Shown here: positions 1 through 53,318 of the stretch, piece after piece
Layout: the number at the start of each line of letters is the position of its first letter
Numbering within the stretch: the first letter of the stretch is position 1
DNA from: an uncultured Gammaproteobacteria bacterium
Lineage (GTDB): Bacteria; Patescibacteriota; Microgenomatia; UBA1406; GWC2-37-13
NCBI GenBank assembly: GCA_964349415.1
Contig: CAYGGJ010000001.1
Location: 1 to 53,318, forward strand
DNA length: 53,318 nucleotides
Direction of reading: 5' to 3'
The notes under the pieces: model-generated
Told to the model about the DNA's origin: nothing
Seen by the model: only the letters and a program-made list of their open reading frames with translations
Database searches by the model: none
Program-made: the position numbers and the translations under genes

Positions 1-54
1 CTTATGCTTCTCGCAGGCGCGGTGATGCTTCTTTCGCGCCGAAAAGAGCCGTAA
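1..54 (+). CDS. 3' end of a CDS truncated by the window edge (...LMLLAGAVMLLSRRKEP*); hydrophobic stretch plus basic tail
   Basis: Frame 1 is open from nt 1 to TAA at 52-54. A hydrophobic run followed by RRK resembles a C-terminal anchor or sorting-signal tail. Too short to say more. Confidence 0.25.
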   Translation, partial: LMLLAGAVMLLSRRKEP

Positions 55-83
55 CTTGGTTTTTGATCATCTATAATTAAAAG

Positions 84-1163
84 ATGAGGAAGCATCGACT
101 CCTTCTCGCATTCCTTCTTTTTCTGGCAGGCATTCTATTTGTTTATTTTCAATTCAGACAGGAGAACGTCGCACCCATCCAAAAAAGAGGTGAAGTAAAA
201 CAGAAAGAGGACAGCGAGAAAACCCCAGTTCCGATCACGCAGACCTCGCTTTTTGTACCTTCGTGGACACTTGACGACTCACCACTCCCCGGAAATTACG
301 ACAGATTCATATATTTTGGTGTTACCGGGACGGCCAGTGGCATTGAGATCGAAGACGAGGGGTATCAAAGCCTTGCAAATTTTTTAGAAGCTGTACCTGA
401 GGGTTCAAAGAAACTTCTGACCGTCAAGATGACCAATTCCTCAACAAACCTGGCGGTTTTAAAAAACAAAGAAGCACAAAGGATGATCATCAATGAGTCG
501 ATAAAGATAGCGCGGGATAATAAATTTGACGGTCTGGTTTTGGACTTCGAGCTTTTTAGTCTGTTTAACGAGAGTTCAACTCAGATAAACTCATTTGTGG
601 CTGATTTTTATGGACCTGTCAAGCAAAATAATCTTAGCTTTGCCCTCACTATTTACGGCGATGTTTTCTACCGCAAAAGACCGTACGATCTGGACTTTTT
701 GGGGAAAAACAGCGATGAGATTATGATCATGGCCTATGATTTTCACAAAAGTATCGGAGAGCCGGGTCCAAATTTTCCATTATCCGGGAAAGAGAAGTAC
801 GGATATGATATGGAAGTAATGTTGGATGACTATACTGCCAAAGTTTCGCCGGAAAAGCTGACCGTATTGTTTGGGATGTATGGATATGATTGGGCTGTTG
901 ATGAGAAGAAGAGGCCTTTGCGACAGGCTACTGCTCTAAGTTTAAATCAGATACGGTCTAAATACCTCGAGACCTGTGGAAAGACTAATTGCGTACCGTT
1001 TCGTGATGAAAAAGCCAAAGAAAACGAGATAAATTACGTAGATGGTGGATCACTCTACCATATTATCTGGTTTGAAGACGAAGAATCTGTCAAAGAAAAA
1101 AGCGAAATTATTAAGCAAAACGGAGTAGGATCGATCGGCTACTGGGCTTCTGGCTACTTCTGA
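84..1163 (+). CDS. Membrane-anchored glycoside hydrolase family 18-like protein (chitinase/YaaH-like fold)
   Basis: N-terminal TM segment (LLLAFLLFLAGILFVYF). FDGLVLDFE matches the GH18 D-G-x-x-x-D-x-E catalytic strand, as in YaaH-type DGVNIDFE. MAYDFH and a C-terminal GYWASGY are typical GH18 strands. Confidence 0.7.
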   Translation: MRKHRLLLAFLLFLAGILFVYFQFRQENVAPIQKRGEVKQKEDSEKTPVPITQTSLFVPSWTLDDSPLPGNYDRFIYFGVTGTASGIEIEDEGYQSLANFLEAVPEGSKKLLTVKMTNSSTNLAVLKNKEAQRMIINESIKIARDNKFDGLVLDFELFSLFNESSTQINSFVADFYGPVKQNNLSFALTIYGDVFYRKRPYDLDFLGKNSDEIMIMAYDFHKSIGEPGPNFPLSGKEKYGYDMEVMLDDYTAKVSPEKLTVLFGMYGYDWAVDEKKRPLRQATALSLNQIRSKYLETCGKTNCVPFRDEKAKENEINYVDGGSLYHIIWFEDEESVKEKSEIIKQNGVGSIGYWASGYF

Positions 1164-1185
1164 CGTAGCATGAAGCATATGGTAC

Positions 1186-1491
1186 TTAGGTTTTTGTTTT
1201 TCGTTTCACGTTATGTGTTTCAGGTTTCGCGCTTCGCTTAAAAGCGCCAAGTTCTTTTAATTTCCACATGAAGAGAGCCGATCTGTTTCTGGCGTTTGCA
1301 TCCGAAACAAACCTGTAAGCTTTGTCCAATATGGGTCTTGGAATGGTTTTTGCAAACTTGATATACATGCTTATATGTTTTTCATCACCTAGTTTTTGAG
1401 CAAGATTGACGCCATAAGCTTGATATTCGCGGGACACATACCTATCCTCAAAGGGATCAAACTTATCAAGAATATCTCGAATGGTTTTCAT
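1186..1491 (-). CDS. Hypothetical small basic protein
   Basis: Clean 101-aa ORF, co-directional with the downstream pth/grx cluster. No motif recognised. Confidence 0.5.
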   Translation of the reverse strand: MKTIRDILDKFDPFEDRYVSREYQAYGVNLAQKLGDEKHISMYIKFAKTIPRPILDKAYRFVSDANARNRSALFMWKLKELGAFKRSAKPETHNVKRKTKT

Positions 1492-1536
1492 GGTAAGGAA
1501 TTGTAAATTTTTAGAAGTAAATTTGCAACGTCGATG

Positions 1537-2382
1537 TTATTTGGGGAAGTCCGGGATCGCAGGAGGCTTTGGTGCATCTGCGGGTGGCTGATCGGTTGGT
1601 GCCGGTGGAGGAGGTGTTGGTTGATCTGAAGGGCTGGGGACATGGGTTGTCGGCATATCGCTTCCTCCGGGTGGTGTGGCCGGTCCGGGCGGAATATCAG
1701 ATGCTTTTGATTGAAGATCTTTAAGAATAGCTGCAAGAGGATCACTTGCTGCGGATTCTGTTGGTTCCGGAATACTCGGTGTGGATGCTGGAGCCGGTGG
1801 TACATCAACTACAGGCGATGGTGTTGGATCGACTACAGGAGGTTCTACTACCGGTGGAGGGGTTGGTTCCGGAGCAGCTGGCGGAGGAGGTGTATCTGAT
1901 GGACCCGGTGGTGCAAGAGTATCGCTCATGGCTGAAACCTGTGGTTCAGGCATACTAGGAGTAGTAGGTTCAACCGGTGCAGACGGTGGTGTGGGTGTTT
2001 CAGCGACAGGTGGTTCTATTACCGGAGGGGGTGTTGGTTCAGGTTGCGGTGCCGGTGCAGGAGGTTCGACTACAGGTGGTTGAGCCGGCTGATCGCTTGG
2101 GGGAGTTGGTTGATCAGAAGCAGCGGAGACTGCAACTCCACTAAGCGCTTTATCAAACTCTTCTTGCGTGAAACCTTTTAGCACTACGGTTTGACCGTCA
2201 TCTTTTTCTATTTTGGTTACCGGAACGCCCTTAAAGTTATTTCCTGCGGTAAGCATTTCATTCAGAAACTCACGGTTTTGGTCAAGGTTTTTTTCTTCGA
2301 AGGCAATGCCTTTTGATTGCAGGTAGGTCTTTTCTTGGTCGCAGAATGGGCAGTTATTAATAGTGTACAACGTCACTTTCAT
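1537..2382 (-). CDS. Glutaredoxin/NrdH-like thioredoxin-fold protein with a ~190-aa proline-rich C-terminal extension
   Basis: N-terminus MKVTLYTINNCPFCDQEKTYLQSKGIAFEEKNLD carries a CPFC active site and the glutaredoxin layout (GVPVT...). The remainder is P/T/E/A-rich low complexity (PPVVEPP, PTPPP repeats). Confidence 0.8.
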   Translation of the reverse strand: MKVTLYTINNCPFCDQEKTYLQSKGIAFEEKNLDQNREFLNEMLTAGNNFKGVPVTKIEKDDGQTVVLKGFTQEEFDKALSGVAVSAASDQPTPPSDQPAQPPVVEPPAPAPQPEPTPPPVIEPPVAETPTPPSAPVEPTTPSMPEPQVSAMSDTLAPPGPSDTPPPPAAPEPTPPPVVEPPVVDPTPSPVVDVPPAPASTPSIPEPTESAASDPLAAILKDLQSKASDIPPGPATPPGGSDMPTTHVPSPSDQPTPPPPAPTDQPPADAPKPPAIPDFPK

Positions 2383-2419
2383 AAGTTACATTTCATTATG
2401 AACAACTCTAACTTTTTTG

Positions 2420-2956
2420 TCAAGGGAAACTTTGCAATACTTTGGGAAATACTTCGTCGGTCAGCTTCTTTTCCTCTTCTGCAGTGAAGTTCTGTAAGAC
2501 ATATGCTTCGCCGTTCACTCTGTTTTCTGTGGGGCGGTTATCAACGCCGATCCGAATCTGAGTAAAATTTTGTGTCTTAAGATGTTCTTCTATTGAAAGG
2601 AGGCCGTTATGAGTACGCGGACCAAGTCCCTCATGTATTTTAAAATCTCCCAGTCCTATATCGAGATCATCGTAAACTACCGCCAGATCCCCAACGGGGT
2701 ACTTGTAGTAGTCAAGTATTTTTTTGACTGCCTGACCTGATCTATTCATAAAGGTTTGAGGCTTTACAAAAAGACAATTCATATCTTTAAACGTGACATT
2801 ATAGATAATGCTATCCAGTTTTTGATTGTTATCCTCTGATCTCAATTGTAAGTCCTCATTTTTGAGTAAAAAATCGATCATAATAAATCCCACATTATGG
2901 CGGTTATATTGATATTCCTTCCCAGGATTTCCCAAGCCGATATAAATTTTTTTCAT
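2420..2956 (-). CDS. pth: Peptidyl-tRNA hydrolase
   Basis: GLGNPGKEYQYNRHNVGF signature with catalytic His. FVKPQTFMNRSG and HNG motifs. Length typical for Pth. Confidence 0.93.
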   Translation of the reverse strand: MKKIYIGLGNPGKEYQYNRHNVGFIMIDFLLKNEDLQLRSEDNNQKLDSIIYNVTFKDMNCLFVKPQTFMNRSGQAVKKILDYYKYPVGDLAVVYDDLDIGLGDFKIHEGLGPRTHNGLLSIEEHLKTQNFTQIRIGVDNRPTENRVNGEAYVLQNFTAEEEKKLTDEVFPKVLQSFP

Positions 2957-2962
2957 AAGAAT

Positions 2963-3712
2963 TTATCTTGATATGACAAGCTTTTTAACACCGGTTCTTA
3001 AAGACTTCCCCTCTTTATCGGTAAGTACAAATTGATAGGTATACTGTTCGTTCTCCAGCAGTTCTGTTAAAACTACTTGATGGATAGTAGAAACTTCCTT
3101 TGAGACGTCCTTCGTAATGCTTTTCCTGCTCTTTGTGTTAGTGATTATAATTTGTGACTTAAGTGGAGTGTTGGTGCGGAACCCAAGTAGTATATAGCGT
3201 CCTGATTTTATTATACTCAATGTTTTGAACAAATCTGAAGCTTCGGATCTTATTGTAGATCTATTTTGAATAGTGCTAAAGGTAAGGTATGTAGTACCGG
3301 CAAGGACTAGTATAATAAATACTACGAGGACAGAATGAATAGTGGCAAAAGGCTTATCCCAGGTCTTGTAATAATCGATTTTCGCACCCTGTGCTTTTTT
3401 AAATTTCAACAAATCATTGGCATAGGTAAAAACACCTGAGCATGAGGGGCATAAAAACAGAATTACATTGGATGGCACTGCTTGCGTATTGGAAAGTGGA
3501 GAGAGGGGGCTAAAGTCTTTCGGGCAGACCTTATCCTTTGGGGATATGAGATTTTGATATTTTTCTGCAGAAAGCTTTAGGGCTGTGTCAAAGGTGATAC
3601 GGTTGATTCCGTTTTCCTCAAAAAAACTTGCCCCGCAGCTTGCACAATGGCTTACATATTGATTGTCGTAGTAGTCAGACTTCATCATTTCTGAGCAGTT
3701 AGGGCAGAGCAT
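2963..3712 (-). CDS. Zinc-ribbon (TFIIB-type) membrane protein, function unknown
   Basis: Two CxxC...CxxC ribbons (CPNCSEMM...CASCG; CPKD...CPSCSG), one TM helix (VLVVFIILVLAGTTYL) and a beta-rich C-terminal domain. The start is moved to the internal Met at 3712 (MLCPNC) because the longer ORF overlaps the divergent gene. Confidence 0.6.
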   Translation of the reverse strand: MLCPNCSEMMKSDYYDNQYVSHCASCGASFFEENGINRITFDTALKLSAEKYQNLISPKDKVCPKDFSPLSPLSNTQAVPSNVILFLCPSCSGVFTYANDLLKFKKAQGAKIDYYKTWDKPFATIHSVLVVFIILVLAGTTYLTFSTIQNRSTIRSEASDLFKTLSIIKSGRYILLGFRTNTPLKSQIIITNTKSRKSITKDVSKEVSTIHQVVLTELLENEQYTYQFVLTDKEGKSLRTGVKKLVISR

Positions 3713-3778
3713 GAAATAAGTATACAGAACTTTATTTTGGATATTGCAAAATACTATAGATTCCTCTATGGTTATTGT

Positions 3779-4132
3779 ATGAATAAACAGGCTGATGAAT
3801 TCCGCCAGTTTATTGAGGTAGAAGTCCTTAAAATCATAAAGAAACTTATTCAGGCAGGTGAAACACCCAAAGAAGAAATTCATGAAATCTCCCAGCTTAC
3901 CCTTGATCTTATAAAGCCCGGCATGACAATAGAAGAGCTTTATTCAAACGCTGTAAAACTCGATGATAAAAATTCGAAACTTGCTCCTCTTGTGCACGTG
4001 ATTATGAATGCATACGAGACCCACTTTGAACACAAAGCAATAGATCAGGTTGCCGGACTTATTAAGTCGGGAAAATATGATGACGCCCAAGACATGGTTA
4101 AAAAAGTTTTAGAGTTTAAAATTTCATCTTAA
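3779..4132 (+). CDS. Hypothetical small helical protein
   Basis: ORF with ATG at 3779. Its stop lies 1 nt before the next gene's ATG (TAATATG), so it is the first gene of a + strand operon ending in the giant gene. Confidence 0.5.
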   Translation: MNKQADEFRQFIEVEVLKIIKKLIQAGETPKEEIHEISQLTLDLIKPGMTIEELYSNAVKLDDKNSKLAPLVHVIMNAYETHFEHKAIDQVAGLIKSGKYDDAQDMVKKVLEFKISS

Positions 4133-4133
4133 T

Positions 4134-5201
4134 ATGGCAGGACCAGCAGCACCCCCGGTAGAAGCCCCGCGACCAACAGCTGAAGCACCTAAAAAGGTAA
4201 AGCCAAAAGAGCCGGCAATTCCTAGAGAAGAAGCGCAGGAAATGATCGATGTGATAGACGAAGCTGTGGAGGTAAGCGAAGCCGGCGACGGTCAAAAACA
4301 AGCGGGAGATGATAGTGAAACTACAGAGGGCAAAGCTAATGACCCGGAAGGAGCAGGAGAAGATAAGGAGCAGGAAAAAGACAGAAGAACAGAGGTTGCC
4401 CGTGAAGGTCTGGGAGAAATTCTTGTATTATCGGGTTCAAGGATTGCAGGCCGTGATAGAGCGGAAAGAGTGAAAGGGAGAAGCGCCCGCGCCGAAAAAA
4501 AAAGGGAGAAAAGAAAAGAAAAAATATTCGCAAAGGGTAACGAAGATGAAGACATGATTCGTCAGCGGGCTGCCGCACAGATAGAAAAAGGAACAACGCC
4601 TCAGGAGATCTGTGACGGCATAGACGTACTCGATGCACTTGATGCTCGTCGATTAAGAGAACTCCAAGAACGTGTGGGCTACATTGAAAAGAACATTCAC
4701 AAGGAGCCTTCCAAAAGCCAACCAACACTTAAAGGAGAGTACGAAGAGATCACGGCAGAGATTGGTCAGAGGCAGGAATTAATGAAAAACCGGAGCGAAG
4801 TAAGAGCCGGGCATGAAAAAAATTCAGGAGAGAAAATTCCCAACAAGATCGACAATACAGTTCACAACATAATAGTAGAGGTTAGGGGGAAAATGAACGA
4901 GAGAGATGCATATCAACCTCCTGAAGGGTGGCAGAACGACCCTCTTTTAGTAGTTGAAGATCTTGCCAATAAGGCCGGTGAACAACCGGTGATCATGGAG
5001 GCGGTTACCGAATCCATACTTTCACGTGTAGGTCACGAAAATGAAAAAATGGTAAAAGATCTTCTGAAACCAGACAAATGGCGCAAAAGAGGAAAGAGTC
5101 TTTTTATGATCTTACTCATCGCAGTGGCCGGGGGATTAGGACTTCAGGCAAAGAACGCATCTAAATCGGTTAAACAGCAAGGCCAGGGACAGATGGGATA
5201 A
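4134..5201 (+). CDS. Highly charged (K/E/R/D-rich) protein with a C-terminal TM anchor, function unknown
   Basis: 355-aa ORF. The C-terminal hydrophobic helix LFMILLIAVAGGLGL follows a basic stretch (tail-anchor-like). The rest is charged low complexity. Confidence 0.55.
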   Translation: MAGPAAPPVEAPRPTAEAPKKVKPKEPAIPREEAQEMIDVIDEAVEVSEAGDGQKQAGDDSETTEGKANDPEGAGEDKEQEKDRRTEVAREGLGEILVLSGSRIAGRDRAERVKGRSARAEKKREKRKEKIFAKGNEDEDMIRQRAAAQIEKGTTPQEICDGIDVLDALDARRLRELQERVGYIEKNIHKEPSKSQPTLKGEYEEITAEIGQRQELMKNRSEVRAGHEKNSGEKIPNKIDNTVHNIIVEVRGKMNERDAYQPPEGWQNDPLLVVEDLANKAGEQPVIMEAVTESILSRVGHENEKMVKDLLKPDKWRKRGKSLFMILLIAVAGGLGLQAKNASKSVKQQGQGQMG

Positions 5202-5256
5202 AATCCACTTGCATATAGCACGAATTTTTGGTTCTATTAATTAATTACTCTATACT

Positions 5257-5619
5257 ATGGCAGACGCTCTTATACCCGATGAAGTCAAAACTTATATAGA
5301 AGGGCTACTTACAGATGCCGGAATGACAGCTCTTGACGACACCATGAAAGATGAGATGGTTAAAGAACTTTTTGTAAGAGTTGATAACTATCTCGCATCG
5401 GTACTGGTCCAACAACTCCCACAGGAGAATCTTGAGGTATTTATCAAAATGAACGAAGAAAATAAATCCCGTGAAGAAATAGAATCTTTCTTAAAGGAAA
5501 AAATTCCAAATGTTCAGGATGTATTTACCAAAGCCTTTGCAGACTTTCGCACAATGTATTTGGGTAATGTAGCGGTAGCACGTTCTACAGAACCTCAAAA
5601 GGAAGCGGAAAAAAATTAA
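5257..5619 (+). CDS. Hypothetical small acidic helical protein
   Basis: 120-aa ORF in the same operon, ending 18 nt before the giant gene start. Confidence 0.5.
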   Translation: MADALIPDEVKTYIEGLLTDAGMTALDDTMKDEMVKELFVRVDNYLASVLVQQLPQENLEVFIKMNEENKSREEIESFLKEKIPNVQDVFTKAFADFRTMYLGNVAVARSTEPQKEAEKN

Positions 5620-5637
5620 TGAATCCTATACCTTGCA

Positions 5638-8600
5638 ATGCCTGGTGATCCAAGAATAGAAGATGCGAGAAAACACGAGGTAAGGGAAAAACCTTCGCGC
5701 GAACAAGTACTTCAAACCTTCAACGATACTCTCGGTCAGATGAAAGACGCTCCGGATCTTTTGCCGAATGAAAAAAGAGAGCTTGAGCGTATAGAAAAAT
5801 TTGTCGAGCGGACGCTCGATCATCCAAAAGGCTCTCGCCTTAGTGTAGAAAGAACATACCGGCATCCTGACAATCCCGACTGGAGGCTCCGTACTAACGA
5901 AGGGATCCCGGTAGACGGGATGATCGACTACCTAACGCGGGTAATAGATTCAGACGATGTACCAAAAAAGAAAAAGGAAGAGCTTATAAAACAGCGCGCA
6001 GTCCTTGCGAAAAACAGCGTTGACTACCGTCGGGGAAAAAGAGCTGAACCTGCCAACTGGCTGCTGGTCGTAAAAGCATATGCTAAAGAAGAGGGGATCG
6101 ATGATCTCGAAGTAGCAAACGGAGAATTACTGCTCCGACTAGAGCTTTCACTTCCTCCTACCAAAGAGGAGATGGACATTTTAAGAGACACAGGAAGTCT
6201 TGACGAAGCACGTTTTTCTGCAGGAATTGGTATAGACAAACTTCCACCTGCTCCTACCGGAGAAGAACCCACCGACCCTTCGACGCCACCTGCCGAACCA
6301 ACACCTCCGGGAGATTCTCCCGACAGACCCCCACCTGCACCGGAACCGACTCCTCGTGAACCAGTGCCGCCAACCATAGATGATATAAGGGCCGATCAGT
6401 TAAGCGTTATGATCGGTGCGGGAGACGTATCGCTTGAGACCCTTGCAAGACATAAAGCAGAGGTAGAGCTGGAAGACAGAATCCAGCCCGACAAGAGGTT
6501 CTTCAAACGAGTTTGGTATCGCTGGACCAGGGAATTTTATGTTCAAAAATGGACCAAGCAGGCCCTTGAGGCAATGAGGGCAAGTGGTACATCTGCGGTC
6601 TCTTTGAGTTTTGGAAGAAAGGCAGCCGAGGTTCTTTCTACACAGACCGGGGCAATGGAGGCGACGGTAAAGAGCATCAAGGAAAGACTGGAGCTTGGGA
6701 GCATGGGTAAAAGATTCGATGAAAAGGTTACGGAAGCCGAAGGTTTATTGAGACAGGATATTCTCGACAGTATCATCAACCCTGTTGTTGGAGGAGAACG
6801 ACTTACTAAAGAAGAGGTCCAAAAGCGCCTTAGTGAGATTATGACTATTCACAAAGATGAGCCTGCTGTCAGAGAGGTCTTCGGATCGGACGAAGCAATA
6901 TACGGAAAGCTTTCGGAGTTTTATGCCACAGATATTTTAGAGATGGCCAATCTTCTGAGAACACACGAGAAGTCGCTCGAATGGATTGATGAGCATGTAA
7001 AGGTGAAGATGACCAACATGGGGTGGGCAGGAGGAAAAGAAACAGGCGACAAGCTAAGTTGGACAGACAGATTAATACGTCGTGGTCAGAAAAGCAGGAT
7101 TCTTGCTCCCATATTGAGTCCTACCGTAGTCGGAGCCCTTACTTCGATCGGTACTGCTCTTGCGCTTCGAGCTCCTGCGAAAGCACTTTCTGTAGCAGGT
7201 CACATTGCAGTTCCTGGTGCGGGTATGATATCGGGTGGATTCCTTGCAGCATGGAGAAGGAATTTTGAACTAAAGGTCGATAGAAGATTGCAAAGCGAGC
7301 AAAGAAAATACGGTGCAGAAATACCTATTGATGCGAAAAGAAGAATGCGGATGGAAAGTTTTGCCTATGACACTGTAACTGCGGAAAGTTTGCTAAACGG
7401 CTATGTTGACAGGGACGGAGTACATCAGCCGGGGATCCGTCAACTACGAGGTGGATTGGAAACAGAAGAAGGTAGAGAGTCGCTCGTCAAAAAAATAATC
7501 GAAATAGAGGAGCGCATAGATTATTCACTGCGGGAACAAAAAGGCCTCATACGGTACAGTTCTGAGACCTCAGTTGCCCAGGAGCAAACCGCCCTTCTCA
7601 AAGAGTGCGTAGAAATGCGACAGGCACTTAGAGAGGTGGGATTTTCCGATGAGAGAATCAATCTCGTAGCAGAAAGACAGAGAGCTTCTTTTAATCAAAA
7701 CATACAGGAAAGCGACGCTGCGTTTGGAAGGTACCGGCTAAAAGAGTCGCTTAAATCAGGAGGAATAGGTGCAGTTGCCGGTCTTGCGGCAGGGGTTGTT
7801 GGTCATGAACTATGGACAGAAGGTTTGCACTGGGCAGGTGTAGGCGGTGGATCTTATGCTAGGGAAGTAGTAGGAGGAGGTGGGGGGAAGATTAACCCGG
7901 ATACACTTCACGATCTATATGCAAAAGGCGGCAGTCTGCCACTGGAGAATAATTTAGAGATTCGAGTTAATCCTGCCAATCACCACGTATTGCTTATTGA
8001 TTCTACATCAGGAAAACCAGTATCGGTAGATGCGGTCTTTGATCTTCAGAAAAACGGACATATTTACGTTGAAGGAAAACTTCCTGATGAGCTGCAGGAT
8101 CAATTACAAGAGGCAGGACTTAGGGTAAATGAAGGCCCGAAGATAGACGGAGTTAAAATAGTCGAAGAGCCCGGCAGGGGCATGAATGAAGTGGTAGGTC
8201 ACAAAACTTCGATTCCAAAGGGAACGGAATGGATACAGAACCCAAATGATCCGACAAAATGGGATCTTGTGGAAAAAGGACATCCTAAAAACGTATATTT
8301 GAACGATGCTCAGTTTGATGGAGCCGGAAGACTGACGAGTTATGATGTTGCCGGTTCATCTGCAAAAGTAGAACTTGCGGAAGTTGTTACGAAAAGAGAA
8401 ATAGCGGTAGGTGAAGTCGCAGCTGCAGAGCTTGATAAGTATGGTACTAATGTAGGACATAGAGAGTGGTATGGATACAATACTCCTTACTCAGAAAGAA
8501 ACGAATTAACCGCATACAATGCAATATTTGATTCGGCAAATGGTCAAAAAGGAGTGGTGTGGGATATGAGTCATATGCAACTCGGATATCAAGACGGTTT

Positions 8601-11600
8601 AAATCCCAATCCTATTGATGTACAACAGGTGATACGGGACGGACAGGCTGGTTTTGCATTCAGCATTCCGGGACATGAAGGGACTCCGGTCTGGGTGCCG
8701 GATGGAGCAGATGGTGTCTTCGACGGAAGAGTGATTCTTGACCCATCCGACATGACCCACAAAATAAATCCTTTTGATCCAAATAGTATTACAATCGGTG
8801 AACTTTCTCAAAAAATACTCAATCAAAACGCCTTGCAACAGGCAGTGGATGGAAACATTGCTGCAGGACGTGATGCCGGATATCTTGCATCCGAGCTCAC
8901 ACAAAGACAAAATGTTTTCAATCTTGGCTTAAACGGTAAGATGGGTTACATTGAGGCGGGTAGAATGCTTCCAGGTGAGAACGGAAATGTATTTCAAGTT
9001 TTTGCGACAGGACGTGGATCAACCGACGTGCAGTTTGACATCATAAAGGAAGTGCAAACTACGGTCAATCTTACACGTGAAGTACCTATTAAAATCCCGA
9101 CGTACGATCTAACTCCTTTTGACAGAGAAATTTTCCCAATCATTCCTTTTCCATTTGCACCACGTTACCCCTTGGAAAGACTTGGTCCCACAATTATCAC
9201 TCCGGCCCCATTCCCATACTACAGCGGCTACACGAAGCAACAACTAAGGGATTGGTTGCAAGAAGACCCTCGTCGGCACCAGCCGGTAAGAAAAATAAAA
9301 GTAAAAGACGCCGCAGGGAAAGAACGGGAAGTATGGGTAGATGTAGAAGGGAAGCCGTTAGACAGAAGAGTGGAGAGAGAAAGGGAAGTCGTGAGTACCT
9401 ATCTCGACTCGATCCGAACATCAGATCCTACCTATTACGCAGAGTTGGAAAGACTTGCAGCCGAGCCAACCATGCCGGCAATGGGCGACGACACCAGAGT
9501 GGTCATAAACATTCCCGCATGGATGGAGGGAAAAGGAATATATAAAGCGCTTGATGAATATTCCCGTCAGCTGGATAAAGACGGAAACCCGCTCAGCACA
9601 GATCTTTACGAAATAAATATATTAGTAAATAGAAAGACAGGAAGCGCTCCTGACGAAACCCTATCAGAAATACAGAGATTTATAGCTGATGCTCGGGCGA
9701 AAGGTTTGAATCCAAGAATCAACTTTTTAGATGTAGAATTTGACCCCCCTCTTAATGTAGTTGGAAATGCAAGAAAGGTTATGACCGACCTTTCTCTTAT
9801 TCGATCCCTAAGAAGACCAACGCAAGAAAAAGCATTATATATCGAATCTGAGGATGCTGACCTGGTCCACGTTGATCAAAAAACCGTAATCAATATTATT
9901 GACAAGATGGACAATAATCCACACCTAGACGCAGTACGCGGAGTACAAGATCGTTTCCCTGAAGAGATGATGGAAAATGACCTTGTCTTTTTAGCAAGAA
10001 GAATGCAGGACTTCTCGGAGCTTTTTATGAGGAGAAAAAAACTGCGGCCTGAAAATAATCCTGACTCGAACTTTCAGTGGCACCGTGTAATAACAGGCGG
10101 TTGGAATACTGCTTATTCGGCAGAGGCGTATGCTTTAGTCGGAGGATATGATCGGGGTAAAGAAATGGGGGAAGACCTTTTAATTGGAGAAAAATTATCA
10201 ATGATTCGTGGAGATGGGGTAGAACCGAATCTCGATGTAATAGGAAGAGTTCATACAAGGACAGACTCGTCTCCTAGAAGATTCATCGGAGAGGTTATGA
10301 CAGGCGAGAATGCATATTCAAAGACCTTCACAGACGAAGAATTGAATAGAATTATTAAAACGACGCCCATTTCAGAATTAATGGAGATGATCTCTCCATT
10401 TGCCCGGCTCAGCGGATCTAACTGGCATGAATTCCAACGGATAATGGACGCCCATTACAGATGGGTATCGAGTCTTTCTTCAGATAAAGAAATAGGAAAG
10501 GAAGTTTTCGCAGATGTAATGGGATGGCTTGGTTTCAAAAAAGACGATTTTGCATTTACTCAAGCTGCTGACGGAGAACACTTGGCCGTTACCAACTGGG
10601 AAAATGTAAAAGATGCGCTTGAAGACTATAGAACAAGACATACGCGTCCAAGGAAGCGCGGAGAAAGAACAAGGCACGAAAGATTAGCTGAAGCACCTGC
10701 TACGGTACCGACTCCTCCCGTTGATGAACCAGAACCTAAGGCTCCGGAAGTGCCGGAAGGAAAGATTGAATTCCATGAGTTTTACAAGAAAAACAAATTA
10801 GATCTAAGCTCGGTTACACTACCCGACCACTCGCTTGATGAATTAAAGACGAGCAAAGATACTTTTGAGGTAGGTAATTATGTAATAACTAAAGATAAGA
10901 TAGCAGGTAAAGGAGAGTCGGGTAAAGAAGTGCTTTTGGGATATGATAAAACCACGGGTAAAATGTTCGCATTCAAGCAAGTAGACAAAGAAGAGCAGTT
11001 AAAGTTAGCCGATGATCTCAACTATCCCGAAGGAATAAAAGATCCGGAGGATGTGATAAAAGCTGAAGTTGGAGACAACTCATTACTTGGCATATATAAG
11101 GAAAAAATAGATCACGGTGACAGTGTTGTTAAAGTCTATGAACTTTCGGCTCTCGATTTAAGAAATCTACTGGCTCAAAAGGGCGGGGCGCTTCCACCGC
11201 AAGAAGCATTGAAAGTCGCCATTGGGGTAACTGATGCTTTAAGACTATCTCATCAAGCCGGAGTCGTCCACACTGATGTAATCGACAACAACATCTTAAT
11301 AAATGAAGATGGTACGGTTACTCTTACAGATTTTCATGTTGCTGCGATTCAGCCGGAAGGTCAATCTTACACCTTTACCGGATACACTGAAAAATACCAT
11401 GGAATTATGGCCCCGGAATTGCAGGATAAGACCGGAGTAGTTTTTACACCAAGTCTTGATACGTATCAGGCCAGCATCTTGCTCTACCGTACTCTGACAG
11501 GAAAATTTCCATATGGAGGAGGAAGTAGAGCTGAGGTTATGGAAATGCACAAGCAGGGAAAGTTTGAGATTCCTGAGTCAGTCCCTGAGCCAATTCGCAA

Positions 11601-13050
11601 AATACTGCAAAAAGGAATTCAACCCAATCCGGCAGCTCGTTACCAAACGGCAGAGGAGATGTTGAAGGATCTTACCGAAGCATATAATGAGATTACAACA
11701 AAGCCGCCGACACCGGCAGTAAGACCTGCGCCAAAAGCTCCGGAATCAACTCCTCCAAAAGAAACTCCTAAAGTTGTAGATCCGAAGGCTTTCGTTAACT
11801 CTTTAAAACAGGGAGACAGAGTGCTTATACACGGTGATGTTCATATCGTCACACCGCATAAAAACCCAAGCGGAAAGATGATATACCATTTTGAAAGAGA
11901 AGATGGTAAAGCGAAGCGCAATTACGGGGCGGAAGGGGTTGTAGACCGCGTAGCAAGAGGGGAAATTACAGCAGCCGAAGCAAAGGTTGATGTTCCAAAG
12001 CCAAATGCGGAATATGAGGATGGCGCAGACATTGGCGGCTTTACTGCACGCGAAAGAATCCTTCTCCACGTACTTGCAGGAGACAACATTGGAGTAATTA
12101 ATCACTATGTTGTCGAGGGAAATAGAAGGCATATTGATTTTAAAGAGACGGCAGAAGCAGATACAGAAAAAGTCAAGAGAGAATTTGTAAAAGACCCGGT
12201 AAGAGTCCAGAAAAAGGCGGTTGATGTTTTAAGAAATATTATGAGAGACGGAAGACTTTCTGAAGATCAAAAAACTGAAAGAGCGAAAGCATTCACTGTA
12301 TCATTCCTAAAGTTAGTGGTAAAACTTGATAGAGAGGCATTTCCGCCAACACCAGGAGAGACAGTCATGAAAGGAATTCCAGAATATATTCCTGACGGAC
12401 TGACGGATATGGGTTCGGATCCGGAAACCGGAGAATTTAGGTCGGGAAGAGAAAAAGTCAGAATAGATAAACTGGCTTTATTTGAACAATCTACGGATCT
12501 GCTCTATAGAATGATTACTGCTCCTGAAGCAAAAGGAGTTACTCAGGAAGGCAGAGATAAATTCTTCGTCGATAACGTAATGTACTATGTAAATATGGAG
12601 ATGCCGTATTATTTCGGAGAGGGAGGGCTCAATCCCGAGCATTCAATTCCACTTGATTACATAAGAGAGTCGCGTTTGAGTGTATGCCGCCATCACGCCC
12701 TCTACACTCAGGTGTTGCTCCAGACACTAGGCGTTAAGAGCAGACTTTTGAAAACCGATGTGGTATTTGGAAGCGGTAATAGAGGCGCCCATGGAAACAA
12801 TCTCGTAGAAGTCGGTGGGAAATGGTATCTGATTGATACTACTAATCCCGAGAGAATCAAAAAAAATGGAAAAGAGCAGGCAAGACGATTCATCAAGCCT
12901 ATACCGGAAACAACAATTGATACTAGCAATAAAAACTATCACTGGGAGTTCGAGATGGCTAGTGGTCAGAAGCGTGTCTATACGAGCAGAAACAATATGT
13001 ACTATAGAATTAAAGACAACGTAAAAGATCCTGCTTTCGCTGCTGCTTAG
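5638..13050 (+). CDS. Giant (2470 aa) multidomain membrane protein: GT-A-like + Ser/Thr kinase-like + transglutaminase-like domains
   Basis: Uninterrupted 7.4-kb ORF. It has Pro-rich linkers and hydrophobic segments (ILAPILSPTVVGALTSIGTALAL..., GGIGAVAGLAAGVVG). Domain motifs are listed in the three sub-features below. Confidence 0.9.
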   Translation: MPGDPRIEDARKHEVREKPSREQVLQTFNDTLGQMKDAPDLLPNEKRELERIEKFVERTLDHPKGSRLSVERTYRHPDNPDWRLRTNEGIPVDGMIDYLTRVIDSDDVPKKKKEELIKQRAVLAKNSVDYRRGKRAEPANWLLVVKAYAKEEGIDDLEVANGELLLRLELSLPPTKEEMDILRDTGSLDEARFSAGIGIDKLPPAPTGEEPTDPSTPPAEPTPPGDSPDRPPPAPEPTPREPVPPTIDDIRADQLSVMIGAGDVSLETLARHKAEVELEDRIQPDKRFFKRVWYRWTREFYVQKWTKQALEAMRASGTSAVSLSFGRKAAEVLSTQTGAMEATVKSIKERLELGSMGKRFDEKVTEAEGLLRQDILDSIINPVVGGERLTKEEVQKRLSEIMTIHKDEPAVREVFGSDEAIYGKLSEFYATDILEMANLLRTHEKSLEWIDEHVKVKMTNMGWAGGKETGDKLSWTDRLIRRGQKSRILAPILSPTVVGALTSIGTALALRAPAKALSVAGHIAVPGAGMISGGFLAAWRRNFELKVDRRLQSEQRKYGAEIPIDAKRRMRMESFAYDTVTAESLLNGYVDRDGVHQPGIRQLRGGLETEEGRESLVKKIIEIEERIDYSLREQKGLIRYSSETSVAQEQTALLKECVEMRQALREVGFSDERINLVAERQRASFNQNIQESDAAFGRYRLKESLKSGGIGAVAGLAAGVVGHELWTEGLHWAGVGGGSYAREVVGGGGGKINPDTLHDLYAKGGSLPLENNLEIRVNPANHHVLLIDSTSGKPVSVDAVFDLQKNGHIYVEGKLPDELQDQLQEAGLRVNEGPKIDGVKIVEEPGRGMNEVVGHKTSIPKGTEWIQNPNDPTKWDLVEKGHPKNVYLNDAQFDGAGRLTSYDVAGSSAKVELAEVVTKREIAVGEVAAAELDKYGTNVGHREWYGYNTPYSERNELTAYNAIFDSANGQKGVVWDMSHMQLGYQDGLNPNPIDVQQVIRDGQAGFAFSIPGHEGTPVWVPDGADGVFDGRVILDPSDMTHKINPFDPNSITIGELSQKILNQNALQQAVDGNIAAGRDAGYLASELTQRQNVFNLGLNGKMGYIEAGRMLPGENGNVFQVFATGRGSTDVQFDIIKEVQTTVNLTREVPIKIPTYDLTPFDREIFPIIPFPFAPRYPLERLGPTIITPAPFPYYSGYTKQQLRDWLQEDPRRHQPVRKIKVKDAAGKEREVWVDVEGKPLDRRVEREREVVSTYLDSIRTSDPTYYAELERLAAEPTMPAMGDDTRVVINIPAWMEGKGIYKALDEYSRQLDKDGNPLSTDLYEINILVNRKTGSAPDETLSEIQRFIADARAKGLNPRINFLDVEFDPPLNVVGNARKVMTDLSLIRSLRRPTQEKALYIESEDADLVHVDQKTVINIIDKMDNNPHLDAVRGVQDRFPEEMMENDLVFLARRMQDFSELFMRRKKLRPENNPDSNFQWHRVITGGWNTAYSAEAYALVGGYDRGKEMGEDLLIGEKLSMIRGDGVEPNLDVIGRVHTRTDSSPRRFIGEVMTGENAYSKTFTDEELNRIIKTTPISELMEMISPFARLSGSNWHEFQRIMDAHYRWVSSLSSDKEIGKEVFADVMGWLGFKKDDFAFTQAADGEHLAVTNWENVKDALEDYRTRHTRPRKRGERTRHERLAEAPATVPTPPVDEPEPKAPEVPEGKIEFHEFYKKNKLDLSSVTLPDHSLDELKTSKDTFEVGNYVITKDKIAGKGESGKEVLLGYDKTTGKMFAFKQVDKEEQLKLADDLNYPEGIKDPEDVIKAEVGDNSLLGIYKEKIDHGDSVVKVYELSALDLRNLLAQKGGALPPQEALKVAIGVTDALRLSHQAGVVHTDVIDNNILINEDGTVTLTDFHVAAIQPEGQSYTFTGYTEKYHGIMAPELQDKTGVVFTPSLDTYQASILLYRTLTGKFPYGGGSRAEVMEMHKQGKFEIPESVPEPIRKILQKGIQPNPAARYQTAEEMLKDLTEAYNEITTKPPTPAVRPAPKAPESTPPKETPKVVDPKAFVNSLKQGDRVLIHGDVHIVTPHKNPSGKMIYHFEREDGKAKRNYGAEGVVDRVARGEITAAEAKVDVPKPNAEYEDGADIGGFTARERILLHVLAGDNIGVINHYVVEGNRRHIDFKETAEADTEKVKREFVKDPVRVQKKAVDVLRNIMRDGRLSEDQKTERAKAFTVSFLKLVVKLDREAFPPTPGETVMKGIPEYIPDGLTDMGSDPETGEFRSGREKVRIDKLALFEQSTDLLYRMITAPEAKGVTQEGRDKFFVDNVMYYVNMEMPYYFGEGGLNPEHSIPLDYIRESRLSVCRHHALYTQVLLQTLGVKSRLLKTDVVFGSGNRGAHGNNLVEVGGKWYLIDTTNPERIKKNGKEQARRFIKPIPETTIDTSNKNYHWEFEMASGQKRVYTSRNNMYYRIKDNVKDPAFAAA
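9493..10215 (+). other. GT-A (family 2-like) glycosyltransferase domain inside the giant ORF
   Basis: RVVINIPAWMEGKGIY resembles the GT2 N-terminal strand (cf. VSVIIPAYNEE). ESEDADLV provides a DxD-type motif. GGWNTAYSAEAYALVGGYD and GEDLLIGEKL resemble the GT2 acceptor-loop and ED motifs. Confidence 0.6.
10864..11685 (+). other. Hanks-type protein kinase-like domain inside the giant ORF (non-canonical HTD / DFH)
   Basis: GKGESGKEV (Gly loop), MFAFKQV (VAIK Lys), VVHTDVIDNNIL (HRD-like with Asp and Asn kept), LTDFHVA (DFG becomes DFH), IMAPE (APE), SLDTYQASILLY (subdomain IX Asp), AARYQTAEEM (subdomain XI Arg). Confidence 0.7.
12673..12852 (+). other. Transglutaminase-like cysteine protease core at the C-terminus of the giant ORF
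   Basis: SVCRHHALYTQVLLQTLGVKSRLL ... AHGNNLVEVGGKWYLIDTTNPE gives the Cys, His and Asp spacing and context of the transglutaminase-like superfamily (GxC..fa..f..l.R..GiP.R ... HaW.Ev...g.W...D.T). Confidence 0.65.
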
Positions 13051-15080
13051 GCTGCTTCTGCGATAGGAAGAGTAAGCTGATCCATCAATCTTTTTCTTGC
13101 TCCTGCTGAAAGATTTAGATTGTCTATTTGGGCTAAAACCTCTTGAGCCTGAAGATCAGAATACTGACCTTGCACGTATCCTACGGTGAGAGGGTAGAGG
13201 CGGTGCTGTTGATACTGCACTGCTTTTTCATGCTCGTAGTTCATGAGCGCAAAGACGATAGAGGTGAAATAAGGGCGGTCATAGGTAATATTTCCCTCAG
13301 TAGATTTTCTTCTTCCGTCCAACGCTTTTACCAGAGGCATTAAATCCTTTTTCTTAAAATGTGCCTTTACAAACTTTTTAAAGATTTCATTACCCGAAAC
13401 ACCCTGCTCTTGCTGCAGAAGATTTATCAGATTGTAGAGGACAATTCTTTCTTCAGCATATCCTTCAATATCTAAGGGAGAATGGTAAGTTTCCAGAGCC
13501 CATCGTCTTACCAACTCTTCGTCTATAGCTTCATGAAGCCATATTCCACGATGTGTATATTCATAGTTCAGACTCCCGTCAGCATTAATACCGGTAATTC
13601 TGGCTTTTCCAACATCAACTCCGGATCTGCGTGGTGTATTAAGTACGGTCTTACGGTTTCCATGTTCATCGCTCTTGATCACCCGAAGAAATTCCAGCTC
13701 CGATGTTAAATGCGTATATTCATGTGGAAAAATCTCAAGAAGAAGGCGTGATAACAAACCTCTTGCCTGGTCGGGACCAAGGTCGTACCAGCTTCCTTGA
13801 CCAAGTTGTCTTGCCTTTGTTTCGACTACGTCAAAGTTTATAAACAACACAGGCATGGAGGTAAATACAAAAGCATAGGCAGACCCATGCTCCGCAAAAG
13901 CGCGGGCGGTATCACCGGATACAGGATAGATTTTCATACCCGCTATCTTGGGAAGCTTGATCCCATAGGTATGATTGACGAATTCTCGATACTGATCGAT
14001 AACATCATCTCCCAATTGTTTTAACTCGGTTTCTCCCAGACTAAGTTTTTGCAGTTTGGATGTAAGTCCGGCTTTCTCTCTCTGGATTTGCTGCGACAGA
14101 TCGGTAAGATTATGATTCCCAAACTCAGCGGGATGTTTCTTTTTCAGTTCATTGGCGATCCATAGAGGATGAAACATCTGATCTACATTTTCTACAGGCA
14201 TCCTGCGGGGATCTCCCTCTGGTCGGACATAAGTCTTTTTGTAATTATTCGGCAGTTTAAAAGGTCTTGTTAAACGTGGTCTTCCACGCTGTGGTTCTCT
14301 TGGTGTTGGTGGCTCGCGGCGGGCTGGGGGAGCAGGTCTTCTGGGTTCCTGTGGAGCTCTAGGCGTACGCGGCTGTCTGGGAGCTCCCGGTGTCGCAGGA
14401 GTCTTTTGTTTCACGCCATGTTTCCAGATAAACTCCAAAAGCTCAACCTCTTGTTGGCTCAGATTATTTACTTTATCTTTTAGATCCTCCTTATAAAAGG
14501 GGCCACGCTTATTACGGAAAAACGTCTCTGCCAGAGTGAGTTGAGTTACTACTTCGGAAGATCTTCCTCCAAAAATGCCGGCTAGCCACTTAATAGTAGG
14601 CATGTTTTTTTCAAGAACATCTGAACTTTCAGGAACATGAATTAAAAACAGATCTTTTACAAAATGTTTAACCGAATCATTTTTCTTTTCAAAATATCTT
14701 TCATAAAGATTAAGGGCATCCTTTTCACTGAATTTTCTGGAATTGATACCCATCCTTTCAAGCAGTTCGTGTTGATGATCCTCAAATTTTTTTCCTTGGA
14801 AAGAGGCCGTTACTTGTGCCGCCCATGCCTTTTTCTGTTTTTTTAGATCGCCGCTTTCTTTACCTTTCCAGTATTTACTTCTTTCATATCTTGAAGCATT
14901 TTCATAAGGGACGTAATCTCTCCAAGCAAGATGTGTGATTTTATCGGGATTAGGAGCTAAATCTTTTCTTACCGGATTTAGTGCATCTTCGCCTATTAGA
15001 AGTCTCGTTTGCAGACCAATACGGTCGAGGACTGGATGATTTCTCTCCGGGCTTTTGTGAGGCCTAGAACGCTCTGACAT
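13047..15080 (-). CDS. Orphan 677-aa protein with a gluzincin-like HExxH ... WLHEAIDEE motif pair and a Pro/Arg-rich linker
   Basis: FPHEYTHL (HExxH), with GIWLHEAIDEELV downstream (thermolysin-type NEAxSD-like third-ligand motif). The linker is TPATPGAPRQPRTPRAPQEPRRPAPPARREPPTPREPQRGRP. Its stop overlaps the giant gene's stop. Confidence 0.75.
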   Translation of the reverse strand: MSERSRPHKSPERNHPVLDRIGLQTRLLIGEDALNPVRKDLAPNPDKITHLAWRDYVPYENASRYERSKYWKGKESGDLKKQKKAWAAQVTASFQGKKFEDHQHELLERMGINSRKFSEKDALNLYERYFEKKNDSVKHFVKDLFLIHVPESSDVLEKNMPTIKWLAGIFGGRSSEVVTQLTLAETFFRNKRGPFYKEDLKDKVNNLSQQEVELLEFIWKHGVKQKTPATPGAPRQPRTPRAPQEPRRPAPPARREPPTPREPQRGRPRLTRPFKLPNNYKKTYVRPEGDPRRMPVENVDQMFHPLWIANELKKKHPAEFGNHNLTDLSQQIQREKAGLTSKLQKLSLGETELKQLGDDVIDQYREFVNHTYGIKLPKIAGMKIYPVSGDTARAFAEHGSAYAFVFTSMPVLFINFDVVETKARQLGQGSWYDLGPDQARGLLSRLLLEIFPHEYTHLTSELEFLRVIKSDEHGNRKTVLNTPRRSGVDVGKARITGINADGSLNYEYTHRGIWLHEAIDEELVRRWALETYHSPLDIEGYAEERIVLYNLINLLQQEQGVSGNEIFKKFVKAHFKKKDLMPLVKALDGRRKSTEGNITYDRPYFTSIVFALMNYEHEKAVQYQQHRLYPLTVGYVQGQYSDLQAQEVLAQIDNLNLSAGARKRLMDQLTLPIAEAA

Positions 15081-15122
15081 ACGGAGGTTATTATACCAAA
15101 CTATAGGACTAATTTAAAGCAG

Positions 15123-15344
15123 TTATTCTTCTGTTTCTACGCCCAGAAGACGCGTTACGACCTCTTTTTTGTAGCGTCGGTCGCCGCGTGAGTTTATGCG
15201 GATTGCCGGAAGCTTTCCTTTCTTACCCCAGCGCTTAATCGTGAGAGGAGAGACTCTTAAAAGGTTGGCAACTTCTCGTATCGTAAGTAGATCTGGTAAA
15301 TCAGAGAGTGATACGTTTTTTGAAGGTTTGTTAGTGATTGCCAT
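15123..15344 (-). CDS. Excisionase/MerR-type helix-turn-helix DNA-binding protein
   Basis: LLTIREVANLLRVSPLTIKRWGKKGKLPAIRINSRGDRRY matches the excisionase-family HTH pattern. The start is set at the internal Met (MAITNKP). It is divergent from the surface-protein operon. Confidence 0.7.
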   Translation of the reverse strand: MAITNKPSKNVSLSDLPDLLTIREVANLLRVSPLTIKRWGKKGKLPAIRINSRGDRRYKKEVVTRLLGVETEE

Positions 15345-15436
15345 AGAAAGTATTATAAAAGTAATAATTGAATTGTCAACACGTTCTATTCTGCGCACGA
15401 AATTTTGACCGCTAAAAATTAAACAGAGTTATTATA

Positions 15437-15465
15437 TTGACAAGAGTGCATGTTTACACTATCGT
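15437..15465 (+). promoter_or_regulatory. Sigma70-like promoter candidate for the surface-protein operon
   Basis: TTGACA (15437-15442), a 17-nt spacer, then TATCGT (15460-15465), 25 nt upstream of the ATG at 15491. Confidence 0.4.
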
Positions 15466-15490
15466 ATATGTATATTAAGACGTTAATGTA

Positions 15491-17188
15491 ATGGCTAGCA
15501 ACAACACTTCACCAGGCATATTTAAAAGACATAAGGTTTTCGCACTCATCTTCAGCTTTCTCTTCCTCGCAATTCTCGCCGGCTCAGTCGCAGTAGTTCA
15601 ACAACAGCAGACCCTTAATTCTCGGGCAGGCGGTTCTTGGGGTGGCAATCCTGTAGCCGAGTGTTCAGCTGTATGCAAAAAATTGAAAGGTAGAAAAAAC
15701 TGTGAAGCTGTTAAGACGTTAAAAAATCGAAATGCATGTTTGTGGTTAAGTACCCAAAATTCTTGCGTCCCTTTTACAGGTCATTGTAGTGATGATGGAG
15801 GACTCAAACCTTCTTCCGTGCCGACTGGTAAATCTAAAACACCGGCAAAAACAACAAAACCTGACGCTAAAGATTCGGAAACCGGAAGTGGAGAAAAGGG
15901 AAAGGGGATGACATGTACAAAAACGAGTGCCTGTCAGCCAGGATTAAAGTGTATGAATGTATGTCAAGGCCAGAACTGTACGGATAGATGTTGGGATGAT
16001 GTGGCAACTGCCGCCGGTAAATCAGGAGGAGGTCAATCTGCCCCTGATGCTAAATCCGATGGTGGAGGCGCCACCGGTGACGGGAGGAGTGGTGACAATC
16101 TGAAGAGTTGCTCGATTGATTGTTCAAAACTGTCTAAGAATCAATGTAAGAGTCCGAAGAATCGAAACGGCATACCAGTTTGCTACATTACTTCGGGAGG
16201 AGATTGTTGGGCTGACCCACAATTTTTCGATTCTGGACACACTGCCAAATATAAAGCTATAAGTTGTGGAGTAGATTCGGGAAGTGGAGGGGAGACATGT
16301 AATGTAGACTGTGGAAAATTTAACAAAGACAATTGTTCCAAAACAAAAGACACTAACGGAAAATCTGTTTGTTATGTGACGAGCGCCGGTAACTGTTTTG
16401 CAGATACTACGTACTGGTCCGGAAATGGACACACGGCCAAATATCAGTGTAAAGAAGCACCAGTTGCAAAAGCACCCGACCCCGCAGCACCGGCACCCGA
16501 CCCCGCAGCACCGGCTGCCAAAGATTCTGGTAGCGGAGGTGCAAGTGGTGGAGGAGGAACAACATCCGGAGGAGGAACCGGAGGTAGTGCTCCTGCTGCA
16601 GCGCCAGATGCAAAAGCCCCAACAACAGCACCAGCAGCTCCCGGAGCGAGTACCGGAAGCGTCACGCTCAAGCTCTATCTTAAATTTCAGGGTATAACCA
16701 AAAAGCCAACTAACACGACTCCGTTGAAAGTAAAAGTGAGCCTTTCCTCAAGCGTTTCACAGACTGCAGATTTCACCTCAGATGAAAACGGAGGATTTAC
16801 CGGTTCAGTTACATTCTCAAAAGTCGATTTAAGCAAAAAATACTCTATTTATGTCAAAGGACCAAAGCATATCCAGAAACGTGTCTGTGATGCAACTCCT
16901 ACAGAGACACGAGGGGGGACATATAGTTGTTCTACTGACAATGTCACGCTTAAAAGCGGAGAAAATGGATTGAATTTCGATAAAATCCTGCTTCTTGCAG
17001 GAGATTTACCCGAGCAAGACGGAGTAGTTGACTCATCCGATGTTTCATTTATTCGCCAAAATCTTACAAGTCAAGATTCGGATGCACTTGCCATTGGAGA
17101 TGTGAATTTGAACGGCATTGTCGACACCCAAGACTATGCACTCGTTATCGCAGCCCTATCAATTAAGACAGACGACGCGATAAAATAA
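15491..17188 (+). CDS. Secreted or anchored protein with three Cys-rich modules, a P/A/G linker, an Ig-like beta domain and a C-terminal dockerin
   Basis: N-terminal hydrophobic signal/anchor. Three related Cys-rich modules: CSAVCKKLKGRKNC..., CSIDCSKLSKNQCKSPKNRNGIPVCYITSGGDCWAD...GHTAKYKAISC and CNVDCGKFNKDNCSKTKDTNGKSVCYVTSAGNCFAD...GHTAKYQCK. The C-terminal duplicated dockerin repeats are GDLPEQDGVVDSSDVSFI and GDVNLNGIVDTQDYALVI. Confidence 0.8.
   Translation: MASNNTSPGIFKRHKVFALIFSFLFLAILAGSVAVVQQQQTLNSRAGGSWGGNPVAECSAVCKKLKGRKNCEAVKTLKNRNACLWLSTQNSCVPFTGHCSDDGGLKPSSVPTGKSKTPAKTTKPDAKDSETGSGEKGKGMTCTKTSACQPGLKCMNVCQGQNCTDRCWDDVATAAGKSGGGQSAPDAKSDGGGATGDGRSGDNLKSCSIDCSKLSKNQCKSPKNRNGIPVCYITSGGDCWADPQFFDSGHTAKYKAISCGVDSGSGGETCNVDCGKFNKDNCSKTKDTNGKSVCYVTSAGNCFADTTYWSGNGHTAKYQCKEAPVAKAPDPAAPAPDPAAPAAKDSGSGGASGGGGTTSGGGTGGSAPAAAPDAKAPTTAPAAPGASTGSVTLKLYLKFQGITKKPTNTTPLKVKVSLSSSVSQTADFTSDENGGFTGSVTFSKVDLSKKYSIYVKGPKHIQKRVCDATPTETRGGTYSCSTDNVTLKSGENGLNFDKILLLAGDLPEQDGVVDSSDVSFIRQNLTSQDSDALAIGDVNLNGIVDTQDYALVIAALSIKTDDAIK
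16472..16513 (+). repeat. Perfect 21-bp tandem duplication (gcacccgaccccgcagcaccg x2) encoding APDPAAP x2
   Basis: Read directly: 16472-16492 is identical to 16493-16513. It is in frame within the linker of the dockerin protein. Confidence 0.95.
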
Positions 17189-17191
17189 ACT

Positions 17192-17791
17192 ATGGATACA
17201 CAAGCACCACACCCAAATTACAGAATCTTTATCACGATCGTTGCACTTCTTGCCATTGGAATATGGTTGATATCCGTGTTTTTGTACAGGCAAAAAAAAG
17301 ACCGTGAAGAGATTGCCGTTGTCCCCGTAGTGAATGTTTCTGAAGCAGAAGTGTCGGCGGCACCCATTCTCAATAGAGGGTCTGTCGAACTCGCACAACA
17401 GCGTGCAAATCCTCAGGTGGGGCAACCGCTTGAGTTGACCGTTACCGCAAACTCAGAGAATCAAGATGTGGTAGGATACGACATTCTCGTCAAATATGAC
17501 CAAAACGCGTTTGCCTTTGTTGGAGCAACGTCGCTTGTCCCATCGTTCTCGGTGGTACCCGTAGCAAAAGACGGATTGGTTTCCTTGACCGGAAGCAAAA
17601 GCCCTTCCGTCAAAACTCCGACCGTTTTTTCAAATACCGATATCGTTAGACTAACATTCACCGCAAAAAAGAAAGGAACTTATGACTTCTCAGCATTATC
17701 AATCTCCGGGAATCAAAAGTCCCGGCTGGTTGATGCAAAACTAGAAAAACTTTATCCGAAAACTTCATTATTGGAAGTGAAAGTAGACTGA
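17192..17791 (+). CDS. Membrane-anchored cohesin-like domain protein
   Basis: TM helix (IFITIVALLAIGIWLISVFLY). LELTVTANSENQDVVGYDILVKYDQNAFAFVGATSL ... IVRLTFTAKKKGTYDF fits the cohesin pattern (x.gvd..l.YD...l......; ...l.F.ak..G). Confidence 0.65.
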   Translation: MDTQAPHPNYRIFITIVALLAIGIWLISVFLYRQKKDREEIAVVPVVNVSEAEVSAAPILNRGSVELAQQRANPQVGQPLELTVTANSENQDVVGYDILVKYDQNAFAFVGATSLVPSFSVVPVAKDGLVSLTGSKSPSVKTPTVFSNTDIVRLTFTAKKKGTYDFSALSISGNQKSRLVDAKLEKLYPKTSLLEVKVD

Positions 17792-17792
17792 T

Positions 17793-18326
17793 ATGGCAAA
17801 AAAGAAAAACAACAAACAAAATAAAAACCTATTTCTATTTCTTATAGTGGCGGGCTTGCTCTTGCTTGTTTCTGTTTTTGCAATCCAAAACAAACAATCT
17901 GTCGGTTCAAAAGCAGCAGAAGGGAAGGGTGATCAGAGCAAGACCGGTGCATGTTTGGAAAATTGCATTAACAAAAGATGTAACCAAGGTCTCAATTGCA
18001 AAACCGATAAAAAACAAAAAGAAGTATTAAATTATTGCGCAAAGTTTTGTGGGCTTCCTTTTACCCAGCAATCAAAAGAAGGTGCGGCTGGAAAAGTTAT
18101 AGCGCCAACACCCGCCGCAGGTAAACAAAGTCTTCCGATAACACAAATAGGGACAACCTGTTTTGCTAACGGACAATATGTGGCGAGGTGTCCTCAAGGG
18201 GCATACTGTAAGGGCGATAATGACAGCGCGCGTTGTACTGCAATACCTGCAGGAAAACAAGGTCGGGGTGGAGGTGGAGCGGCTGGAAAAGCACCGACAA
18301 CAGGACCAACACCGAAAAGCAAATAA
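17793..18326 (+). CDS. Small signal-anchored Cys-rich secreted protein (MAKKK... family)
   Basis: MAKKKNNKQNKNLFLFLIVAGLLLLVSVFAI, then 13 Cys (CLENCINKRCNQGLNCK...). The N-terminus and the QGL(N/Q)CK motif resemble the paralog pair at 34151 and 34558. Confidence 0.65.
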   Translation: MAKKKNNKQNKNLFLFLIVAGLLLLVSVFAIQNKQSVGSKAAEGKGDQSKTGACLENCINKRCNQGLNCKTDKKQKEVLNYCAKFCGLPFTQQSKEGAAGKVIAPTPAAGKQSLPITQIGTTCFANGQYVARCPQGAYCKGDNDSARCTAIPAGKQGRGGGGAAGKAPTTGPTPKSK

Positions 18327-18370
18327 GTGTGGTTGAAAAAAATTGACCAATTATAGATAATCAGGGAAGC

Positions 18371-19024
18371 ATGAAAAGAGTTGCGGTTTATTTCTCCATT
18401 GTCTTAAGTTTCCTCTTTCTTCTTGTAGTTTCTGCGCCGGTAGCCCAAGCAGCATCCTTAAAATTCGATAAAACTACCGTAAATGTAAATGCCGGTGAGA
18501 CGTTTGATATCGGTGTAGTCGTAGATGCGGGTACCGACTCTATTCATACGACAGACGCATACGTTTTATACGACTCATCTCTACTTGAAGCAAGCGGAGT
18601 AACCGACGGTACATTTTTCCCCAGTGTTTTCAACGATATTACTTCGCAAAGAGTATATATCGGAGGACTAGTTGATGACCCCGCCACCTCAAAAACAGGC
18701 TCCGGTACCATTGCGACCATCAATTTCAAAGCACTACAATCGGGTACCGTAACCCTAAGCTATATCTGTGGCGAAAGCGGCGAAACTTCTCAGGTAATTA
18801 AAAACGATATTAATGCTACAGATATTATTACCTGTAGCTCCAATGGAACAGCGTCTGTAACCGTCTCCGGAGCAGCGGTTCCCACTTCAACCCCGTCAGC
18901 GCTTTCACCTACGCCATCCGAGCTTCCCAAAACAGGAGTTTTAGACAATTTGGTAAAAGTTGCCATACCGGGAATTATGTTGTTAGTGCTCGGCGGAATT
19001 CTAAAATTATTTCTGAGAATATAA
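18371..19024 (+). CDS. Cohesin-like surface protein with an LPXTG-type sorting signal
   Basis: Signal peptide ending AQA. LKFDKTTVNVNAGETFDIGVVVDAGTDSIHTTDAYVLYDSSLLEASGV ... IATINFKALQSGTVTL is cohesin-like. The C-terminus is ELPKTG plus a hydrophobic stretch plus K..LRI. Confidence 0.75.
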   Translation: MKRVAVYFSIVLSFLFLLVVSAPVAQAASLKFDKTTVNVNAGETFDIGVVVDAGTDSIHTTDAYVLYDSSLLEASGVTDGTFFPSVFNDITSQRVYIGGLVDDPATSKTGSGTIATINFKALQSGTVTLSYICGESGETSQVIKNDINATDIITCSSNGTASVTVSGAAVPTSTPSALSPTPSELPKTGVLDNLVKVAIPGIMLLVLGGILKLFLRI

Positions 19025-19071
19025 AAGCATTTGAAATTTATTATTAAAGGTTTACAATTTCACAAATACTG

Positions 19072-19662
19072 ATGGAAAAGAAAAAGACTGTTAAAATTGC
19101 CTCAATCGTAGTAGGAGTAATACTTTCAATACTGGTAGTCATCGTAGGATTTAACCTTATTCAAAGCGTCTTCACCAGAGCTTCTGATTCCGAGCCAAGG
19201 GATGTACTGGTTACTGAGAAAACCGAAAACAGTGCTAAAATTACCTGGACCACCGGGCAGGAGACAGAAGGAGTAGTGCAATACGGACTTTCACCGACAT
19301 CCCTTAACTCAGTAGGACAGCCCGAAACTCAAAAAAGTCTATCGCATTCGGTTACATTAACATTGCTTTCACCCGCTACCACTTATTACTTCCAGATCTC
19401 GATCGGAGGGCAGACCTTTGATAATGGGGGAGTACCGTGGACCTTTTCTACCCTCGACAGAAATCAGAGCGCAAATCCCGCAACGCCACTTATATCACCT
19501 ACCGTAGTGCCCACCGCAGTACTTCAGGCGACACCTATACCATTGGCCACACAAGCTGTCTGTACTGAGGCCGGAGGCACTGATTGTGAAGCGATAAAAG
19601 CAAAATTAGGACAAGGATGCACTACGCGCGATTACATCCAGTGCAAAAAGAAATCCCCATAA
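19072..19662 (+). CDS. Signal-anchored FN3 / purple-acid-phosphatase-N-like domain protein with a Cys-containing tail
   Basis: PRDVLVTEKTENSAKITWTTGQETEGVVQYGLSPTSL...SHSVTLTLLSPATTYYFQI fits the FN3-like 'ItWtT...s.V.YG...l....h.v.L.gL.P.T.YyY' pattern. Confidence 0.65.
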   Translation: MEKKKTVKIASIVVGVILSILVVIVGFNLIQSVFTRASDSEPRDVLVTEKTENSAKITWTTGQETEGVVQYGLSPTSLNSVGQPETQKSLSHSVTLTLLSPATTYYFQISIGGQTFDNGGVPWTFSTLDRNQSANPATPLISPTVVPTAVLQATPIPLATQAVCTEAGGTDCEAIKAKLGQGCTTRDYIQCKKKSP

Positions 19663-19680
19663 TTCATACCTACTGCGTAG

Positions 19681-20328
19681 CTAAATAATTCCGGTTCCCA
19701 AAGCATTCGGGGGGATAAGTATTTGAAGAAAAAAAGAAAGGATAGGCTGCATTATTGCAGAAAGCATGCTCTGACCACCCAGCGGCAGAAGAAGCAAGAG
19801 GAGAAATATGATTCCATACCTTTCAAGCTGATACCATTCATGAGCACGGCTTGCAGGCAGAAGCCCTCCTACGACCTTGAAGCCGTCAAGAGGCGATACG
19901 GGGAGCAGATTTAGTATTGCAAGAACCAGATTTATCACTATCAACTGTGTCAAAAATACAATAAAAAACTCACTGGTGGAAGTAAGTCGCAAGAGAAGGG
20001 CAGCTGCGCCGGCCAATACAAGATTCGTAGCAGGTCCTGCAAAAGCAATAAGCGCAGAATCTCTTCTGGGGTCTTTGAGGTTAAAGGGATCGATCGGTAC
20101 CGGCTTTGCCCATCCGATAAGAATAGGTGATCCGGTTGCAATCAGAAAAAAAGGAAGTAGAATCGAGCCGAAAAGATCAATGTGGGGGATAGGGTTTAAG
20201 GTTAGTCTTCCTGCGACGCGGGCTGTCGGATCTCCCAGCCGGTCTGCTACATATCCGTGGGAAATCTCATGCATTATGACGGAAAACACCAATACGATAA
20301 GACTTATCAGCATACGATTATTATACAC
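19681..20328 (-). CDS. Site-2 protease family (M50) intramembrane zinc metalloprotease
   Basis: HEISHGYVA (HExxH in TM1), multiple TM helices and the LNLLPVSPLDG second metal-ligand motif. Confidence 0.85.
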   Translation of the reverse strand: MYNNRMLISLIVLVFSVIMHEISHGYVADRLGDPTARVAGRLTLNPIPHIDLFGSILLPFFLIATGSPILIGWAKPVPIDPFNLKDPRRDSALIAFAGPATNLVLAGAAALLLRLTSTSEFFIVFLTQLIVINLVLAILNLLPVSPLDGFKVVGGLLPASRAHEWYQLERYGIIFLLLLLLPLGGQSMLSAIMQPILSFFLQILIPPNALGTGII

Positions 20329-20405
20329 TGCAGGCTTAGAATGTTTGATTATAAAGCCGTAATGTACTATAATAGTGATCTACCCTTATTTATTATAGAA
20401 ATCAT

Positions 20406-20699
20406 ATGTCAGTTTGTTATCACTGTGGAAAAGGAATTCTCATGGGGAGATCTCACACCCATCATAGAGGTGTAGCGGGAGGCCGTTGGAAAAAAAGAGC
20501 GCCTAAAACCCAGAGAATCTTCCGGCCGAATCTCCAAAAAGTCCAGATCATGGAAGATGGAGACAAAATGACCGTAAAGCTTTGTTCAAAATGTCTGAAG
20601 AGAGTAAGGAAAGATGTCCGCGAGGGTGTCAGACCGTTTTTAACCCTGGTTACTTACCAAACAAAAACTCAGGAACAGCCGGTAGCGCAAGCTTCGTAA
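20406..20699 (+). CDS. rpmB: 50S ribosomal protein L28 (Cys-containing form with an extended C-terminus)
   Basis: MSVCYHCGKG...GRSHTHH...RIFRPNLQKVQI...VKLCSKCLKRV parallels the L28 core (C..tGK...G...SH......R.f.PNLq...). CxxC...CxxC is present. Confidence 0.85.
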   Translation: MSVCYHCGKGILMGRSHTHHRGVAGGRWKKRAPKTQRIFRPNLQKVQIMEDGDKMTVKLCSKCLKRVRKDVREGVRPFLTLVTYQTKTQEQPVAQAS

Positions 20700-21248
20700 T
20701 CATATCCTCTTCATCTTCACCAGCTTGTCACCATCTTCCTCATACAGTGTAACTTTTTGTTCCAGACACCTTTGTGTAAAAAGAATTCCCTTAAGATGGT
20801 CTATTTCGTGCTGTACGATAATGGAATTTAGGCCTGAGAACCACTCCTTGTGAGTTTGTTCATCCAAATCCTGCCATTCTACGAGGACTTTTTCCGTACG
20901 TTTTAAAGGCGCCCAGATACGGGGGACTGAAAGACAGCCTTCCATTTTTTCTTCATCAGGTTGGTCTTTTTTAGTTTTTGATTCACCCTTTTTTGCAGCC
21001 TTTTCTACATCTAGAATCTTTGGATTAATAAAGACCTGGGTTTCTACGGTTGGTTTTGCTTTTATGATAAAAAGAGCTACAGAATGTCCCACCTGAGGAG
21101 CCGCGAGTCCGACGCCCTGCGGATCTGATTGAAGGAGGAGTGTTTCTTCCATGTCGACTACCAGTTTTCTGATTCTCTTATCCACCTTGCCAATATGTTT
21201 GGTCGGAGCAGTGAGGACGGCGTGGGGGGCAGTTAGAATTTTAAGCAT
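20700..21248 (-). CDS. def: Peptide deformylase
   Basis: All three canonical motifs are present: GVGLAAPQVG, EGCLSVP and HEIDHLKG. A charged insertion precedes EGCLS. Confidence 0.93.
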   Translation of the reverse strand: MLKILTAPHAVLTAPTKHIGKVDKRIRKLVVDMEETLLLQSDPQGVGLAAPQVGHSVALFIIKAKPTVETQVFINPKILDVEKAAKKGESKTKKDQPDEEKMEGCLSVPRIWAPLKRTEKVLVEWQDLDEQTHKEWFSGLNSIIVQHEIDHLKGILFTQRCLEQKVTLYEEDGDKLVKMKRI

Positions 21249-21803
21249 TTATCTATTTCTTTTTTTGTTGTAATACGATAAAGACAGTAAGAGTATGTTG
21301 AGGACAAATACGGTGAGAGCCATATATGGGAAGGTCATAAAGCCGTAATAAAAACTGTAGCCTTTGATGCAGGAGACGCCTACTACCGTAGGATCGCAGC
21401 CTGCCGGAAGTGCATTGGGGAAGAGATGAAGAGTGTAATGATAGGTTGACACCAAGCCCCCAATCGCATTCATAACGATAAGATATGGCGTCAGCACTCT
21501 CTCGTTTCGCAGGATAGACATATATAGAAGCAGTGGTTGAGGATACATTGCCAGTCTTTGGTACCAACAAAGTACGCAAGGTGGAAATTTTACTATTTCG
21601 GAGAGAAACAAGCTCGCCAGCATTGCAATAAGCGAAAGGAAAAATACGAGGTAATAACTTTTTGGCGCCAGGAATGCTACGAGTTGATTCCAAAGTCCAT
21701 TCTTAAAAAGCTTGTGAGCAAGAAAGAGAAGGAGTGCGACAGCTAGTCCGACATTTCCCAATAAAGCAAGAGCTGCAATTAGATTTATGCCGACCTCTGT
21801 CAT
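21249..21803 (-). CDS. DsbB/BdbC-family disulfide bond formation protein
   Basis: PPCVLCWYQRLAMYP (CxxC at the TM1 end, as in BdbC), a second Cys pair (AGCDPTVVGVSC) and four TM helices. The start is set at the internal Met (MTEVGINL), leaving the palindromic repeat intergenic. Confidence 0.8.
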   Translation of the reverse strand: MTEVGINLIAALALLGNVGLAVALLLFLAHKLFKNGLWNQLVAFLAPKSYYLVFFLSLIAMLASLFLSEIVKFPPCVLCWYQRLAMYPQPLLLYMSILRNERVLTPYLIVMNAIGGLVSTYHYTLHLFPNALPAGCDPTVVGVSCIKGYSFYYGFMTFPYMALTVFVLNILLLSLSYYNKKRNR

Positions 21804-21820
21804 GAGGGATATTATATAAT

Positions 21821-21884
21821 AGCATTTAGTAGTTAGCATTCAGTATTTAGGACCCTACATGCTATATGCTTAATGCTAAATACT
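21821..21884. repeat. Imperfect 32+32-bp palindrome built from GCATTTAG / CTAAATGC units (repeat family copy a)
   Basis: agcatttagtagttagcattcagtatttagga | ccctacatgctatatgcttaatgctaaatact. The arms match at 22 of 32 positions when one is reverse-complemented. It ends 4 nt before the ATG at 21889. Confidence 0.7.
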
Positions 21885-21888
21885 CCAT

Positions 21889-22656
21889 ATGAGACTATCG
21901 CTTTGTATTGCTACGTATAACGAAGAGAGTTTTATTCACTTTCCTCTAGATTCTTCCTACGACTTTGTTGACGAAGTCATTATTGTTGATGGGTCGTCTA
22001 CCGACGGTACCGTAAAAAAGGTCAAATCATATGGGAATAAGGTGAAGGTTTTTACTGAAGAAAACCCTCCGATGTTTCATATCAATAAACAGAAGGCGAT
22101 AGAGCGTAGCGAAGGAGATTGGATTCTGCAGCTTGATGCGGATGAGGCCGTAACACCTGAACTTAAGCGTGAGATTCTGGATGTAGTAACAGGAGGTGCT
22201 GATAAAAAGACAGTAGCCTATTGGATTCCCCGGAAAAACTACTTCTTAGGAAAATTTCTGACCAAGGGAGGCGTTTATCCCGACTACACCATCCGTCTTT
22301 ATAAAAAAGGGGCTGCTCATTTTCCCTGCAAGACAGTACACGAGAATGTAGAAGTAAAAGGCGCAATCGGTTATCTGAAGAACGACCTGCTCCACTATGC
22401 GGATCCTGACTTTGACCGTTATCTGAAGCGTTGGAGAAGGTATACGACTTTGGACGCAAGGATGTTGATCAAAGACAAACAGAAACCTGATCTACTCTCA
22501 TATTTTATATTGAAGCCCATCAAATGGTTTCTCTCTACCTTCATCAGACATAAAGGTTTTATGGATGGATGGCAGGGGTTTGTCTTTTCCTTTATGTCTT
22601 CAATCCGCTTCTTCCGCATCTACACCGAATACCATCGACTTAGGAGCCGATCTTAA
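21889..22656 (+). CDS. Family 2 glycosyltransferase
   Basis: LSLCIATYNEESFI, VIIVDGSSTDGT and LQLDADE (DxD) give the canonical GT2 N-terminal half. Confidence 0.85.
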   Translation: MRLSLCIATYNEESFIHFPLDSSYDFVDEVIIVDGSSTDGTVKKVKSYGNKVKVFTEENPPMFHINKQKAIERSEGDWILQLDADEAVTPELKREILDVVTGGADKKTVAYWIPRKNYFLGKFLTKGGVYPDYTIRLYKKGAAHFPCKTVHENVEVKGAIGYLKNDLLHYADPDFDRYLKRWRRYTTLDARMLIKDKQKPDLLSYFILKPIKWFLSTFIRHKGFMDGWQGFVFSFMSSIRFFRIYTEYHRLRSRS

Positions 22657-23656
22657 AGTCGACAATGTCACCTTCGCGCATTTCATAATCTTTTCCGACG
22701 ATCTGTACTTTACCTTGTTCACGTGACCCCAACCAACCGTTTGCCTGTTTGAAGTCTTCATAAGTAGCAATGTCTGCTTTGATGAATTTCTTCTCAAAAT
22801 CGGTATGAATTACTCCCGCTGCTTGTGGAGCGAGCGTGCCTTTTGTGATAGTCCAAGCACGTACTTCTTTTTCTCCGCCCGTCAGAAACGATATAAGATT
22901 TAGGGTCTCATAGGCTTTCTTTATAAGGTCATTTAAGGTCGTTTCAATAAGGGGATTGAATAAGAGAAAATTGTCAGTCTTTATGAATTCTTTCACTTGC
23001 CTTCCTGTTTCTTCCTTATTTTCAAGCTGTTCGATGGAGCAGTTTACGGCAAAAATCACAGGTTTTGCAGTGAGCAGATTTAGATGGCGGATCATCTCTT
23101 TTTGTTCGCTACTTAATCCTTGAGCGCGTATCGGGACTCCTTGATTTAGCTTTTCCCTTACAGATACAACTACTTCATACAGAGCTGTTTCTTCTTTTGA
23201 AGCATTTGCTCTCGGTTCTTTTTGTTTTTGGAGTGTGGAGAGGTCTGCAAGCATAAGCTCTTCTTCGATGATTTGCATATCTTCTTGCGGATTCACCCGG
23301 TTTGCCACGTGGATGATATCTTTGTCTTCAAAAAGTCTTACTACATGTACAATCACGGAAACCTCACGGATATGAGAGAGGAATTGATTGCCCAGTCCTT
23401 CTCCTTTTGAAGCTCCTTTTACTAGGCCTGCGATGTCATAGAATTCCACGATTGCAGGAACGATTTTACTGGTTTTGACGATTTCCGCAAGGACGGGAAG
23501 TCTCTCATCGGGTACTTCGATTACTCCAACATTTGGGTCAATGGTCGCAAATGGGTAGTTCGCCTCAAGAGCAACTTGTTTCTTCAAAAGTGCATTAAAT
23601 AGGGTAGATTTTCCTACATTCGGAAGCCCCACAATTCCCACACTCAAATTAGCCAT
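22640..23656 (-). CDS. ychF: Ribosome-binding ATPase YchF (shortened, 338 aa)
   Basis: VGIVGLPNVGKSTLFNALL (P-loop), ANYPFATIDPNVG, FYDIAGLVKGAS, and a C-terminal TGS-like IHTDFEKKFIKA...GKDYEMREGDIV. Confidence 0.92.
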   Translation of the reverse strand: MANLSVGIVGLPNVGKSTLFNALLKKQVALEANYPFATIDPNVGVIEVPDERLPVLAEIVKTSKIVPAIVEFYDIAGLVKGASKGEGLGNQFLSHIREVSVIVHVVRLFEDKDIIHVANRVNPQEDMQIIEEELMLADLSTLQKQKEPRANASKEETALYEVVVSVREKLNQGVPIRAQGLSSEQKEMIRHLNLLTAKPVIFAVNCSIEQLENKEETGRQVKEFIKTDNFLLFNPLIETTLNDLIKKAYETLNLISFLTGGEKEVRAWTITKGTLAPQAAGVIHTDFEKKFIKADIATYEDFKQANGWLGSREQGKVQIVGKDYEMREGDIVDFKIGS

Positions 23657-23672
23657 AGATTATTATAGCAGT
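23634..23672 (-). repeat. Copy 1 (functional) of a 39-nt repeat: TATAAT box, ATG and ychF codons 1-8
   Basis: Minus strand reads ACTGCTATAATAATCT ATG GCT AAT TTG AGT GTG GGA AT. It matches 25226-25264 with one mismatch. Confidence 0.9.
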
Positions 23673-23678
23673 ACTTAA

Positions 23679-25058
23679 TTATCTTGAAGTAAAGATGGCT
23701 TTAGTAGGGAGGTGTGAAGAACCATTTTCCTTCTCCTGTCCGCGCCAGTGTTCCCGTACAATTGTCTCTCCATCTTCAAGGGTGACCTTATGGTTTTTCG
23801 CATAAGCGACCGCTTCTTTTGTTGCATGATAGCCCCCAGGAAGACGACGGATGTGCCATGTAACTTTATGTTTGTCTACAAACCTTTTCCTTCCGGAGTC
23901 TTCTCGAGGCGGATATTCGTCAGGTTTGGCGCGGGGGACCACAAGTGTTTTATAGGGAATCTCTTTGATTTTCCCTTTCTTTTTGTCCATTAGTTCTTCT
24001 TCTATATCTACAACAGAAGGTCCTTTTTTAACCAGCTCCGGTCTCTCTGTTAACTCTAGAAAACGGGCAAGATTAAAAAGTCGCAAAAGTTCATACAATC
24101 CTTCAGCGCCTTTCCTTTCAAATACCCTTCGGATAGGTACAGAATCTACTCCTGTTTTTAAATCTCCGTTGGAGTCTACGCCAAACATAACCTGTAGTCC
24201 ATCTATATGAAAATGGTATGAGCTGATTGTGCGGCTTTTATTTCCTACAAGTTCAACTTCCGGTGTTTGAACTTTGTCCGGCGTATATGTAAGGGCAACG
24301 TATCCCAACATATCACGGGGAAGTATCTGATTTGCAGGATGATCGATACTCAAGCGCTCGTCAAAAAAGGTAAAAACCTCATCTTTCTCCAGAAAAAGAG
24401 GAGATGGCGCAAAGCAGTTTTTTAGTCCATATCCACGTGATTCATATAATTGGTCCAAAATCTCGTCTCCTGCCTCTCGGATACTATCGGCATCAAGACT
24501 TTTTATATCAATTCTTTTTTTCATTTTGGCGATCCACTCATACACGGTTTTAATTTCTCTCATTTTTATCTCAAGGTGGCTTAATTTCGGGTAGTACCAT
24601 GCGGCTTCAGTGTCGGGTAGTCGGCCTGCCTGAATTCTCATCATTGCCAGATATCGGTCAGATACCTTTTCTGCATGATCAACTGCGAGATTTGCGACTA
24701 GATTGCCTTGTATGCGATTGATTGTATATACGCTTCTTGGCTTAGTTCGTCTTTCAAGTGGAATATGTATTTCACGTAGAGCACTCATTAAATCTAAATA
24801 TGCAGGAATTGCTCGACGTCTGCTTAATCCTGCTATGTATGTGTCATAGAGATCGTCGGATAATTGAAGCTCTGTTTCAAAGTCCCGAGGACCACGGGTG
24901 AGAAAAGCAAGACGTACTCGATCGTGCAAATCACCTTCGAGATCAAAAGTGGTGGGTTCCGGATATATGACCCAGCGATGGTCTCCAAAGATCTTTTTTA
25001 CCAAAGGATTCTGGATTTCAGATTGCTTTACCTCGACACGCTTATCACGCTCTCCCAT
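23679..25058 (-). CDS. Orphan 459-aa protein (cassette gene 2), function unknown
   Basis: Long clean ORF. ATG at 25058 is preferred over the TTG at 25064. No catalytic motif recognised. The C-terminus is basic (KHKVTWHIRRLPGGYHATKEAVAYAKNHKVTLEDGETIVREHWRG). Confidence 0.75.
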   Translation of the reverse strand: MGERDKRVEVKQSEIQNPLVKKIFGDHRWVIYPEPTTFDLEGDLHDRVRLAFLTRGPRDFETELQLSDDLYDTYIAGLSRRRAIPAYLDLMSALREIHIPLERRTKPRSVYTINRIQGNLVANLAVDHAEKVSDRYLAMMRIQAGRLPDTEAAWYYPKLSHLEIKMREIKTVYEWIAKMKKRIDIKSLDADSIREAGDEILDQLYESRGYGLKNCFAPSPLFLEKDEVFTFFDERLSIDHPANQILPRDMLGYVALTYTPDKVQTPEVELVGNKSRTISSYHFHIDGLQVMFGVDSNGDLKTGVDSVPIRRVFERKGAEGLYELLRLFNLARFLELTERPELVKKGPSVVDIEEELMDKKKGKIKEIPYKTLVVPRAKPDEYPPREDSGRKRFVDKHKVTWHIRRLPGGYHATKEAVAYAKNHKVTLEDGETIVREHWRGQEKENGSSHLPTKAIFTSR

Positions 25059-25176
25059 AACCAAAGTTTATATTATTATAGGATATAAGTCAAGCCTAAA
25101 ATTACCTTATTTAGGCGATGGATTACTATTACGACACCACCTGAACCGTAGGAGGATTGGTCAGTTCAAAAAGGCA

Positions 25177-25248
25177 TTATTTCGTTCTTCGGGTCACAAG
25201 GAGTAGGTAGGATTGTGGATTGACGATTCCCACACTTAAATTAGCCAT
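25177..25248 (-). pseudogene. Decayed duplicate of the ychF 5' end (MANLSVGIV + 14 unrelated codons), or a leader ORF derived from it
   Basis: ATG GCT AAT TTA AGT GTG GGA ATC GTC..., preceded by the same TGCTATAATAATCT. It diverges from ychF after codon 8-9 and stops at TAA (25177-25179). Confidence 0.6.
25206..25230 (-). repeat. 25-nt leader motif shared by the two cassette genes (copy upstream of the 461-aa gene)
   Basis: Minus strand GGAATCGTCAATCCACAATCCTACC matches GGAATCGCCGATCCGCAATCCTGCC at 28954-28978 in 21 of 25 positions. Homology resumes further downstream (GCCTTTTTGAACTGA versus GCCTTTTGAATTGA). Confidence 0.75.
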
Positions 25249-25268
25249 AGATTATTATAGCAGTCCGT

Positions 25269-28200
25269 TTACGCAACGGTGCGGGCGACGAGGGAGTTGT
25301 TTGTAAGGTCATATCCGTTAAAATCAAATCGTTCAGATAAATTAGCGCTTTCATGATAATAATTACGGAAATGATTAATGGTCTGACTGTAATTCGACAT
25401 CGCGCTAGTGTTTCCAGGTATCAATACTCTTTTTTTCCCTCTCTGTTTGGCAAGGTCAGCCATCTTGTCTAAAAATTGTTCGATGAATTTACTCATTTCG
25501 TAATCGTGCTCTTTTGGGACATCAAATCCTCTAACCATAAGCGCACCTTCACCATCTTCAGTATCAACTTCAAACACGAGAACTGATCCGATAAATTTCG
25601 GGAGTTTGGTAACTGGATCAACCGTGACAAATTTATATGGGACTACTTCTCGGTTACGAAGTAGAGGATAGACTGCTGTATAGCAAACGTCGGCCAGATA
25701 TCCTGACATCTCACCGATAAATCCCCGGTCCGGAATAGCTTTTATTTCCAAATTAGTTTGGCCTCCTGAAATTTGAAAGCGTTCAACTGCCTCTTTGAGT
25801 CTAGAGTAGTATGGTTCAAAAATATCTCTCAGTTTTTCCTTGTTAGCGCGCATCGCCTCTGCGGTTTCCGGAGGCCAATACTCCTCGAGCCCTCCTTTAA
25901 CATTGATGACATGCTCATGAATTGGATCCTTAATCAAATCTACTACCGACAGTATTTGTTGGGGCAATATATTATTAGGAGGTTGTACTGAGGATAGAAT
26001 AGATGTAATTTGATCCTTCAGGTGTGGGTTTTGTAGAAATATCTTTTTAAAAATAAGCCCTCTTAAGATACCGTTCATTTCAGGGCGTTCGCTCTTATCC
26101 ATCTTCATAGCAACGACAGCACTCATGAGAGAATCCATTGAATCAACTCCATCGAGACTGTTATAGTAGGTTTGGAATCGAGAAAGTTCTTTTTCTAAGT
26201 GCTCTTTTTTCTTCCCATCGGCTTCCTTTAGAGTTTCTTCAATCTTTTCAAGCTTATTTCTTAAGAGTCCCTTAACATCTGGTTTGATATCTTTATATTT
26301 AAGAATAGAACGCAAGCTTTTCTGAATGTCGTGATACAACACATGGAAATCATCAGCTACTTCCGATGAGTCAAATTTTATCTTTACCTCTTGTAATAGG
26401 ATAGTTTCTGGCTTATAACCCTCGGGCAGAGGACTTATCCTGCCCTCTTCCATATCTTTCTCAAAATCCGAGATGATTTCCTGAAACGAATGTCTGCCAT
26501 TATCAAAACGGTGAGAGGCTTTACCGGTGACCACCCGTAGATTGGCCAGCTCAAAAGCGGTTAGTTGAGAGGGATGAAGAATGGGTTCTTCTCCGTAGGC
26601 TAATACTTTCATTCGCTCCATTGCGGCAAGAAGATCTGCTTTGGTATCAATTCCTTTTCCTGCGATGTCTGCCGGGAGTTCTTTAATTAGTCCTTTTTCA
26701 AGAAGCGTAAGTTGTTTAAAGTAGTGAAAGACATGAAGATCTTTACTTAATCCAAATTGTTCAACGTATTCGGCAACGATTTCCATATCTCGTGTAGTAA
26801 AAGTAAAAAAATCTTTATAGTTTTGATTGCCCTTAAGTAGAAACTCCATAAATTGAGATGCTCGATCGTACTCATTGTGCAAAAATGCATTTCGACGCTC
26901 ATCAGACTCAGTGGGTAGGGCCTTTAAAAATCTTTCAACTACTTCTTCACCCAATGCGTCTTTCCATTCCTGTTTACCTGCTCTTTCACAAAATACCTCT
27001 GGGGCCTCCAGCGCCCATTGGCGTAGCCCCTCATCTCCATAAATCTCTGTCCATTCCGTTCTTGTTGCAGTCTCTATAAATTTGTCTTTTGCTTCCTCTT
27101 TCCATTTTTTCATTCCTTCATTTCCAAAGGCGGCTCTCCATTGATCAGCGCCTGCAACGCTGATAAATGCCGATCTGTTTACTTCCAACACCGTCCTCAT
27201 AAGTAGGGGATAATGTTCATTTGCACCTACTAAAGGCTGAGATTGTTCGAATCCCGATCTAACCTCACCCTCCGGGAAAAATTTAGCGTAGTTTTTTACG
27301 AGAAACTCTATTTGATCATATGAAAGATCTGAAGTTAAGGCGAACTTATAAAAATTTACTTGATTCATAGTAAGATGATATTCGTCAGGTACAAACTGGG
27401 ACTCTGTAATTTTTTTGCTTACAAATGCCATTTTTTTAAGACTTGCTATTGCGCGATCCCGTTCATCAGGAGTTATATCTTTTTTATTCAACGTTTCCAA
27501 ATCAGCATCCAAAATACTCGCTTTTTTATTTCCTATATATTTGTCTGTGTACTTGACTGCGCTTGGGATTCTATAAAAAGCATTTCTTTCCTCCTCTGTA
27601 AGGATGCCGGCGTCTTTTAATCCATTTTCATCTATGTGGACACTTTGCGCGTTAAGAAAATCGACAAGTTGGGGATCGTCAGAAACAGACGTAAGCCCCA
27701 AATGTAACGGGATCATAAATCTATTTTTAAACCTCCACTCAAGTTCAAATAAATCTTTTTGTTCGCCAGACAAACGTCTTTCATTAATCTTCAATTCTCT
27801 TAGCTCGTTTTCAATAGATTGCAACTCCGGATAAGTATCCATCGTTTTTGCGACTATCTCGTCCCAGTTTCCTTTTTCCTTCATCTTGAGAAGCGCGTGC
27901 ATGGCATTGTTATCTTTCGAGAGTCTTGTGTAACGTCCCATACTTCCATATTCGTCTGTTTTTCTGGTATCAAAGGCATTTATCGCGATCAAACGTCTTA
28001 TGACAAAAGGAGTAGGATTGCGAGATAAATACTCAATTGCGAGTGAAGGTTCTGCTGCATAATACCGCTCGTCCCAATCTGCTCCGCGATAAGCCCGTCT
28101 CTCCTCGAAGCATATCGACATAGCGTCGTCATCAACCTCCTGTTTTATTCGGTCGAGAATATCTTCATCAAAGAATTTACGAAAGACGGTGGTTTTTTCT

Positions 28201-28895
28201 TTCCCACGCATTCCTGAAAGAAGTGCAAGACGATCCTTGATGAGGTTATTAACGGGAAAACCCATCTTAACGAACTCGTAGTATCCAAGACTGTGAAATT
28301 CACGTGCAAAGTTATACGCCGGATTATGTTCGATCACCCCGTCTAAGCGATACTGCTTTAGTACTTCTTCGCACTGATCCTTGAGGGGGTTATATTTTTC
28401 CTTCTTTTCTTGGTACTCTGATTTGTCAGCTCCCTTCAGTTCAGCCTCGTACTTTTTATAATCAAAATACGCTTGATGGGCTTCTTGTAATTCTTTATCA
28501 GAAAGCGCAGGATTTATATACTTCATGATCTCTACTCCTTCCGGGGTCTCAAAAACTTCTGTATAGTAATCATAGAAAACTGTTGTGCTCGCATCTCTTA
28601 AGTCGCGAATTTCTTCGCGGGTTTCTTGCGGAATCTGATGCCATTTCTTTCCGGCTGTGTTTTTTGCAATCTCCTTTAATTGTCCGCGAATTTCATCCAG
28701 GCGCGCCCTGTAAGGGTCTTTGTGATCTTTGACTTCTATCTCTGTGTAATTTTTTGGGTTGTCCTTATCCTTGGAATCTTGGGGAGGTTGGTTAAAAGAG
28801 GCGAGCTTGTCGAGCACTTTTTTGGTTGGATCAGATTGTTGAGGAGCTGGCTTTTCAAGAACCGCAGTAGGAGTACCTTCACGAGGCTCAGCCAT
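25269..28895 (-). CDS. Orphan ~1208-aa protein (cassette gene 1), function unknown
   Basis: Uninterrupted 3.6-kb ORF. ATG at 28895 (MAEPREG) is preferred over the TTG at 28913. No TM helices and no motif I can name. Confidence 0.8.
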   Translation of the reverse strand: MAEPREGTPTAVLEKPAPQQSDPTKKVLDKLASFNQPPQDSKDKDNPKNYTEIEVKDHKDPYRARLDEIRGQLKEIAKNTAGKKWHQIPQETREEIRDLRDASTTVFYDYYTEVFETPEGVEIMKYINPALSDKELQEAHQAYFDYKKYEAELKGADKSEYQEKKEKYNPLKDQCEEVLKQYRLDGVIEHNPAYNFAREFHSLGYYEFVKMGFPVNNLIKDRLALLSGMRGKEKTTVFRKFFDEDILDRIKQEVDDDAMSICFEERRAYRGADWDERYYAAEPSLAIEYLSRNPTPFVIRRLIAINAFDTRKTDEYGSMGRYTRLSKDNNAMHALLKMKEKGNWDEIVAKTMDTYPELQSIENELRELKINERRLSGEQKDLFELEWRFKNRFMIPLHLGLTSVSDDPQLVDFLNAQSVHIDENGLKDAGILTEEERNAFYRIPSAVKYTDKYIGNKKASILDADLETLNKKDITPDERDRAIASLKKMAFVSKKITESQFVPDEYHLTMNQVNFYKFALTSDLSYDQIEFLVKNYAKFFPEGEVRSGFEQSQPLVGANEHYPLLMRTVLEVNRSAFISVAGADQWRAAFGNEGMKKWKEEAKDKFIETATRTEWTEIYGDEGLRQWALEAPEVFCERAGKQEWKDALGEEVVERFLKALPTESDERRNAFLHNEYDRASQFMEFLLKGNQNYKDFFTFTTRDMEIVAEYVEQFGLSKDLHVFHYFKQLTLLEKGLIKELPADIAGKGIDTKADLLAAMERMKVLAYGEEPILHPSQLTAFELANLRVVTGKASHRFDNGRHSFQEIISDFEKDMEEGRISPLPEGYKPETILLQEVKIKFDSSEVADDFHVLYHDIQKSLRSILKYKDIKPDVKGLLRNKLEKIEETLKEADGKKKEHLEKELSRFQTYYNSLDGVDSMDSLMSAVVAMKMDKSERPEMNGILRGLIFKKIFLQNPHLKDQITSILSSVQPPNNILPQQILSVVDLIKDPIHEHVINVKGGLEEYWPPETAEAMRANKEKLRDIFEPYYSRLKEAVERFQISGGQTNLEIKAIPDRGFIGEMSGYLADVCYTAVYPLLRNREVVPYKFVTVDPVTKLPKFIGSVLVFEVDTEDGEGALMVRGFDVPKEHDYEMSKFIEQFLDKMADLAKQRGKKRVLIPGNTSAMSNYSQTINHFRNYYHESANLSERFDFNGYDLTNNSLVARTVA

Positions 28896-28942
28896 ATTAT
28901 TTAATCCTAACAAATATCACGTAAAGATGTGAGATAGTAGGA

Positions 28943-28993
28943 TCAATTCAAAAGGCAGGATTGCGGATCGGCGATTCCTATTTTGAGATTCAT
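28943..28993 (-). pseudogene. Second, more degenerate ychF 5'-end remnant or leader ORF (MNLKIGIADPQSCLLN*)
   Basis: ATG AAT CTC AAA ATA GGA ATC GCC GAT CCG CAA TCC TGC aligns with copy B MANLSVGIVNPQSYLL (one-codon deletion). It is preceded by an ATAATA box. Confidence 0.4.
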
Positions 28994-29011
28994 GATATGC
29001 TATTATAAAGT

Positions 29012-29806
29012 ATGGTTAGCAAGAAGCCAAAAAAGTTTTGGTGGTTACTGCTTCTCCCGCTCTTTATTGTCTTTTTCTACATGGTCATGGGGATTGTCTT
29101 TTCGGGGCCGCCTACTCAGGAAGAGTTAAGCGAAAAGTTCATAGTAGTAAACCCGCTTGATCTTTCGCAAATAAGAGGATTTTCCAAATACAGAAGCTGT
29201 ATGGGACACGATTATCGCGCTCCATTGGTTTCAGGCCCAAAGGAATCCACACCTCGTTCAATGAAGCATTACATAAAAGTGAAGGAAGAGTTAATGGGCA
29301 AAAACGGTGTCGTAAAAGCGATAGCACCTTTTGATGGTAAGATTTCTAACATTGAAAAAAGGGATCCAGAACGTACCTCCACCGATCAGCAGATTTGGTT
29401 GAGTCCCAACGCAAACGATGCTTCGCCAAGATTATGGCATTTTGTCTTTTTTCACATAGATCTTAGAGACGACCTTAAGGAAGGGTCTGTGGTAAAGGCA
29501 GGTGAAACTATTGGTACCGCAACTTTGGCAAGAGGACCTGAGAAAACTACCGACAATTTTGATATGGCTGTCAAATTTACACGGCCTATGGCAGAGCCAT
29601 CCATAGATGAACCATTTGCGCATATGTCAGACGAAGTATTGTCAGAATATCGCCAATACGGCATAACTCCGTCTAACGTCATAATTTCAAAGGAATACCG
29701 AGATCAGAATCTTTGTCCAACGATAGATAAGGTTGTAGGAGGAGATATCTATTTCCCACCAAACACCGATCCCAACGATATAGTCTACTTACAAGAATCT
29801 CTTTAA
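29012..29806 (+). CDS. Signal-anchored protein with a possible degenerate LytM/M23-like domain
   Basis: TM anchor (FWWLLLLPLFIVFFYMVMGIVF). VVKAIAPFDGKISNIE...WHFVFFHIDLRDDLKEGSVVKAGETIGTA resembles the M23 'v.A...G.V......i.H......Y.Hl....v..G..V..G..iG' strand order, but the HxH motif is absent. Confidence 0.4.
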   Translation: MVSKKPKKFWWLLLLPLFIVFFYMVMGIVFSGPPTQEELSEKFIVVNPLDLSQIRGFSKYRSCMGHDYRAPLVSGPKESTPRSMKHYIKVKEELMGKNGVVKAIAPFDGKISNIEKRDPERTSTDQQIWLSPNANDASPRLWHFVFFHIDLRDDLKEGSVVKAGETIGTATLARGPEKTTDNFDMAVKFTRPMAEPSIDEPFAHMSDEVLSEYRQYGITPSNVIISKEYRDQNLCPTIDKVVGGDIYFPPNTDPNDIVYLQESL

Positions 29807-29817
29807 AGCGAGGTGTC

Positions 29818-30876
29818 TCACAAATGCTTCTTGAAGAAATTTACTGTGTTTTGCATCGCTTGGTTGAAGGTTGAGCCCGATAGATTATGTCCTCCTCCCG
29901 GATATTCATTAAGCTCGTGAGGAACTGATGTTTTATCTAAAAGAGAATTGAGGTTCCGCGAATATTGTATTGAAACCACATTGTCATCTATCGCATGATT
30001 GAGTTGAAGCGCTCCTTTTAAATCGCTCAAGTAATTAGTCGGCGCCATCTGTTTCCAAAAAGGACTTTCAGGAGTAAAGTCTCCGTACAGATCTCGCAAT
30101 CTTTGGCGCCTTTGTTGACGTTGCGAGGTTTGTTCCGGCGGACGATAACTTCCATCATCAATCCCGTATTCCTGCATATCGCCATAGGTGTATACAGCAC
30201 CTGCCCAGATTACTACAGCCGGTATCTCAGGTTTTACAGCAGAAGACCGGAGTACTACGTTTCCCGCCATGCTGTGACCCCAAAGTCCTATTTTTTTCGG
30301 ATTTACGAGATCTGAATTTTGAAGAGCGCTATATGCATTTAAGGTATCGACGATATAGTCACCGGAAAAATATGCGCCGCTTGCCTCACCCTCAGAGTTT
30401 GCATGTCCTCTCAGGTCTATCTTAAATACTACAAATCCATTAGAAGCAAGATAATCGACATACGACGAGTACTGGGTTAAGGTCTGATATTGCGCAGGTG
30501 GAATATAGCCATGGAGAAAAACAATCGCCGGCCAGCCGCCTGCAGGTTTCGGTCCTTTAGGCTCGGTAAAGACTCCGTTAATCTTTAATCCGTCGGAATC
30601 ATAACTCGTAAGATATGAGGTGTAGTTTCCGTTTTCAGAAACTTTTTCTAGCGCTCCCAACTGACTTTTGTATTCTCTTGCTCGAAGGTAGGGGATGGTC
30701 AGCTCTTGAAAAGGAAAAGGTGTCGGCGTGGGTCCTGAGACCGCTGTATTTATCTGTTTAACCGTTGACTCTAGCTGAGTTACAACGTTAGATTTTCCAC
30801 CGGTGATCTGAGAGTAGAGTAGAAACAAAAGACCTGTCACAATAACTCCGGCACCAATAAATATGAGTTTTCGCAT
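29818..30876 (-). CDS. Secreted or anchored alpha/beta-hydrolase (S9 peptidase / dienelactone-hydrolase-like)
   Basis: N-terminal TM segment. PAIVFLHGY (oxyanion region), GLWGHSMAGN (nucleophile elbow) and a C-terminal YPGGGHNL (catalytic His context). Confidence 0.75.
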   Translation of the reverse strand: MRKLIFIGAGVIVTGLLFLLYSQITGGKSNVVTQLESTVKQINTAVSGPTPTPFPFQELTIPYLRAREYKSQLGALEKVSENGNYTSYLTSYDSDGLKINGVFTEPKGPKPAGGWPAIVFLHGYIPPAQYQTLTQYSSYVDYLASNGFVVFKIDLRGHANSEGEASGAYFSGDYIVDTLNAYSALQNSDLVNPKKIGLWGHSMAGNVVLRSSAVKPEIPAVVIWAGAVYTYGDMQEYGIDDGSYRPPEQTSQRQQRRQRLRDLYGDFTPESPFWKQMAPTNYLSDLKGALQLNHAIDDNVVSIQYSRNLNSLLDKTSVPHELNEYPGGGHNLSGSTFNQAMQNTVNFFKKHL

Positions 30877-30924
30877 AAACGTAAGAACTCAATTGTACCT
30901 CATATCCGATGTTTATAATATGCT

Positions 30925-31353
30925 ATGCGTTATAAAAAAGGATTGGTCGTGGGGAGATTTCAGCCGTTTCATAAAGGACACCTCTATCTCATAAAGCAGG
31001 CGCTTGAGAAAGCTGAAGAATTGATAATCGTCGTGGGAAGCAGTAATAAAAATGACGAGAGAAATCCGTATAGTTTTACAGAAAGAAAAAAGCAGATTGA
31101 AGAGGTTTTAAAGAAACATAAGTTATTGGAAAAGATAAAGAAGATCACCCCTCAACCAGATCATCCGGATGACGGCGTGTGGTTTAAAAATCTAAAAAAG
31201 AAGATAGGTGAGTTTGACGTTGCGTTCGGTAACAATGAATGGGTAAACGGAATTCTTGAAAGTGCGGGACGCGAAGTTATTCGGGTTCCGCTTTATAAAC
31301 GCCACATCTATGAGGGTACAAAGATACGGAAGAAGCTAATTCATCCCAATTAA
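30925..31353 (+). CDS. Nicotinamide-nucleotide adenylyltransferase, archaeal/NadM type (short, 142 aa)
   Basis: GLVVGRFQPFHKGHLYLIKQAL carries the GRFQPxHxGH cytidylyltransferase-superfamily motif typical of NadM-type NMNAT. Confidence 0.75.
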   Translation: MRYKKGLVVGRFQPFHKGHLYLIKQALEKAEELIIVVGSSNKNDERNPYSFTERKKQIEEVLKKHKLLEKIKKITPQPDHPDDGVWFKNLKKKIGEFDVAFGNNEWVNGILESAGREVIRVPLYKRHIYEGTKIRKKLIHPN

Positions 31354-31425
31354 CCTCTTTCTTTATTACACAAGTCTTACGTGAACCTTACGTTATTTTT
31401 GGAGAACAATCTTATAGTTAACTTT

Positions 31426-31740
31426 ATGAAAGAAGTAATGAAGAGTATATTGCTGGCAGTAGGAGCGCAGAAAGTCTTCATGGACATCCTTCCGTTTTTT
31501 TTGACATTTTCAAACTTCTTAGGAGCTGTAGTTTTCTCAGTGTATATAATAATGAATATATACGCAGTCATTCTTTTCTCACAATATATTTATGCGGTTT
31601 GGCATCAACCACTTGACTACATTAAAGACTTCTTTAGCCTGCTTTTCCACCGCCTGCAACGGGAATTCAATACCTTTCGTAGATCTTCAGTGCGTACCAC
31701 ATTAGGAAGGCGAATAGTCCATGCTCATGCGGGTTCTTGA
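31426..31740 (+). CDS. Hypothetical small membrane protein
   Basis: ORF with two hydrophobic helices. ATG at 31426 is preferred over the GTG at 31381. Weak support. Confidence 0.35.
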   Translation: MKEVMKSILLAVGAQKVFMDILPFFLTFSNFLGAVVFSVYIIMNIYAVILFSQYIYAVWHQPLDYIKDFFSLLFHRLQREFNTFRRSSVRTTLGRRIVHAHAGS

Positions 31741-31771
31741 CATGAGAGCAATTTTTTATTATCGTAAAAGT

Positions 31772-32521
31772 ATGCTACGAAGAATCGGATATTTTCTCAT
31801 CCCTTCGTTATTTGTGCTTCTGGCAATGACAGCTTACGGTCAGGATACTTCTTCTGAACCAAACCTTGATACCAGCGGTACTCCTTCCAAACAAAACAGC
31901 CGTACCATCCGTGTAAATGCCCAGGAAAAGAAGCAGGCAGCCCAGGAAAGACTTACAGCTCTAAAGGAAAAAAGGGCAAGCTTCAGCGCATCTCTTAGAG
32001 AAAAGAAAGAAGAGGCTTTGACATTAAGAAAACAAAAACAACAAGATCTTCAAGAAAAACTGCAAACATTTAAAGACGAGCAAAAAAAAGCAAGAATAGA
32101 AAAAATAGATGAGAAACTTGCTCAAATCAACACGAGAAGAACAGATCGTTGGGTAGAGGCATTAGAAAAGCTCGCAGGTATAGTCGATAGGCTTGATGCA
32201 AAGGTTGCTACTGCAGAAACTGAAGGGAAGGACGTAACGACCGCAAAATTAACTATAGAAGATGCGAGAGATGCTATTGCAACAGCGCAAAGTACCGTAA
32301 GCTCCCAGGCAGGTAAAGACTATACTGTTTCACTTACAGACGAGAGCACTGCAAAAAACCTCGTGGGAAAGACCGTAAGCGGTATGCAGGCTGATTTACG
32401 CGCAGTTCACAAAGCTATCATCGACGCAAGAAAAGCAGTTATGACGGCTGCAAAAGAGGTTAAAAAATTGAATGCGCCTAAGACTGAAGAGGGAGCTACA
32501 GAGTCAGCAATCACTCAATAA
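31772..32521 (+). CDS. Secreted coiled-coil (K/E/A/Q-rich) protein
   Basis: Signal peptide from the internal Met (MLRRIGYFLIPSLFVLLAMTAYG), followed by long heptad-like charged helices. Confidence 0.6.
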   Translation: MLRRIGYFLIPSLFVLLAMTAYGQDTSSEPNLDTSGTPSKQNSRTIRVNAQEKKQAAQERLTALKEKRASFSASLREKKEEALTLRKQKQQDLQEKLQTFKDEQKKARIEKIDEKLAQINTRRTDRWVEALEKLAGIVDRLDAKVATAETEGKDVTTAKLTIEDARDAIATAQSTVSSQAGKDYTVSLTDESTAKNLVGKTVSGMQADLRAVHKAIIDARKAVMTAAKEVKKLNAPKTEEGATESAITQ

Positions 32522-32522
32522 T

Positions 32523-32819
32523 ATGAACAACGCAACACCGCTACCGGATCTTCCACAAACACCAGAAACAAAAAAACCTCCGATAAATAAGGCGCTGGGC
32601 GTCATATTAGGCGTCCTTGTGGTTGCTCTGATAGGTATTGCTGCGGTTTTCGTAAGCGGAATGTATCAGAAGCCTGTAGAACCTACTCCTTCTTCTCAAA
32701 CAATAATTCCTACTGTTTCTCCAACACCTGCAGATGAGGAAGAAGAAGCAGAAGCCGTAGACACAGGTGATGTAGAGCAGGATCTTGAAGACGTAGAAAA
32801 AGACGTCAACGCGCTCTAA
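32523..32819 (+). CDS. Small single-pass membrane protein with an acidic C-terminal tail
   Basis: ATG at 32523, 1 nt after the previous stop. TM helix LGVILGVLVVALIGIAAVFV. The tail is ADEEEEAEAVDTGDVEQDLEDVEKD. Confidence 0.5.
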   Translation: MNNATPLPDLPQTPETKKPPINKALGVILGVLVVALIGIAAVFVSGMYQKPVEPTPSSQTIIPTVSPTPADEEEEAEAVDTGDVEQDLEDVEKDVNAL

Positions 32820-32822
32820 ACT

Positions 32823-32894
32823 CGCATTTAGGCCTTCGCATTTCGCATGTAGGATTTTACCCTAAATGCCATATGCTAAATGCGGAATGCTAAT
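32823..32894. repeat. GCATTTAG / CTAAATGC palindromic intergenic repeat (family copy b)
   Basis: cgcatttagg ccttcgcatttcgcatgtagg atttta ccctaaatgcc atatgctaaatgcg gaatgctaat. The outer 9-mer cgcatttag pairs perfectly with ctaaatgcg. It ends 14 nt before the ATG at 32909. Confidence 0.7.
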
Positions 32895-32908
32895 ATATAA
32901 TTGCTCTC

Positions 32909-33670
32909 ATGAAAGTTGTTTCCCAAAATACCCATACAATTACCCAAAAGGACAAAAGCGTAAATAGGCTTCTTGATCAGTACATTCCTTCAGTGAAGGA
33001 GCAATCGGTTGTGGTCGTCACCTCTAAAATCGTGTCAATCTGCGAAGGAAGCATTATTCCCATCGGCTCAGTAGATAAAGATAAGTTGATCCGAGAAAAT
33101 GCGGATTTCTATACAGACCGAGGGGACAGTCAGTATAACGTCATGCTTACTGTCAAAAATGGGATCCTTGCTGCTGGAGCGGGCATCGACGAATCCAATG
33201 GCTTTGGACATTACATATTATGGCCAAAAGACGCCCAAAAAAGCGCAAACTCCATCCGTGAATTTCTAGTTAAAAGATTTAAAGTCAAACATGTTGGTGT
33301 TGTTATTTCAGACAGTAGGACTTCACCGTTGCGCTGGGGAACTACAGGTATGGCCATTGCACATAGCGGATTTCAGGCACTCAAAGACTATATAGGCTCA
33401 AAAGACATCTTTGGTAGAGAGTTTCAGTTTGCTAAGCTAAACGTAGCAGACAGTCTCGCTGCAGCAGCAGTACTGACGATGGGTGAAGGAAAAGAACGGG
33501 CACCTATTGCTGTCATTGAGGACCTACGATATATAAAATTTCAGACGCGTAACCCGACCAAAAAGGAATTGGAAGATCTTCGGATTGAAATAAAAGATGA
33601 TTTATATGCCCCTATTCTGACCAAAGCGGGGTGGAAAAAGGGTGGAAGATCGCGTAAGGATATGCTATAG
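32909..33670 (+). CDS. CofE-family gamma-glutamyl ligase-like protein (F420-0:gamma-glutamyl ligase fold)
   Basis: VVVVTSKIVSICEG, GILAAGAGIDESNG and VISDSRTSPLRWGTTGMAIAHSG match the CofE-family conserved blocks. Confidence 0.7.
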   Translation: MKVVSQNTHTITQKDKSVNRLLDQYIPSVKEQSVVVVTSKIVSICEGSIIPIGSVDKDKLIRENADFYTDRGDSQYNVMLTVKNGILAAGAGIDESNGFGHYILWPKDAQKSANSIREFLVKRFKVKHVGVVISDSRTSPLRWGTTGMAIAHSGFQALKDYIGSKDIFGREFQFAKLNVADSLAAAAVLTMGEGKERAPIAVIEDLRYIKFQTRNPTKKELEDLRIEIKDDLYAPILTKAGWKKGGRSRKDML

Positions 33671-33678
33671 TTAAAATT

Positions 33679-34107
33679 ATGGACGACAGAAGATCTTCAA
33701 AATTCGGACTCGGATTACTGCTCGGTGCCGTTGGTGGTGCGCTTGCCGGAATATTTTTATCCCCCAAATCAGGAAAGGCTATGAGAAAAGACGCTAAGAA
33801 AAAGTATGATGAGCTTATGAAATTAATGAAGGATAAAGAAGTGGATAGAAAAGTCAAAGCAATCTTTGGTAATGTCACCACGGAATCAAAAAAACTCTAT
33901 GAGCAGGTAAAAGAAGAGCTTGTTTCCAGACTTGCTCAGATGAAGAAAGATATTGATAAAAATACATACGTTAAACAGGTTGAAAACGTTGTAGACAGCC
34001 TCAAAAGTCCACTTTCCAAACAGTCAGTAAGCGCTGCTAAAAAACTTAAAGACTCACTGTCCAAAGATTGGACAAAGCTCGAAAAATCTCTCAAAAAACC
34101 GAACTAA
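33679..34107 (+). CDS. YtxH-domain protein
   Basis: GLGLLLGAVGGALAGIFLSPKSGKAMRKD is the YtxH N-terminal motif. It is followed by a charged helical region. Confidence 0.75.
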   Translation: MDDRRSSKFGLGLLLGAVGGALAGIFLSPKSGKAMRKDAKKKYDELMKLMKDKEVDRKVKAIFGNVTTESKKLYEQVKEELVSRLAQMKKDIDKNTYVKQVENVVDSLKSPLSKQSVSAAKKLKDSLSKDWTKLEKSLKKPN

Positions 34108-34113
34108 AGCCTC

Positions 34114-34142
34114 TTGACAGGCAACTTCTCCAGTGGTATCTT
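34114..34142 (+). promoter_or_regulatory. Promoter candidate of small Cys-rich paralog 1 (near-leaderless)
   Basis: CCTCTTGACAG context. TTGACA (34114-34119), 17 nt, TATCTT (34137-34142), then 8 nt to GTG at 34151. The layout is duplicated at 34521-34549. Confidence 0.5.
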
Positions 34143-34150
34143 CAAACTAA

Positions 34151-34492
34151 GTGGCTAAAAAGAAATCCAAAGTAAGGCTCCGCCCTATCTTACTCCTCCT
34201 ACTTACTTCCTTAATCGCTATTGCCGTTATCGCAATAGGATACAGTAAAACTTTTGGATCAAGCGCAAAGAACAAGAAGAAATGCTCTCGTCTTGAAAGA
34301 TTGTTCGAAAGCTGCGATACGTGGGTTACAAAGGGAGCAGCAGGATCTCCAATGGGTATCTTAGATGTGCCGTCAGGAGAATCCTTACCAACGGTGGGAA
34401 AAAACTCAATATGCAGGTTAAACGGCATTTTAGAAGCACATTGTCAAAAAGGGTTGCAGTGTAAAGGAAGCCCAAAAGGCAAATGCAAATAA
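34151..34492 (+). CDS. Small signal-anchored Cys-rich secreted protein, paralog 1
   Basis: GTG start. MAKKKSKVRLRPILLLLLTSLIAIAVIAIGY ... LPTVGKNSICRLNGILEAHCQKGLQCKGSPKGKCK. It is colinear with the next gene. Confidence 0.7.
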   Translation: MAKKKSKVRLRPILLLLLTSLIAIAVIAIGYSKTFGSSAKNKKKCSRLERLFESCDTWVTKGAAGSPMGILDVPSGESLPTVGKNSICRLNGILEAHCQKGLQCKGSPKGKCK

Positions 34493-34520
34493 AGCGCCGT
34501 CAAAAATCAACTAAATCCTC

Positions 34521-34549
34521 TTGACAGTCTATTTATATAATGTTACCTT
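34521..34549 (+). promoter_or_regulatory. Promoter candidate of small Cys-rich paralog 2 (near-leaderless)
   Basis: TTGACA (34521-34526), 17 nt, TACCTT (34544-34549), then 8 nt to GTG at 34558. The upstream CTAAATCCTCTTGACAG matches CTAAAGCCTCTTGACAG of paralog 1. Confidence 0.5.
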
Positions 34550-34557
34550 CAAGCTAA

Positions 34558-34944
34558 GTGGCTAAAAAGAAATCGAAAAAGAACCTTCGCGCCCTTCTCC
34601 TTTTACTTCTAGCAGGTTTAATCATAATTGTTGTCGTAGCAATCGGCTACAGACAGATATTTGGTTCCAAAGCGGCATCGAGATGTTCTACTCGCCTTGA
34701 AAGGTTGACAGAAAGAGACTGTGGAGGTAATGAAGGAACAGGAGCAGTAGCGGGCACGGTCGATAGTGGATCTAGGGGATGTGGGCCCAATTGCGCTGGT
34801 GTCATAGATGAGGGGGGCGCAGGAAAATCATCTGAGCGGCCAACAGTCGGAAAAAACGGAATTTGCAAAGAAGACAATAAACTGGTAGCTTTTTGTAAAC
34901 AGGGGTTGCAATGTAAAGGTAGCCCCAGAGGTAAATGTAGATAA
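34558..34944 (+). CDS. Small signal-anchored Cys-rich secreted protein, paralog 2
   Basis: MAKKKSKKNLRALLLLLLAGLIIIVVVAIGY ... RPTVGKNGICKEDNKLVAFCKQGLQCKGSPRGKCR. Confidence 0.7.
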   Translation: MAKKKSKKNLRALLLLLLAGLIIIVVVAIGYRQIFGSKAASRCSTRLERLTERDCGGNEGTGAVAGTVDSGSRGCGPNCAGVIDEGGAGKSSERPTVGKNGICKEDNKLVAFCKQGLQCKGSPRGKCR

Positions 34945-34951
34945 TCTTATT

Positions 34952-35362
34952 ATGGAACCAGGAAACGTTGAGATAAAAAAACCAGTAAAGACCGGCATTA
35001 AAGAGAAAATCCAGCGTTTTATAAAGCCCAAAAGAACAGAGAATAAAGGGAGAGGTGACGTATTTTCTTCCCTAAAAGAAGACCATGAGCTTAATGCAAA
35101 AGAACGTGTCCAGATGCAGCTTTATCTTAAAGATATTGCCGGTGCTGCGAATGTCCAAGAAGCGCTGGATCTTTTGAGAAGCGGGAAGGTCAACGAGAAC
35201 ATCGTAAGAGTATGGGTAGAACGTGGTACAGCGGACGGAGATTATTTTGAAGCGATAAGAGCTGGATATCCTCAATTCGAGGACCTATTTCGTACTATAG
35301 AAGCGAACGATACGAATATTGCTGCACGTAAAAAATTGGAAAGCATTGTTCAAGGAAAATAA
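34952..35362 (+). CDS. Hypothetical 136-aa protein
   Basis: Clean ORF 7 nt after paralog 2. Its stop abuts the stop of the convergent ATPase gene. No motif recognised. Confidence 0.5.
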   Translation: MEPGNVEIKKPVKTGIKEKIQRFIKPKRTENKGRGDVFSSLKEDHELNAKERVQMQLYLKDIAGAANVQEALDLLRSGKVNENIVRVWVERGTADGDYFEAIRAGYPQFEDLFRTIEANDTNIAARKKLESIVQGK

Positions 35363-37525
35363 TTAAACCTTCCTTCCGTATTTTTCTTTTGAAAGCTGCA
35401 TTATCTTATCCTTGTTCTCGTTTTTAAGCTTAGGAAGGGGAAGTGTTTTGGCAGGAAATGGCGCAGAGGTCATGTCGTCAATCGAAAGCTTCAGGACAAT
35501 CTCATATTTACCTAAAGAGACGAGATCATTTTCAGAGTAAATCTCGGCAAATTCCTTTGTAAGAATCTCGGCATCGCGTGCTCCAACCACAAATGATATG
35601 AGTGTTCCGACATTGCCAAAGATAGCCATCTGGACTTCCTCATCAAGCTGTTCAATGTATTGATTGGCCAAGGTAAGACAGAGACGGTATTTTCTCGCCT
35701 CAGAAAGAATCTTGATAAATGAGGTAGTGGCAAAGTTTTGAAACTCATCGACATAGAGAAAAAAGTCTCGTCGCTCATCCTCTTTTTGATAGGAGCGGTT
35801 CATCGCAGCAAGCTGAATCTGCGTGATTATCATCGCACCAAGAAGGGCCGCATTGTCTTCGCCGAGCTTACCCTGCGAGAGATTCAGGATCAATATCTTC
35901 CCGTCATTCATGATCTTTTCAAGGTCAACCGAAGACTTGGATTTTCCGATGATGTTTCGTATCATTTTTGAGGATACAAACTGTCCGACCTTGTTTTGAA
36001 TAGGGGACACAGCCTCGGCTCTCAGCTTATCAGACATTTTTTCAAACTCCTTTTCCCAAAAGTTTTTTATGACAGGATCGGTGACATGTTCGGTTACTAC
36101 CTTTTTGCGGTATTCTGCATCAGAAAGAAGCTTGAGAACGTCTACAAGAGTCGCATCCGGTACCTCAAGAAGCGCTAAAATAACGTTTCTTAAAATATAC
36201 TCAAGTCTCGGACCCCAGCTGTCGCCGTAGATTTTGTAGAAAATAGATACAATTCCTGAGGCTACTAGATCCTTATGCTGCTTATTCCTGACTTCAAGAA
36301 TGTTAAGTGAAAATGGCCTTTCAGTGTCAAAGGGCTCAAGATAGACCACGTCTTTCATCCTGCGTTTGGGAATGTAATCTAAGATTGTCGAGGACAGATC
36401 TCCGTGAGGGTCAATTATAGCTACTCCACGGCCACGGCGGATATCATCTATGGCCATATTGGCCACAAGGGTTGATTTTCCGGCTCCGGTTTTACCCACA
36501 ATGTATACATGCTTTCTCCGGTCAGGTGTTTTGACACCCATAACAGACTCTTTATTTTTAAACTCGGTTTGAGCAAAGAAATTGACATCATCCTTTTCTT
36601 TATCGGTGAAATCCTGGGCTACCGGAATATTCTCTGGAGGCTCTCCTGACAATGTCTTTCCCCATGCTATGTTTCTGATTCCTGAGAGTAAAAAGCCCGG
36701 TGGATGCCAGAGCGTGGCAAGCTCCTGAGCGTTTAGAATCTGTCTCTCCCGTTCAAAAAAATAGGACGATCTTTTCTTCACTCGTTCAAGAAAGTTTTTC
36801 TTAAAAAGACGCTTTTTTTTGAAAACCAGTTGATTTCCTTCACCGAGCGAAAAGTTTCCGAAGGTGCCTGCAAGATTGCGCAAGTAGGACATAGTGGGTT
36901 TGGTGTCAGAGGTCGTAATGATGCGGATAAGACTTCGTCCTCCTTGAAATGCAGCCTTCTTCATAACCGTCATCTTCTGAGGGTTTAGGCCGTATTTGTC
37001 GGCTGTCGCATCATAGGCCATTTTCTTTGCTGCTTCCACTGCTTGATCCTGCCAAGCAAAAGTTGCAGGATCCACGAGAATCTGGATCGCCATCTTGATA
37101 TCAGCCGGCTGTTTTGATAAAAACCCGATCAGTGACGAAAGAGGATCAATATCCTTAAAATCAAAATATGTCTTTATGGGAAAATAAGAGTAGGAGTTTA
37201 GAACGAGCTCACCCTCAGAGACATGCTTGGACTTTAAGATGATATTCATCGGATCCGTTGTTTTTTTCAACAGGGATTGTGGATATGATGATGTTACAAG
37301 GCTTTGAACAAAGGTATCGGATTCGGAAGGCGCGGTAATATAAAAATAAATAGTTTGGTTAATAAGGTAGAGCTCAAATGAATAGGTTTTAGGCTTTAAA
37401 AGAGGTCTTTTCCACAGTGGAATATAGGGGTAGGAGAGAAGCGAGGCAAATATTTGGGTGGCTGATTCTATTGGGGTTTCGCTGTCTTTAGGATTTCGAA
37501 TCTGAAAGTGTGAGAGATTCTTCAT
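35363..37525 (-). CDS. VirD4/TraD/TraG-like P-loop NTPase (type IV coupling-protein-like)
   Basis: HVYIVGKTGAGKSTLVANM (Walker A), AIIDPHGDL, FFLYVDEFQNF (Walker B) and ARKYRLCLTLANQYIEQL (TraG/TraD C-terminal block ..R..g..l.l..Q...Ql). Confidence 0.75.
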   Translation of the reverse strand: MKNLSHFQIRNPKDSETPIESATQIFASLLSYPYIPLWKRPLLKPKTYSFELYLINQTIYFYITAPSESDTFVQSLVTSSYPQSLLKKTTDPMNIILKSKHVSEGELVLNSYSYFPIKTYFDFKDIDPLSSLIGFLSKQPADIKMAIQILVDPATFAWQDQAVEAAKKMAYDATADKYGLNPQKMTVMKKAAFQGGRSLIRIITTSDTKPTMSYLRNLAGTFGNFSLGEGNQLVFKKKRLFKKNFLERVKKRSSYFFERERQILNAQELATLWHPPGFLLSGIRNIAWGKTLSGEPPENIPVAQDFTDKEKDDVNFFAQTEFKNKESVMGVKTPDRRKHVYIVGKTGAGKSTLVANMAIDDIRRGRGVAIIDPHGDLSSTILDYIPKRRMKDVVYLEPFDTERPFSLNILEVRNKQHKDLVASGIVSIFYKIYGDSWGPRLEYILRNVILALLEVPDATLVDVLKLLSDAEYRKKVVTEHVTDPVIKNFWEKEFEKMSDKLRAEAVSPIQNKVGQFVSSKMIRNIIGKSKSSVDLEKIMNDGKILILNLSQGKLGEDNAALLGAMIITQIQLAAMNRSYQKEDERRDFFLYVDEFQNFATTSFIKILSEARKYRLCLTLANQYIEQLDEEVQMAIFGNVGTLISFVVGARDAEILTKEFAEIYSENDLVSLGKYEIVLKLSIDDMTSAPFPAKTLPLPKLKNENKDKIMQLSKEKYGRKV

Positions 37526-37548
37526 ATAAAAAGTATACTGATAATTAA

Positions 37549-40413
37549 TTAAGATTTGTCCCGTTTTAATAGGATAAATAATAATGTCCCCGCAAGTAGT
37601 CCTAAACCCAGATATTCAAGATACTGCGGCCAGAACACGATAGAAATTTTCCCGCTTAAGCCATCCAGTACCCAGCCGTTTGCCCAGTTGTTTATCAGGA
37701 CATGTCGCTTCAATTCTTTCCCATTTCGATATGCTTTCCAACCATTATCAAATGCCTGGTTGAGAATGATGACACCGTTTTTTTGAGCGGGTGAAACCGT
37801 GTAGTTACCGTAGTTTTTCTTTTCAGCCGTAAAATCATTAAAAAACTGTGCTTGTCGCACCTCATCTCCCTTTTTCAAAAGTGCAAGATTCTTAAGAACT
37901 TCATAAGGAAATGCATATATTTCAAGTCCGTTTACCTGATTTACCGAAGGAAAGTTTTTATACGAATTGCTCTGGAATGTGAAGCCGTAACCCACACCGT
38001 ATTGAAATTTCGGACTTAGGAAAAAATATTCCTTGTCTAATTGCAGTCTGTCTTCAAGATAACTTTGTTTTTTTGTACTATCGATTATGTAAAAGAAGAG
38101 ATTTCTTCCCTCGACCGTCTTGCTTTGTACCGTCACAAGATATCCGTATCTTTGTTCTAAATAAGGGTCACCGTAGCCAAAACATGCAATGGCTCCGTCT
38201 CTTGCTTCCACCTGAAAGCCATCTGGAGTCGACTGTTTATTAATCTTTCCCTCGGATTGTTCACAGTTTGCTACTTTTGTTTTTGAGGGGTCAAACTGCG
38301 ATACAAGAACCTTGGGAACCCGTGCGGAAATAGTGTCCTTTCCTAATTCGATCTGATAGCCCACATGGTATGTTTTTACCCCGCCCGGAGAGTTGAGAAG
38401 CATTTCATAGATTCCTGCGGAGGAGGTTGAGGTTCTATATTGATTCATATCAACATCAAGAGGAGCCTTTAATACGAACTCTTTTTCGGTTTCGGTGAGC
38501 TTCCATTTTCTATTTGCACGTGTCTGACTCATAAGATTTCTAAAGGGGTAATGTAGTTGTGGGTTAGCATCGGTCAAGTAGCCATGCGTTTGTTCGTAAA
38601 CGGTGTCACCATACTCAGCGTTGACCTCAGGCCCCACAGATGGCAGGTGAGAGGCATGAGAGATGAAGTCCTGAGTCTTATGGGGAAGAGTTACCTGGTA
38701 GATGTCAAGGTACTTTCCGGTCCTCACGCGCACCAACTCCGGTGATCTGCGCAAAAGATCTTCAAGGTTTTCATACTGAAGACTTCTGCTTATCGAAGAA
38801 ATCGGAAGGTACGACTTATCCAAGAGGACATATTCAACATTATATTTCTGCAGAGTATTTACAAGAGCCACTCTGTCTTCTGCCTCCACCGCAGCTTTAA
38901 GCTCCCAAAAGTACCGTTCGCTCGGAGCGCTCCAAACATCAAAGGCGCGTGCCAGTATCGGCTGTTCAATTCCATACCACAGAAATCCTGAGCCGTTATA
39001 GCCCCAGCTGTGGTAAAACCAGCCCCAGAATGTATAGTCCGGAAGAAGGGCAATCCTCTTGTTTTTATCCTGACCTTTAAAATAATCTACTGCCTCAAGA
39101 TATTCCGAGGGAACACGAATTTTCATTGACGGTGAAAAGAAATATCCTCTGAATGTCGGAAGAGAGTAGAGGAAGATAAGTCCGATGACAATATATGGCG
39201 CAATATTTCTTCCTTGTCTTGAAAGCTTTTTGCCAAGAAAATCTATACCTTGCGCAAAGAAAAAACTTGAGACCAAAGAGTAGAGCACTATAAATTTAGT
39301 AAAAGGAGAACGAAAGACCTGATTTATGAGAGGGTTGCTACGGAAAAAACCGCCCAACTCTCTAAAAATAGGAGTGGCAGAAAGAAGCGCTACGGCACAA
39401 ACTCCATAAACAAACAGGTAGTTTTTATTTCTCAATCCACCAGTAAATAAGCCTAAAAGAACGACTGCAGACAAAAGATAAGAGACAATCATAAAAGGAA
39501 CTTGTTTATAGTGATCGTGCCATTCCAGAAATAGTTGTTGCTTGTTGGATCTGTAAAGATCAAAGTAAAATCCTTTAAGAGTGATAAAGTCGGGGACCGT
39601 TCCCTTTTCCAGATTCTGATAAAAGACATCCTCGGTAGCGAGTTGATTTATCTTTGCCTGTTGGACAACGCTTCCGTTTGCTTTTACAAAATAAAGTTGT
39701 GGAAAGAGCCAAAAAGCATTGACCATAAACACTACAGTAAGCAAAATCCCTATTTTTTTTAGCGATTCAACAGATCTGTTTTTCACCATATATGCCAAGG
39801 AAAAACAGAAAAGCGTAAGACCATAAACTAGAAAAAGTGTCTGAAGATAAGCCTGTGGAGTAGCAAGGAAATTAATAAGCATAAACAATAGAAGGTTTTT
39901 TTTAGTCAGCTTTTCGTTGAGGGCTTTTTGAAATATCCATAGCTCCCATGGAAGTGCCGCAAAAAACCAGGAAAACGGTTCAAAAGGAACGTAGAAAATC
40001 TGCAGAGTTCCAAGATTCAACATATAAAAAAGTGCTCCCGCCAAGGAAGCTTTTTCATTTACCGGTTGTTTTAATCTGAGAAGTTTAAGTGCACCGATTG
40101 CACCCACTGCAAGCAGTGCTGTATGGATGAGATATCGTATCAAAGATTGGGGTACAAAAAGAGAGAGGATTCCAGTTAATACAGCCCTTACTAAATCAGA
40201 AGCGTGTGCCATTCCTCCAACCAAACCTAAGCTTTGATACTCTTGCCAGACCGCAAAAAAAGCACGCTTTATCGCAAGTGCCGGATTAAGTTCGGTCGAG
40301 AGATGATCCCACCCGATAAGATACGTGTTGGGCTTAACATTTAGTACGAAAATACCCACCGCAACCACGACAAGAGAAATCACAGAAAAGTACCGTTTTA
40401 AGAAAGATCTCAT
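37549..40413 (-). CDS. Large polytopic membrane protein, probable GT-C-fold glycosyltransferase (YfhO/arabinofuranosyltransferase-like)
   Basis: About 12 or more N-terminal TM helices, a large extracytoplasmic beta-rich domain and a final C-terminal TM helix. Its ATG at 40413 overlaps the upstream gene's TAA (TAATG), and it follows GT2 and GT4 genes in the same operon. Confidence 0.65.
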   Translation of the reverse strand: MRSFLKRYFSVISLVVVAVGIFVLNVKPNTYLIGWDHLSTELNPALAIKRAFFAVWQEYQSLGLVGGMAHASDLVRAVLTGILSLFVPQSLIRYLIHTALLAVGAIGALKLLRLKQPVNEKASLAGALFYMLNLGTLQIFYVPFEPFSWFFAALPWELWIFQKALNEKLTKKNLLLFMLINFLATPQAYLQTLFLVYGLTLFCFSLAYMVKNRSVESLKKIGILLTVVFMVNAFWLFPQLYFVKANGSVVQQAKINQLATEDVFYQNLEKGTVPDFITLKGFYFDLYRSNKQQLFLEWHDHYKQVPFMIVSYLLSAVVLLGLFTGGLRNKNYLFVYGVCAVALLSATPIFRELGGFFRSNPLINQVFRSPFTKFIVLYSLVSSFFFAQGIDFLGKKLSRQGRNIAPYIVIGLIFLYSLPTFRGYFFSPSMKIRVPSEYLEAVDYFKGQDKNKRIALLPDYTFWGWFYHSWGYNGSGFLWYGIEQPILARAFDVWSAPSERYFWELKAAVEAEDRVALVNTLQKYNVEYVLLDKSYLPISSISRSLQYENLEDLLRRSPELVRVRTGKYLDIYQVTLPHKTQDFISHASHLPSVGPEVNAEYGDTVYEQTHGYLTDANPQLHYPFRNLMSQTRANRKWKLTETEKEFVLKAPLDVDMNQYRTSTSSAGIYEMLLNSPGGVKTYHVGYQIELGKDTISARVPKVLVSQFDPSKTKVANCEQSEGKINKQSTPDGFQVEARDGAIACFGYGDPYLEQRYGYLVTVQSKTVEGRNLFFYIIDSTKKQSYLEDRLQLDKEYFFLSPKFQYGVGYGFTFQSNSYKNFPSVNQVNGLEIYAFPYEVLKNLALLKKGDEVRQAQFFNDFTAEKKNYGNYTVSPAQKNGVIILNQAFDNGWKAYRNGKELKRHVLINNWANGWVLDGLSGKISIVFWPQYLEYLGLGLLAGTLLFILLKRDKS

Positions 40414-41600
40414 TATTGAGAGAGAACTTGTGCGTATTTTTTTCCTATACGTTCCCACGAGCGGGCTTCTTTCATAGTCTTAGAAAAGCCTACTGTTTTT
40501 TCAAGGTTTTTTCTAATCCAATTCATTTTTTCGTAGAAGTCTTCCTTATTAAGTTTAAAGACAAGATTGCTTTTGGATACGGGGTTTTCTCTCAATGATT
40601 TTTGAAAATCATTACTATCAAAGTATCCTTCAAGTGCCTTTGAAAGAAGTACGGGTTTTTCAAACGAGAACGCAATGGAAAGTGGACCTGAGGAAGACAT
40701 GAAGGTTTTGTACGGAAGTACAACCAGATCACAGGCAGAAAAATATAAAGGTATGCGCTTCTCAGACACAAAGCCAGTCGTTATAATTCCCTTTTGATGG
40801 GCTTTTTTCTTAAGGGCAGTTACGAACTTTGAATAACTTCGCTTGTTTGCATGATTTGGATTGTGACCACCAGCAAGGATAAGATGAACGTTCTGGTATT
40901 TCTCCCACATATTTACCATAGAATCCATTCCTTTATAAGGCGAGATGTATCCAAAAGAGAGTACGTAAAAGCTGTTCTTTTTAAGTCGCAGTTTTTTTCT
41001 GGCCTCAGTCTTTCCTATTTTTTTCATTGTCTCCACGGCATGGGAAATCACCACAACCTTTTCGTCATTGTGAAGAAGTTCTTTAAATTTCTTTTCAAAT
41101 ACGATGGTCCTAAAAGAAACAAAAAGAAGCAGGGGGTAGAAGAAAGCTCTGGCTAGATTGAGGATAAATGCCTTAACGGGTTTTTTTTCAAAAGGCCGGA
41201 AATCAGCTATTACCTGATGAAGGATTAGATATATTTTCTTCTTGTTTAATTTCCATAGAAGAAGCAGATATACAAAAAAGAGCGCGTGGAGCATGTTGCC
41301 AAACATATACCCTTCAAAAGGCACAATAATTCCATCGGAAGGGCGTTCATTGACCGCCTTATACAGACTCCAAAGGCTTGCGAAACTTCCTCTTTTCCAG
41401 ACGCGTTTTATGATCATACCGTTTTCCTTGTATACCTCTTCCTTTTCCAGGGTTTCAGCCCAGACAGTGATCCTAAGATCTTTGTGATAGCCTGTAAGAG
41501 CCTTTAAGGTGTTTTTGGTATAAGAGGCTACACCTACGGTATTTTTTCCATGAGTCTGGTTTTTTTCAGGGTAGCTTGAGATTATAAAAAGTCTTTTCAT
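40413..41600 (-). CDS. Family 4 (GT-B, group 1) glycosyltransferase
   Basis: N-terminal FIISSYPEKNQTHG...GVASY and a C-terminal LILAGG...GFVSEKRIPLYFSACDLVVLPY...SSGPLSIAFSFEKPVL layout, typical of GT4. Confidence 0.75.
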   Translation of the reverse strand: MKRLFIISSYPEKNQTHGKNTVGVASYTKNTLKALTGYHKDLRITVWAETLEKEEVYKENGMIIKRVWKRGSFASLWSLYKAVNERPSDGIIVPFEGYMFGNMLHALFFVYLLLLWKLNKKKIYLILHQVIADFRPFEKKPVKAFILNLARAFFYPLLLFVSFRTIVFEKKFKELLHNDEKVVVISHAVETMKKIGKTEARKKLRLKKNSFYVLSFGYISPYKGMDSMVNMWEKYQNVHLILAGGHNPNHANKRSYSKFVTALKKKAHQKGIITTGFVSEKRIPLYFSACDLVVLPYKTFMSSSGPLSIAFSFEKPVLLSKALEGYFDSNDFQKSLRENPVSKSNLVFKLNKEDFYEKMNWIRKNLEKTVGFSKTMKEARSWERIGKKYAQVLSQ

Positions 41601-41603
41601 AGG

Positions 41604-42395
41604 TTATTTTGCAAATCTAAATCTTCTGACGAAACCTGTTTTCATTTCTTTAGCAAAGACATATTCACCGGTATATTCATTTTCACGGATTGCATACAGT
41701 TCAAATAGGGAAGAAATAATATCGTGTGCCAGATTTACTTTTGTTCTCTTGTCGTCGCTCCACTTAACAGCAATTTCCTTTATAGGGTAGGAGAGCTGAG
41801 ATGCAAGAAATAAAATTTCTGCATCATAGCCCCACCTTTGAATTTTTGATCTTTGGAATATTTCACCTTTTGCGTCTTTTGAGAATGCCTTAAAACCACA
41901 GGTAAAGTCAGTGATCCACATCCCAAGTGCGATATTTGAGATAAGGGTAAATGCCTTTCCTAAAAGTTGGCGGTGGAGTGGTTGGGGAATTATTACGGTG
42001 GATTTTCCGTTTTTTCTGGTGCCGATGATCACAGGCGTACTTTGTTTCATGTAAGGTATAAATTTCCTAATTTCAGAAAGGGGAGTGGACATATCACAGT
42101 CAAAGAGCAGAGTGTAGTCTGCGGTGGATAAAAGCATTCCTTGCTTAACCGCATGTCCCTTTCCTTGGTTCTGTCTGCATGAAATCAGACGGACCCGGGC
42201 CGAAAGAGCTTTTGAAAGCCTCTCTTTGTTTTCTCGTATCATGCGCCCTGTGGTATCGGTTGAACCGTCATTTACAAATATAACTTCGTGAAGTTTCATG
42301 CCACGTGAAAACCCTCCCCTTAGAAGGGAGGAAAATGTTTTCTTTAGCCGTTTTTCCTCATTGTAAACTGGAATAACCAGACTTAAAGTTTTCAT
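41604..42395 (-). CDS. Family 2 glycosyltransferase, polyprenyl/dolichyl-phosphate hexosyltransferase-like
   Basis: LSLVIPVYNEEKRL, VIFVNDGSTDTT, LLFDCDMSTP (DxD) and RWGYDAEILF resemble dolichyl-phosphate beta-glucosyltransferase-type GT2. Confidence 0.8.
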   Translation of the reverse strand: MKTLSLVIPVYNEEKRLKKTFSSLLRGGFSRGMKLHEVIFVNDGSTDTTGRMIRENKERLSKALSARVRLISCRQNQGKGHAVKQGMLLSTADYTLLFDCDMSTPLSEIRKFIPYMKQSTPVIIGTRKNGKSTVIIPQPLHRQLLGKAFTLISNIALGMWITDFTCGFKAFSKDAKGEIFQRSKIQRWGYDAEILFLASQLSYPIKEIAVKWSDDKRTKVNLAHDIISSLFELYAIRENEYTGEYVFAKEMKTGFVRRFRFAK

Positions 42396-42411
42396 AAGTA
42401 CTTAAGTACTT
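42396..42411. promoter_or_regulatory. Perfect 16-bp palindrome AAGTACTTAAGTACTT abutting the GT2 start codon, with a third AAGTACTT unit at 42445-42452
   Basis: Read directly. The sequence is self-complementary. The related unit AAGTACTTAAG recurs at 42445-42455, and the two could pair as an 11-bp stem with a 32-nt loop. Confidence 0.6.
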
Positions 42412-43580
42412 CGTTTCACCCACACACAAAGTATGGACAAAAGGAAGTACTTAAGGATCTTTTTTCTGCCGCGTGAGCGGGAGCAGCAATGCTGCAAAGA
42501 TTAAGCCCTGAGGCTTATATATCCCCGGAATCCGGAGTCCTTAAGGGGTTTAGAATTACCCACAGTACCTTCCCAGGTCGGCATATATTTCATGCGGCCT
42601 TAGTGTTACACGTCACGAAGTGACGACCTTCCAGCCTAGGCGGCCGGGCGAAGAGTTGCCTCTCCGGTCATGATGGTCGTCGGACCAGCCACGTTCTGAA
42701 CGGCGGTGCCGTCCCAGAACTCAGCAGTCCATCCCGCGGGGACAGTGACCGGGTCGTTGCGACCGGTCGGGCCATACTTGCAGGCCTGTCCATCCTCGAT
42801 GGGAACCGTGTTTGCGGGGCAAGAAACGCCCTGCGCTTGCGTGTCGGATGAACCCGACGAACCGGAGGAACGACTGTTGTCGTCATCTCCGCAGGTGAAG
42901 TTGCCGCCGTCCACTGGGAACGATGGGTCCTCGACCTGGCCGAAGTTCTTCTCCTTACGCAAGAGCTCACACGGAGGGTCTTCGTGCACTGCGTCGTTCG
43001 ACGGGTAGGCGTCGATCATGCGGAAGGTTCCCGCGACGATCGTGTAGCTCTCGCCATCTCCGACGTAGACGTTGATGCTGTCGTCAGCAAGGTGCAAGGT
43101 GCACACCCAGCCGTCTGGACATGTTGCCTGAGCCGAACCGACTCCGACCGAACGGAAGACCCAGCCACAGGCCTCGAGACCCAGACGTTGGACGTCCAGT
43201 CCGAGTGCAGCCTTCGCTTCGCCTGTCGTGAGGCAGCTTTCCGACGTGTTGATGCCGGTATCTCCGCCGGTTTCGCCGACCGAGACAGTTGGCTCGTTGC
43301 TGTCGTCGCCTCCGAGGCTGTCCGCTACTGCGAATCCGCCTGCGATTGCGATCGCCAGGATGACTACGACCGTCAGTGTTACAACGACCGCCTTCTTGAT
43401 GGCATCGCCCATCTTCCCACACCTTTCTGTGTGTGAGTTGTTCGGCACTTACTTTCCTTGCTGGAAATTTGCCCTGTTCTTCCTCCTTCTACAGAAGCGT
43501 CTCCACCAGTAGCGAGTCCTGCGGTTTGATCCGTTGGTGTGCGCCGTGGCTGCTCCTTTTCTAGTTGGGGGGTGAGAACG
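42412..43580. other. Compositionally foreign high-GC island (~1.1 kb)
   Basis: Counted GC is 38/60 at 42661-42720, against 20/60 at 41641-41700 and 18/60 at 43681-43740. Every reading frame is open, which is typical of high-GC DNA. The tentative flanking inverted 10-11-mers are cgtttcaccc (42412-42421) and gggtgagaacg (43570-43580). Confidence 0.7.
42636..43412 (-). CDS. Signal-anchored Cys-containing secreted protein of foreign (high-GC) composition, function unknown
   Basis: Frame chosen by a strong G/C bias at third codon positions and an N-terminal anchor (MGDAIKKAVVVTLTVVVILAIAIAGGFAVA). Nine Cys. No motif recognised. Confidence 0.6.
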   Translation of the reverse strand: MGDAIKKAVVVTLTVVVILAIAIAGGFAVADSLGGDDSNEPTVSVGETGGDTGINTSESCLTTGEAKAALGLDVQRLGLEACGWVFRSVGVGSAQATCPDGWVCTLHLADDSINVYVGDGESYTIVAGTFRMIDAYPSNDAVHEDPPCELLRKEKNFGQVEDPSFPVDGGNFTCGDDDNSRSSGSSGSSDTQAQGVSCPANTVPIEDGQACKYGPTGRNDPVTVPAGWTAEFWDGTAVQNVAGPTTIMTGEATLRPAA

Positions 43581-43831
43581 TGTGTTTTACGTGTGTTATG
43601 TTGTATTTTCTCCTTTCTATATAGATGTCTTCTCTCAAAAGATAAATAAAATTTATCCTCTGGGTGAAGACATCTAAGCGTATTATCGGAGCAATCTAAT
43701 TCATCAGCAATTGATGTATATGAATTGTTCCTCTTTACTTGAAAAGAGTGGTATTTTTCTAAACCCAAATTGTTAAGGTGCTTGGACGGTTTCCTGTTCA
43801 TGCGGTCGAACAGAATAATCCGAGTCCTCAT
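43379..43831 (-). pseudogene. Possible truncated HTH-containing gene running into the high-GC island
   Basis: The AT-rich first ~80 codons (MRTRIILFDRMNRKPSKHLNNLGLEKY...NSYTSIADELDCSDNTLRCL) include an HTH-like segment. The reading frame then continues through the compositional break and overlaps the 42636-43412 gene, so the 3' part is unlikely to be genuine. Confidence 0.25.
43622..43676. repeat. Nested extended hairpin / inverted repeat
   Basis: tagatgtcttc (43622-43632) pairs with gaagacatcta (43666-43676), 11 bp perfect. Inside it, gataaat-aaa-atttatc (43641-43657) forms a 7-bp stem. Confidence 0.8.
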
Positions 43832-43896
43832 TGGCCTTCTTCTCCGATATAGGTGGAAGCAATTACCACCCTTTCGGTGGAAGAAAAGCGAACTTA

Positions 43897-44538
43897 TTAA
43901 CGCTTTTTTCTGAGAATAACGCCTGTACTAAAACCAAGCGCGTTTAATAGCAGTAATCCGAGGCCCATTTCAGGTCCTGCGGCAGGAACTTGAGGAATAT
44001 CTTTTCTAACTTGTTTTTCCGCGCAGAACTGAGCTGTGTCCTCGTCAGAAACAGCTGAATTAAAGGCGTGCGCACGGTTTATAAGACAGAAGATGCCCCT
44101 GTCAGAAGGAAGTTGATCCTGCCCTCTAACTCGAGCTTTAACAGTGTATGTTTTTTCTTGATGTGGTTCAAAATCCCCTGCATCTATCGTAATTACACGA
44201 TTTGCAGAGTCATAGGATCCTGGGTGTTCTACCACGTCAACCAAATCAGGAATGAAATCTTTTACGGTAACATCGTTTAGATTTTGATCTGTGGGATTTT
44301 TTACTGTTATGCGGAAAAATACATCTTGCGTGGGTGCGAAACGTGGGTCAGAAGGGGAAAGGTTGTCTACAAAGTCAGATTTCTCCGGTCTTTGGACGGT
44401 TTTATTTACTTCTATAGACTGGACCGGGGATGGCCCGTAAGGTCCATATTGCGTATCGCTTGCAGACACAGATACTGTCGCAATAGCAAAAACAAGTGTT
44501 AGAAAAAACGCTGTAACTACTCGCGTCACCCTTATCAT
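43897..44538 (-). CDS. Surface protein with a DUF11-like conserved-repeat domain and a C-terminal sorting-signal-like tail
   Basis: Signal peptide. FFRITVKNPTDQNLNDVTVKDFIPDLV fits the DUF11 pattern (y.i.v.N.G...a.nv.v.D.lP). The C-terminus is PQVPAAGPEMGLGLLLLNALGFSTGVILRKKR. Confidence 0.7.
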   Translation of the reverse strand: MIRVTRVVTAFFLTLVFAIATVSVSASDTQYGPYGPSPVQSIEVNKTVQRPEKSDFVDNLSPSDPRFAPTQDVFFRITVKNPTDQNLNDVTVKDFIPDLVDVVEHPGSYDSANRVITIDAGDFEPHQEKTYTVKARVRGQDQLPSDRGIFCLINRAHAFNSAVSDEDTAQFCAEKQVRKDIPQVPAAGPEMGLGLLLLNALGFSTGVILRKKR

Positions 44539-44613
44539 TAAGAAGTAGTATACTACAGGTCAAACTCTTTGTCAACTATAGGTTGTTCACAAAGATTGTG
44601 TATAATATACCGT

Positions 44614-45147
44614 ATGAAACTTAATGCAGAAGAACTCCGAGATATTGATGAAAATGAGGCTAAATTGAGGCTAAAAGGTCTCAAACGTCAGCCTGTCTAC
44701 TTCATACTTGAGGACATATTAGATACTTATAACATTGGCGGACTGTTCCGATTAGCGGATGCATTAATGGTTGAAAGAATATACCTCTGCGCCCGTACAA
44801 CTACACCTCCAAATAACCGGATTTTTAAGGCCTCAGTAGGTACCGATAAGGTGGTGCCGTGGGAATACAAAAAAACCTCGAAGGACGCCATTAAAACCTT
44901 AAGAAAGGATGTTCCAAAGGTTAGAGTAGTTGCAATAGAACAGGATAAAAAATCAGTGGATTACCGGAAAGTTGAGTATTCTAAACCCATTGCTTTTGTT
45001 ATAGGAAACGAATCTGATGGGATCTCCAAGGCTACGTTGAGGCTGGTTGATAATATAGTTGAGATTCCCATGTGGGGGATAAATAAGTCCTTAAATGTCA
45101 TTATTTCAGCTGCGATAGTAAGCTATCACGCCATAGCATTTCAATAA
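44614..45147 (+). CDS. TrmH/SpoU-family RNA 2'-O-methyltransferase
   Basis: ILEDILDTYNIGGLFRLADAL, FVIGNESDGIS and IPMWGINKSLNVIISAAIVSY are SpoU motifs 1-3. TATAAT at 44601-44606 lies 7 nt upstream of the ATG at 44614. Confidence 0.85.
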   Translation: MKLNAEELRDIDENEAKLRLKGLKRQPVYFILEDILDTYNIGGLFRLADALMVERIYLCARTTTPPNNRIFKASVGTDKVVPWEYKKTSKDAIKTLRKDVPKVRVVAIEQDKKSVDYRKVEYSKPIAFVIGNESDGISKATLRLVDNIVEIPMWGINKSLNVIISAAIVSYHAIAFQ

Positions 45148-45154
45148 GATTGCT

Positions 45155-45565
45155 CTAAGGAGTAGTATTCGGTGTTACTTGCGGTCCAGCTTCAATAGGG
45201 GGGCGGGTAGTGAAGCGCTCCGGATGTCTATCTGATATCAGTATATTGGCAGAAAATACAGCAAGCGGTATTCCAATAATCGTAGCCAAGCCTAAGCGGG
45301 TGCCAAGGCTCATACCTGTTCTTTGTGCGTAATCTAGTTGTCTTTTCCGGGCTCTTATAATGGGATCCGGAAGAAAGCCTCGGCTTAAGGATCTATCAAG
45401 ACCCCTTTGTATATCAGCGTCGACCCGCGGAGTAGTATAAACGGTTTCAAATCTTTTCTTAGGAGGCTCTACTGCCGGTTTTGTCGGGGGCAAGAAGACA
45501 TCGCCTGTTCTTCCTTTTGCTTTAAAATGCTGATCAAAGATTCTTCCTCTTCGAAGTTCTGTCAT
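45155..45565 (-). CDS. Hypothetical single-pass membrane protein
   Basis: 136-aa ORF with one TM helix (LGLATIIGIPLAVFSANILI). No motif recognised. Confidence 0.5.
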   Translation of the reverse strand: MTELRRGRIFDQHFKAKGRTGDVFLPPTKPAVEPPKKRFETVYTTPRVDADIQRGLDRSLSRGFLPDPIIRARKRQLDYAQRTGMSLGTRLGLATIIGIPLAVFSANILISDRHPERFTTRPPIEAGPQVTPNTTP

Positions 45566-45611
45566 ATAACTTTAAGATATACTATAAGTTATATACTTGT
45601 CAAGTGCAATT

Positions 45612-46160
45612 TTAGTGAAGATGCTTTTGCAGAGATATAGTGGTTATTTTAGCTACGGTAATGCCCACAATCATGCCTCCTAAGATGTCAATGAGGTAAT
45701 GACACTGTAAGTAAATACGCGATAGACAAATTAAAAATGCAAGTATATAGTAAATAACAGAGCGTTTTTTATCAAAGTAGGAAAAGATAAAAGCAGCTGC
45801 AAATGCTACGGCAGCATGGCCTGATGGAAATGAAAAACTTTCAGGGCAGATCGAAAGAAGCGTATCGTTGAGTCTCAGCGGTCTTGCTCTTCCATATAGG
45901 TTTTTGAGTACAAATTCGACAAACAAAAAGGTAGTTATTGTACCGGCAAGCAGATATACAGGGAATTTCTTATGTCTTTTTCCTTCAAAAACAAGAAGAA
46001 GAAAAAGAATAATCAGCCACGCTATAACCGAATTTCCGTATACGGAGAGGAATGAAAAAAGCAGGTCGAAAAAGGGAGTGTGGGGAATTACATCATGCAA
46101 AAAGTTCGTCAAAGAACGATCCGCGACGATAAGTTGCTCAAGAATATCGGTATATTGCAT
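45612..46160 (-). CDS. PAP2-family membrane phosphatase (undecaprenyl-diphosphatase-like)
   Basis: KNLYGRARP, PSGHAA and SRIYLQCHYLIDILGG give the three PAP2 acid-phosphatase motifs. Confidence 0.85.
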   Translation of the reverse strand: MQYTDILEQLIVADRSLTNFLHDVIPHTPFFDLLFSFLSVYGNSVIAWLIILFLLLVFEGKRHKKFPVYLLAGTITTFLFVEFVLKNLYGRARPLRLNDTLLSICPESFSFPSGHAAVAFAAAFIFSYFDKKRSVIYYILAFLICLSRIYLQCHYLIDILGGMIVGITVAKITTISLQKHLH

Positions 46161-46683
46161 GAATATTTTTAGTAGTTTTAATCAGCCTTTGATCTTTTAA
46201 TTTGGGTAGAGGATAAAAATATGATACCACTTCAAATTTTTTTAAGCTCCTCCGGACATTTTCGAAAAGTTCGGGCATTAACCAGGGAGAAATATAGACG
46301 AAAATGGTTGTGTGATTTGAGGGCTTAGAGAGCTGAGAGAGATTGATTTTGAACATATCCGCCCAAACAATTTTAATATTTGCGCGATTCGGGCTCATTA
46401 ACCGTCTCACATAGAGTATTAAAATCAGCAATGGATTTATCTCAACTGCTATAAATTTTGTATTTATTCCTCTTTCCATAGCCTCCTTCGCAGCCTTAAA
46501 AATAACAATTCCGTCACCGGCACCCAGGTCGATTACCACCTGATGACTTCGCAGACGTAGAGCCTTAAGAATTAGATCAATGTCCTTTTTATTGGCAGGA
46601 AAATACGGAACAGGAGATAACTGAGGAAAGGCGAAAAGAACTACTATCAGCCCCAAAAGTACGAGCAAAAGGTAGAGTATCAC
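46138..46683 (-). CDS. Membrane-anchored class I SAM-dependent methyltransferase
   Basis: N-terminal TM helix. VIDLGAGDGIVIFKAA (motif I) and AVEINP (motif II region). GTG start directly adjacent to the tRNA. It overlaps the PAP2 gene by 23 nt. Confidence 0.65.
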   Translation of the reverse strand: MILYLLLVLLGLIVVLFAFPQLSPVPYFPANKKDIDLILKALRLRSHQVVIDLGAGDGIVIFKAAKEAMERGINTKFIAVEINPLLILILYVRRLMSPNRANIKIVWADMFKINLSQLSKPSNHTTIFVYISPWLMPELFENVRRSLKKFEVVSYFYPLPKLKDQRLIKTTKNIHAIYRYS

Positions 46684-46685
46684 TG

Positions 46686-46768
46686 TGCCGAGGGAGAGAA
46701 TCGAACTCTCATGAGGTTGCCCTCACAGGTTTTTGAGACCTGCGTGTCTACCGTTCCACCACCTCGGC
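46686..46768 (-). tRNA. tRNA-Leu (anticodon CAA), type II with long variable arm, no encoded CCA
   Basis: Hand-folded: acceptor GCCGAGG/CCTCGGC plus discriminator A. Anticodon stem CAGGT/ACCTG with loop CTCAAAA. Variable arm GAGG-GCAA-CCTC. T arm GAGAG-TTCGATT-CTCTC. Confidence 0.9.
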
Positions 46769-46781
46769 ATAAATAGGTTTC

Positions 46782-46855
46782 AGCATGTAGTATATAGCAT
46801 TTAGCTTCAAAAGACAAAAATTCTGAATGTTAAATTCTCAACGCTATATGGCATT
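46782..46855. repeat. Degenerate copy (c) of the GCATTTAG-type intergenic repeat
   Basis: agcatgtag tatat agcatttag ... gaatgttaaat ... ctatatggcat. The same unit order as copies a and b, but the right arm is more diverged. Confidence 0.45.
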
Positions 46856-46861
46856 GTGGGG

Positions 46862-46890
46862 TTGACGTATCAGAGCCTCAGGAGTAACAT
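46862..46890 (+). promoter_or_regulatory. Promoter candidate for pepA (leaderless layout)
   Basis: TTGACG (46862-46867), 17 nt, TAACAT (46885-46890), then 5 nt to the ATG at 46896. Confidence 0.5.
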
Positions 46891-46895
46891 AGGGT

Positions 46896-48437
46896 ATGAT
46901 TGGCCGCGTAACCGTTACAAAAGGTACTTTTCCTCAAAAAGCACAGGTTTTAATTCTTCCCCTCTTCCAAAGCGATCTTAAAAATAGCCAAACCATAAAA
47001 AAACTCGATCAAAATAAGCCCGGACTACTTACTGCTAAAATCAAGCAGTTCGAGTTTGAAGCTAAAAAAGGACAGACACTTTCGGTAGAAAATCTTTCTC
47101 CTTATAGACACACTATTCTTCTGGGGCTTGGCGACAAGAAGGATTTTTCATTCATTTCTTTCCGTGAAAATCTTGCCAAATGTCTTCACATGGTCCGTCC
47201 CCATAGACATATTTCGGTAGATCTGTTTCTTCCCGACGTGGATCTTACATTCCAATTGGGTAAACATGCCGGTCTTTCCGTGCACCTGACCAACTACAGC
47301 TTTATGAAGTATAAAAGCGAAAAGGAGCAAAAAAAACACACCGTAACAGAACAGCTCACAATCTTTGTAGATCCAAAGACAAAAGATGCCGATCTACGGT
47401 TGATGGAGGAGGGACTGCGTGTGGCAGAGGCTTTGGGAGAGGGGATAACGCTGACCCGGGATCTTGTAAACGAGCCTGCGATTCATCTGGGCCCAGATGA
47501 GATGGTGGATGCTGCAAGATCGATTGAAAAAGAGGCAAAAGGCCTCATTAAGGTCAAAGTGCTCGATGAGGTTGAGTGCCGCAAGTTAGGTATGGGTTCT
47601 TTCTTAGGTGTAGCACAGGGTAGTGATAAAAAACCCAAATTCATAGTTATTCAGACGGTTTCAAAAAAAGCCGGCAAAAAAAAGCAGGTATCGATTGTTG
47701 GTAAATCCATCATGTTTGACTCAGGAGGACTTTCCTTAAAACCAGGCGGCAGTATGGAAGACATGAAGCTCGATATGGCCGGTGCAGCTACTGTCCTGGG
47801 AGCATTTAAGACGCTGGTTCAAGCGCCATCTTTCCTACGGCGAATTGCCGATCAGATGGAACTTTCTGGTGTTATTCCTGCCTGTGAAAATATGCCCTCC
47901 GGCAAAGCTTTGAGACCCGGAGATATTGTGAGGGCCTTAAACGGAAAGACCATCGAGGTTTTAAATACCGATGCCGAAGGGCGCCTTGCGCTTGCGGATG
48001 CTTTGTCTTACGCTGAAAAACACCTGAAGGCAGAATATATCATTGACCTTGCGACTCTTACGGGAGCTTGCATGGTGGCGCTTGGCAACGATCTTGCCGG
48101 GGCATTTGGAAATGACAAAGAATTTACCAAATTGGTGGTTGACACTGCAAAGCATGAAGGTGAAGGAATCTGGCCGTTACCACTTTACAAGCCATACCTA
48201 AAACAGATGAAAAGCGACATTGCAGATCTGAAAAACATTGGGGGCGGCCGGTATGGTGGGGCAATTACTGCTGCCTTATTCTTATCCGAATTTGTGGAAA
48301 AAGCAAAATGGGTTCATGTTGATATAGCAGGACCATCATTCCGCCACGAGCCGCCAAAAGGAACACTTCCCAAAGGAGCCAGTGGTTGGGGAGTGATGAC
48401 GGTATTAGGAGTTATTACAAAATTACTTACAGATTAA
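46896..48437 (+). CDS. pepA: Leucyl aminopeptidase (M17)
   Basis: NTDAEGRLALADAL signature, VGKSIMFDSGGLSLKP and DMAGAA metal-ligand blocks, plus an M17 N-terminal domain. Confidence 0.92.
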   Translation: MIGRVTVTKGTFPQKAQVLILPLFQSDLKNSQTIKKLDQNKPGLLTAKIKQFEFEAKKGQTLSVENLSPYRHTILLGLGDKKDFSFISFRENLAKCLHMVRPHRHISVDLFLPDVDLTFQLGKHAGLSVHLTNYSFMKYKSEKEQKKHTVTEQLTIFVDPKTKDADLRLMEEGLRVAEALGEGITLTRDLVNEPAIHLGPDEMVDAARSIEKEAKGLIKVKVLDEVECRKLGMGSFLGVAQGSDKKPKFIVIQTVSKKAGKKKQVSIVGKSIMFDSGGLSLKPGGSMEDMKLDMAGAATVLGAFKTLVQAPSFLRRIADQMELSGVIPACENMPSGKALRPGDIVRALNGKTIEVLNTDAEGRLALADALSYAEKHLKAEYIIDLATLTGACMVALGNDLAGAFGNDKEFTKLVVDTAKHEGEGIWPLPLYKPYLKQMKSDIADLKNIGGGRYGGAITAALFLSEFVEKAKWVHVDIAGPSFRHEPPKGTLPKGASGWGVMTVLGVITKLLTD

Positions 48438-48448
48438 TCTGTGCGCCT

Positions 48449-49522
48449 ATGGAGCTTAGAGATTTTGTCAAAACAAAAAACATAATCAGAATGGCTCCGG
48501 ACAAAACGCTTTCACAGGCTCTTTCTTTGCTTGGATCTTCCCACGACGCTGCCTTTATTTTTGGTGAAAAGGATAAGTATATGGGGGTTATTAACCCTTA
48601 TTATTCAATTATTAAAACTTCTCTTCCCGGCAATGCAAAAGTAGAACATTGCCTCTTTCATGCTCCGCGCATCCGCCAGAATTTTCCGGTCGGCAAGGTA
48701 GCCAAGCTTATGATTGAGTCAAAGCTTCATTATCTTCCCATCTTTGACCAAAACGACAAATTTACGGGCATTACATCTGCACGCCGTCTGCTTAATATCT
48801 TTAAGGATCTGCCGATCTTTGATCAGGGAATCGAAGATTTCATAAGAAGAAAGAATAAGCCGCTTTTAACGGTATACGAGACCGATTCAGTTGCTGTTGC
48901 CGTGCATCTTTTCAAAAGAAGCAAGGTCTCAAAATTAGTCGTAGTTAATAAAAACATGAAGTTGTACGGAATCCTTACGTACTATGATCTTATTAACTTT
49001 TTAGTTACACCGAGAAAAAAAGTCCACAGGGGAGACAAAGACGGGAACAGGAGCAGCTTTGAATTTCAGCAGGTGAAGAATTTCGCAAAGACATATGTAC
49101 TTACCCTCGGTCCGCAAAATAATGTAAAAGAGGCTCTCAATCTTATCCTTGATAAAAAAATTGGAAGCGTTGTTGTCGTAGATAAGGCTAAAAATCCTGT
49201 GGGAATTATAACAACCCGGGATCTTTTAACTCTCATAATTCAATCAAGACGCGAAAGGACTATGGAAATAACTCTCAAAAATCTTTCTGCCACAAGCAGC
49301 TATGTAGTCGACGGGTTCATTACACAGCTTAAAATGTGGGTGAGAAAAATACCGGATGTGAGCAGGATCAAGTTGTTAGTTAAGGAAGAGAAAAGGGGTG
49401 GATTATTTGAGGCAGTGCTTTCACTGATACCCCAAAAAGGTCAAAACAGGGTTATAAAAAAAGAGGGAAAGAATCTTCAGAAAGTTCTACAGGATTTTAA
49501 AGTGATTAAGAAAAGGCGTTAA
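48449..49522 (+). CDS. CBS-domain protein (two CBS pairs plus a C-terminal domain)
   Basis: Repeated CBS-like units (e.g. IIRMAPDKTLSQALSLL...GVINP; LHYLPIFDQNDKFTGITSARRLL; VSKLVVVNKNMKLYGILTYYDLI; IGSVVVVDKAKNPVGIITTRDLL). The start is set at the internal Met (MELRDF), just after the pepA stop. Confidence 0.75.
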   Translation: MELRDFVKTKNIIRMAPDKTLSQALSLLGSSHDAAFIFGEKDKYMGVINPYYSIIKTSLPGNAKVEHCLFHAPRIRQNFPVGKVAKLMIESKLHYLPIFDQNDKFTGITSARRLLNIFKDLPIFDQGIEDFIRRKNKPLLTVYETDSVAVAVHLFKRSKVSKLVVVNKNMKLYGILTYYDLINFLVTPRKKVHRGDKDGNRSSFEFQQVKNFAKTYVLTLGPQNNVKEALNLILDKKIGSVVVVDKAKNPVGIITTRDLLTLIIQSRRERTMEITLKNLSATSSYVVDGFITQLKMWVRKIPDVSRIKLLVKEEKRGGLFEAVLSLIPQKGQNRVIKKEGKNLQKVLQDFKVIKKRR

Positions 49523-50085
49523 AGCAATTCTTTCTGAATATAGTTCAGGGCTTTCTTTAGAGTCGGAAATTTATATTTATATTCCAAAGCCCTGTCGAGG
49601 ATATTGTAAAGCCAGAAGATTTTCGTTTTGCCTCCCTGCAATTTTTGTACTACGTCCCAGTTGTCTTCAATAAAAACGTCAAGCTTTAGTTTGTCGATTT
49701 CCCCTTTCTTAAAAAGATATGGTTGTTGGTTTTTAATGTTGTGAAGAGTTTCTAAAAAATGAGAATTTGTGTTTATTTTCCTCATCCATTTTTCAAAATC
49801 AGTTGCAAGAAATCCATACCGCCCACTTATCACATAAGCTTCAATTTTTCCTTGGTCAACCAACTTTTTAACTTCATCTACGCCGGGATCCACAAAAAGA
49901 CTGGAGTAGTGAAACACTCTCCATATAAATTGCTGAGCCGGAGTGGTGGGAATAAAAAACTTTGCTTCTTTTTTCCTGAACAAGGCGCGCTTGGCAGAAG
50001 TGACGAGGGGACGGGCTATTCGGGCAGGGTTGTATAAGAGTACCCCGTCCAAATCAAACCCTATCCGCATCTTCCTATTTTGCAT
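49519..50085 (-). CDS. HAD-superfamily hydrolase-like protein
   Basis: MRIGFDLDGVLLYN contains HAD motif I (DxDGV). A late FIEDNWD is plausible as motif IV. Its stop overlaps the CBS gene's stop by 4 nt. Confidence 0.6.
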   Translation of the reverse strand: MQNRKMRIGFDLDGVLLYNPARIARPLVTSAKRALFRKKEAKFFIPTTPAQQFIWRVFHYSSLFVDPGVDEVKKLVDQGKIEAYVISGRYGFLATDFEKWMRKINTNSHFLETLHNIKNQQPYLFKKGEIDKLKLDVFIEDNWDVVQKLQGGKTKIFWLYNILDRALEYKYKFPTLKKALNYIQKELL

Positions 50086-50180
50086 CTCATTATTGTACTT
50101 TACTTTATGTCATTCTGGTAAGTCTCAAGCAGAGCCGAGAGATGCACCCGGAATCGATTTCGGATAAGCCGGAATGACGG

Positions 50181-51821
50181 TTGATATATAATTCTAGTGT
50201 GCAATTTATAAAGCGGGAATTTCTCATACTCATCCTGATATTTGCTATAGCTGCAGTACTGCGGTTGGTCGGCCTCAACTGGGACCAGGGTTTTCATCTG
50301 CATCCCGACGAAAGATTTTTGACTATGGTTGGGGTTGCTATGAAGATGCCGTCTTCCATCATTGAGTATCTTGATCCCGCAAAGTCTCCTATGAACCCGG
50401 CAAATATAGGTTTCCCTTTTTTTGTCTACGGTATCTTTCCCTTAACTCTTGCAAAGCTCGTTGCGCTTATCTCGGGACTTGATACTTACGAAGGATTTAC
50501 GCTCGTGGGAAGGGGTCTGTCGGCTTTAGCTGACCTGTTTGCGGTCGCGGTATTGTTTAAGGTTGTCGAGTATTTCGAAAAAGAATATGATTTTTCACCA
50601 AAGCTCAAATTTTTTACAGTATTCTTTTATGCCATTTCTGTCCTTCCGATCCAACTTTCCCACTTTTTTGCAGTCGACACGTTCCTTAATGGTTTTTTAC
50701 TTTTAAGCTTTTATTCGCTTCTTAGAAAAAAAGCATGGCTATCCGCTATCTTTTTCGGACTAGCCGCCGCTTCGAAGGTGACGGCAGTCTTTTTTCTACC
50801 GGTTTTAGTTTTCCTAATGTTCAAATCCTCGCGATCTTCTAAGGATTTATTAAAGCTTCTCTTCCTATTTTTTCTGGTCAGTTTCCTGATCTTAAAGATC
50901 ACCAATCCATACATCTTCTCAACAGGGAATATTTTTGATCCTAAACCTCACCCTCTATTTTTAAAGAATCTTCAGGACCTTAAGATCTTACAAAATCCTG
51001 ATATTTGGTATCCACCTTCTGTACAGTGGATTAATAAGAGGCCCGTAACCTTTGCCCTTAATAATCTGGTTACCTATGGACTTGGAATTCCTCTCGGAAT
51101 TCTTGCCGTGACAGGAGCAGTGTACTTATTCAGCAGAAGAAGATATGCGATTCCTTCAGTACTTCTTTCATGGGTCCTCGTTTTCTTCCTGTATGAATCA
51201 AGCCAGTTTACTAAAAACATGCGCTACTTTCTCATCCTGTATCCATACCTAGCTTTTTTTGCGGCATACGGACTAATTCATTTGTTCAGAAATAAATACA
51301 CGCGAATTATTATTCTCACTCTCACAGTTATTTGGCCAATGGCCTTTTTTTCGATCTACTTAAGACCTCATTCGCGCGTGGAAGCAACCCGGTGGATTCT
51401 TGAGAACATCCCTACTGAAAGTAGAATTTTGGTAGAGCACTGGGATGACGCATTGCCTCTTCCTCTTGAGGATCCAAATAAAAAGACCTATACGCTCACG
51501 GAGCTACCGGTGTTCGATAAGGATTCTGATGAAAAATGGGAGAGAATGAGCAGACTCCTTAAAAGCGGTGACTATTATGTGCTGTCATCAAATCGGGCAT
51601 GGGGGAGCGTGACTACGGTTCCGGAAAAATATCCGCGCACTAGCCAATACTACAGAGAGCTATTAGGAGAAAAAACTGAATACAGATTGGTGAAAAAAAT
51701 TACTTCTTATCCATCGCTTCGGTATCTGGGAATTCCTCTTGATTTTCCCGACCAACAATCAGACGAGTCGTTTACGGTCTACGACCACCCCGTGGTACTC
51801 ATCTATCAAAGATTGAACTAA
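50181..51821 (+). CDS. Polytopic membrane glycosyltransferase, GT-C fold (GT39/ArnT/DUF2298-like)
   Basis: TTG start. The first loop LNWDQGFHLHPDERF has the acidic DE-type motif of GT-C enzymes. About 12 TM helices, then a soluble C-terminal domain. Confidence 0.65.
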   Translation: MIYNSSVQFIKREFLILILIFAIAAVLRLVGLNWDQGFHLHPDERFLTMVGVAMKMPSSIIEYLDPAKSPMNPANIGFPFFVYGIFPLTLAKLVALISGLDTYEGFTLVGRGLSALADLFAVAVLFKVVEYFEKEYDFSPKLKFFTVFFYAISVLPIQLSHFFAVDTFLNGFLLLSFYSLLRKKAWLSAIFFGLAAASKVTAVFFLPVLVFLMFKSSRSSKDLLKLLFLFFLVSFLILKITNPYIFSTGNIFDPKPHPLFLKNLQDLKILQNPDIWYPPSVQWINKRPVTFALNNLVTYGLGIPLGILAVTGAVYLFSRRRYAIPSVLLSWVLVFFLYESSQFTKNMRYFLILYPYLAFFAAYGLIHLFRNKYTRIIILTLTVIWPMAFFSIYLRPHSRVEATRWILENIPTESRILVEHWDDALPLPLEDPNKKTYTLTELPVFDKDSDEKWERMSRLLKSGDYYVLSSNRAWGSVTTVPEKYPRTSQYYRELLGEKTEYRLVKKITSYPSLRYLGIPLDFPDQQSDESFTVYDHPVVLIYQRLN

Positions 51822-51888
51822 CCTCCAAGAGAAGATTTTGGCTTCAGACAAAATACTATAAGATAAAATTGTGGTATAATTACCCTCT

Positions 51889-53112
51889 ATGCATGAAATT
51901 TGGGGGCCACGAAAGATGGAGCTAGTTAGGCGTAACTCACCACGCCATGATCTTCTTATGGAGCGTTTAGAATGGGAACGAAATGATGAACTCAGACTTT
52001 TTGGATCAAGATACCGGCGCCTGCAAGATCTAGGAGCTACTGAGACAACTTTAAAAAGTGAACTGAGAAGTCTAAAGGGAAAGCTGAGAGTGTCTTTAGA
52101 AGATCCAAAATCTAGTCAAGAAATATTTGACTACCTGCAAACAACAGGCTTAGGGACCATTCTTTTTCCTACAGCGACCGATCTAACTGCGGATGAAATG
52201 GGCAAGAAAATTGTGAGAGTAAGTGACAGGCGAATGAGTGAATTCTTAGATAAACATCGCGAGTTATATTGGGAAAAAGAGCGGGAATTAAACAAAGAAA
52301 CGCCGATATTGAAAAAGGATTTTTTGGATCAGATAGAAAGAGCAGTTGAGGAAGGCCGACTTCCTCAGATTTCCCTACCCAGAGTCAGAAAGATCGTCTC
52401 ATCTTTTCATACAGAGTTGATAGATGTAATAAACACAAATCGCTTAAGACGTAGGGGAGATATGTCTCACGATGACGAAAGTGTCGGGATCGGAATAACC
52501 GAATTAACAGATGGTACTTTGAGAGATACATTTTTTCACGAAGCCTTTCATGCTATAGCAGGAAGTACATTAATCTTCACAGAAGATGAAGTGGATAAAG
52601 ATTGGGACAGACTATTTTCCACTCACTCCGGTCTTGCAAATACAAACGGAAGATGGCTGAACGAAGCCGTAACAGAGCATCTTACCTTAATGTTACTTGA
52701 TGATGGTCTTTCTTTTGACCCGAATGCAATTTTAAGACAAGCTCAAAAAGAACAAGAAGACAGAAAAGGAAACTCATATTTTTATGAACGGGCTTTGTTA
52801 GGATGGGTGATGCGACTCGGAGATGTTGATCCACAGCGTATGCTTCGTGCTTATTTTGAGGATTTCAATCCAGAGGCAGAAAAGGGTTATAGAGCTCGCT
52901 CAAGAAAAGCATTCTATAAAGAGATCACAAAAAAATTTGGAAAAGGTTTCCTGAGAAAGCTCGATGTGCTTATTAATAAATATGGGATAAGGCAAGTTGC
53001 AATTGCGATGAAGCAAGAAGGGCCATTAATTCTTGAAGTCTATGGACGTCCCCCAAAAGCAGAAAGTATAGAATCCTTCCTGTTGATGAATAAGAACTTC
53101 AAGAGGTCTTAA
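51889..53112 (+). CDS. Orphan 407-aa protein with a gluzincin-like HExxH ... WLNEAVTEH motif pair
   Basis: FFHEAFHAI, with GRWLNEAVTEHLTL downstream. The same motif pair and order as the 677-aa protein at 13047-15080. Confidence 0.7.
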   Translation: MHEIWGPRKMELVRRNSPRHDLLMERLEWERNDELRLFGSRYRRLQDLGATETTLKSELRSLKGKLRVSLEDPKSSQEIFDYLQTTGLGTILFPTATDLTADEMGKKIVRVSDRRMSEFLDKHRELYWEKERELNKETPILKKDFLDQIERAVEEGRLPQISLPRVRKIVSSFHTELIDVINTNRLRRRGDMSHDDESVGIGITELTDGTLRDTFFHEAFHAIAGSTLIFTEDEVDKDWDRLFSTHSGLANTNGRWLNEAVTEHLTLMLLDDGLSFDPNAILRQAQKEQEDRKGNSYFYERALLGWVMRLGDVDPQRMLRAYFEDFNPEAEKGYRARSRKAFYKEITKKFGKGFLRKLDVLINKYGIRQVAIAMKQEGPLILEVYGRPPKAESIESFLLMNKNFKRS

Positions 53113-53317
53113 AAAGCTCGGTATAAAACTTCAAAATATCTTTTGAAGAAATAAAAGCCTTCAACTTTCCCTTACTTTCATCATTCACATAGTGCTTCTT
53201 ATTGTTTAAAACATTATTTATAGCAGAGGCGAGTTTCTGTGGACTTTTTGGTTCGACCTGAACTCCCATGCCGGTTTGTCGGATAGGATAACGGACTCCT
53301 GGCATTGATGTCGCCAC
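53099..53317 (-). CDS. C-terminal fragment of a GT-B (group 1) glycosyltransferase, truncated by the window edge
   Basis: ATSMPGVRYPIRQTGMGVQVEPKSPQKLASAINNVLNNKK resembles the GT4 C-terminal block (.....G..v.p.d...la.ai..ll.d). The ORF is open to the window end. Confidence 0.5.
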   Translation of the reverse strand: MATSMPGVRYPIRQTGMGVQVEPKSPQKLASAINNVLNNKKHYVNDESKGKLKAFISSKDILKFYTELFKTS

Positions 53318-53318
53318 C

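Follow-up and report, generated by a model that had tools for sequence, protein, structure and literature searches.

The locus and its genes

The window, by which we mean the entire 53,318-nucleotide stretch of DNA analyzed here, carries on its forward strand a giant gene for a polypeptide of 2470 amino acids, in which a conserved N-terminal scaffold is followed by a GT-A glycosyltransferase, a Hanks-type kinase and a transglutaminase-like domain. A preliminary description had read this gene as one uninterrupted frame, had quoted motifs for each of the three enzymes, and had found their combination in a single polypeptide unfamiliar. The frame was recovered intact, every quoted motif could be located in its translation, and all three modules stand on the combined evidence of Pfam, of AlphaFold models compared by Foldseek, and of family-level matches; homologue searches and a module census of 149 family representatives found the triple combination nowhere else. 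The ATG start is correctly placed, since alignments with relatives begin at residue 2-20 of the N-terminus. GC3 (0.34-0.39) is even over all domain junctions, the sequence holds no signal peptide, and Pfam, NCBIfam and PADLOC returned nothing for the protein outside the kinase and transglutaminase-like regions. The features of the locus are as follows:

3779..5201, forward: two upstream genes, encoding a helical protein of ~117-131 aa and a highly charged protein of 355 aa
5257..5619, forward: DUF5663 partner gene, encoding an acidic, helical protein of 120 aa with a conserved terminal FRxxYL (Pfam DUF5663, E 4.7e-6)
5638..13050, forward: giant open reading frame, ATG start, 2470 aa, uninterrupted
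5638..6387, forward: N1 region (aa 1-200) and proline-rich linker (aa 201-250)
6388..7833, forward: all-helical scaffold core, aa 251-732, with Gly/Ala-rich hydrophobic helices
7093..7251, forward: hydrophobic hairpin, aa 486-538, with Arg/Lys flanks (RRGQKSR and WRRN)
7747..7803, forward: third hydrophobic helix, glycine-zipper-like, aa 704-722 (GGIGAVAGLAAGVVG)
7897..9117, forward: beta-rich middle domains M1/M2, aa ~754-1160
9145..9177, forward: PFPFAPRYPLE junction motif ahead of the cargo region
9238..10707, forward: GT-A (GT2-like) module, aa 1201-1690
10891..11667, forward: Hanks-type protein kinase, non-RD, aa 1752-2010
11728..12027, forward: Pro/Thr-rich linker and small beta-rich connector, aa 2031-2130
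12028..13047, forward: transglutaminase-like Cys/His/Asp module, aa ~2131-2470
13047..15080, reverse: convergent 677-aa orphan gene with HEYTH

The three upstream genes (3737/3779-4132, 4134-5201 and 5257-5619) share the strand of the giant gene and are separated by gaps of 1-55 nt; their co-transcription with it, as proposed earlier, is probable, but only DUF5663 is a conserved partner. In 17 of 26 related loci a DUF5663 homologue immediately precedes the giant gene, ending 1-31 nt before it (18 nt in the window). Homologues of the 131-aa protein occur in just two of these loci, and the 355-aa charged protein, which ends in a C-terminal hydrophobic tail, has none and was rejected as a partner. 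The scaffold probably has in DUF5663 a dedicated chaperone or adaptor, to judge from distant resemblances: the DUF5663 profile weakly matches the trigger-factor C-terminal domain (E 0.014, statistically insecure), and Wang et al. (2023; PMC10633639, Table S2) list, among the structural matches of a DUF5663 protein, an ECOD domain of the LTXXQ family and a protein with a trigger-factor C-terminal domain, suggesting a likeness to trigger-factor C-terminal and Spy-LTXXQ chaperone modules. On the downstream side, the gene described earlier as a gluzincin-like orphan does converge on the giant gene, overlapping its stop by 4 nt, and does encode HEYTH; it has no Pfam match, however, and with no homologue in the 26 related loci it was dismissed as a partner of the system.

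A scaffold family of the Patescibacteria

The window protein belongs to a large and so far undescribed family of giant modular proteins that spans the Patescibacteria, bacteria of ultra-small size (CPR); it is one of many and not an isolated oddity. A homologue search with the whole protein had returned only unrelated kinases, as if it were an orphan; segment-wise searches recovered its relatives. The N-terminal scaffold (aa 1-1200) has no Pfam or PDB match, yet relatives share 28-38% identity with it across aa 2-1197, and their E-values go down to 7e-182. The family comprises 379 clusters at 50% identity (E<=1e-3), or 116 at E<=1e-30, with lengths mostly of 1200-2800 aa; the window protein shows its defining homology across N2, the hydrophobic region and M1/M2, with the DUF5663 gene directly upstream. 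Two apparently "short" members of ~750 aa do not represent independent forms: one (P0105) is probably a split gene, since an overlapping 1184-aa ORF comes next, and the other (P0129) ends at a contig edge. Literature on DUF5663 or on giant GT/kinase proteins of Patescibacteria yielded no account of the scaffold family.

Conservation within the scaffold is uneven. The N1 region occurs in 39 of the 149 representatives and is followed by a proline-rich stretch (21 Pro in aa 201-300); the core at aa 251-732, helical throughout in the AlphaFold model, is the most conserved part of the family (N2 in 112/149, the hydrophobic TM region in 125/149). The beta-rich middle region noted previously was reproduced by the model at aa ~754-1160 with pLDDT 85-95, and M2 is found in 97/149 representatives. 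At the junction to the cargo region, the P, R and P of PFPFAPRYPLE are near-invariant in the family alignment. Foldseek comparison of the scaffold model with the PDB and with the viral models of BFVD gave nothing significant, and likenesses to beta-propellers or tape-measure proteins were at noise level.

The hydrophobic segments that had been placed at about aa 490-540 and 700-720 resolve into helices at aa 486-514, 517-538 and 704-722, and all are kept across the family. The designation "membrane protein" depends on these helices, which are only marginally hydrophobic: the Hessa scale gives sums of +3.3 and +6.6, compared to -1.35 for a classical transmembrane helix in the neighboring gene, and the helices are too weak to be called membrane-spanning with confidence. 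If all three helices were to span the membrane, the flanks of the third, basic on the N-terminal and acidic on the C-terminal side (net charge +1.6 and -0.7 in 36 relatives), would put aa 723-2470 outside the cell; this placement would be incompatible with ATP- or NDP-sugar-dependent chemistry in the producer.

Behind the scaffold, the family carries variable cargo: GT-A, GT9, FkbM methyltransferase, DUF218, kinase, PP2C/SpoIIE and metallophosphoesterase domains, and also peptidases. Of the 149 representatives, 41 have the GT module and six combine it with a kinase; the scaffold-GT-kinase order is repeated in two relatives (L013 and P0016, the latter having lost its N-terminus at a contig end). 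Nearly all of the 26 GT-bearing loci belong to Patescibacteria classes; their ORFs, 1250-2530 aa long, can be aligned with aa ~200-1690 of the window protein.

The GT-A module

The GT2-like domain of the preliminary description goes undetected by Pfam in the window sequence, and was borne out by structure prediction. The AlphaFold model of aa 1201-1700, built from a 27-sequence alignment, has a pLDDT of 89.4 and a pTM of 0.88, and its 50 best Foldseek matches in the PDB are, without exception, GT-A/GT2 enzymes (best E 2.3e-8). Sequence methods were far less sensitive: among 19 GT-module relatives, only two touch Glycos_transf_2 (E 0.004); the family profile found no glycosyltransferase in the PDB; and sequence-only PDB searches with the GT and C-terminal segments gave nothing useful. 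The motifs quoted beforehand are RVVINIPAWMEGKG (aa 1287-1300), EDAD (1405-1408) and GGWNTAYSAEAYALVGGYD (1487-1505); they include a DxD motif (D1406/D1408) and GGWN (1487-1490), and an ED pair (E1512/D1513) and SSPRR (1544-1548) come next. D1406 and D1408, within ESEDAD, are each kept in at least 90% of the 27 sequences and directly follow strand 201-204 of the modeled segment; the DxD and ED motifs are invariant or nearly so in the 26 relatives, which share 33-54% identity with the module.

The predicted fold is that of the GT2 enzymes PcManGT (6yv7), GpgS, TarP, K4CP and the catalytic domains of hyaluronan and cellulose synthases (Foldseek probability 1.00), and the shared elements are the DxD after the fourth strand, a GGW-type acceptor loop and a helix-starting ED pair. 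In contrast to these solved enzymes, to which it is only 10-18% identical in sequence, the module has extensions of ~90 aa at its N-terminus and ~130 aa at its C-terminus, carries the invariant SSPRR, is invisible to the Pfam GT2 model, and mostly forms the terminal part of a giant scaffold protein. Conserved over ~480 aa, the module is placed by its modeled structure in a new GT2-like family of GT-A glycosyltransferases that Pfam misses, with predicted catalytic activity. A free-standing homologue occurs in the actinomycete Nonomuraea within a sugar-tailoring gene cluster, followed by an APH-type kinase gene whose start overlaps the GT stop.

The non-RD kinase module

The kinase-like domain, described beforehand as deviating at HRD and DFG, was confirmed by its Pfam match and by the position of its motifs. 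Pkinase (PF00069) matches with E 1.8e-24 and 87 bits against a cut-off of 31.7, covering profile positions 3-259 of 263, and PknB structures match the segment at E 7.7e-19. The Gly loop (GKGESG, within GKGESGKEV at 1757-1765) and the core residues K1780 (the VAIK Lys, in FAFK), D1880 and N1885 (the catalytic Asp and the Asn, in HTDVIDNN, 1878-1885), D1898 (the Asp of DFH, 1898-1900), APE (1925-1927) and R2001 (the subdomain XI Arg, in RYQT) are present; HTD replaces HRD, Ile stands in for the catalytic-loop Lys, and DFH replaces DFG. Among the nine scaffold-linked kinases, these core residues are retained wherever the domain is complete, though the Gly loop varies, while the HRD Arg is absent from all nine, the catalytic-loop Lys is absent from eight, and the DFG Gly is variable. 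Kinase activity is uncertain, because the catalytic-loop Lys and the DFG Gly are missing.

The structures nearest to the window kinase are PknB, PknA and StkP, which relates it to the membrane-anchored Hanks kinases of Gram-positive bacteria that operate with PP2C phosphatases (PknB/PstP, Stk1/Stp1); a comparable pairing exists within the family, where two relatives (P0042 and P0047) hold kinase and PP2C in one membrane-associated protein. Unlike PknB-type kinases, the window protein has no PASTA repeats detectable by Pfam or other sensor domains, and the NCBIfam model PknB_PASTA_kin matches the kinase part only (102 bits against a cut-off of 450). The PknB type lies N-terminal to a single transmembrane helix, whereas the window kinase follows the hydrophobic helices by ~1000 aa on their C-terminal side; it is also non-RD, lacks the catalytic-loop Lys, reads DFH instead of DFG, and is fused behind a glycosyltransferase.

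The transglutaminase-like module

The C-terminal transglutaminase-like core is below the Pfam thresholds in the window sequence itself (DUF553, PF04473, 16.5 bits against 20.5; Transglut_core, PF01841, 15.5 against 23) and becomes clear at the family level, where 24 of 29 homologues match DUF553 (best E 1e-9) and 22 match Transglut_core (best E 3e-8), and where the family profile matches PDB 9crn at E 3e-6. The residues C2350, H2385 and D2400, within SVCRHHALY (2348-2356), AHGNNLVEV (2384-2392) and LIDTT (2398-2402), are invariant in 29 sequences and align with the triad region of 9crn. The module shares the invariant Cys-His-Asp and the order and spacing of the transglutaminase/papain-like superfamily (PF01841, PF04473, 9crn); it differs from superfamily members by an N-terminal part of ~200 aa with the motif YIPDGLSDMGSD, and may act as a protease, a deamidase or a cross-linker.

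Functional interpretation

From the domain and family identities, we infer a membrane-tethered, cytoplasm-facing enzyme platform for the modification of envelope glycoconjugates or proteins, and assign this reading a probability of about one half. The hydrophobic helices would anchor the protein on the cytoplasmic side of the cell membrane, as a hairpin or re-entrant anchor, with the entire enzyme array in the producer's cytoplasm and with NDP-sugars and ATP at hand. The GT module would glycosylate an acceptor close to the membrane, be it a protein or a precursor of an envelope glycoconjugate, with the metal held by DxD and with ED supplying the base. The kinase would phosphorylate Ser/Thr residues, either of these substrates or of partner ones; the thiol enzyme would cleave or remodel an amide bond; and DUF5663 probably serves the scaffold in the chaperone or adaptor role suggested above. 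The cytoplasmic placement is favored because the cargo consists of glycoconjugate-building and phospho-signaling enzymes that need cytoplasmic cofactors, and not of toxin domains; because a signal peptide and a conserved immunity-like gene are absent and the hydrophobic helices are weak; and because the free-standing GT homologue of Nonomuraea sits in a sugar-tailoring cluster.

The same architecture could, with distinctly lower probability, be that of a host-directed effector platform, whose scaffold would serve an episymbiotic CPR cell in membrane insertion or translocation, whose surface-exposed C-terminal enzymes would be delivered into the cytoplasm of a host bacterium to glycosylate, phosphorylate, cleave or deamidate host targets, and whose secretion chaperone would be DUF5663. 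The lifestyle would fit: cultivated Patescibacteria are obligate epibionts (PMC10633639). So would the positive-inside pattern at the third helix, with the C-terminus outside, and the layout itself, in which exchangeable C-terminal enzymes come after a conserved N-terminal region, as they do in the LXG/Lap toxins of type VII secretion and in the large clostridial glucosylating toxins. The DUF5663 gene, which encodes a small helical protein directly upstream, is reminiscent of the partner genes of LXG/Lap systems; the clostridial toxins resemble the window protein in having GT-A and cysteine-enzyme domains on a single giant chain that also holds a weakly hydrophobic region. Likewise, the weak Gly/Ala-rich helices in an all-helical domain might recall the conditional membrane-insertion domains of toxins, and GT-A, kinase and papain-like or transglutaminase-like domains are classic effector chemistries of pathogens. 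Yet no likeness in sequence or fold to any of these toxins was found, TcdA/TcdB have a different domain order, and the cargo is not toxin-like, the census being devoid of nucleases, deaminases, ADP-ribosyltransferases, lipases and cell-wall hydrolases. Moreover, no conserved immunity-like gene was found downstream of the giant gene in related loci, the window contains no paralogue of it, the protein has no recognizable secretion signal, known trafficking domain or structural match to translocation domains, and the GT module appears as an ordinary cytoplasmic enzyme in Nonomuraea. The more specific proposal of a Patescibacteria-specific delivery system, in which DUF5663 and a glycine-zipper scaffold would insert at the epibiont-host contact, the enzymes would rewire host envelope synthesis or signaling, and the cargo slot would track the hosts, is a speculative one and somewhat less probable still.

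A different concern is whether the transglutaminase-like module truly belongs to the protein, or whether a free-standing gene became joined to a scaffold-GT-kinase gene through faulty assembly or through a stop codon lost to a sequencing error; we regard such a join as improbable. The module and free-standing proteins of ~345 aa align over their full length, from near Met1 of the latter, and each of its 48 homologues in the database and 15 loci in metagenomes is a gene standing on its own; it was found fused to the scaffold nowhere else in the census, the homologues or the related loci, and, considered as a possible conserved neighbor of the family, is adjacent in no related locus. The fusion is known from a single contig, and the connector (aa 2040-2130, ~90 aa) has no homologue among all proteins compared in the analysis. 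Against an artificial join, the frame stays open for 440 codons past the kinase, the junction shows neither an internal Met nor a start signal, GC and GC3 are even across it, and the convergent downstream gene abuts normally; furthermore, the module fills the slot that PP2C occupies in two kinase-bearing relatives, so that a further enzyme in this position is the norm. Least credible of all is an anti-phage defense kinase system akin to PD-T4-6, MADS Mad6 or BREX PglW. PADLOC and NCBIfam models do match aa ~1745-2060 (PD-T4-6 at E 1e-36, mad6 at E 8e-30), but these matches do not reach beyond the generic kinase domain, those of NCBIfam score far under the curated cut-offs, no further component of those systems occurs in the protein or its neighbors, and the family is conserved beside housekeeping genes such as infB; the defense assignment was rejected.

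Patescibacteria account for a large share of bacterial diversity, and most of their large conserved proteins are unannotated; the 2470-aa ORF is an entry point to a family of several hundred sequence clusters, for which a domain grammar and a small partner gene linked to it are newly defined, together with a GT-A family that escapes Pfam and a non-RD kinase lineage. If the cytoplasm-facing platform is the correct reading, it would represent a CPR-specific organization of envelope glycosylation and Ser/Thr signaling on one membrane tether; delivery into a host, if true, would be a new route for epibionts to manipulate their hosts. By synteny, a possible relative, essential by Tn-seq, lies at SEML1_0161-0163 of the genetically tractable Southlakia epibionticum, with SEML1_0161 as the putative family member.

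Scaffold Family and Module Organization

The giant protein represents a single variant within a large and so far undescribed family of Patescibacteria proteins that combines a novel scaffold with a DUF5663 partner. The gene pair is laid out as follows:

5257-5619: DUF5663 protein, 120 aa, directly upstream of the giant gene
5638-13050, plus strand: giant gene, 2470 aa; scaffold (aa 1-1200), then GT-A, kinase and transglutaminase-like modules

The giant gene begins with ATG and forms, as had been proposed from the sequence, a single uninterrupted frame; relatives align from residue 2-20, which confirms the start codon. Its GC3 stays level at 0.34-0.39 over all domain junctions, so composition gives no reason to suspect a chimeric join. 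The protein contains only two cysteines, C657 and C2350. The giant gene and its partner have their nearest relatives in genomes of Levybacteria and Gottesmanbacteria, which makes a Microgenomates-type Patescibacterium the most likely source of the window.

In an exhaustive HMMER search, aa 1-1200 matched 379 clusters (50% identity) with E ≤ 1e-3 and 116 with E ≤ 1e-30; proteins of 1200-2800 aa made up nearly all of them. Among the best 149 family representatives, the constant part was the helical and hydrophobic core (aa 481-740 in 125, aa 201-480 in 112); the beta-rich M2 region, the second middle domain of the scaffold, was present in 97, the window-type GT module in 41, GT plus kinase in 6, and the transglutaminase-like module in none. 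GT9 occupied 7 of 23 family members that lack the window-type GT module; other cargo in such members comprised PP2C/SpoIIE, FkbM methyltransferase, DUF218, metallophosphoesterase and C39-like peptidase domains. This census and the variety of cargo indicate that the family grammar, as read from sequence, is a constant scaffold followed by a variable C-terminal slot of predicted cofactor-dependent enzymes.

A genome scan for the GT module (one genome per GTDB species) yielded 26 loci, nearly all in Patescibacteria (Saccharibacteria, Levy-, Gottesman-, Nomura-, Moran-, Doudna- and Gracilibacteria); the exceptions were a few contigs, probably mis-binned, and one actinomycete, Nonomuraea. At most loci the GT module stood at the end of a 1250-2530-aa ORF that also aligned to window aa ~200-1200. 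The order scaffold-GT-kinase recurred in two relatives, locus L013 (2249 aa) and the N-truncated protein P0016, and in the homologous proteins P0042 and P0047 a PP2C phosphatase follows the kinase, where the window protein has a connector and the transglutaminase-like module; P0047 carries the closest relative of the window kinase. The exact combination of three enzymes, singled out as unusual in the preliminary description, was found nowhere else. At the related locus L031 (1619-7358), a 748-aa "short" scaffold protein overlaps the next ORF, of 1184 aa, which encodes an FkbM methyltransferase domain; a frameshift or sequencing error has probably split a giant gene here, and caution is advisable with "short" family members in databases.

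Scaffold Structure

The AlphaFold model of aa 251-1200 (pLDDT 74, pTM 0.46) is all-helical up to aa ~732, including a helix of 60 residues that ends in the third, glycine-zipper-like hydrophobic segment, and has confident beta-rich domains at aa ~754-1160; it found no significant match in PDB (best E 0.08) or in a viral model library (0.019). Hydrophobic stretches were located at aa 486-514, 517-538 and 704-722 by a Kyte-Doolittle scan. The earlier designation as a membrane protein is upheld in part: these three segments are conserved and Gly/Ala/Ser-rich, but only marginally hydrophobic, and the third is basic on its N-flank and acidic on its C-flank (36 relatives), so that a membrane protein is plausible.

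Enzyme Modules

The preliminary description had proposed a GT2-like domain, an atypical Hanks-type kinase and a transglutaminase-like core; its quoted motifs were all found in place, and each of the three assignments agrees with the following evidence. The GT module (aa 1201-1733) had no match in Pfam or in sequence searches of PDB. Its 26 homologues (33-54% identity over ~470 residues) share the near-invariant motifs ESEDAD (D1406, D1408), GGWN, GED (E1512, D1513) and SSPRR; Pfam Glycos_transf_2 touched only 2 of 19 members (E 0.004). A confident AlphaFold model from a 27-sequence alignment (pLDDT 89.4, pTM 0.88) had exclusively GT-A/GT2 glycosyltransferases among its best 50 PDB matches, including PcManGT (2e-8), K4CP, TarP, GpgS and the catalytic domains of hyaluronan, cellulose and chitin synthases, and places the motifs as GT2 enzymes do, with DxD after the fourth strand and the ED pair starting a helix. 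On the strength of model, matches and motif placing, the predicted fold is that of a GT-A enzyme from a family missed by current Pfam models. In the homologous proteins P0013 and P0022 (724-846 aa), N-terminal TPR repeats precede the same module; this layout recalls protein O-glycosyltransferases and hints at protein substrates.

Nonomuraea sp. NPDC050547 (L026:9956-12440) has a homologue of the GT module as a free-standing protein of 487 aa (31% identity), encoded within a cluster of actinomycete sugar-tailoring type (DegT aminotransferase, methyltransferase, SurE, Zn-ADH, aldo-keto reductase, xylose-isomerase-like protein, PhyH). The start of an APH-family phosphotransferase gene overlaps the stop of the GT homologue; the pairing of GT and kinase-fold enzyme is thus seen again outside Patescibacteria, and transfer between epibiont and host lineages may be the cause.

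The kinase module (aa 1752-2010) matched Pfam Pkinase at E 1.8e-24 (87 bits, cut-off 31.7); its nearest solved structures are PknB, PknA and StkP. In an alignment that included eight further scaffold-linked kinases, every complete domain keeps the VAIK Lys (K1780), catalytic Asp (D1880), Asn (N1885), DFx Asp (D1898), APE, DTY and the RYQ Arg. The HRD Arg is absent from all nine, the catalytic-loop Lys occurs in only one (the window kinase has Ile), and the DFG Gly position holds H, G, N, D or E. By their aligned residues, these kinases form a coherent lineage of non-RD type, atypical but apparently competent for catalysis.

For the last module, the window sequence by itself gave sub-threshold scores (DUF553 16.5 bits, Transglut_core 15.5 bits) and a match to the NCBIfam MAG6410 transglutaminase-related family (3e-6). 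A search with aa 2031-2470 returned 48 homologues, nearly all free-standing proteins of ~345 aa, which correspond over their whole length to aa ~2130-2470, with Cys2350, His2385 and Asp2400 invariant; 24 of 29 match DUF553 and 22 of 29 Transglut_core, and the family profile matches the solved transglutaminase-like protein 9crn over the triad (3e-6). The sequence-based assignment as a transglutaminase-like module therefore stands. A 428-aa free-standing homologue at locus L030 (GCA_040960315.1) is surrounded by archaeal-type genes (Hjc resolvase, ATP-dependent DNA ligase, TFIIB-type zinc ribbon), and the module family may accordingly extend to archaea.

DUF5663 Partner Gene

When all ORFs of the window and 27 loci were clustered, a DUF5663 homologue was the only widely conserved neighbor of the giant gene; the two other upstream genes and the convergent HExxH gene were not conserved partners in 26 related loci. 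In 17 loci the DUF5663 gene stops 1-31 nt short of the giant gene (18 nt in the window); in saccharibacterial loci a second copy lies downstream. Acidic and helical, the encoded proteins have a conserved FRxxYL motif at the end; their profile matches the trigger factor C-terminal chaperone domain weakly and not securely (E 0.014). Structural matches reported for a DUF5663 protein of Southlakia epibionticum are a trigger-factor C-terminal domain protein and an LTXXQ-family domain; the same table contains a third DUF5663 entry (Wang et al., 2023, PMC10633639, Table S2).

The saccharibacterial locus L007 (4916-12372) has the order infB, DUF5663, giant gene, small gene, DUF5663; in Southlakia epibionticum, infB (SEML1_0160) is followed by a 767-aa hypothetical protein (SEML1_0161) and two DUF5663 genes (SEML1_0162, 0163), of which SEML1_0161 and 0162 were essential by Tn-seq and 0163 gave a growth defect (PMC10633639, Table S1). 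The infB/DUF5663 synteny is common to both, and SEML1_0161 sits at the giant-gene position in this cultivated Saccharibacterium; as a candidate reduced scaffold member, it offers a lead for experiments in Southlakia epibionticum.

Functional Interpretation

From these features we infer function and topology, with a probability of roughly 0.5, as those of a membrane-tethered, cytoplasm-facing platform. The hydrophobic helices would be a hairpin or re-entrant anchor, a role that their weakness suits, and the enzyme array would lie in the cytoplasm, as every cargo type would need cytoplasmic cofactors (NDP-sugar, ATP, SAM, metal ions). A host-directed delivery platform, the main rival, would be in keeping with the constant-N, variable-C layout, the small helical partner encoded upstream, the C-out charge pattern at the third hydrophobic segment and the epibiotic life of cultivated relatives; we consider it unlikely. 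The cytoplasmic platform is preferred because the cargo appears to be of glycoconjugate assembly and Ser/Thr signaling type rather than toxins, because neither a signal peptide in the giant protein nor an immunity-like gene among neighbors in related loci was found, and because the GT module is also encoded as an ordinary free-standing enzyme in Nonomuraea and, in P0013 and P0022, occurs behind TPR repeats.

A mis-join of the transglutaminase-like module has in its favor that a single contig shows the fusion and that the 48 database homologues and 15 metagenome loci are, without exception, free-standing genes that lack a scaffold, GT or kinase gene nearby (distances of up to 8 kb); yet the reading frame is continuous, composition is even over the junction and the slot is also occupied in two kinase-bearing relatives, which makes such an artifact quite improbable. 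A defense-system reading of the giant protein was rejected.

Other Genes of the Contig

The genome context is chromosomal; besides the DUF5663 gene, the window encodes Pth, glutaredoxin, GH18, M17 peptidase, tRNA-Leu, a TrwB-like coupling protein and many orphans.

84-1163, plus strand: GH18 chitinase-like protein, near the giant gene
4134-5201, plus strand: 355-aa, extremely charged (Lys/Glu/Arg-rich) protein with one hydrophobic C-terminal tail
13047-15080, minus strand: 677-aa orphan with HEYTH zinc-protease-like motif and Pro/Arg-rich stretch
15491-17188, plus strand: 565-aa protein with C-terminal dockerin domain, near the giant gene
35363-41600, minus strand: TrwB/VirD4-like type IV coupling protein (720 aa) adjoining 969-aa and 395-aa ORFs
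42636-43448, minus strand: 270-aa ORF with hydrophobic N-terminal helix and many cysteines

The charged-protein gene, upstream of the giant gene and flanked by two small helical-protein genes, had no homologue among 26 related loci. The stop codons of the 677-aa orphan and the giant gene share 4 nt; this orphan had no match in Pfam and no homologue near related giant genes. The coupling-protein gene and its neighboring ORFs may together represent a divergent type IV secretion cluster, at ~22 kb distance from the giant gene; the 969-aa ORF had no Pfam match. The 270-aa ORF coincides with a ~900-bp island (42500-43450) of 60-62% GC, vs. ~40% in the genome, that looks like foreign DNA; Rfam gave no meaningful match. 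A dockerin-domain protein of Southlakia epibionticum was reported as essential (PMC10633639).

Follow-up and report, generated by a model that had tools for sequence, protein, structure and literature searches.

The window, i.e., the whole 53,318-nt stretch of DNA that was analysed, comes from a small, uncultured CPR/Microgenomates bacterium and carries on its minus strand an intact ychF gene preceded by two orphan genes, each bracketed by copies of the ychF start (Table 1). The resident YchF is 99% identical to P0009 and 86% identical to its counterpart in the closest other species, and its TATAAT box lies 5 nt from the ATG, so that the mRNA would be leaderless or nearly so, like those of relatives. 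A repeat search of the window recovered a 42-nt block holding the ychF promoter and codons 1–8, found at 23631–23672 and 25223–25264 with 40 of 42 positions identical, and a third, divergent ychF start sits upstream of these two. Both non-functional copies run on into a common block that is not ychF sequence, hereafter X (X_A and X_B in remnants A and B). A 39-mer from the repeated start had exactly two matches in the window at ≤3 mismatches against none in 100 shuffles, the 25-mer GGAATCGYCRATCCRCAATCCTRCC matched the window only at 25206–25230 and 28954–28978 and the shuffles nowhere, and the local alignment of X_A with X_B reached p ~0.002. Since the ychF-start repeat is also one of only three repeats returned by self-BLAST of the whole 53 kb, it is no generic promoter motif. 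The arrangement is unchanged in L090, a second, independent assembly from this organism with 99.84% identity across 23.6 kb, and the two do not differ at the ychF array. The threefold ychF start proposed in the original prediction is therefore real, although its 39-nt near-identical copy extends to 42 nt and its orphan genes of 1214 and 461 aa, whose names we keep, measure 1208 and 459 aa from their ATGs.

Table 1. Features of the ychF array and its outer flank in the window.
Feature	Position	Strand	Description
Resident intact ychF	22640..23656	minus	338 aa, MANLSVGIVGLPNVGKST...; Pfam MMR_HSR1 and YchF-GTPase_C
Functional site copy (attR-like)	23631..23672	minus	Promoter, ATG 23654-23656, codons 1-8; extended -10 promoter TGCTATAAT, TATAAT 23662-23667; GGAAT 23634-23638, then ychF-type continuation ATTGTGGGG
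Cassette 2, ~1.59 kb	23634..25225	minus	X_B (long form), own promoter, 459-aa gene, replacement ychF promoter and start; boundaries are alignment switch points
Cargo gene p461	23679..25058	minus	459 aa from ATG at 25058; TATAAT 25075-25080
Remnant B (middle site)	25151..25264	minus	Promoter and codons 1-8 (MANLSVGI) 25226-25264; X long form 25151-25225, CGTCAATCCACAATCCTACC...TGCCTTTTTGAACTGACC; frame reads MANLSVGIVNPQSYLLLVTRRTK, then stop
Cassette 1, ~3.75 kb	25226..28973	minus	X_A (short form), 1208-aa gene, ychF promoter/start copy (the present left part of remnant B); boundaries from alignments; GC 0.406 (whole window 0.426)
Cargo gene p1214	25269..28895	minus	1208 aa from ATG at 28895
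Remnant A (outermost site, attL-like)	28941..29030	minus	Divergent ychF start and short X; -35 TTGGCT 29025-29030, -10 TATAAT 29002-29007; ATG 28991-28993, MNLKIGI, GGAAT 28974-28978; translates as MNLKIGIADPQSCLLN, then stop; short X 28941-28973, CGCCGATCCGCAATCCTGCCTTTTGAATTGATC
Divergent gene, 264-aa membrane-anchored protein	29012..29806	plus	N-terminal hydrophobic helix

For p461, no match was found in Pfam, NCBIfam or PHROG; seven homologues with 32–38% identity all lie in other genomic contexts, and the AF2 model (pLDDT 69) matched nothing in PDB or BFVD. The larger protein, p1214, has no Pfam match and belongs to an uncharacterised large-protein family, of which 269 homologues share the C-terminal ~580 aa (HMMER, 1.8 billion representatives). 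The AF2 model of its C-terminal 603 aa (pLDDT 84.8) was matched by Foldseek to GNAT acetyltransferases and toxins (AtaT, TacT) with probabilities of 0.9–0.99 and weak E-values, and the extreme C-terminus is thus predicted to adopt a GNAT-like fold. The divergent 264-aa gene matched neither Pfam nor NCBIfam, and none of the fetched loci contains a homologue. On its outer side the array ends at this gene, which is itself no part of it. In agreement with the original prediction, which had recognised no integrase, neither the 53-kb window nor the precomputed annotations of the L172, L175, and L179 loci include an integrase or recombinase, and among roughly 170 loci none showed a “parent” element with an integrase at ychF.

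The same junction recurs in related genomes. X always begins after GGR-AT (codons 6/7), and all X-linked copies read GGRATCGTC, with the variants GGAATCGCC in remnant A and GGAACGGTC and GGGACCGTC in two copies of L179, whereas functional copies mostly read GGRATTGTK, L173 and L176 being exceptions. The window switches from ychF-type to X-type sequence after GGAAT at codon 7/8, against 6/7 in relatives; an insertion point in the ychF 5′ end had been correctly foreseen, but not its placement after codon 8. The consensus of X is CGTCAGTCCACAATCCTGCC, 0 or ~36 nt, then TTTTGAAATGAGCGTAA. The short X of remnant A is near-identical to L172 8152–8212 and L175 5013–5075, and the long X of remnant B is homologous to L172 6505–6599 and to L179 at 5390, 7349, and 8319. 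When the copies in the window and in L172 were combined into a profile, it recovered an independent copy in L175 (E 1.5e-11) and four in L179 (E 6e-10 to 3e-5). An inverted repeat spans the junction in four of six remnants with both arms changing together (TTGTGGA/TCCACAA, TTGCG/CGCAA, TCACT/AGTGA), although it is short, and a best repeat of ≥5 nt arises in ~29% of shuffles when position is ignored. We found no conserved single-strand structure at the site.

Changed codons between remnant and resident starts were synonymous in 43 cases and non-synonymous in 8 (binomial P ~2e-20). This overwhelming excess indicates that both copies were functional ychF starts in different lineages, as opposed to decaying local duplicates; the duplicated starts are of foreign, selection-shaped origin. 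The N-terminus MNLKIGIVG of remnant A is an ordinary one among YchF proteins of relatives.

Relatives are polymorphic at this locus, so that both tests by which the original prediction could have failed, generic motifs and an identical arrangement in all relatives, favour it. L171, L174, and L176/L177 have no cassette adjoining ychF, L175 has a single cassette with cargo unlike the window's, L172 has two with different cargo in the opposite orientation, and L179 has at least five; cassette 2 itself was not found in L171, L172, L173, L175, or L179. The comparison between L174, where ychF is uninterrupted, and L172 (ychF 82% identical at the nucleotide level) sets an uninterrupted beside an occupied allele: the upstream gene, promoter, and codons 1–7 of L174 can be aligned to the sequence flanking the far remnant of L172, the homology stops at GGRAT, and it returns 3.5 kb on in the ychF body. 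L172 reads the same upstream gene, promoter, and codons 1–7, then X, two unrelated cargo genes, and a new ychF start, and its farthest remnant, lying in a native promoter context that is intact in L174, is the displaced original start. The original description of the outermost remnant as the most decayed is too simple, since it is a different but bona fide ychF start allele.

X-bearing remnants flank different cargo in four species. They always lie directly upstream of ychF and in its orientation, while the cargo is unlike in every cassette and may face either way: a PLP cysteine-synthase-like enzyme and a 532-aa protein, both antisense, in L172; an MFS transporter in L175; and MazE/Fic twice, an AAA ATPase, a Gp49/HTH (HigBA-like) module, and NTP_transf_5 in L179. 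The start module ATGAAATTAAGTTGTGGAATCGTC is identical at 24 of 24 positions between L175 and L179 and at 22 of 24 in L172, although the YchF proteins of L172, L175, and L179 are each only about 70–77% identical to that of the window. In L173, a gene of the same orientation directly precedes ychF in a similar junction layout, with X not detectable. In distant CPR (L023, L136, L010, L081), partial duplications of the ychF 5′ end, with or without cargo, are independent events; the duplicated segment spans 6 codons in L136, 10 in L081, 13 in L010, and ~44 in L023, a variation not predicted by a single enzyme with a fixed core.

Taken together, the anatomy of the array, the conserved junction, the uninterrupted and occupied alleles, and the variable cargo lead us to favor, with moderate confidence, a two-cassette array that arose as small non-autonomous cassettes inserted, repeatedly and site-specifically, within the first codons of ychF, much as the original prediction of serially inserted related elements with replacement promoters and starts had it. 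The cassettes would be best understood as moved by a recombinase encoded elsewhere, for which a host Xer-like tyrosine recombinase, a serine recombinase, or an enzyme of another mobile element are candidates. A cassette probably passes through a circular intermediate, which would carry one composite site made of a ychF-like promoter/leader, ATG, and ~7 codons ending in GGR-AT, followed by X as the cassette-specific part. Recombination with the resident ychF start, in or beside the common GTGGGRAT core, would split this site: the old promoter and start would remain on the upstream side, attached to X, as a non-functional stub that codes for a peptide of 16–23 aa, and the cassette's own promoter and start would join the ychF body in frame, so that ychF remains intact. 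The next insertion, at the regenerated site, would move the first cassette outward. Remnant A would then be a displaced older start joined to the X of the p1214 cassette, remnant B the start brought by the p1214 cassette joined to the X of the p461 cassette, and the present ychF start the one brought by the p461 cassette.

It is conceivable, though on balance unlikely, that homology drove the insertions instead, i.e., that DNA of a related CPR with cargo beside a ychF 5′ fragment entered by RecA-type single-crossover (Campbell-like) or homology-facilitated illegitimate recombination within ychF, duplicating the 5′ piece, with the junction and X dating from one old event and cargo later exchanged between remnants. 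Such a route fits the lack of a recombinase in any cassette or locus examined, the equality of cassette and host GC, and the duplicated lengths across distant lineages, which are those that arbitrary fragments would give; synonymous-only divergence fits donor DNA of a related lineage equally well. However, the identity at junctions (~11–42 nt) is at or below the usual RecA need, X has no detectable ychF similarity and would leave no homology arm in a naive recipient, and the dinucleotide at which the junction lies is shared by four species of the clade and by the distant L136. In addition, the order of short and long X and the cargo differ between the window and L172, and near-identical start modules are common to several species, both of which argue for repeated cassette-level exchange.

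Without any mobile element, the ychF promoter and leader peptide could have been duplicated for the expression or regulation of the orphan genes, as the promoter of remnant A, the region's best sigma-70-like match (10/12), directly upstream of p1214 and the co-oriented genes after both remnants in the window might suggest. We regard this as very improbable, and it is largely refuted by L172, where each of the two cargo genes lies antisense to its remnant; the leader peptides are also not conserved (three of four changed codons in X alter them, and their stops differ), p461 is preceded by a promoter of its own, a search for conserved RNA structure gave none, and the L174/L172 insertion allele would be left unexplained. 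Local duplication of the ychF 5′ region in tandem, with subsequent decay and with genes later arising or landing between the copies, would account for direct repeats of a gene start on one strand and for an outermost copy most unlike the resident one, yet it deserves scarcely any credence: the codon changes denote two functional alleles and, like the L174/L172 comparison, already contradict it, remnant B is chimeric (its left part matches the resident start, its right part the X of remnant A), and X is not ychF-derived by any test. Finally, the window is metagenome-assembled and repeats can cause misjoins, but a chimeric contig joined at a short repeat is extremely unlikely given the matching order in the second, independent assembly, equivalent arrays in independent data sets (Logan, NCBI), and the length of the repeat, which at 42 nt falls short of the assembly k-mers (k141 in the contig names).

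Several known systems come close to the proposed cassette insertion at ychF, and the cassettes are best read as resembling SXT at prfC, dusA islands, integrons, and dif modules while being members of none. ychF or its upstream region is an attachment site for pipolins, which use large serine recombinases, and for a pneumococcal satellite prophage (PMC11551731, PMC10383233). These elements belong to other phyla, carry recombinase genes of their own, and far exceed the ychF cassettes in size. We know of no link between them and the X motif. [quoted passage not shown] In Prochlorococcus islands, tycheposon arrays grow by serial integrations at one site that push older elements outward, and the streamlined genome likewise retains partial target-gene copies together with degenerate remnants that lack an integrase (bioRxiv 10.1101/2020.12.28.424599); these arrays differ in targeting a tRNA gene and in the tyrosine recombinase of intact members. 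Acinetobacter dif modules and IMEX elements, like the ychF cassettes, have flanking sites and no recombinase gene of their own; they carry accessory or toxin-antitoxin genes, are shuffled between replicons, and are presumed to depend on an enzyme of the host for their movement (PMC13141974, PMC6449649). Their Xer-dependent 28-bp XerC/XerD sites are often inversely oriented and mostly on plasmids, whereas the ychF sites are direct repeats that mimic the ychF start and have no dif-like motif; GC skew places no terminus at the array. Overall, the array of this bacterium and its relatives is integron-like without a recognisable recombinase: like integrons, it gathers compact, mostly single-gene cassettes of unrelated functions, including toxin-antitoxin modules; each has a related recombination site at its boundary, and insertion is confined to a single fixed position of the chromosome. 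Unlike integrons, it has no intI beside it and no attC hairpin folding at its sites, its cassettes bring promoters instead of relying on Pc, and insertion takes place inside the coding start of an essential gene, which each cassette rebuilds.

Read along the minus strand, the window presents a divergent 264-aa gene, remnant A, the cargo gene p1214, remnant B, the cargo gene p461 and the resident ychF (see table). Remnants A and B are displaced copies of the ychF promoter and start, each fused to X, a block foreign to ychF that follows GGRAT. The domains of the resident gene agree with the name ychF that it had been given in the original prediction, and the repeats described there were recovered: the 39-mer copy has two matches in the window and none in 100 shuffles, while the 25-mer common to both remnants is likewise absent from shuffles. 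Self-BLAST of the whole 53-kb window yielded three repeats in total, the ychF-start block among them, and this block is therefore no generic promoter motif. Overall, the repeat arrangement at ychF is confirmed as a real, non-chance feature. Both cassettes have the GC content of the window (0.41–0.42), and Rfam and tRNA scans of the region returned no feature near the site, which is thus no tRNA or tmRNA target. Outside this region, the window holds a 2470-aa ORF with a kinase domain and, elsewhere, an imperfect palindrome.

Features of the window and of the compared ychF and p461 loci
Locus	Feature	Coordinates	Strand	Remarks
Window	p1214 (1208 aa)	28895-25269	minus	
Window	p1214 C-terminal module (~580 aa)	25269-27080		Found in 269 representative proteins of 1000-7400 aa
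Window	p461 (459 aa)	25058-23679	minus	
Window	ychF	23656-22640	minus	MMR_HSR1 and YchF-GTPase_C
Window	Extended -10 box of ychF (TGnTAnAAT)	23662-23656		
Window	Direct repeat, 42 nt	23631-23672; 25223-25264		40/42 identical; repeat search of window
Window	25-mer common to remnants	25206-25230; 28954-28978		Sole occurrences
Window	2470-aa ORF	5638-13050		Ser/Thr protein kinase domain around residues 1752-2010
Window	Direct repeat, 81 nt	34091-34171; 34500-34578		81% identical; just past YtxH gene
Window	Paralogous Cys-rich proteins (113 aa; 128 aa)	34151-34492; 34558-34944		Small, tandem, membrane-anchored
Window	DUF87/TrwB-like ATPase (720 aa) and 969-aa protein	35363-40458		969-aa protein without Pfam match
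Window	Imperfect palindrome, 55 nt (80%)	43622-43676		GC-rich surroundings (0.51 at 42-44 kb)
L172	ychF leader, 62 nt	9939-10000		Copied in the near remnant, 8090-8127
L173	SAM-methyltransferase-like gene (356 aa)	2560-3703		Directly upstream of ychF; no X motif detected
L001 (Levybacteria JACPDD010000020.1)	p461 homologue (474 aa) and 281-aa gene	4040-5520		Between fusA and tuf
L005	tRNA-Pro(cgg) abutted by p461 homologue	4307-4382		Stop codon meets tRNA 3' end
L023 (Gottesmanbacteria)	ychF start duplication, 44 codons			2 kb and two antisense genes between
L136	ychF start duplication, 6 codons			NYN-domain gene between; junction again after GGC-AT
L010 (Roizmanbacteria)	ychF start duplication, 13 codons			100-nt insert, no cargo
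L081 (Kerfeldbacteria)	ychF start duplication, 10 codons			~85-nt insert with promoter-like repeat
L081 (Kerfeldbacteria)	Promoter-like repeat, 24-30 nt (CTAAAAGCTAACAGCTAYAAGCTAYAA)	8472-8501; 9929-9943; 9960-9989		

The window belongs to a CPR/Microgenomates bacterium. The nearest YchF among species-representative genomes, from Candidatus Roizmanbacteria, is 64% identical; closer relatives were found via YchF itself and their contigs compared. Downstream of ychF, relatives keep the gene order (glycosyltransferase, DsbB, def, rpmB and so on), and the upstream stretch from ychF to YtxH is highly variable. Sites with no cassette beside ychF occur in L171 (YchF 86% identical; divergent gene 40 nt upstream), L174 (112-nt intergenic region, then a divergent gene) and L176/L177 (divergent gene 38 nt upstream). 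L174 forms a matched pair with the occupied locus L172, their ychF genes being 82% identical at the nucleotide level: the upstream gene, promoter and codons 1–7 of L174 align 3.5 kb upstream of the L172 ychF, and homology ends at GGRAT. Past this point, L172 carries the same X as the window, then two opposite-strand genes (a PLP cysteine-synthase-like enzyme and a 532-aa protein) with a second remnant between them, and finally the ychF body, now headed by a new promoter, leader and start. Searching with a profile built from the window and L172 remnants, we recovered one independent copy in L175 (E 1.5e-11) and four in L179 (E 6e-10 to 3e-5). The L175 copy lies upstream of an MFS transporter gene, which is followed immediately by ychF, and L179 has in addition one X-less ychF-start pseudocopy. 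Between the L179 copies lie MazE/Fic (twice), an AAA ATPase, a 244-aa protein, a Gp49/HTH pair and an NTP_transf_5 protein. The window and L172 thus hold two cassettes each, L175 one and L179 at least five, with unrelated cargo of variable orientation and related sites. Taken together, these loci uphold the predicted serial cassette insertion at the ychF 5' end, as relatives offer both the cassette-free sites (L171, L174, L176/L177) and the different cassettes (L172, L175, L179) that had been anticipated.

Several neighboring features were also recorded. The methyltransferase-like gene of L173 has the same stop-to-promoter spacing as the window cassettes and a similar promoter (CTGTTATAATAGTC vs CTGTTATAATACTC). 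The 81-nt repeat past YtxH spans the promoters and GTG starts of the two Cys-rich protein genes and is an ordinary tandem gene duplication. An ATPase similar in sequence to the DUF87/TrwB-like one located near the variable region of the window is also found in L175.

The junction between ychF-like and foreign sequence is conserved. In 9/9 X-bearing remnants, the ychF-like part spans ATG through GGR-AT, with many copies starting earlier, at an extended -10 box 5–30 nt upstream of ATG. After GGR-AT, nearly every X-linked copy continues with CGTC (slightly altered in remnant A and two L179 copies) and then (A)GTCCACAATCCTGCC...TTTTGAAATGA, and most functional ychF genes with TGTG or TGTT followed by GGNCTNCC. 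X, with the profile sequence CGTCAGTCCACAATCCTGCC...TTTTGAAATGAGCGTAA, exists in short and long forms that differ by a ~36-nt internal segment; the window and L172 each contain both, arranged in reverse order and paired with different cargo. An inverted repeat of 5–7 bp straddles the junction in 4/6 remnants, and its arms change together (TTGTGGA/TCCACAA, TTGCG/CGCAA, and TCACT/AGTGA in the distant L136), which hints, with weak statistics, at paired recombinase-binding arms. DNA folding of five remnants on both strands gave z-scores of -1.4 to +1.3 and no attC-like hairpin, and RNAalifold of six long-form sites gave three pairs with no covariation. We also considered and rejected X as decayed ychF codons 9–27: by eye TAATGCCTTTTTGAA resembles TAATGCACTTTTGAA, with a shuffle p of 0.15–0.32, an nhmmer profile of X alone matched none of eight functional ychF starts, and beyond its first ~12 nt X does not look ychF-like. 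In the window and in L012, L013, L015, L017, L020, L022, L023, L171, L173, L174, and L176, an extended -10 box lies 5–8 nt before the ychF ATG with no Shine-Dalgarno, and the ychF mRNA of this group is probably leaderless. The L172 leader, located between the ychF promoter and ATG, contains TGTGGGATTGTG, with ATT instead of ATG; it is suggestive of a still older ychF-start remnant, but the resemblance did not reach significance (shuffle p 0.13–0.57).

As in the original prediction, no integrase was recognized: the scanned window ORFs (the cargo proteins and most ORFs ≥120 aa, with a few covered via the precomputed L090 annotation) yielded neither Phage_integrase nor any other recombinase Pfam match, and none appeared in the precomputed Pfam annotation of L090, L172, L175, and L179. 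Window cassettes hold p461 or p1214 only, and no integrase-bearing relative was seen upstream of ychF by annotation in L172, L173, L175, L176, and L179, or by inspection in L023, L136, L010, and L081. By eye, the conserved site includes no TTATG-type XerD arm or 11-6-11 palindrome, although CPR Xer arms may differ, and GC skew does not switch at the ychF locus. A viral collection contained no p461 relatives and no junction-spanning GGRATCG...CAATCCTRCC pattern; one viral 18-mer match was dismissed as a chance match inside a phage gene (L178).

Neither cargo protein could be recognized as a recombinase. p461 had no match in Pfam, NCBIfam, PHROGs or the PDB sequence profile, and its AlphaFold model (8 sequences, pLDDT 69) had none in PDB or BFVD with Foldseek. 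A free-standing homing endonuclease was rejected, given no nuclease domain (Pfam, PHROG, NCBIfam) and no fold match, as was a relationship to p1214, the two proteins being unrelated when compared. Seven p461 homologues (32–38% identity) each occur in another context, e.g., fusA/tuf or tRNA-Pro, and the family therefore behaves like mobile cargo. In L001, the final four codons of fusA together with its stop (CCGCCCAGCAGTAAT) recur where the 474-aa ORF ends (CCGCCCAGCAATAAT), a 15-nt direct repeat that looks like an att-type repeat at a gene 3' end. tRNA 3' ends, such as the one adjoining the L005 homologue, are a classic integration position; the far side of this homologue has no clear partial tRNA copy. 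For p1214, a word-indexed search returned only itself, and exhaustive HMMER revealed the homologues that share its C-terminal module; among those tested, none had a Pfam domain. This C-terminal part was modeled well (pLDDT 84.8), and its last ~140 residues are predicted to adopt a GNAT-like acetyltransferase fold resembling AtaT/TacT toxins, with fold matches to AtaT/TacT-type acetyltransferases that were consistent but had weak E-values.

The best-supported reading is a site-specific insertion of circularizable, non-autonomous cassettes at the ychF start. Each cassette would carry a single site, i.e., a ychF-start mimic followed by X, and the crossover would fall within or beside GTGGGRAT. 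Each event would leave the old start joined to X upstream and connect the cassette-borne start to the ychF body, so that successive insertions build up an array, the newest cassette being the one beside ychF. Since no such enzyme was found in the cassettes or nearby, it would have to act in trans. The comparisons establish the anatomy of the site, its conserved junction, the existence of uninterrupted and occupied alleles, the variability of cargo and orientation, and the foreign origin of the starts; that cassettes pass through a circle, what kind of enzyme acts on them, and which way the array grows are inferred. For excision to a circle with attB regeneration, the uninterrupted L174 allele is the sole proxy.

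For nine pairs, the remnant start was compared with its resident counterpart at the codon level. Changed codons were synonymous in 43 cases vs 8 non-synonymous, against ~23% synonymous expected at random (binomial P 2e-20), indicating that the two starts of every pair had each been functional in ychF and under selection before they came to lie together. Start modules are also common to several species (24/24 identical between L175 and L179, 22/24 with L172). The duplicated starts are hence xenologous rather than decaying duplicates, and remnant A (MNLKIGI...), originally taken as the most decayed copy, is more aptly seen as another allele that has been displaced. These codon counts and the chimeric make-up of remnant B contradict a local duplication of the ychF start, which is slightly less probable than reuse of the ychF promoter and leader for regulation, itself a very improbable explanation: the earlier suggestion that duplicated promoters drive the orphan genes is contradicted by L172, where the cargo is antisense. 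Least credible of all is an assembly artefact; gene order is unchanged in L090, another assembly from this organism (99.84% identical). For annotation, the short "ORFs" MANLSVGIV... and MNLKIGIA... are scars and not genes, and the first codons of ychF in such genomes can be foreign, i.e., mosaic starts.

RecA or illegitimate recombination following DNA uptake is a more serious competitor, though unlikely in our estimation. When some 156 ychF loci were searched against themselves, four further 5' partial duplications emerged in distant CPR (see table), which represent independent events. Duplication length varies among them, so that a homology-driven mechanism stays a live rival. Across 2.24 Mb of ychF loci, 9/181 short direct repeats had their downstream copy at ychF -45 to +140 (~2.4 expected), although some of these nine are promoter-only. 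Together with the distant duplications, this excess lends modest support to the ychF start as a recurrent landing place. The promoter-like repeat of L081 precedes both a folD-like gene and ychF, with an inverted partial copy nearby; possibly, this Kerfeldbacteria genome harbors a small mobile element that carries a promoter.

Extending site-specific cassette insertion further, we tentatively propose, as possible rather than probable, a CPR/Patescibacteria gene-capture platform, a counterpart of integrons docking in the ychF start and served by a host-recruited recombinase or a new family. The start mimic on every cassette would ensure that insertion never inactivates ychF, and ychF conservation would guarantee each recipient a docking site. 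Recombination would be catalyzed by a host enzyme acting in trans or by a new family beyond current profiles, for which the mobile 460-aa (p461) family is one candidate. CPR bacteria have tiny genomes and few recognized mobile elements, and accessory-gene gain in these organisms is therefore poorly understood. The ychF locus represents a recurrent and precise route of gene gain that does not disrupt a universally conserved gene, and the cargo gained this way includes transporters, enzymes, toxin–antitoxin modules, and large orphan proteins. Should a dedicated or co-opted recombinase indeed be involved, the X motif would be a handle for finding it by co-occurrence and for cataloging a hidden cassette pool in metagenomes, and the system might provide an insertion tool for organisms without genetics.

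Among known systems, integrons likewise form arrays of compact cassettes with unrelated cargo and related bounding sites, but they rely on intI adjoining attI and on single-stranded attC hairpins, neither of which was found at the ychF array. SXT/R391 elements at prfC and dusA islands (PMC2791158, PMC4482086) also enter a conserved gene at its 5' end and reconstitute it, with direct repeats of the target bounding the element and the promoter and 5' codons supplied by it; unlike the ychF cassettes, they encode an integrase next to the att site. The dif modules (PMC13141974, PMC6449649) resemble the ychF cassettes in having no recombinase of their own; Xer modules are flanked by 28-bp XerC-spacer-XerD sites, and no dif-like motif was apparent by eye at the ychF site. 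Tycheposon islands share the stacking of target remnants, although there an integrase-bearing parent uses the same att site, and none was seen at the annotated or inspected ychF loci. ychF itself has been reported as a target of pipolins with large serine recombinases and of a pneumococcal satellite prophage upstream of the gene (PMC11551731, PMC10383233). Searches of the literature on integrons and gene cassettes in Patescibacteria, or on ychF as an integration site, turned up no such arrangement. Overall, the ychF array is best classed as site-specific cassette integration that restores its target gene, distinctive in its ychF-start target, its start-mimicking site, its integrase-less cassettes of mostly one or two genes, their assembly into arrays, and its CPR host.
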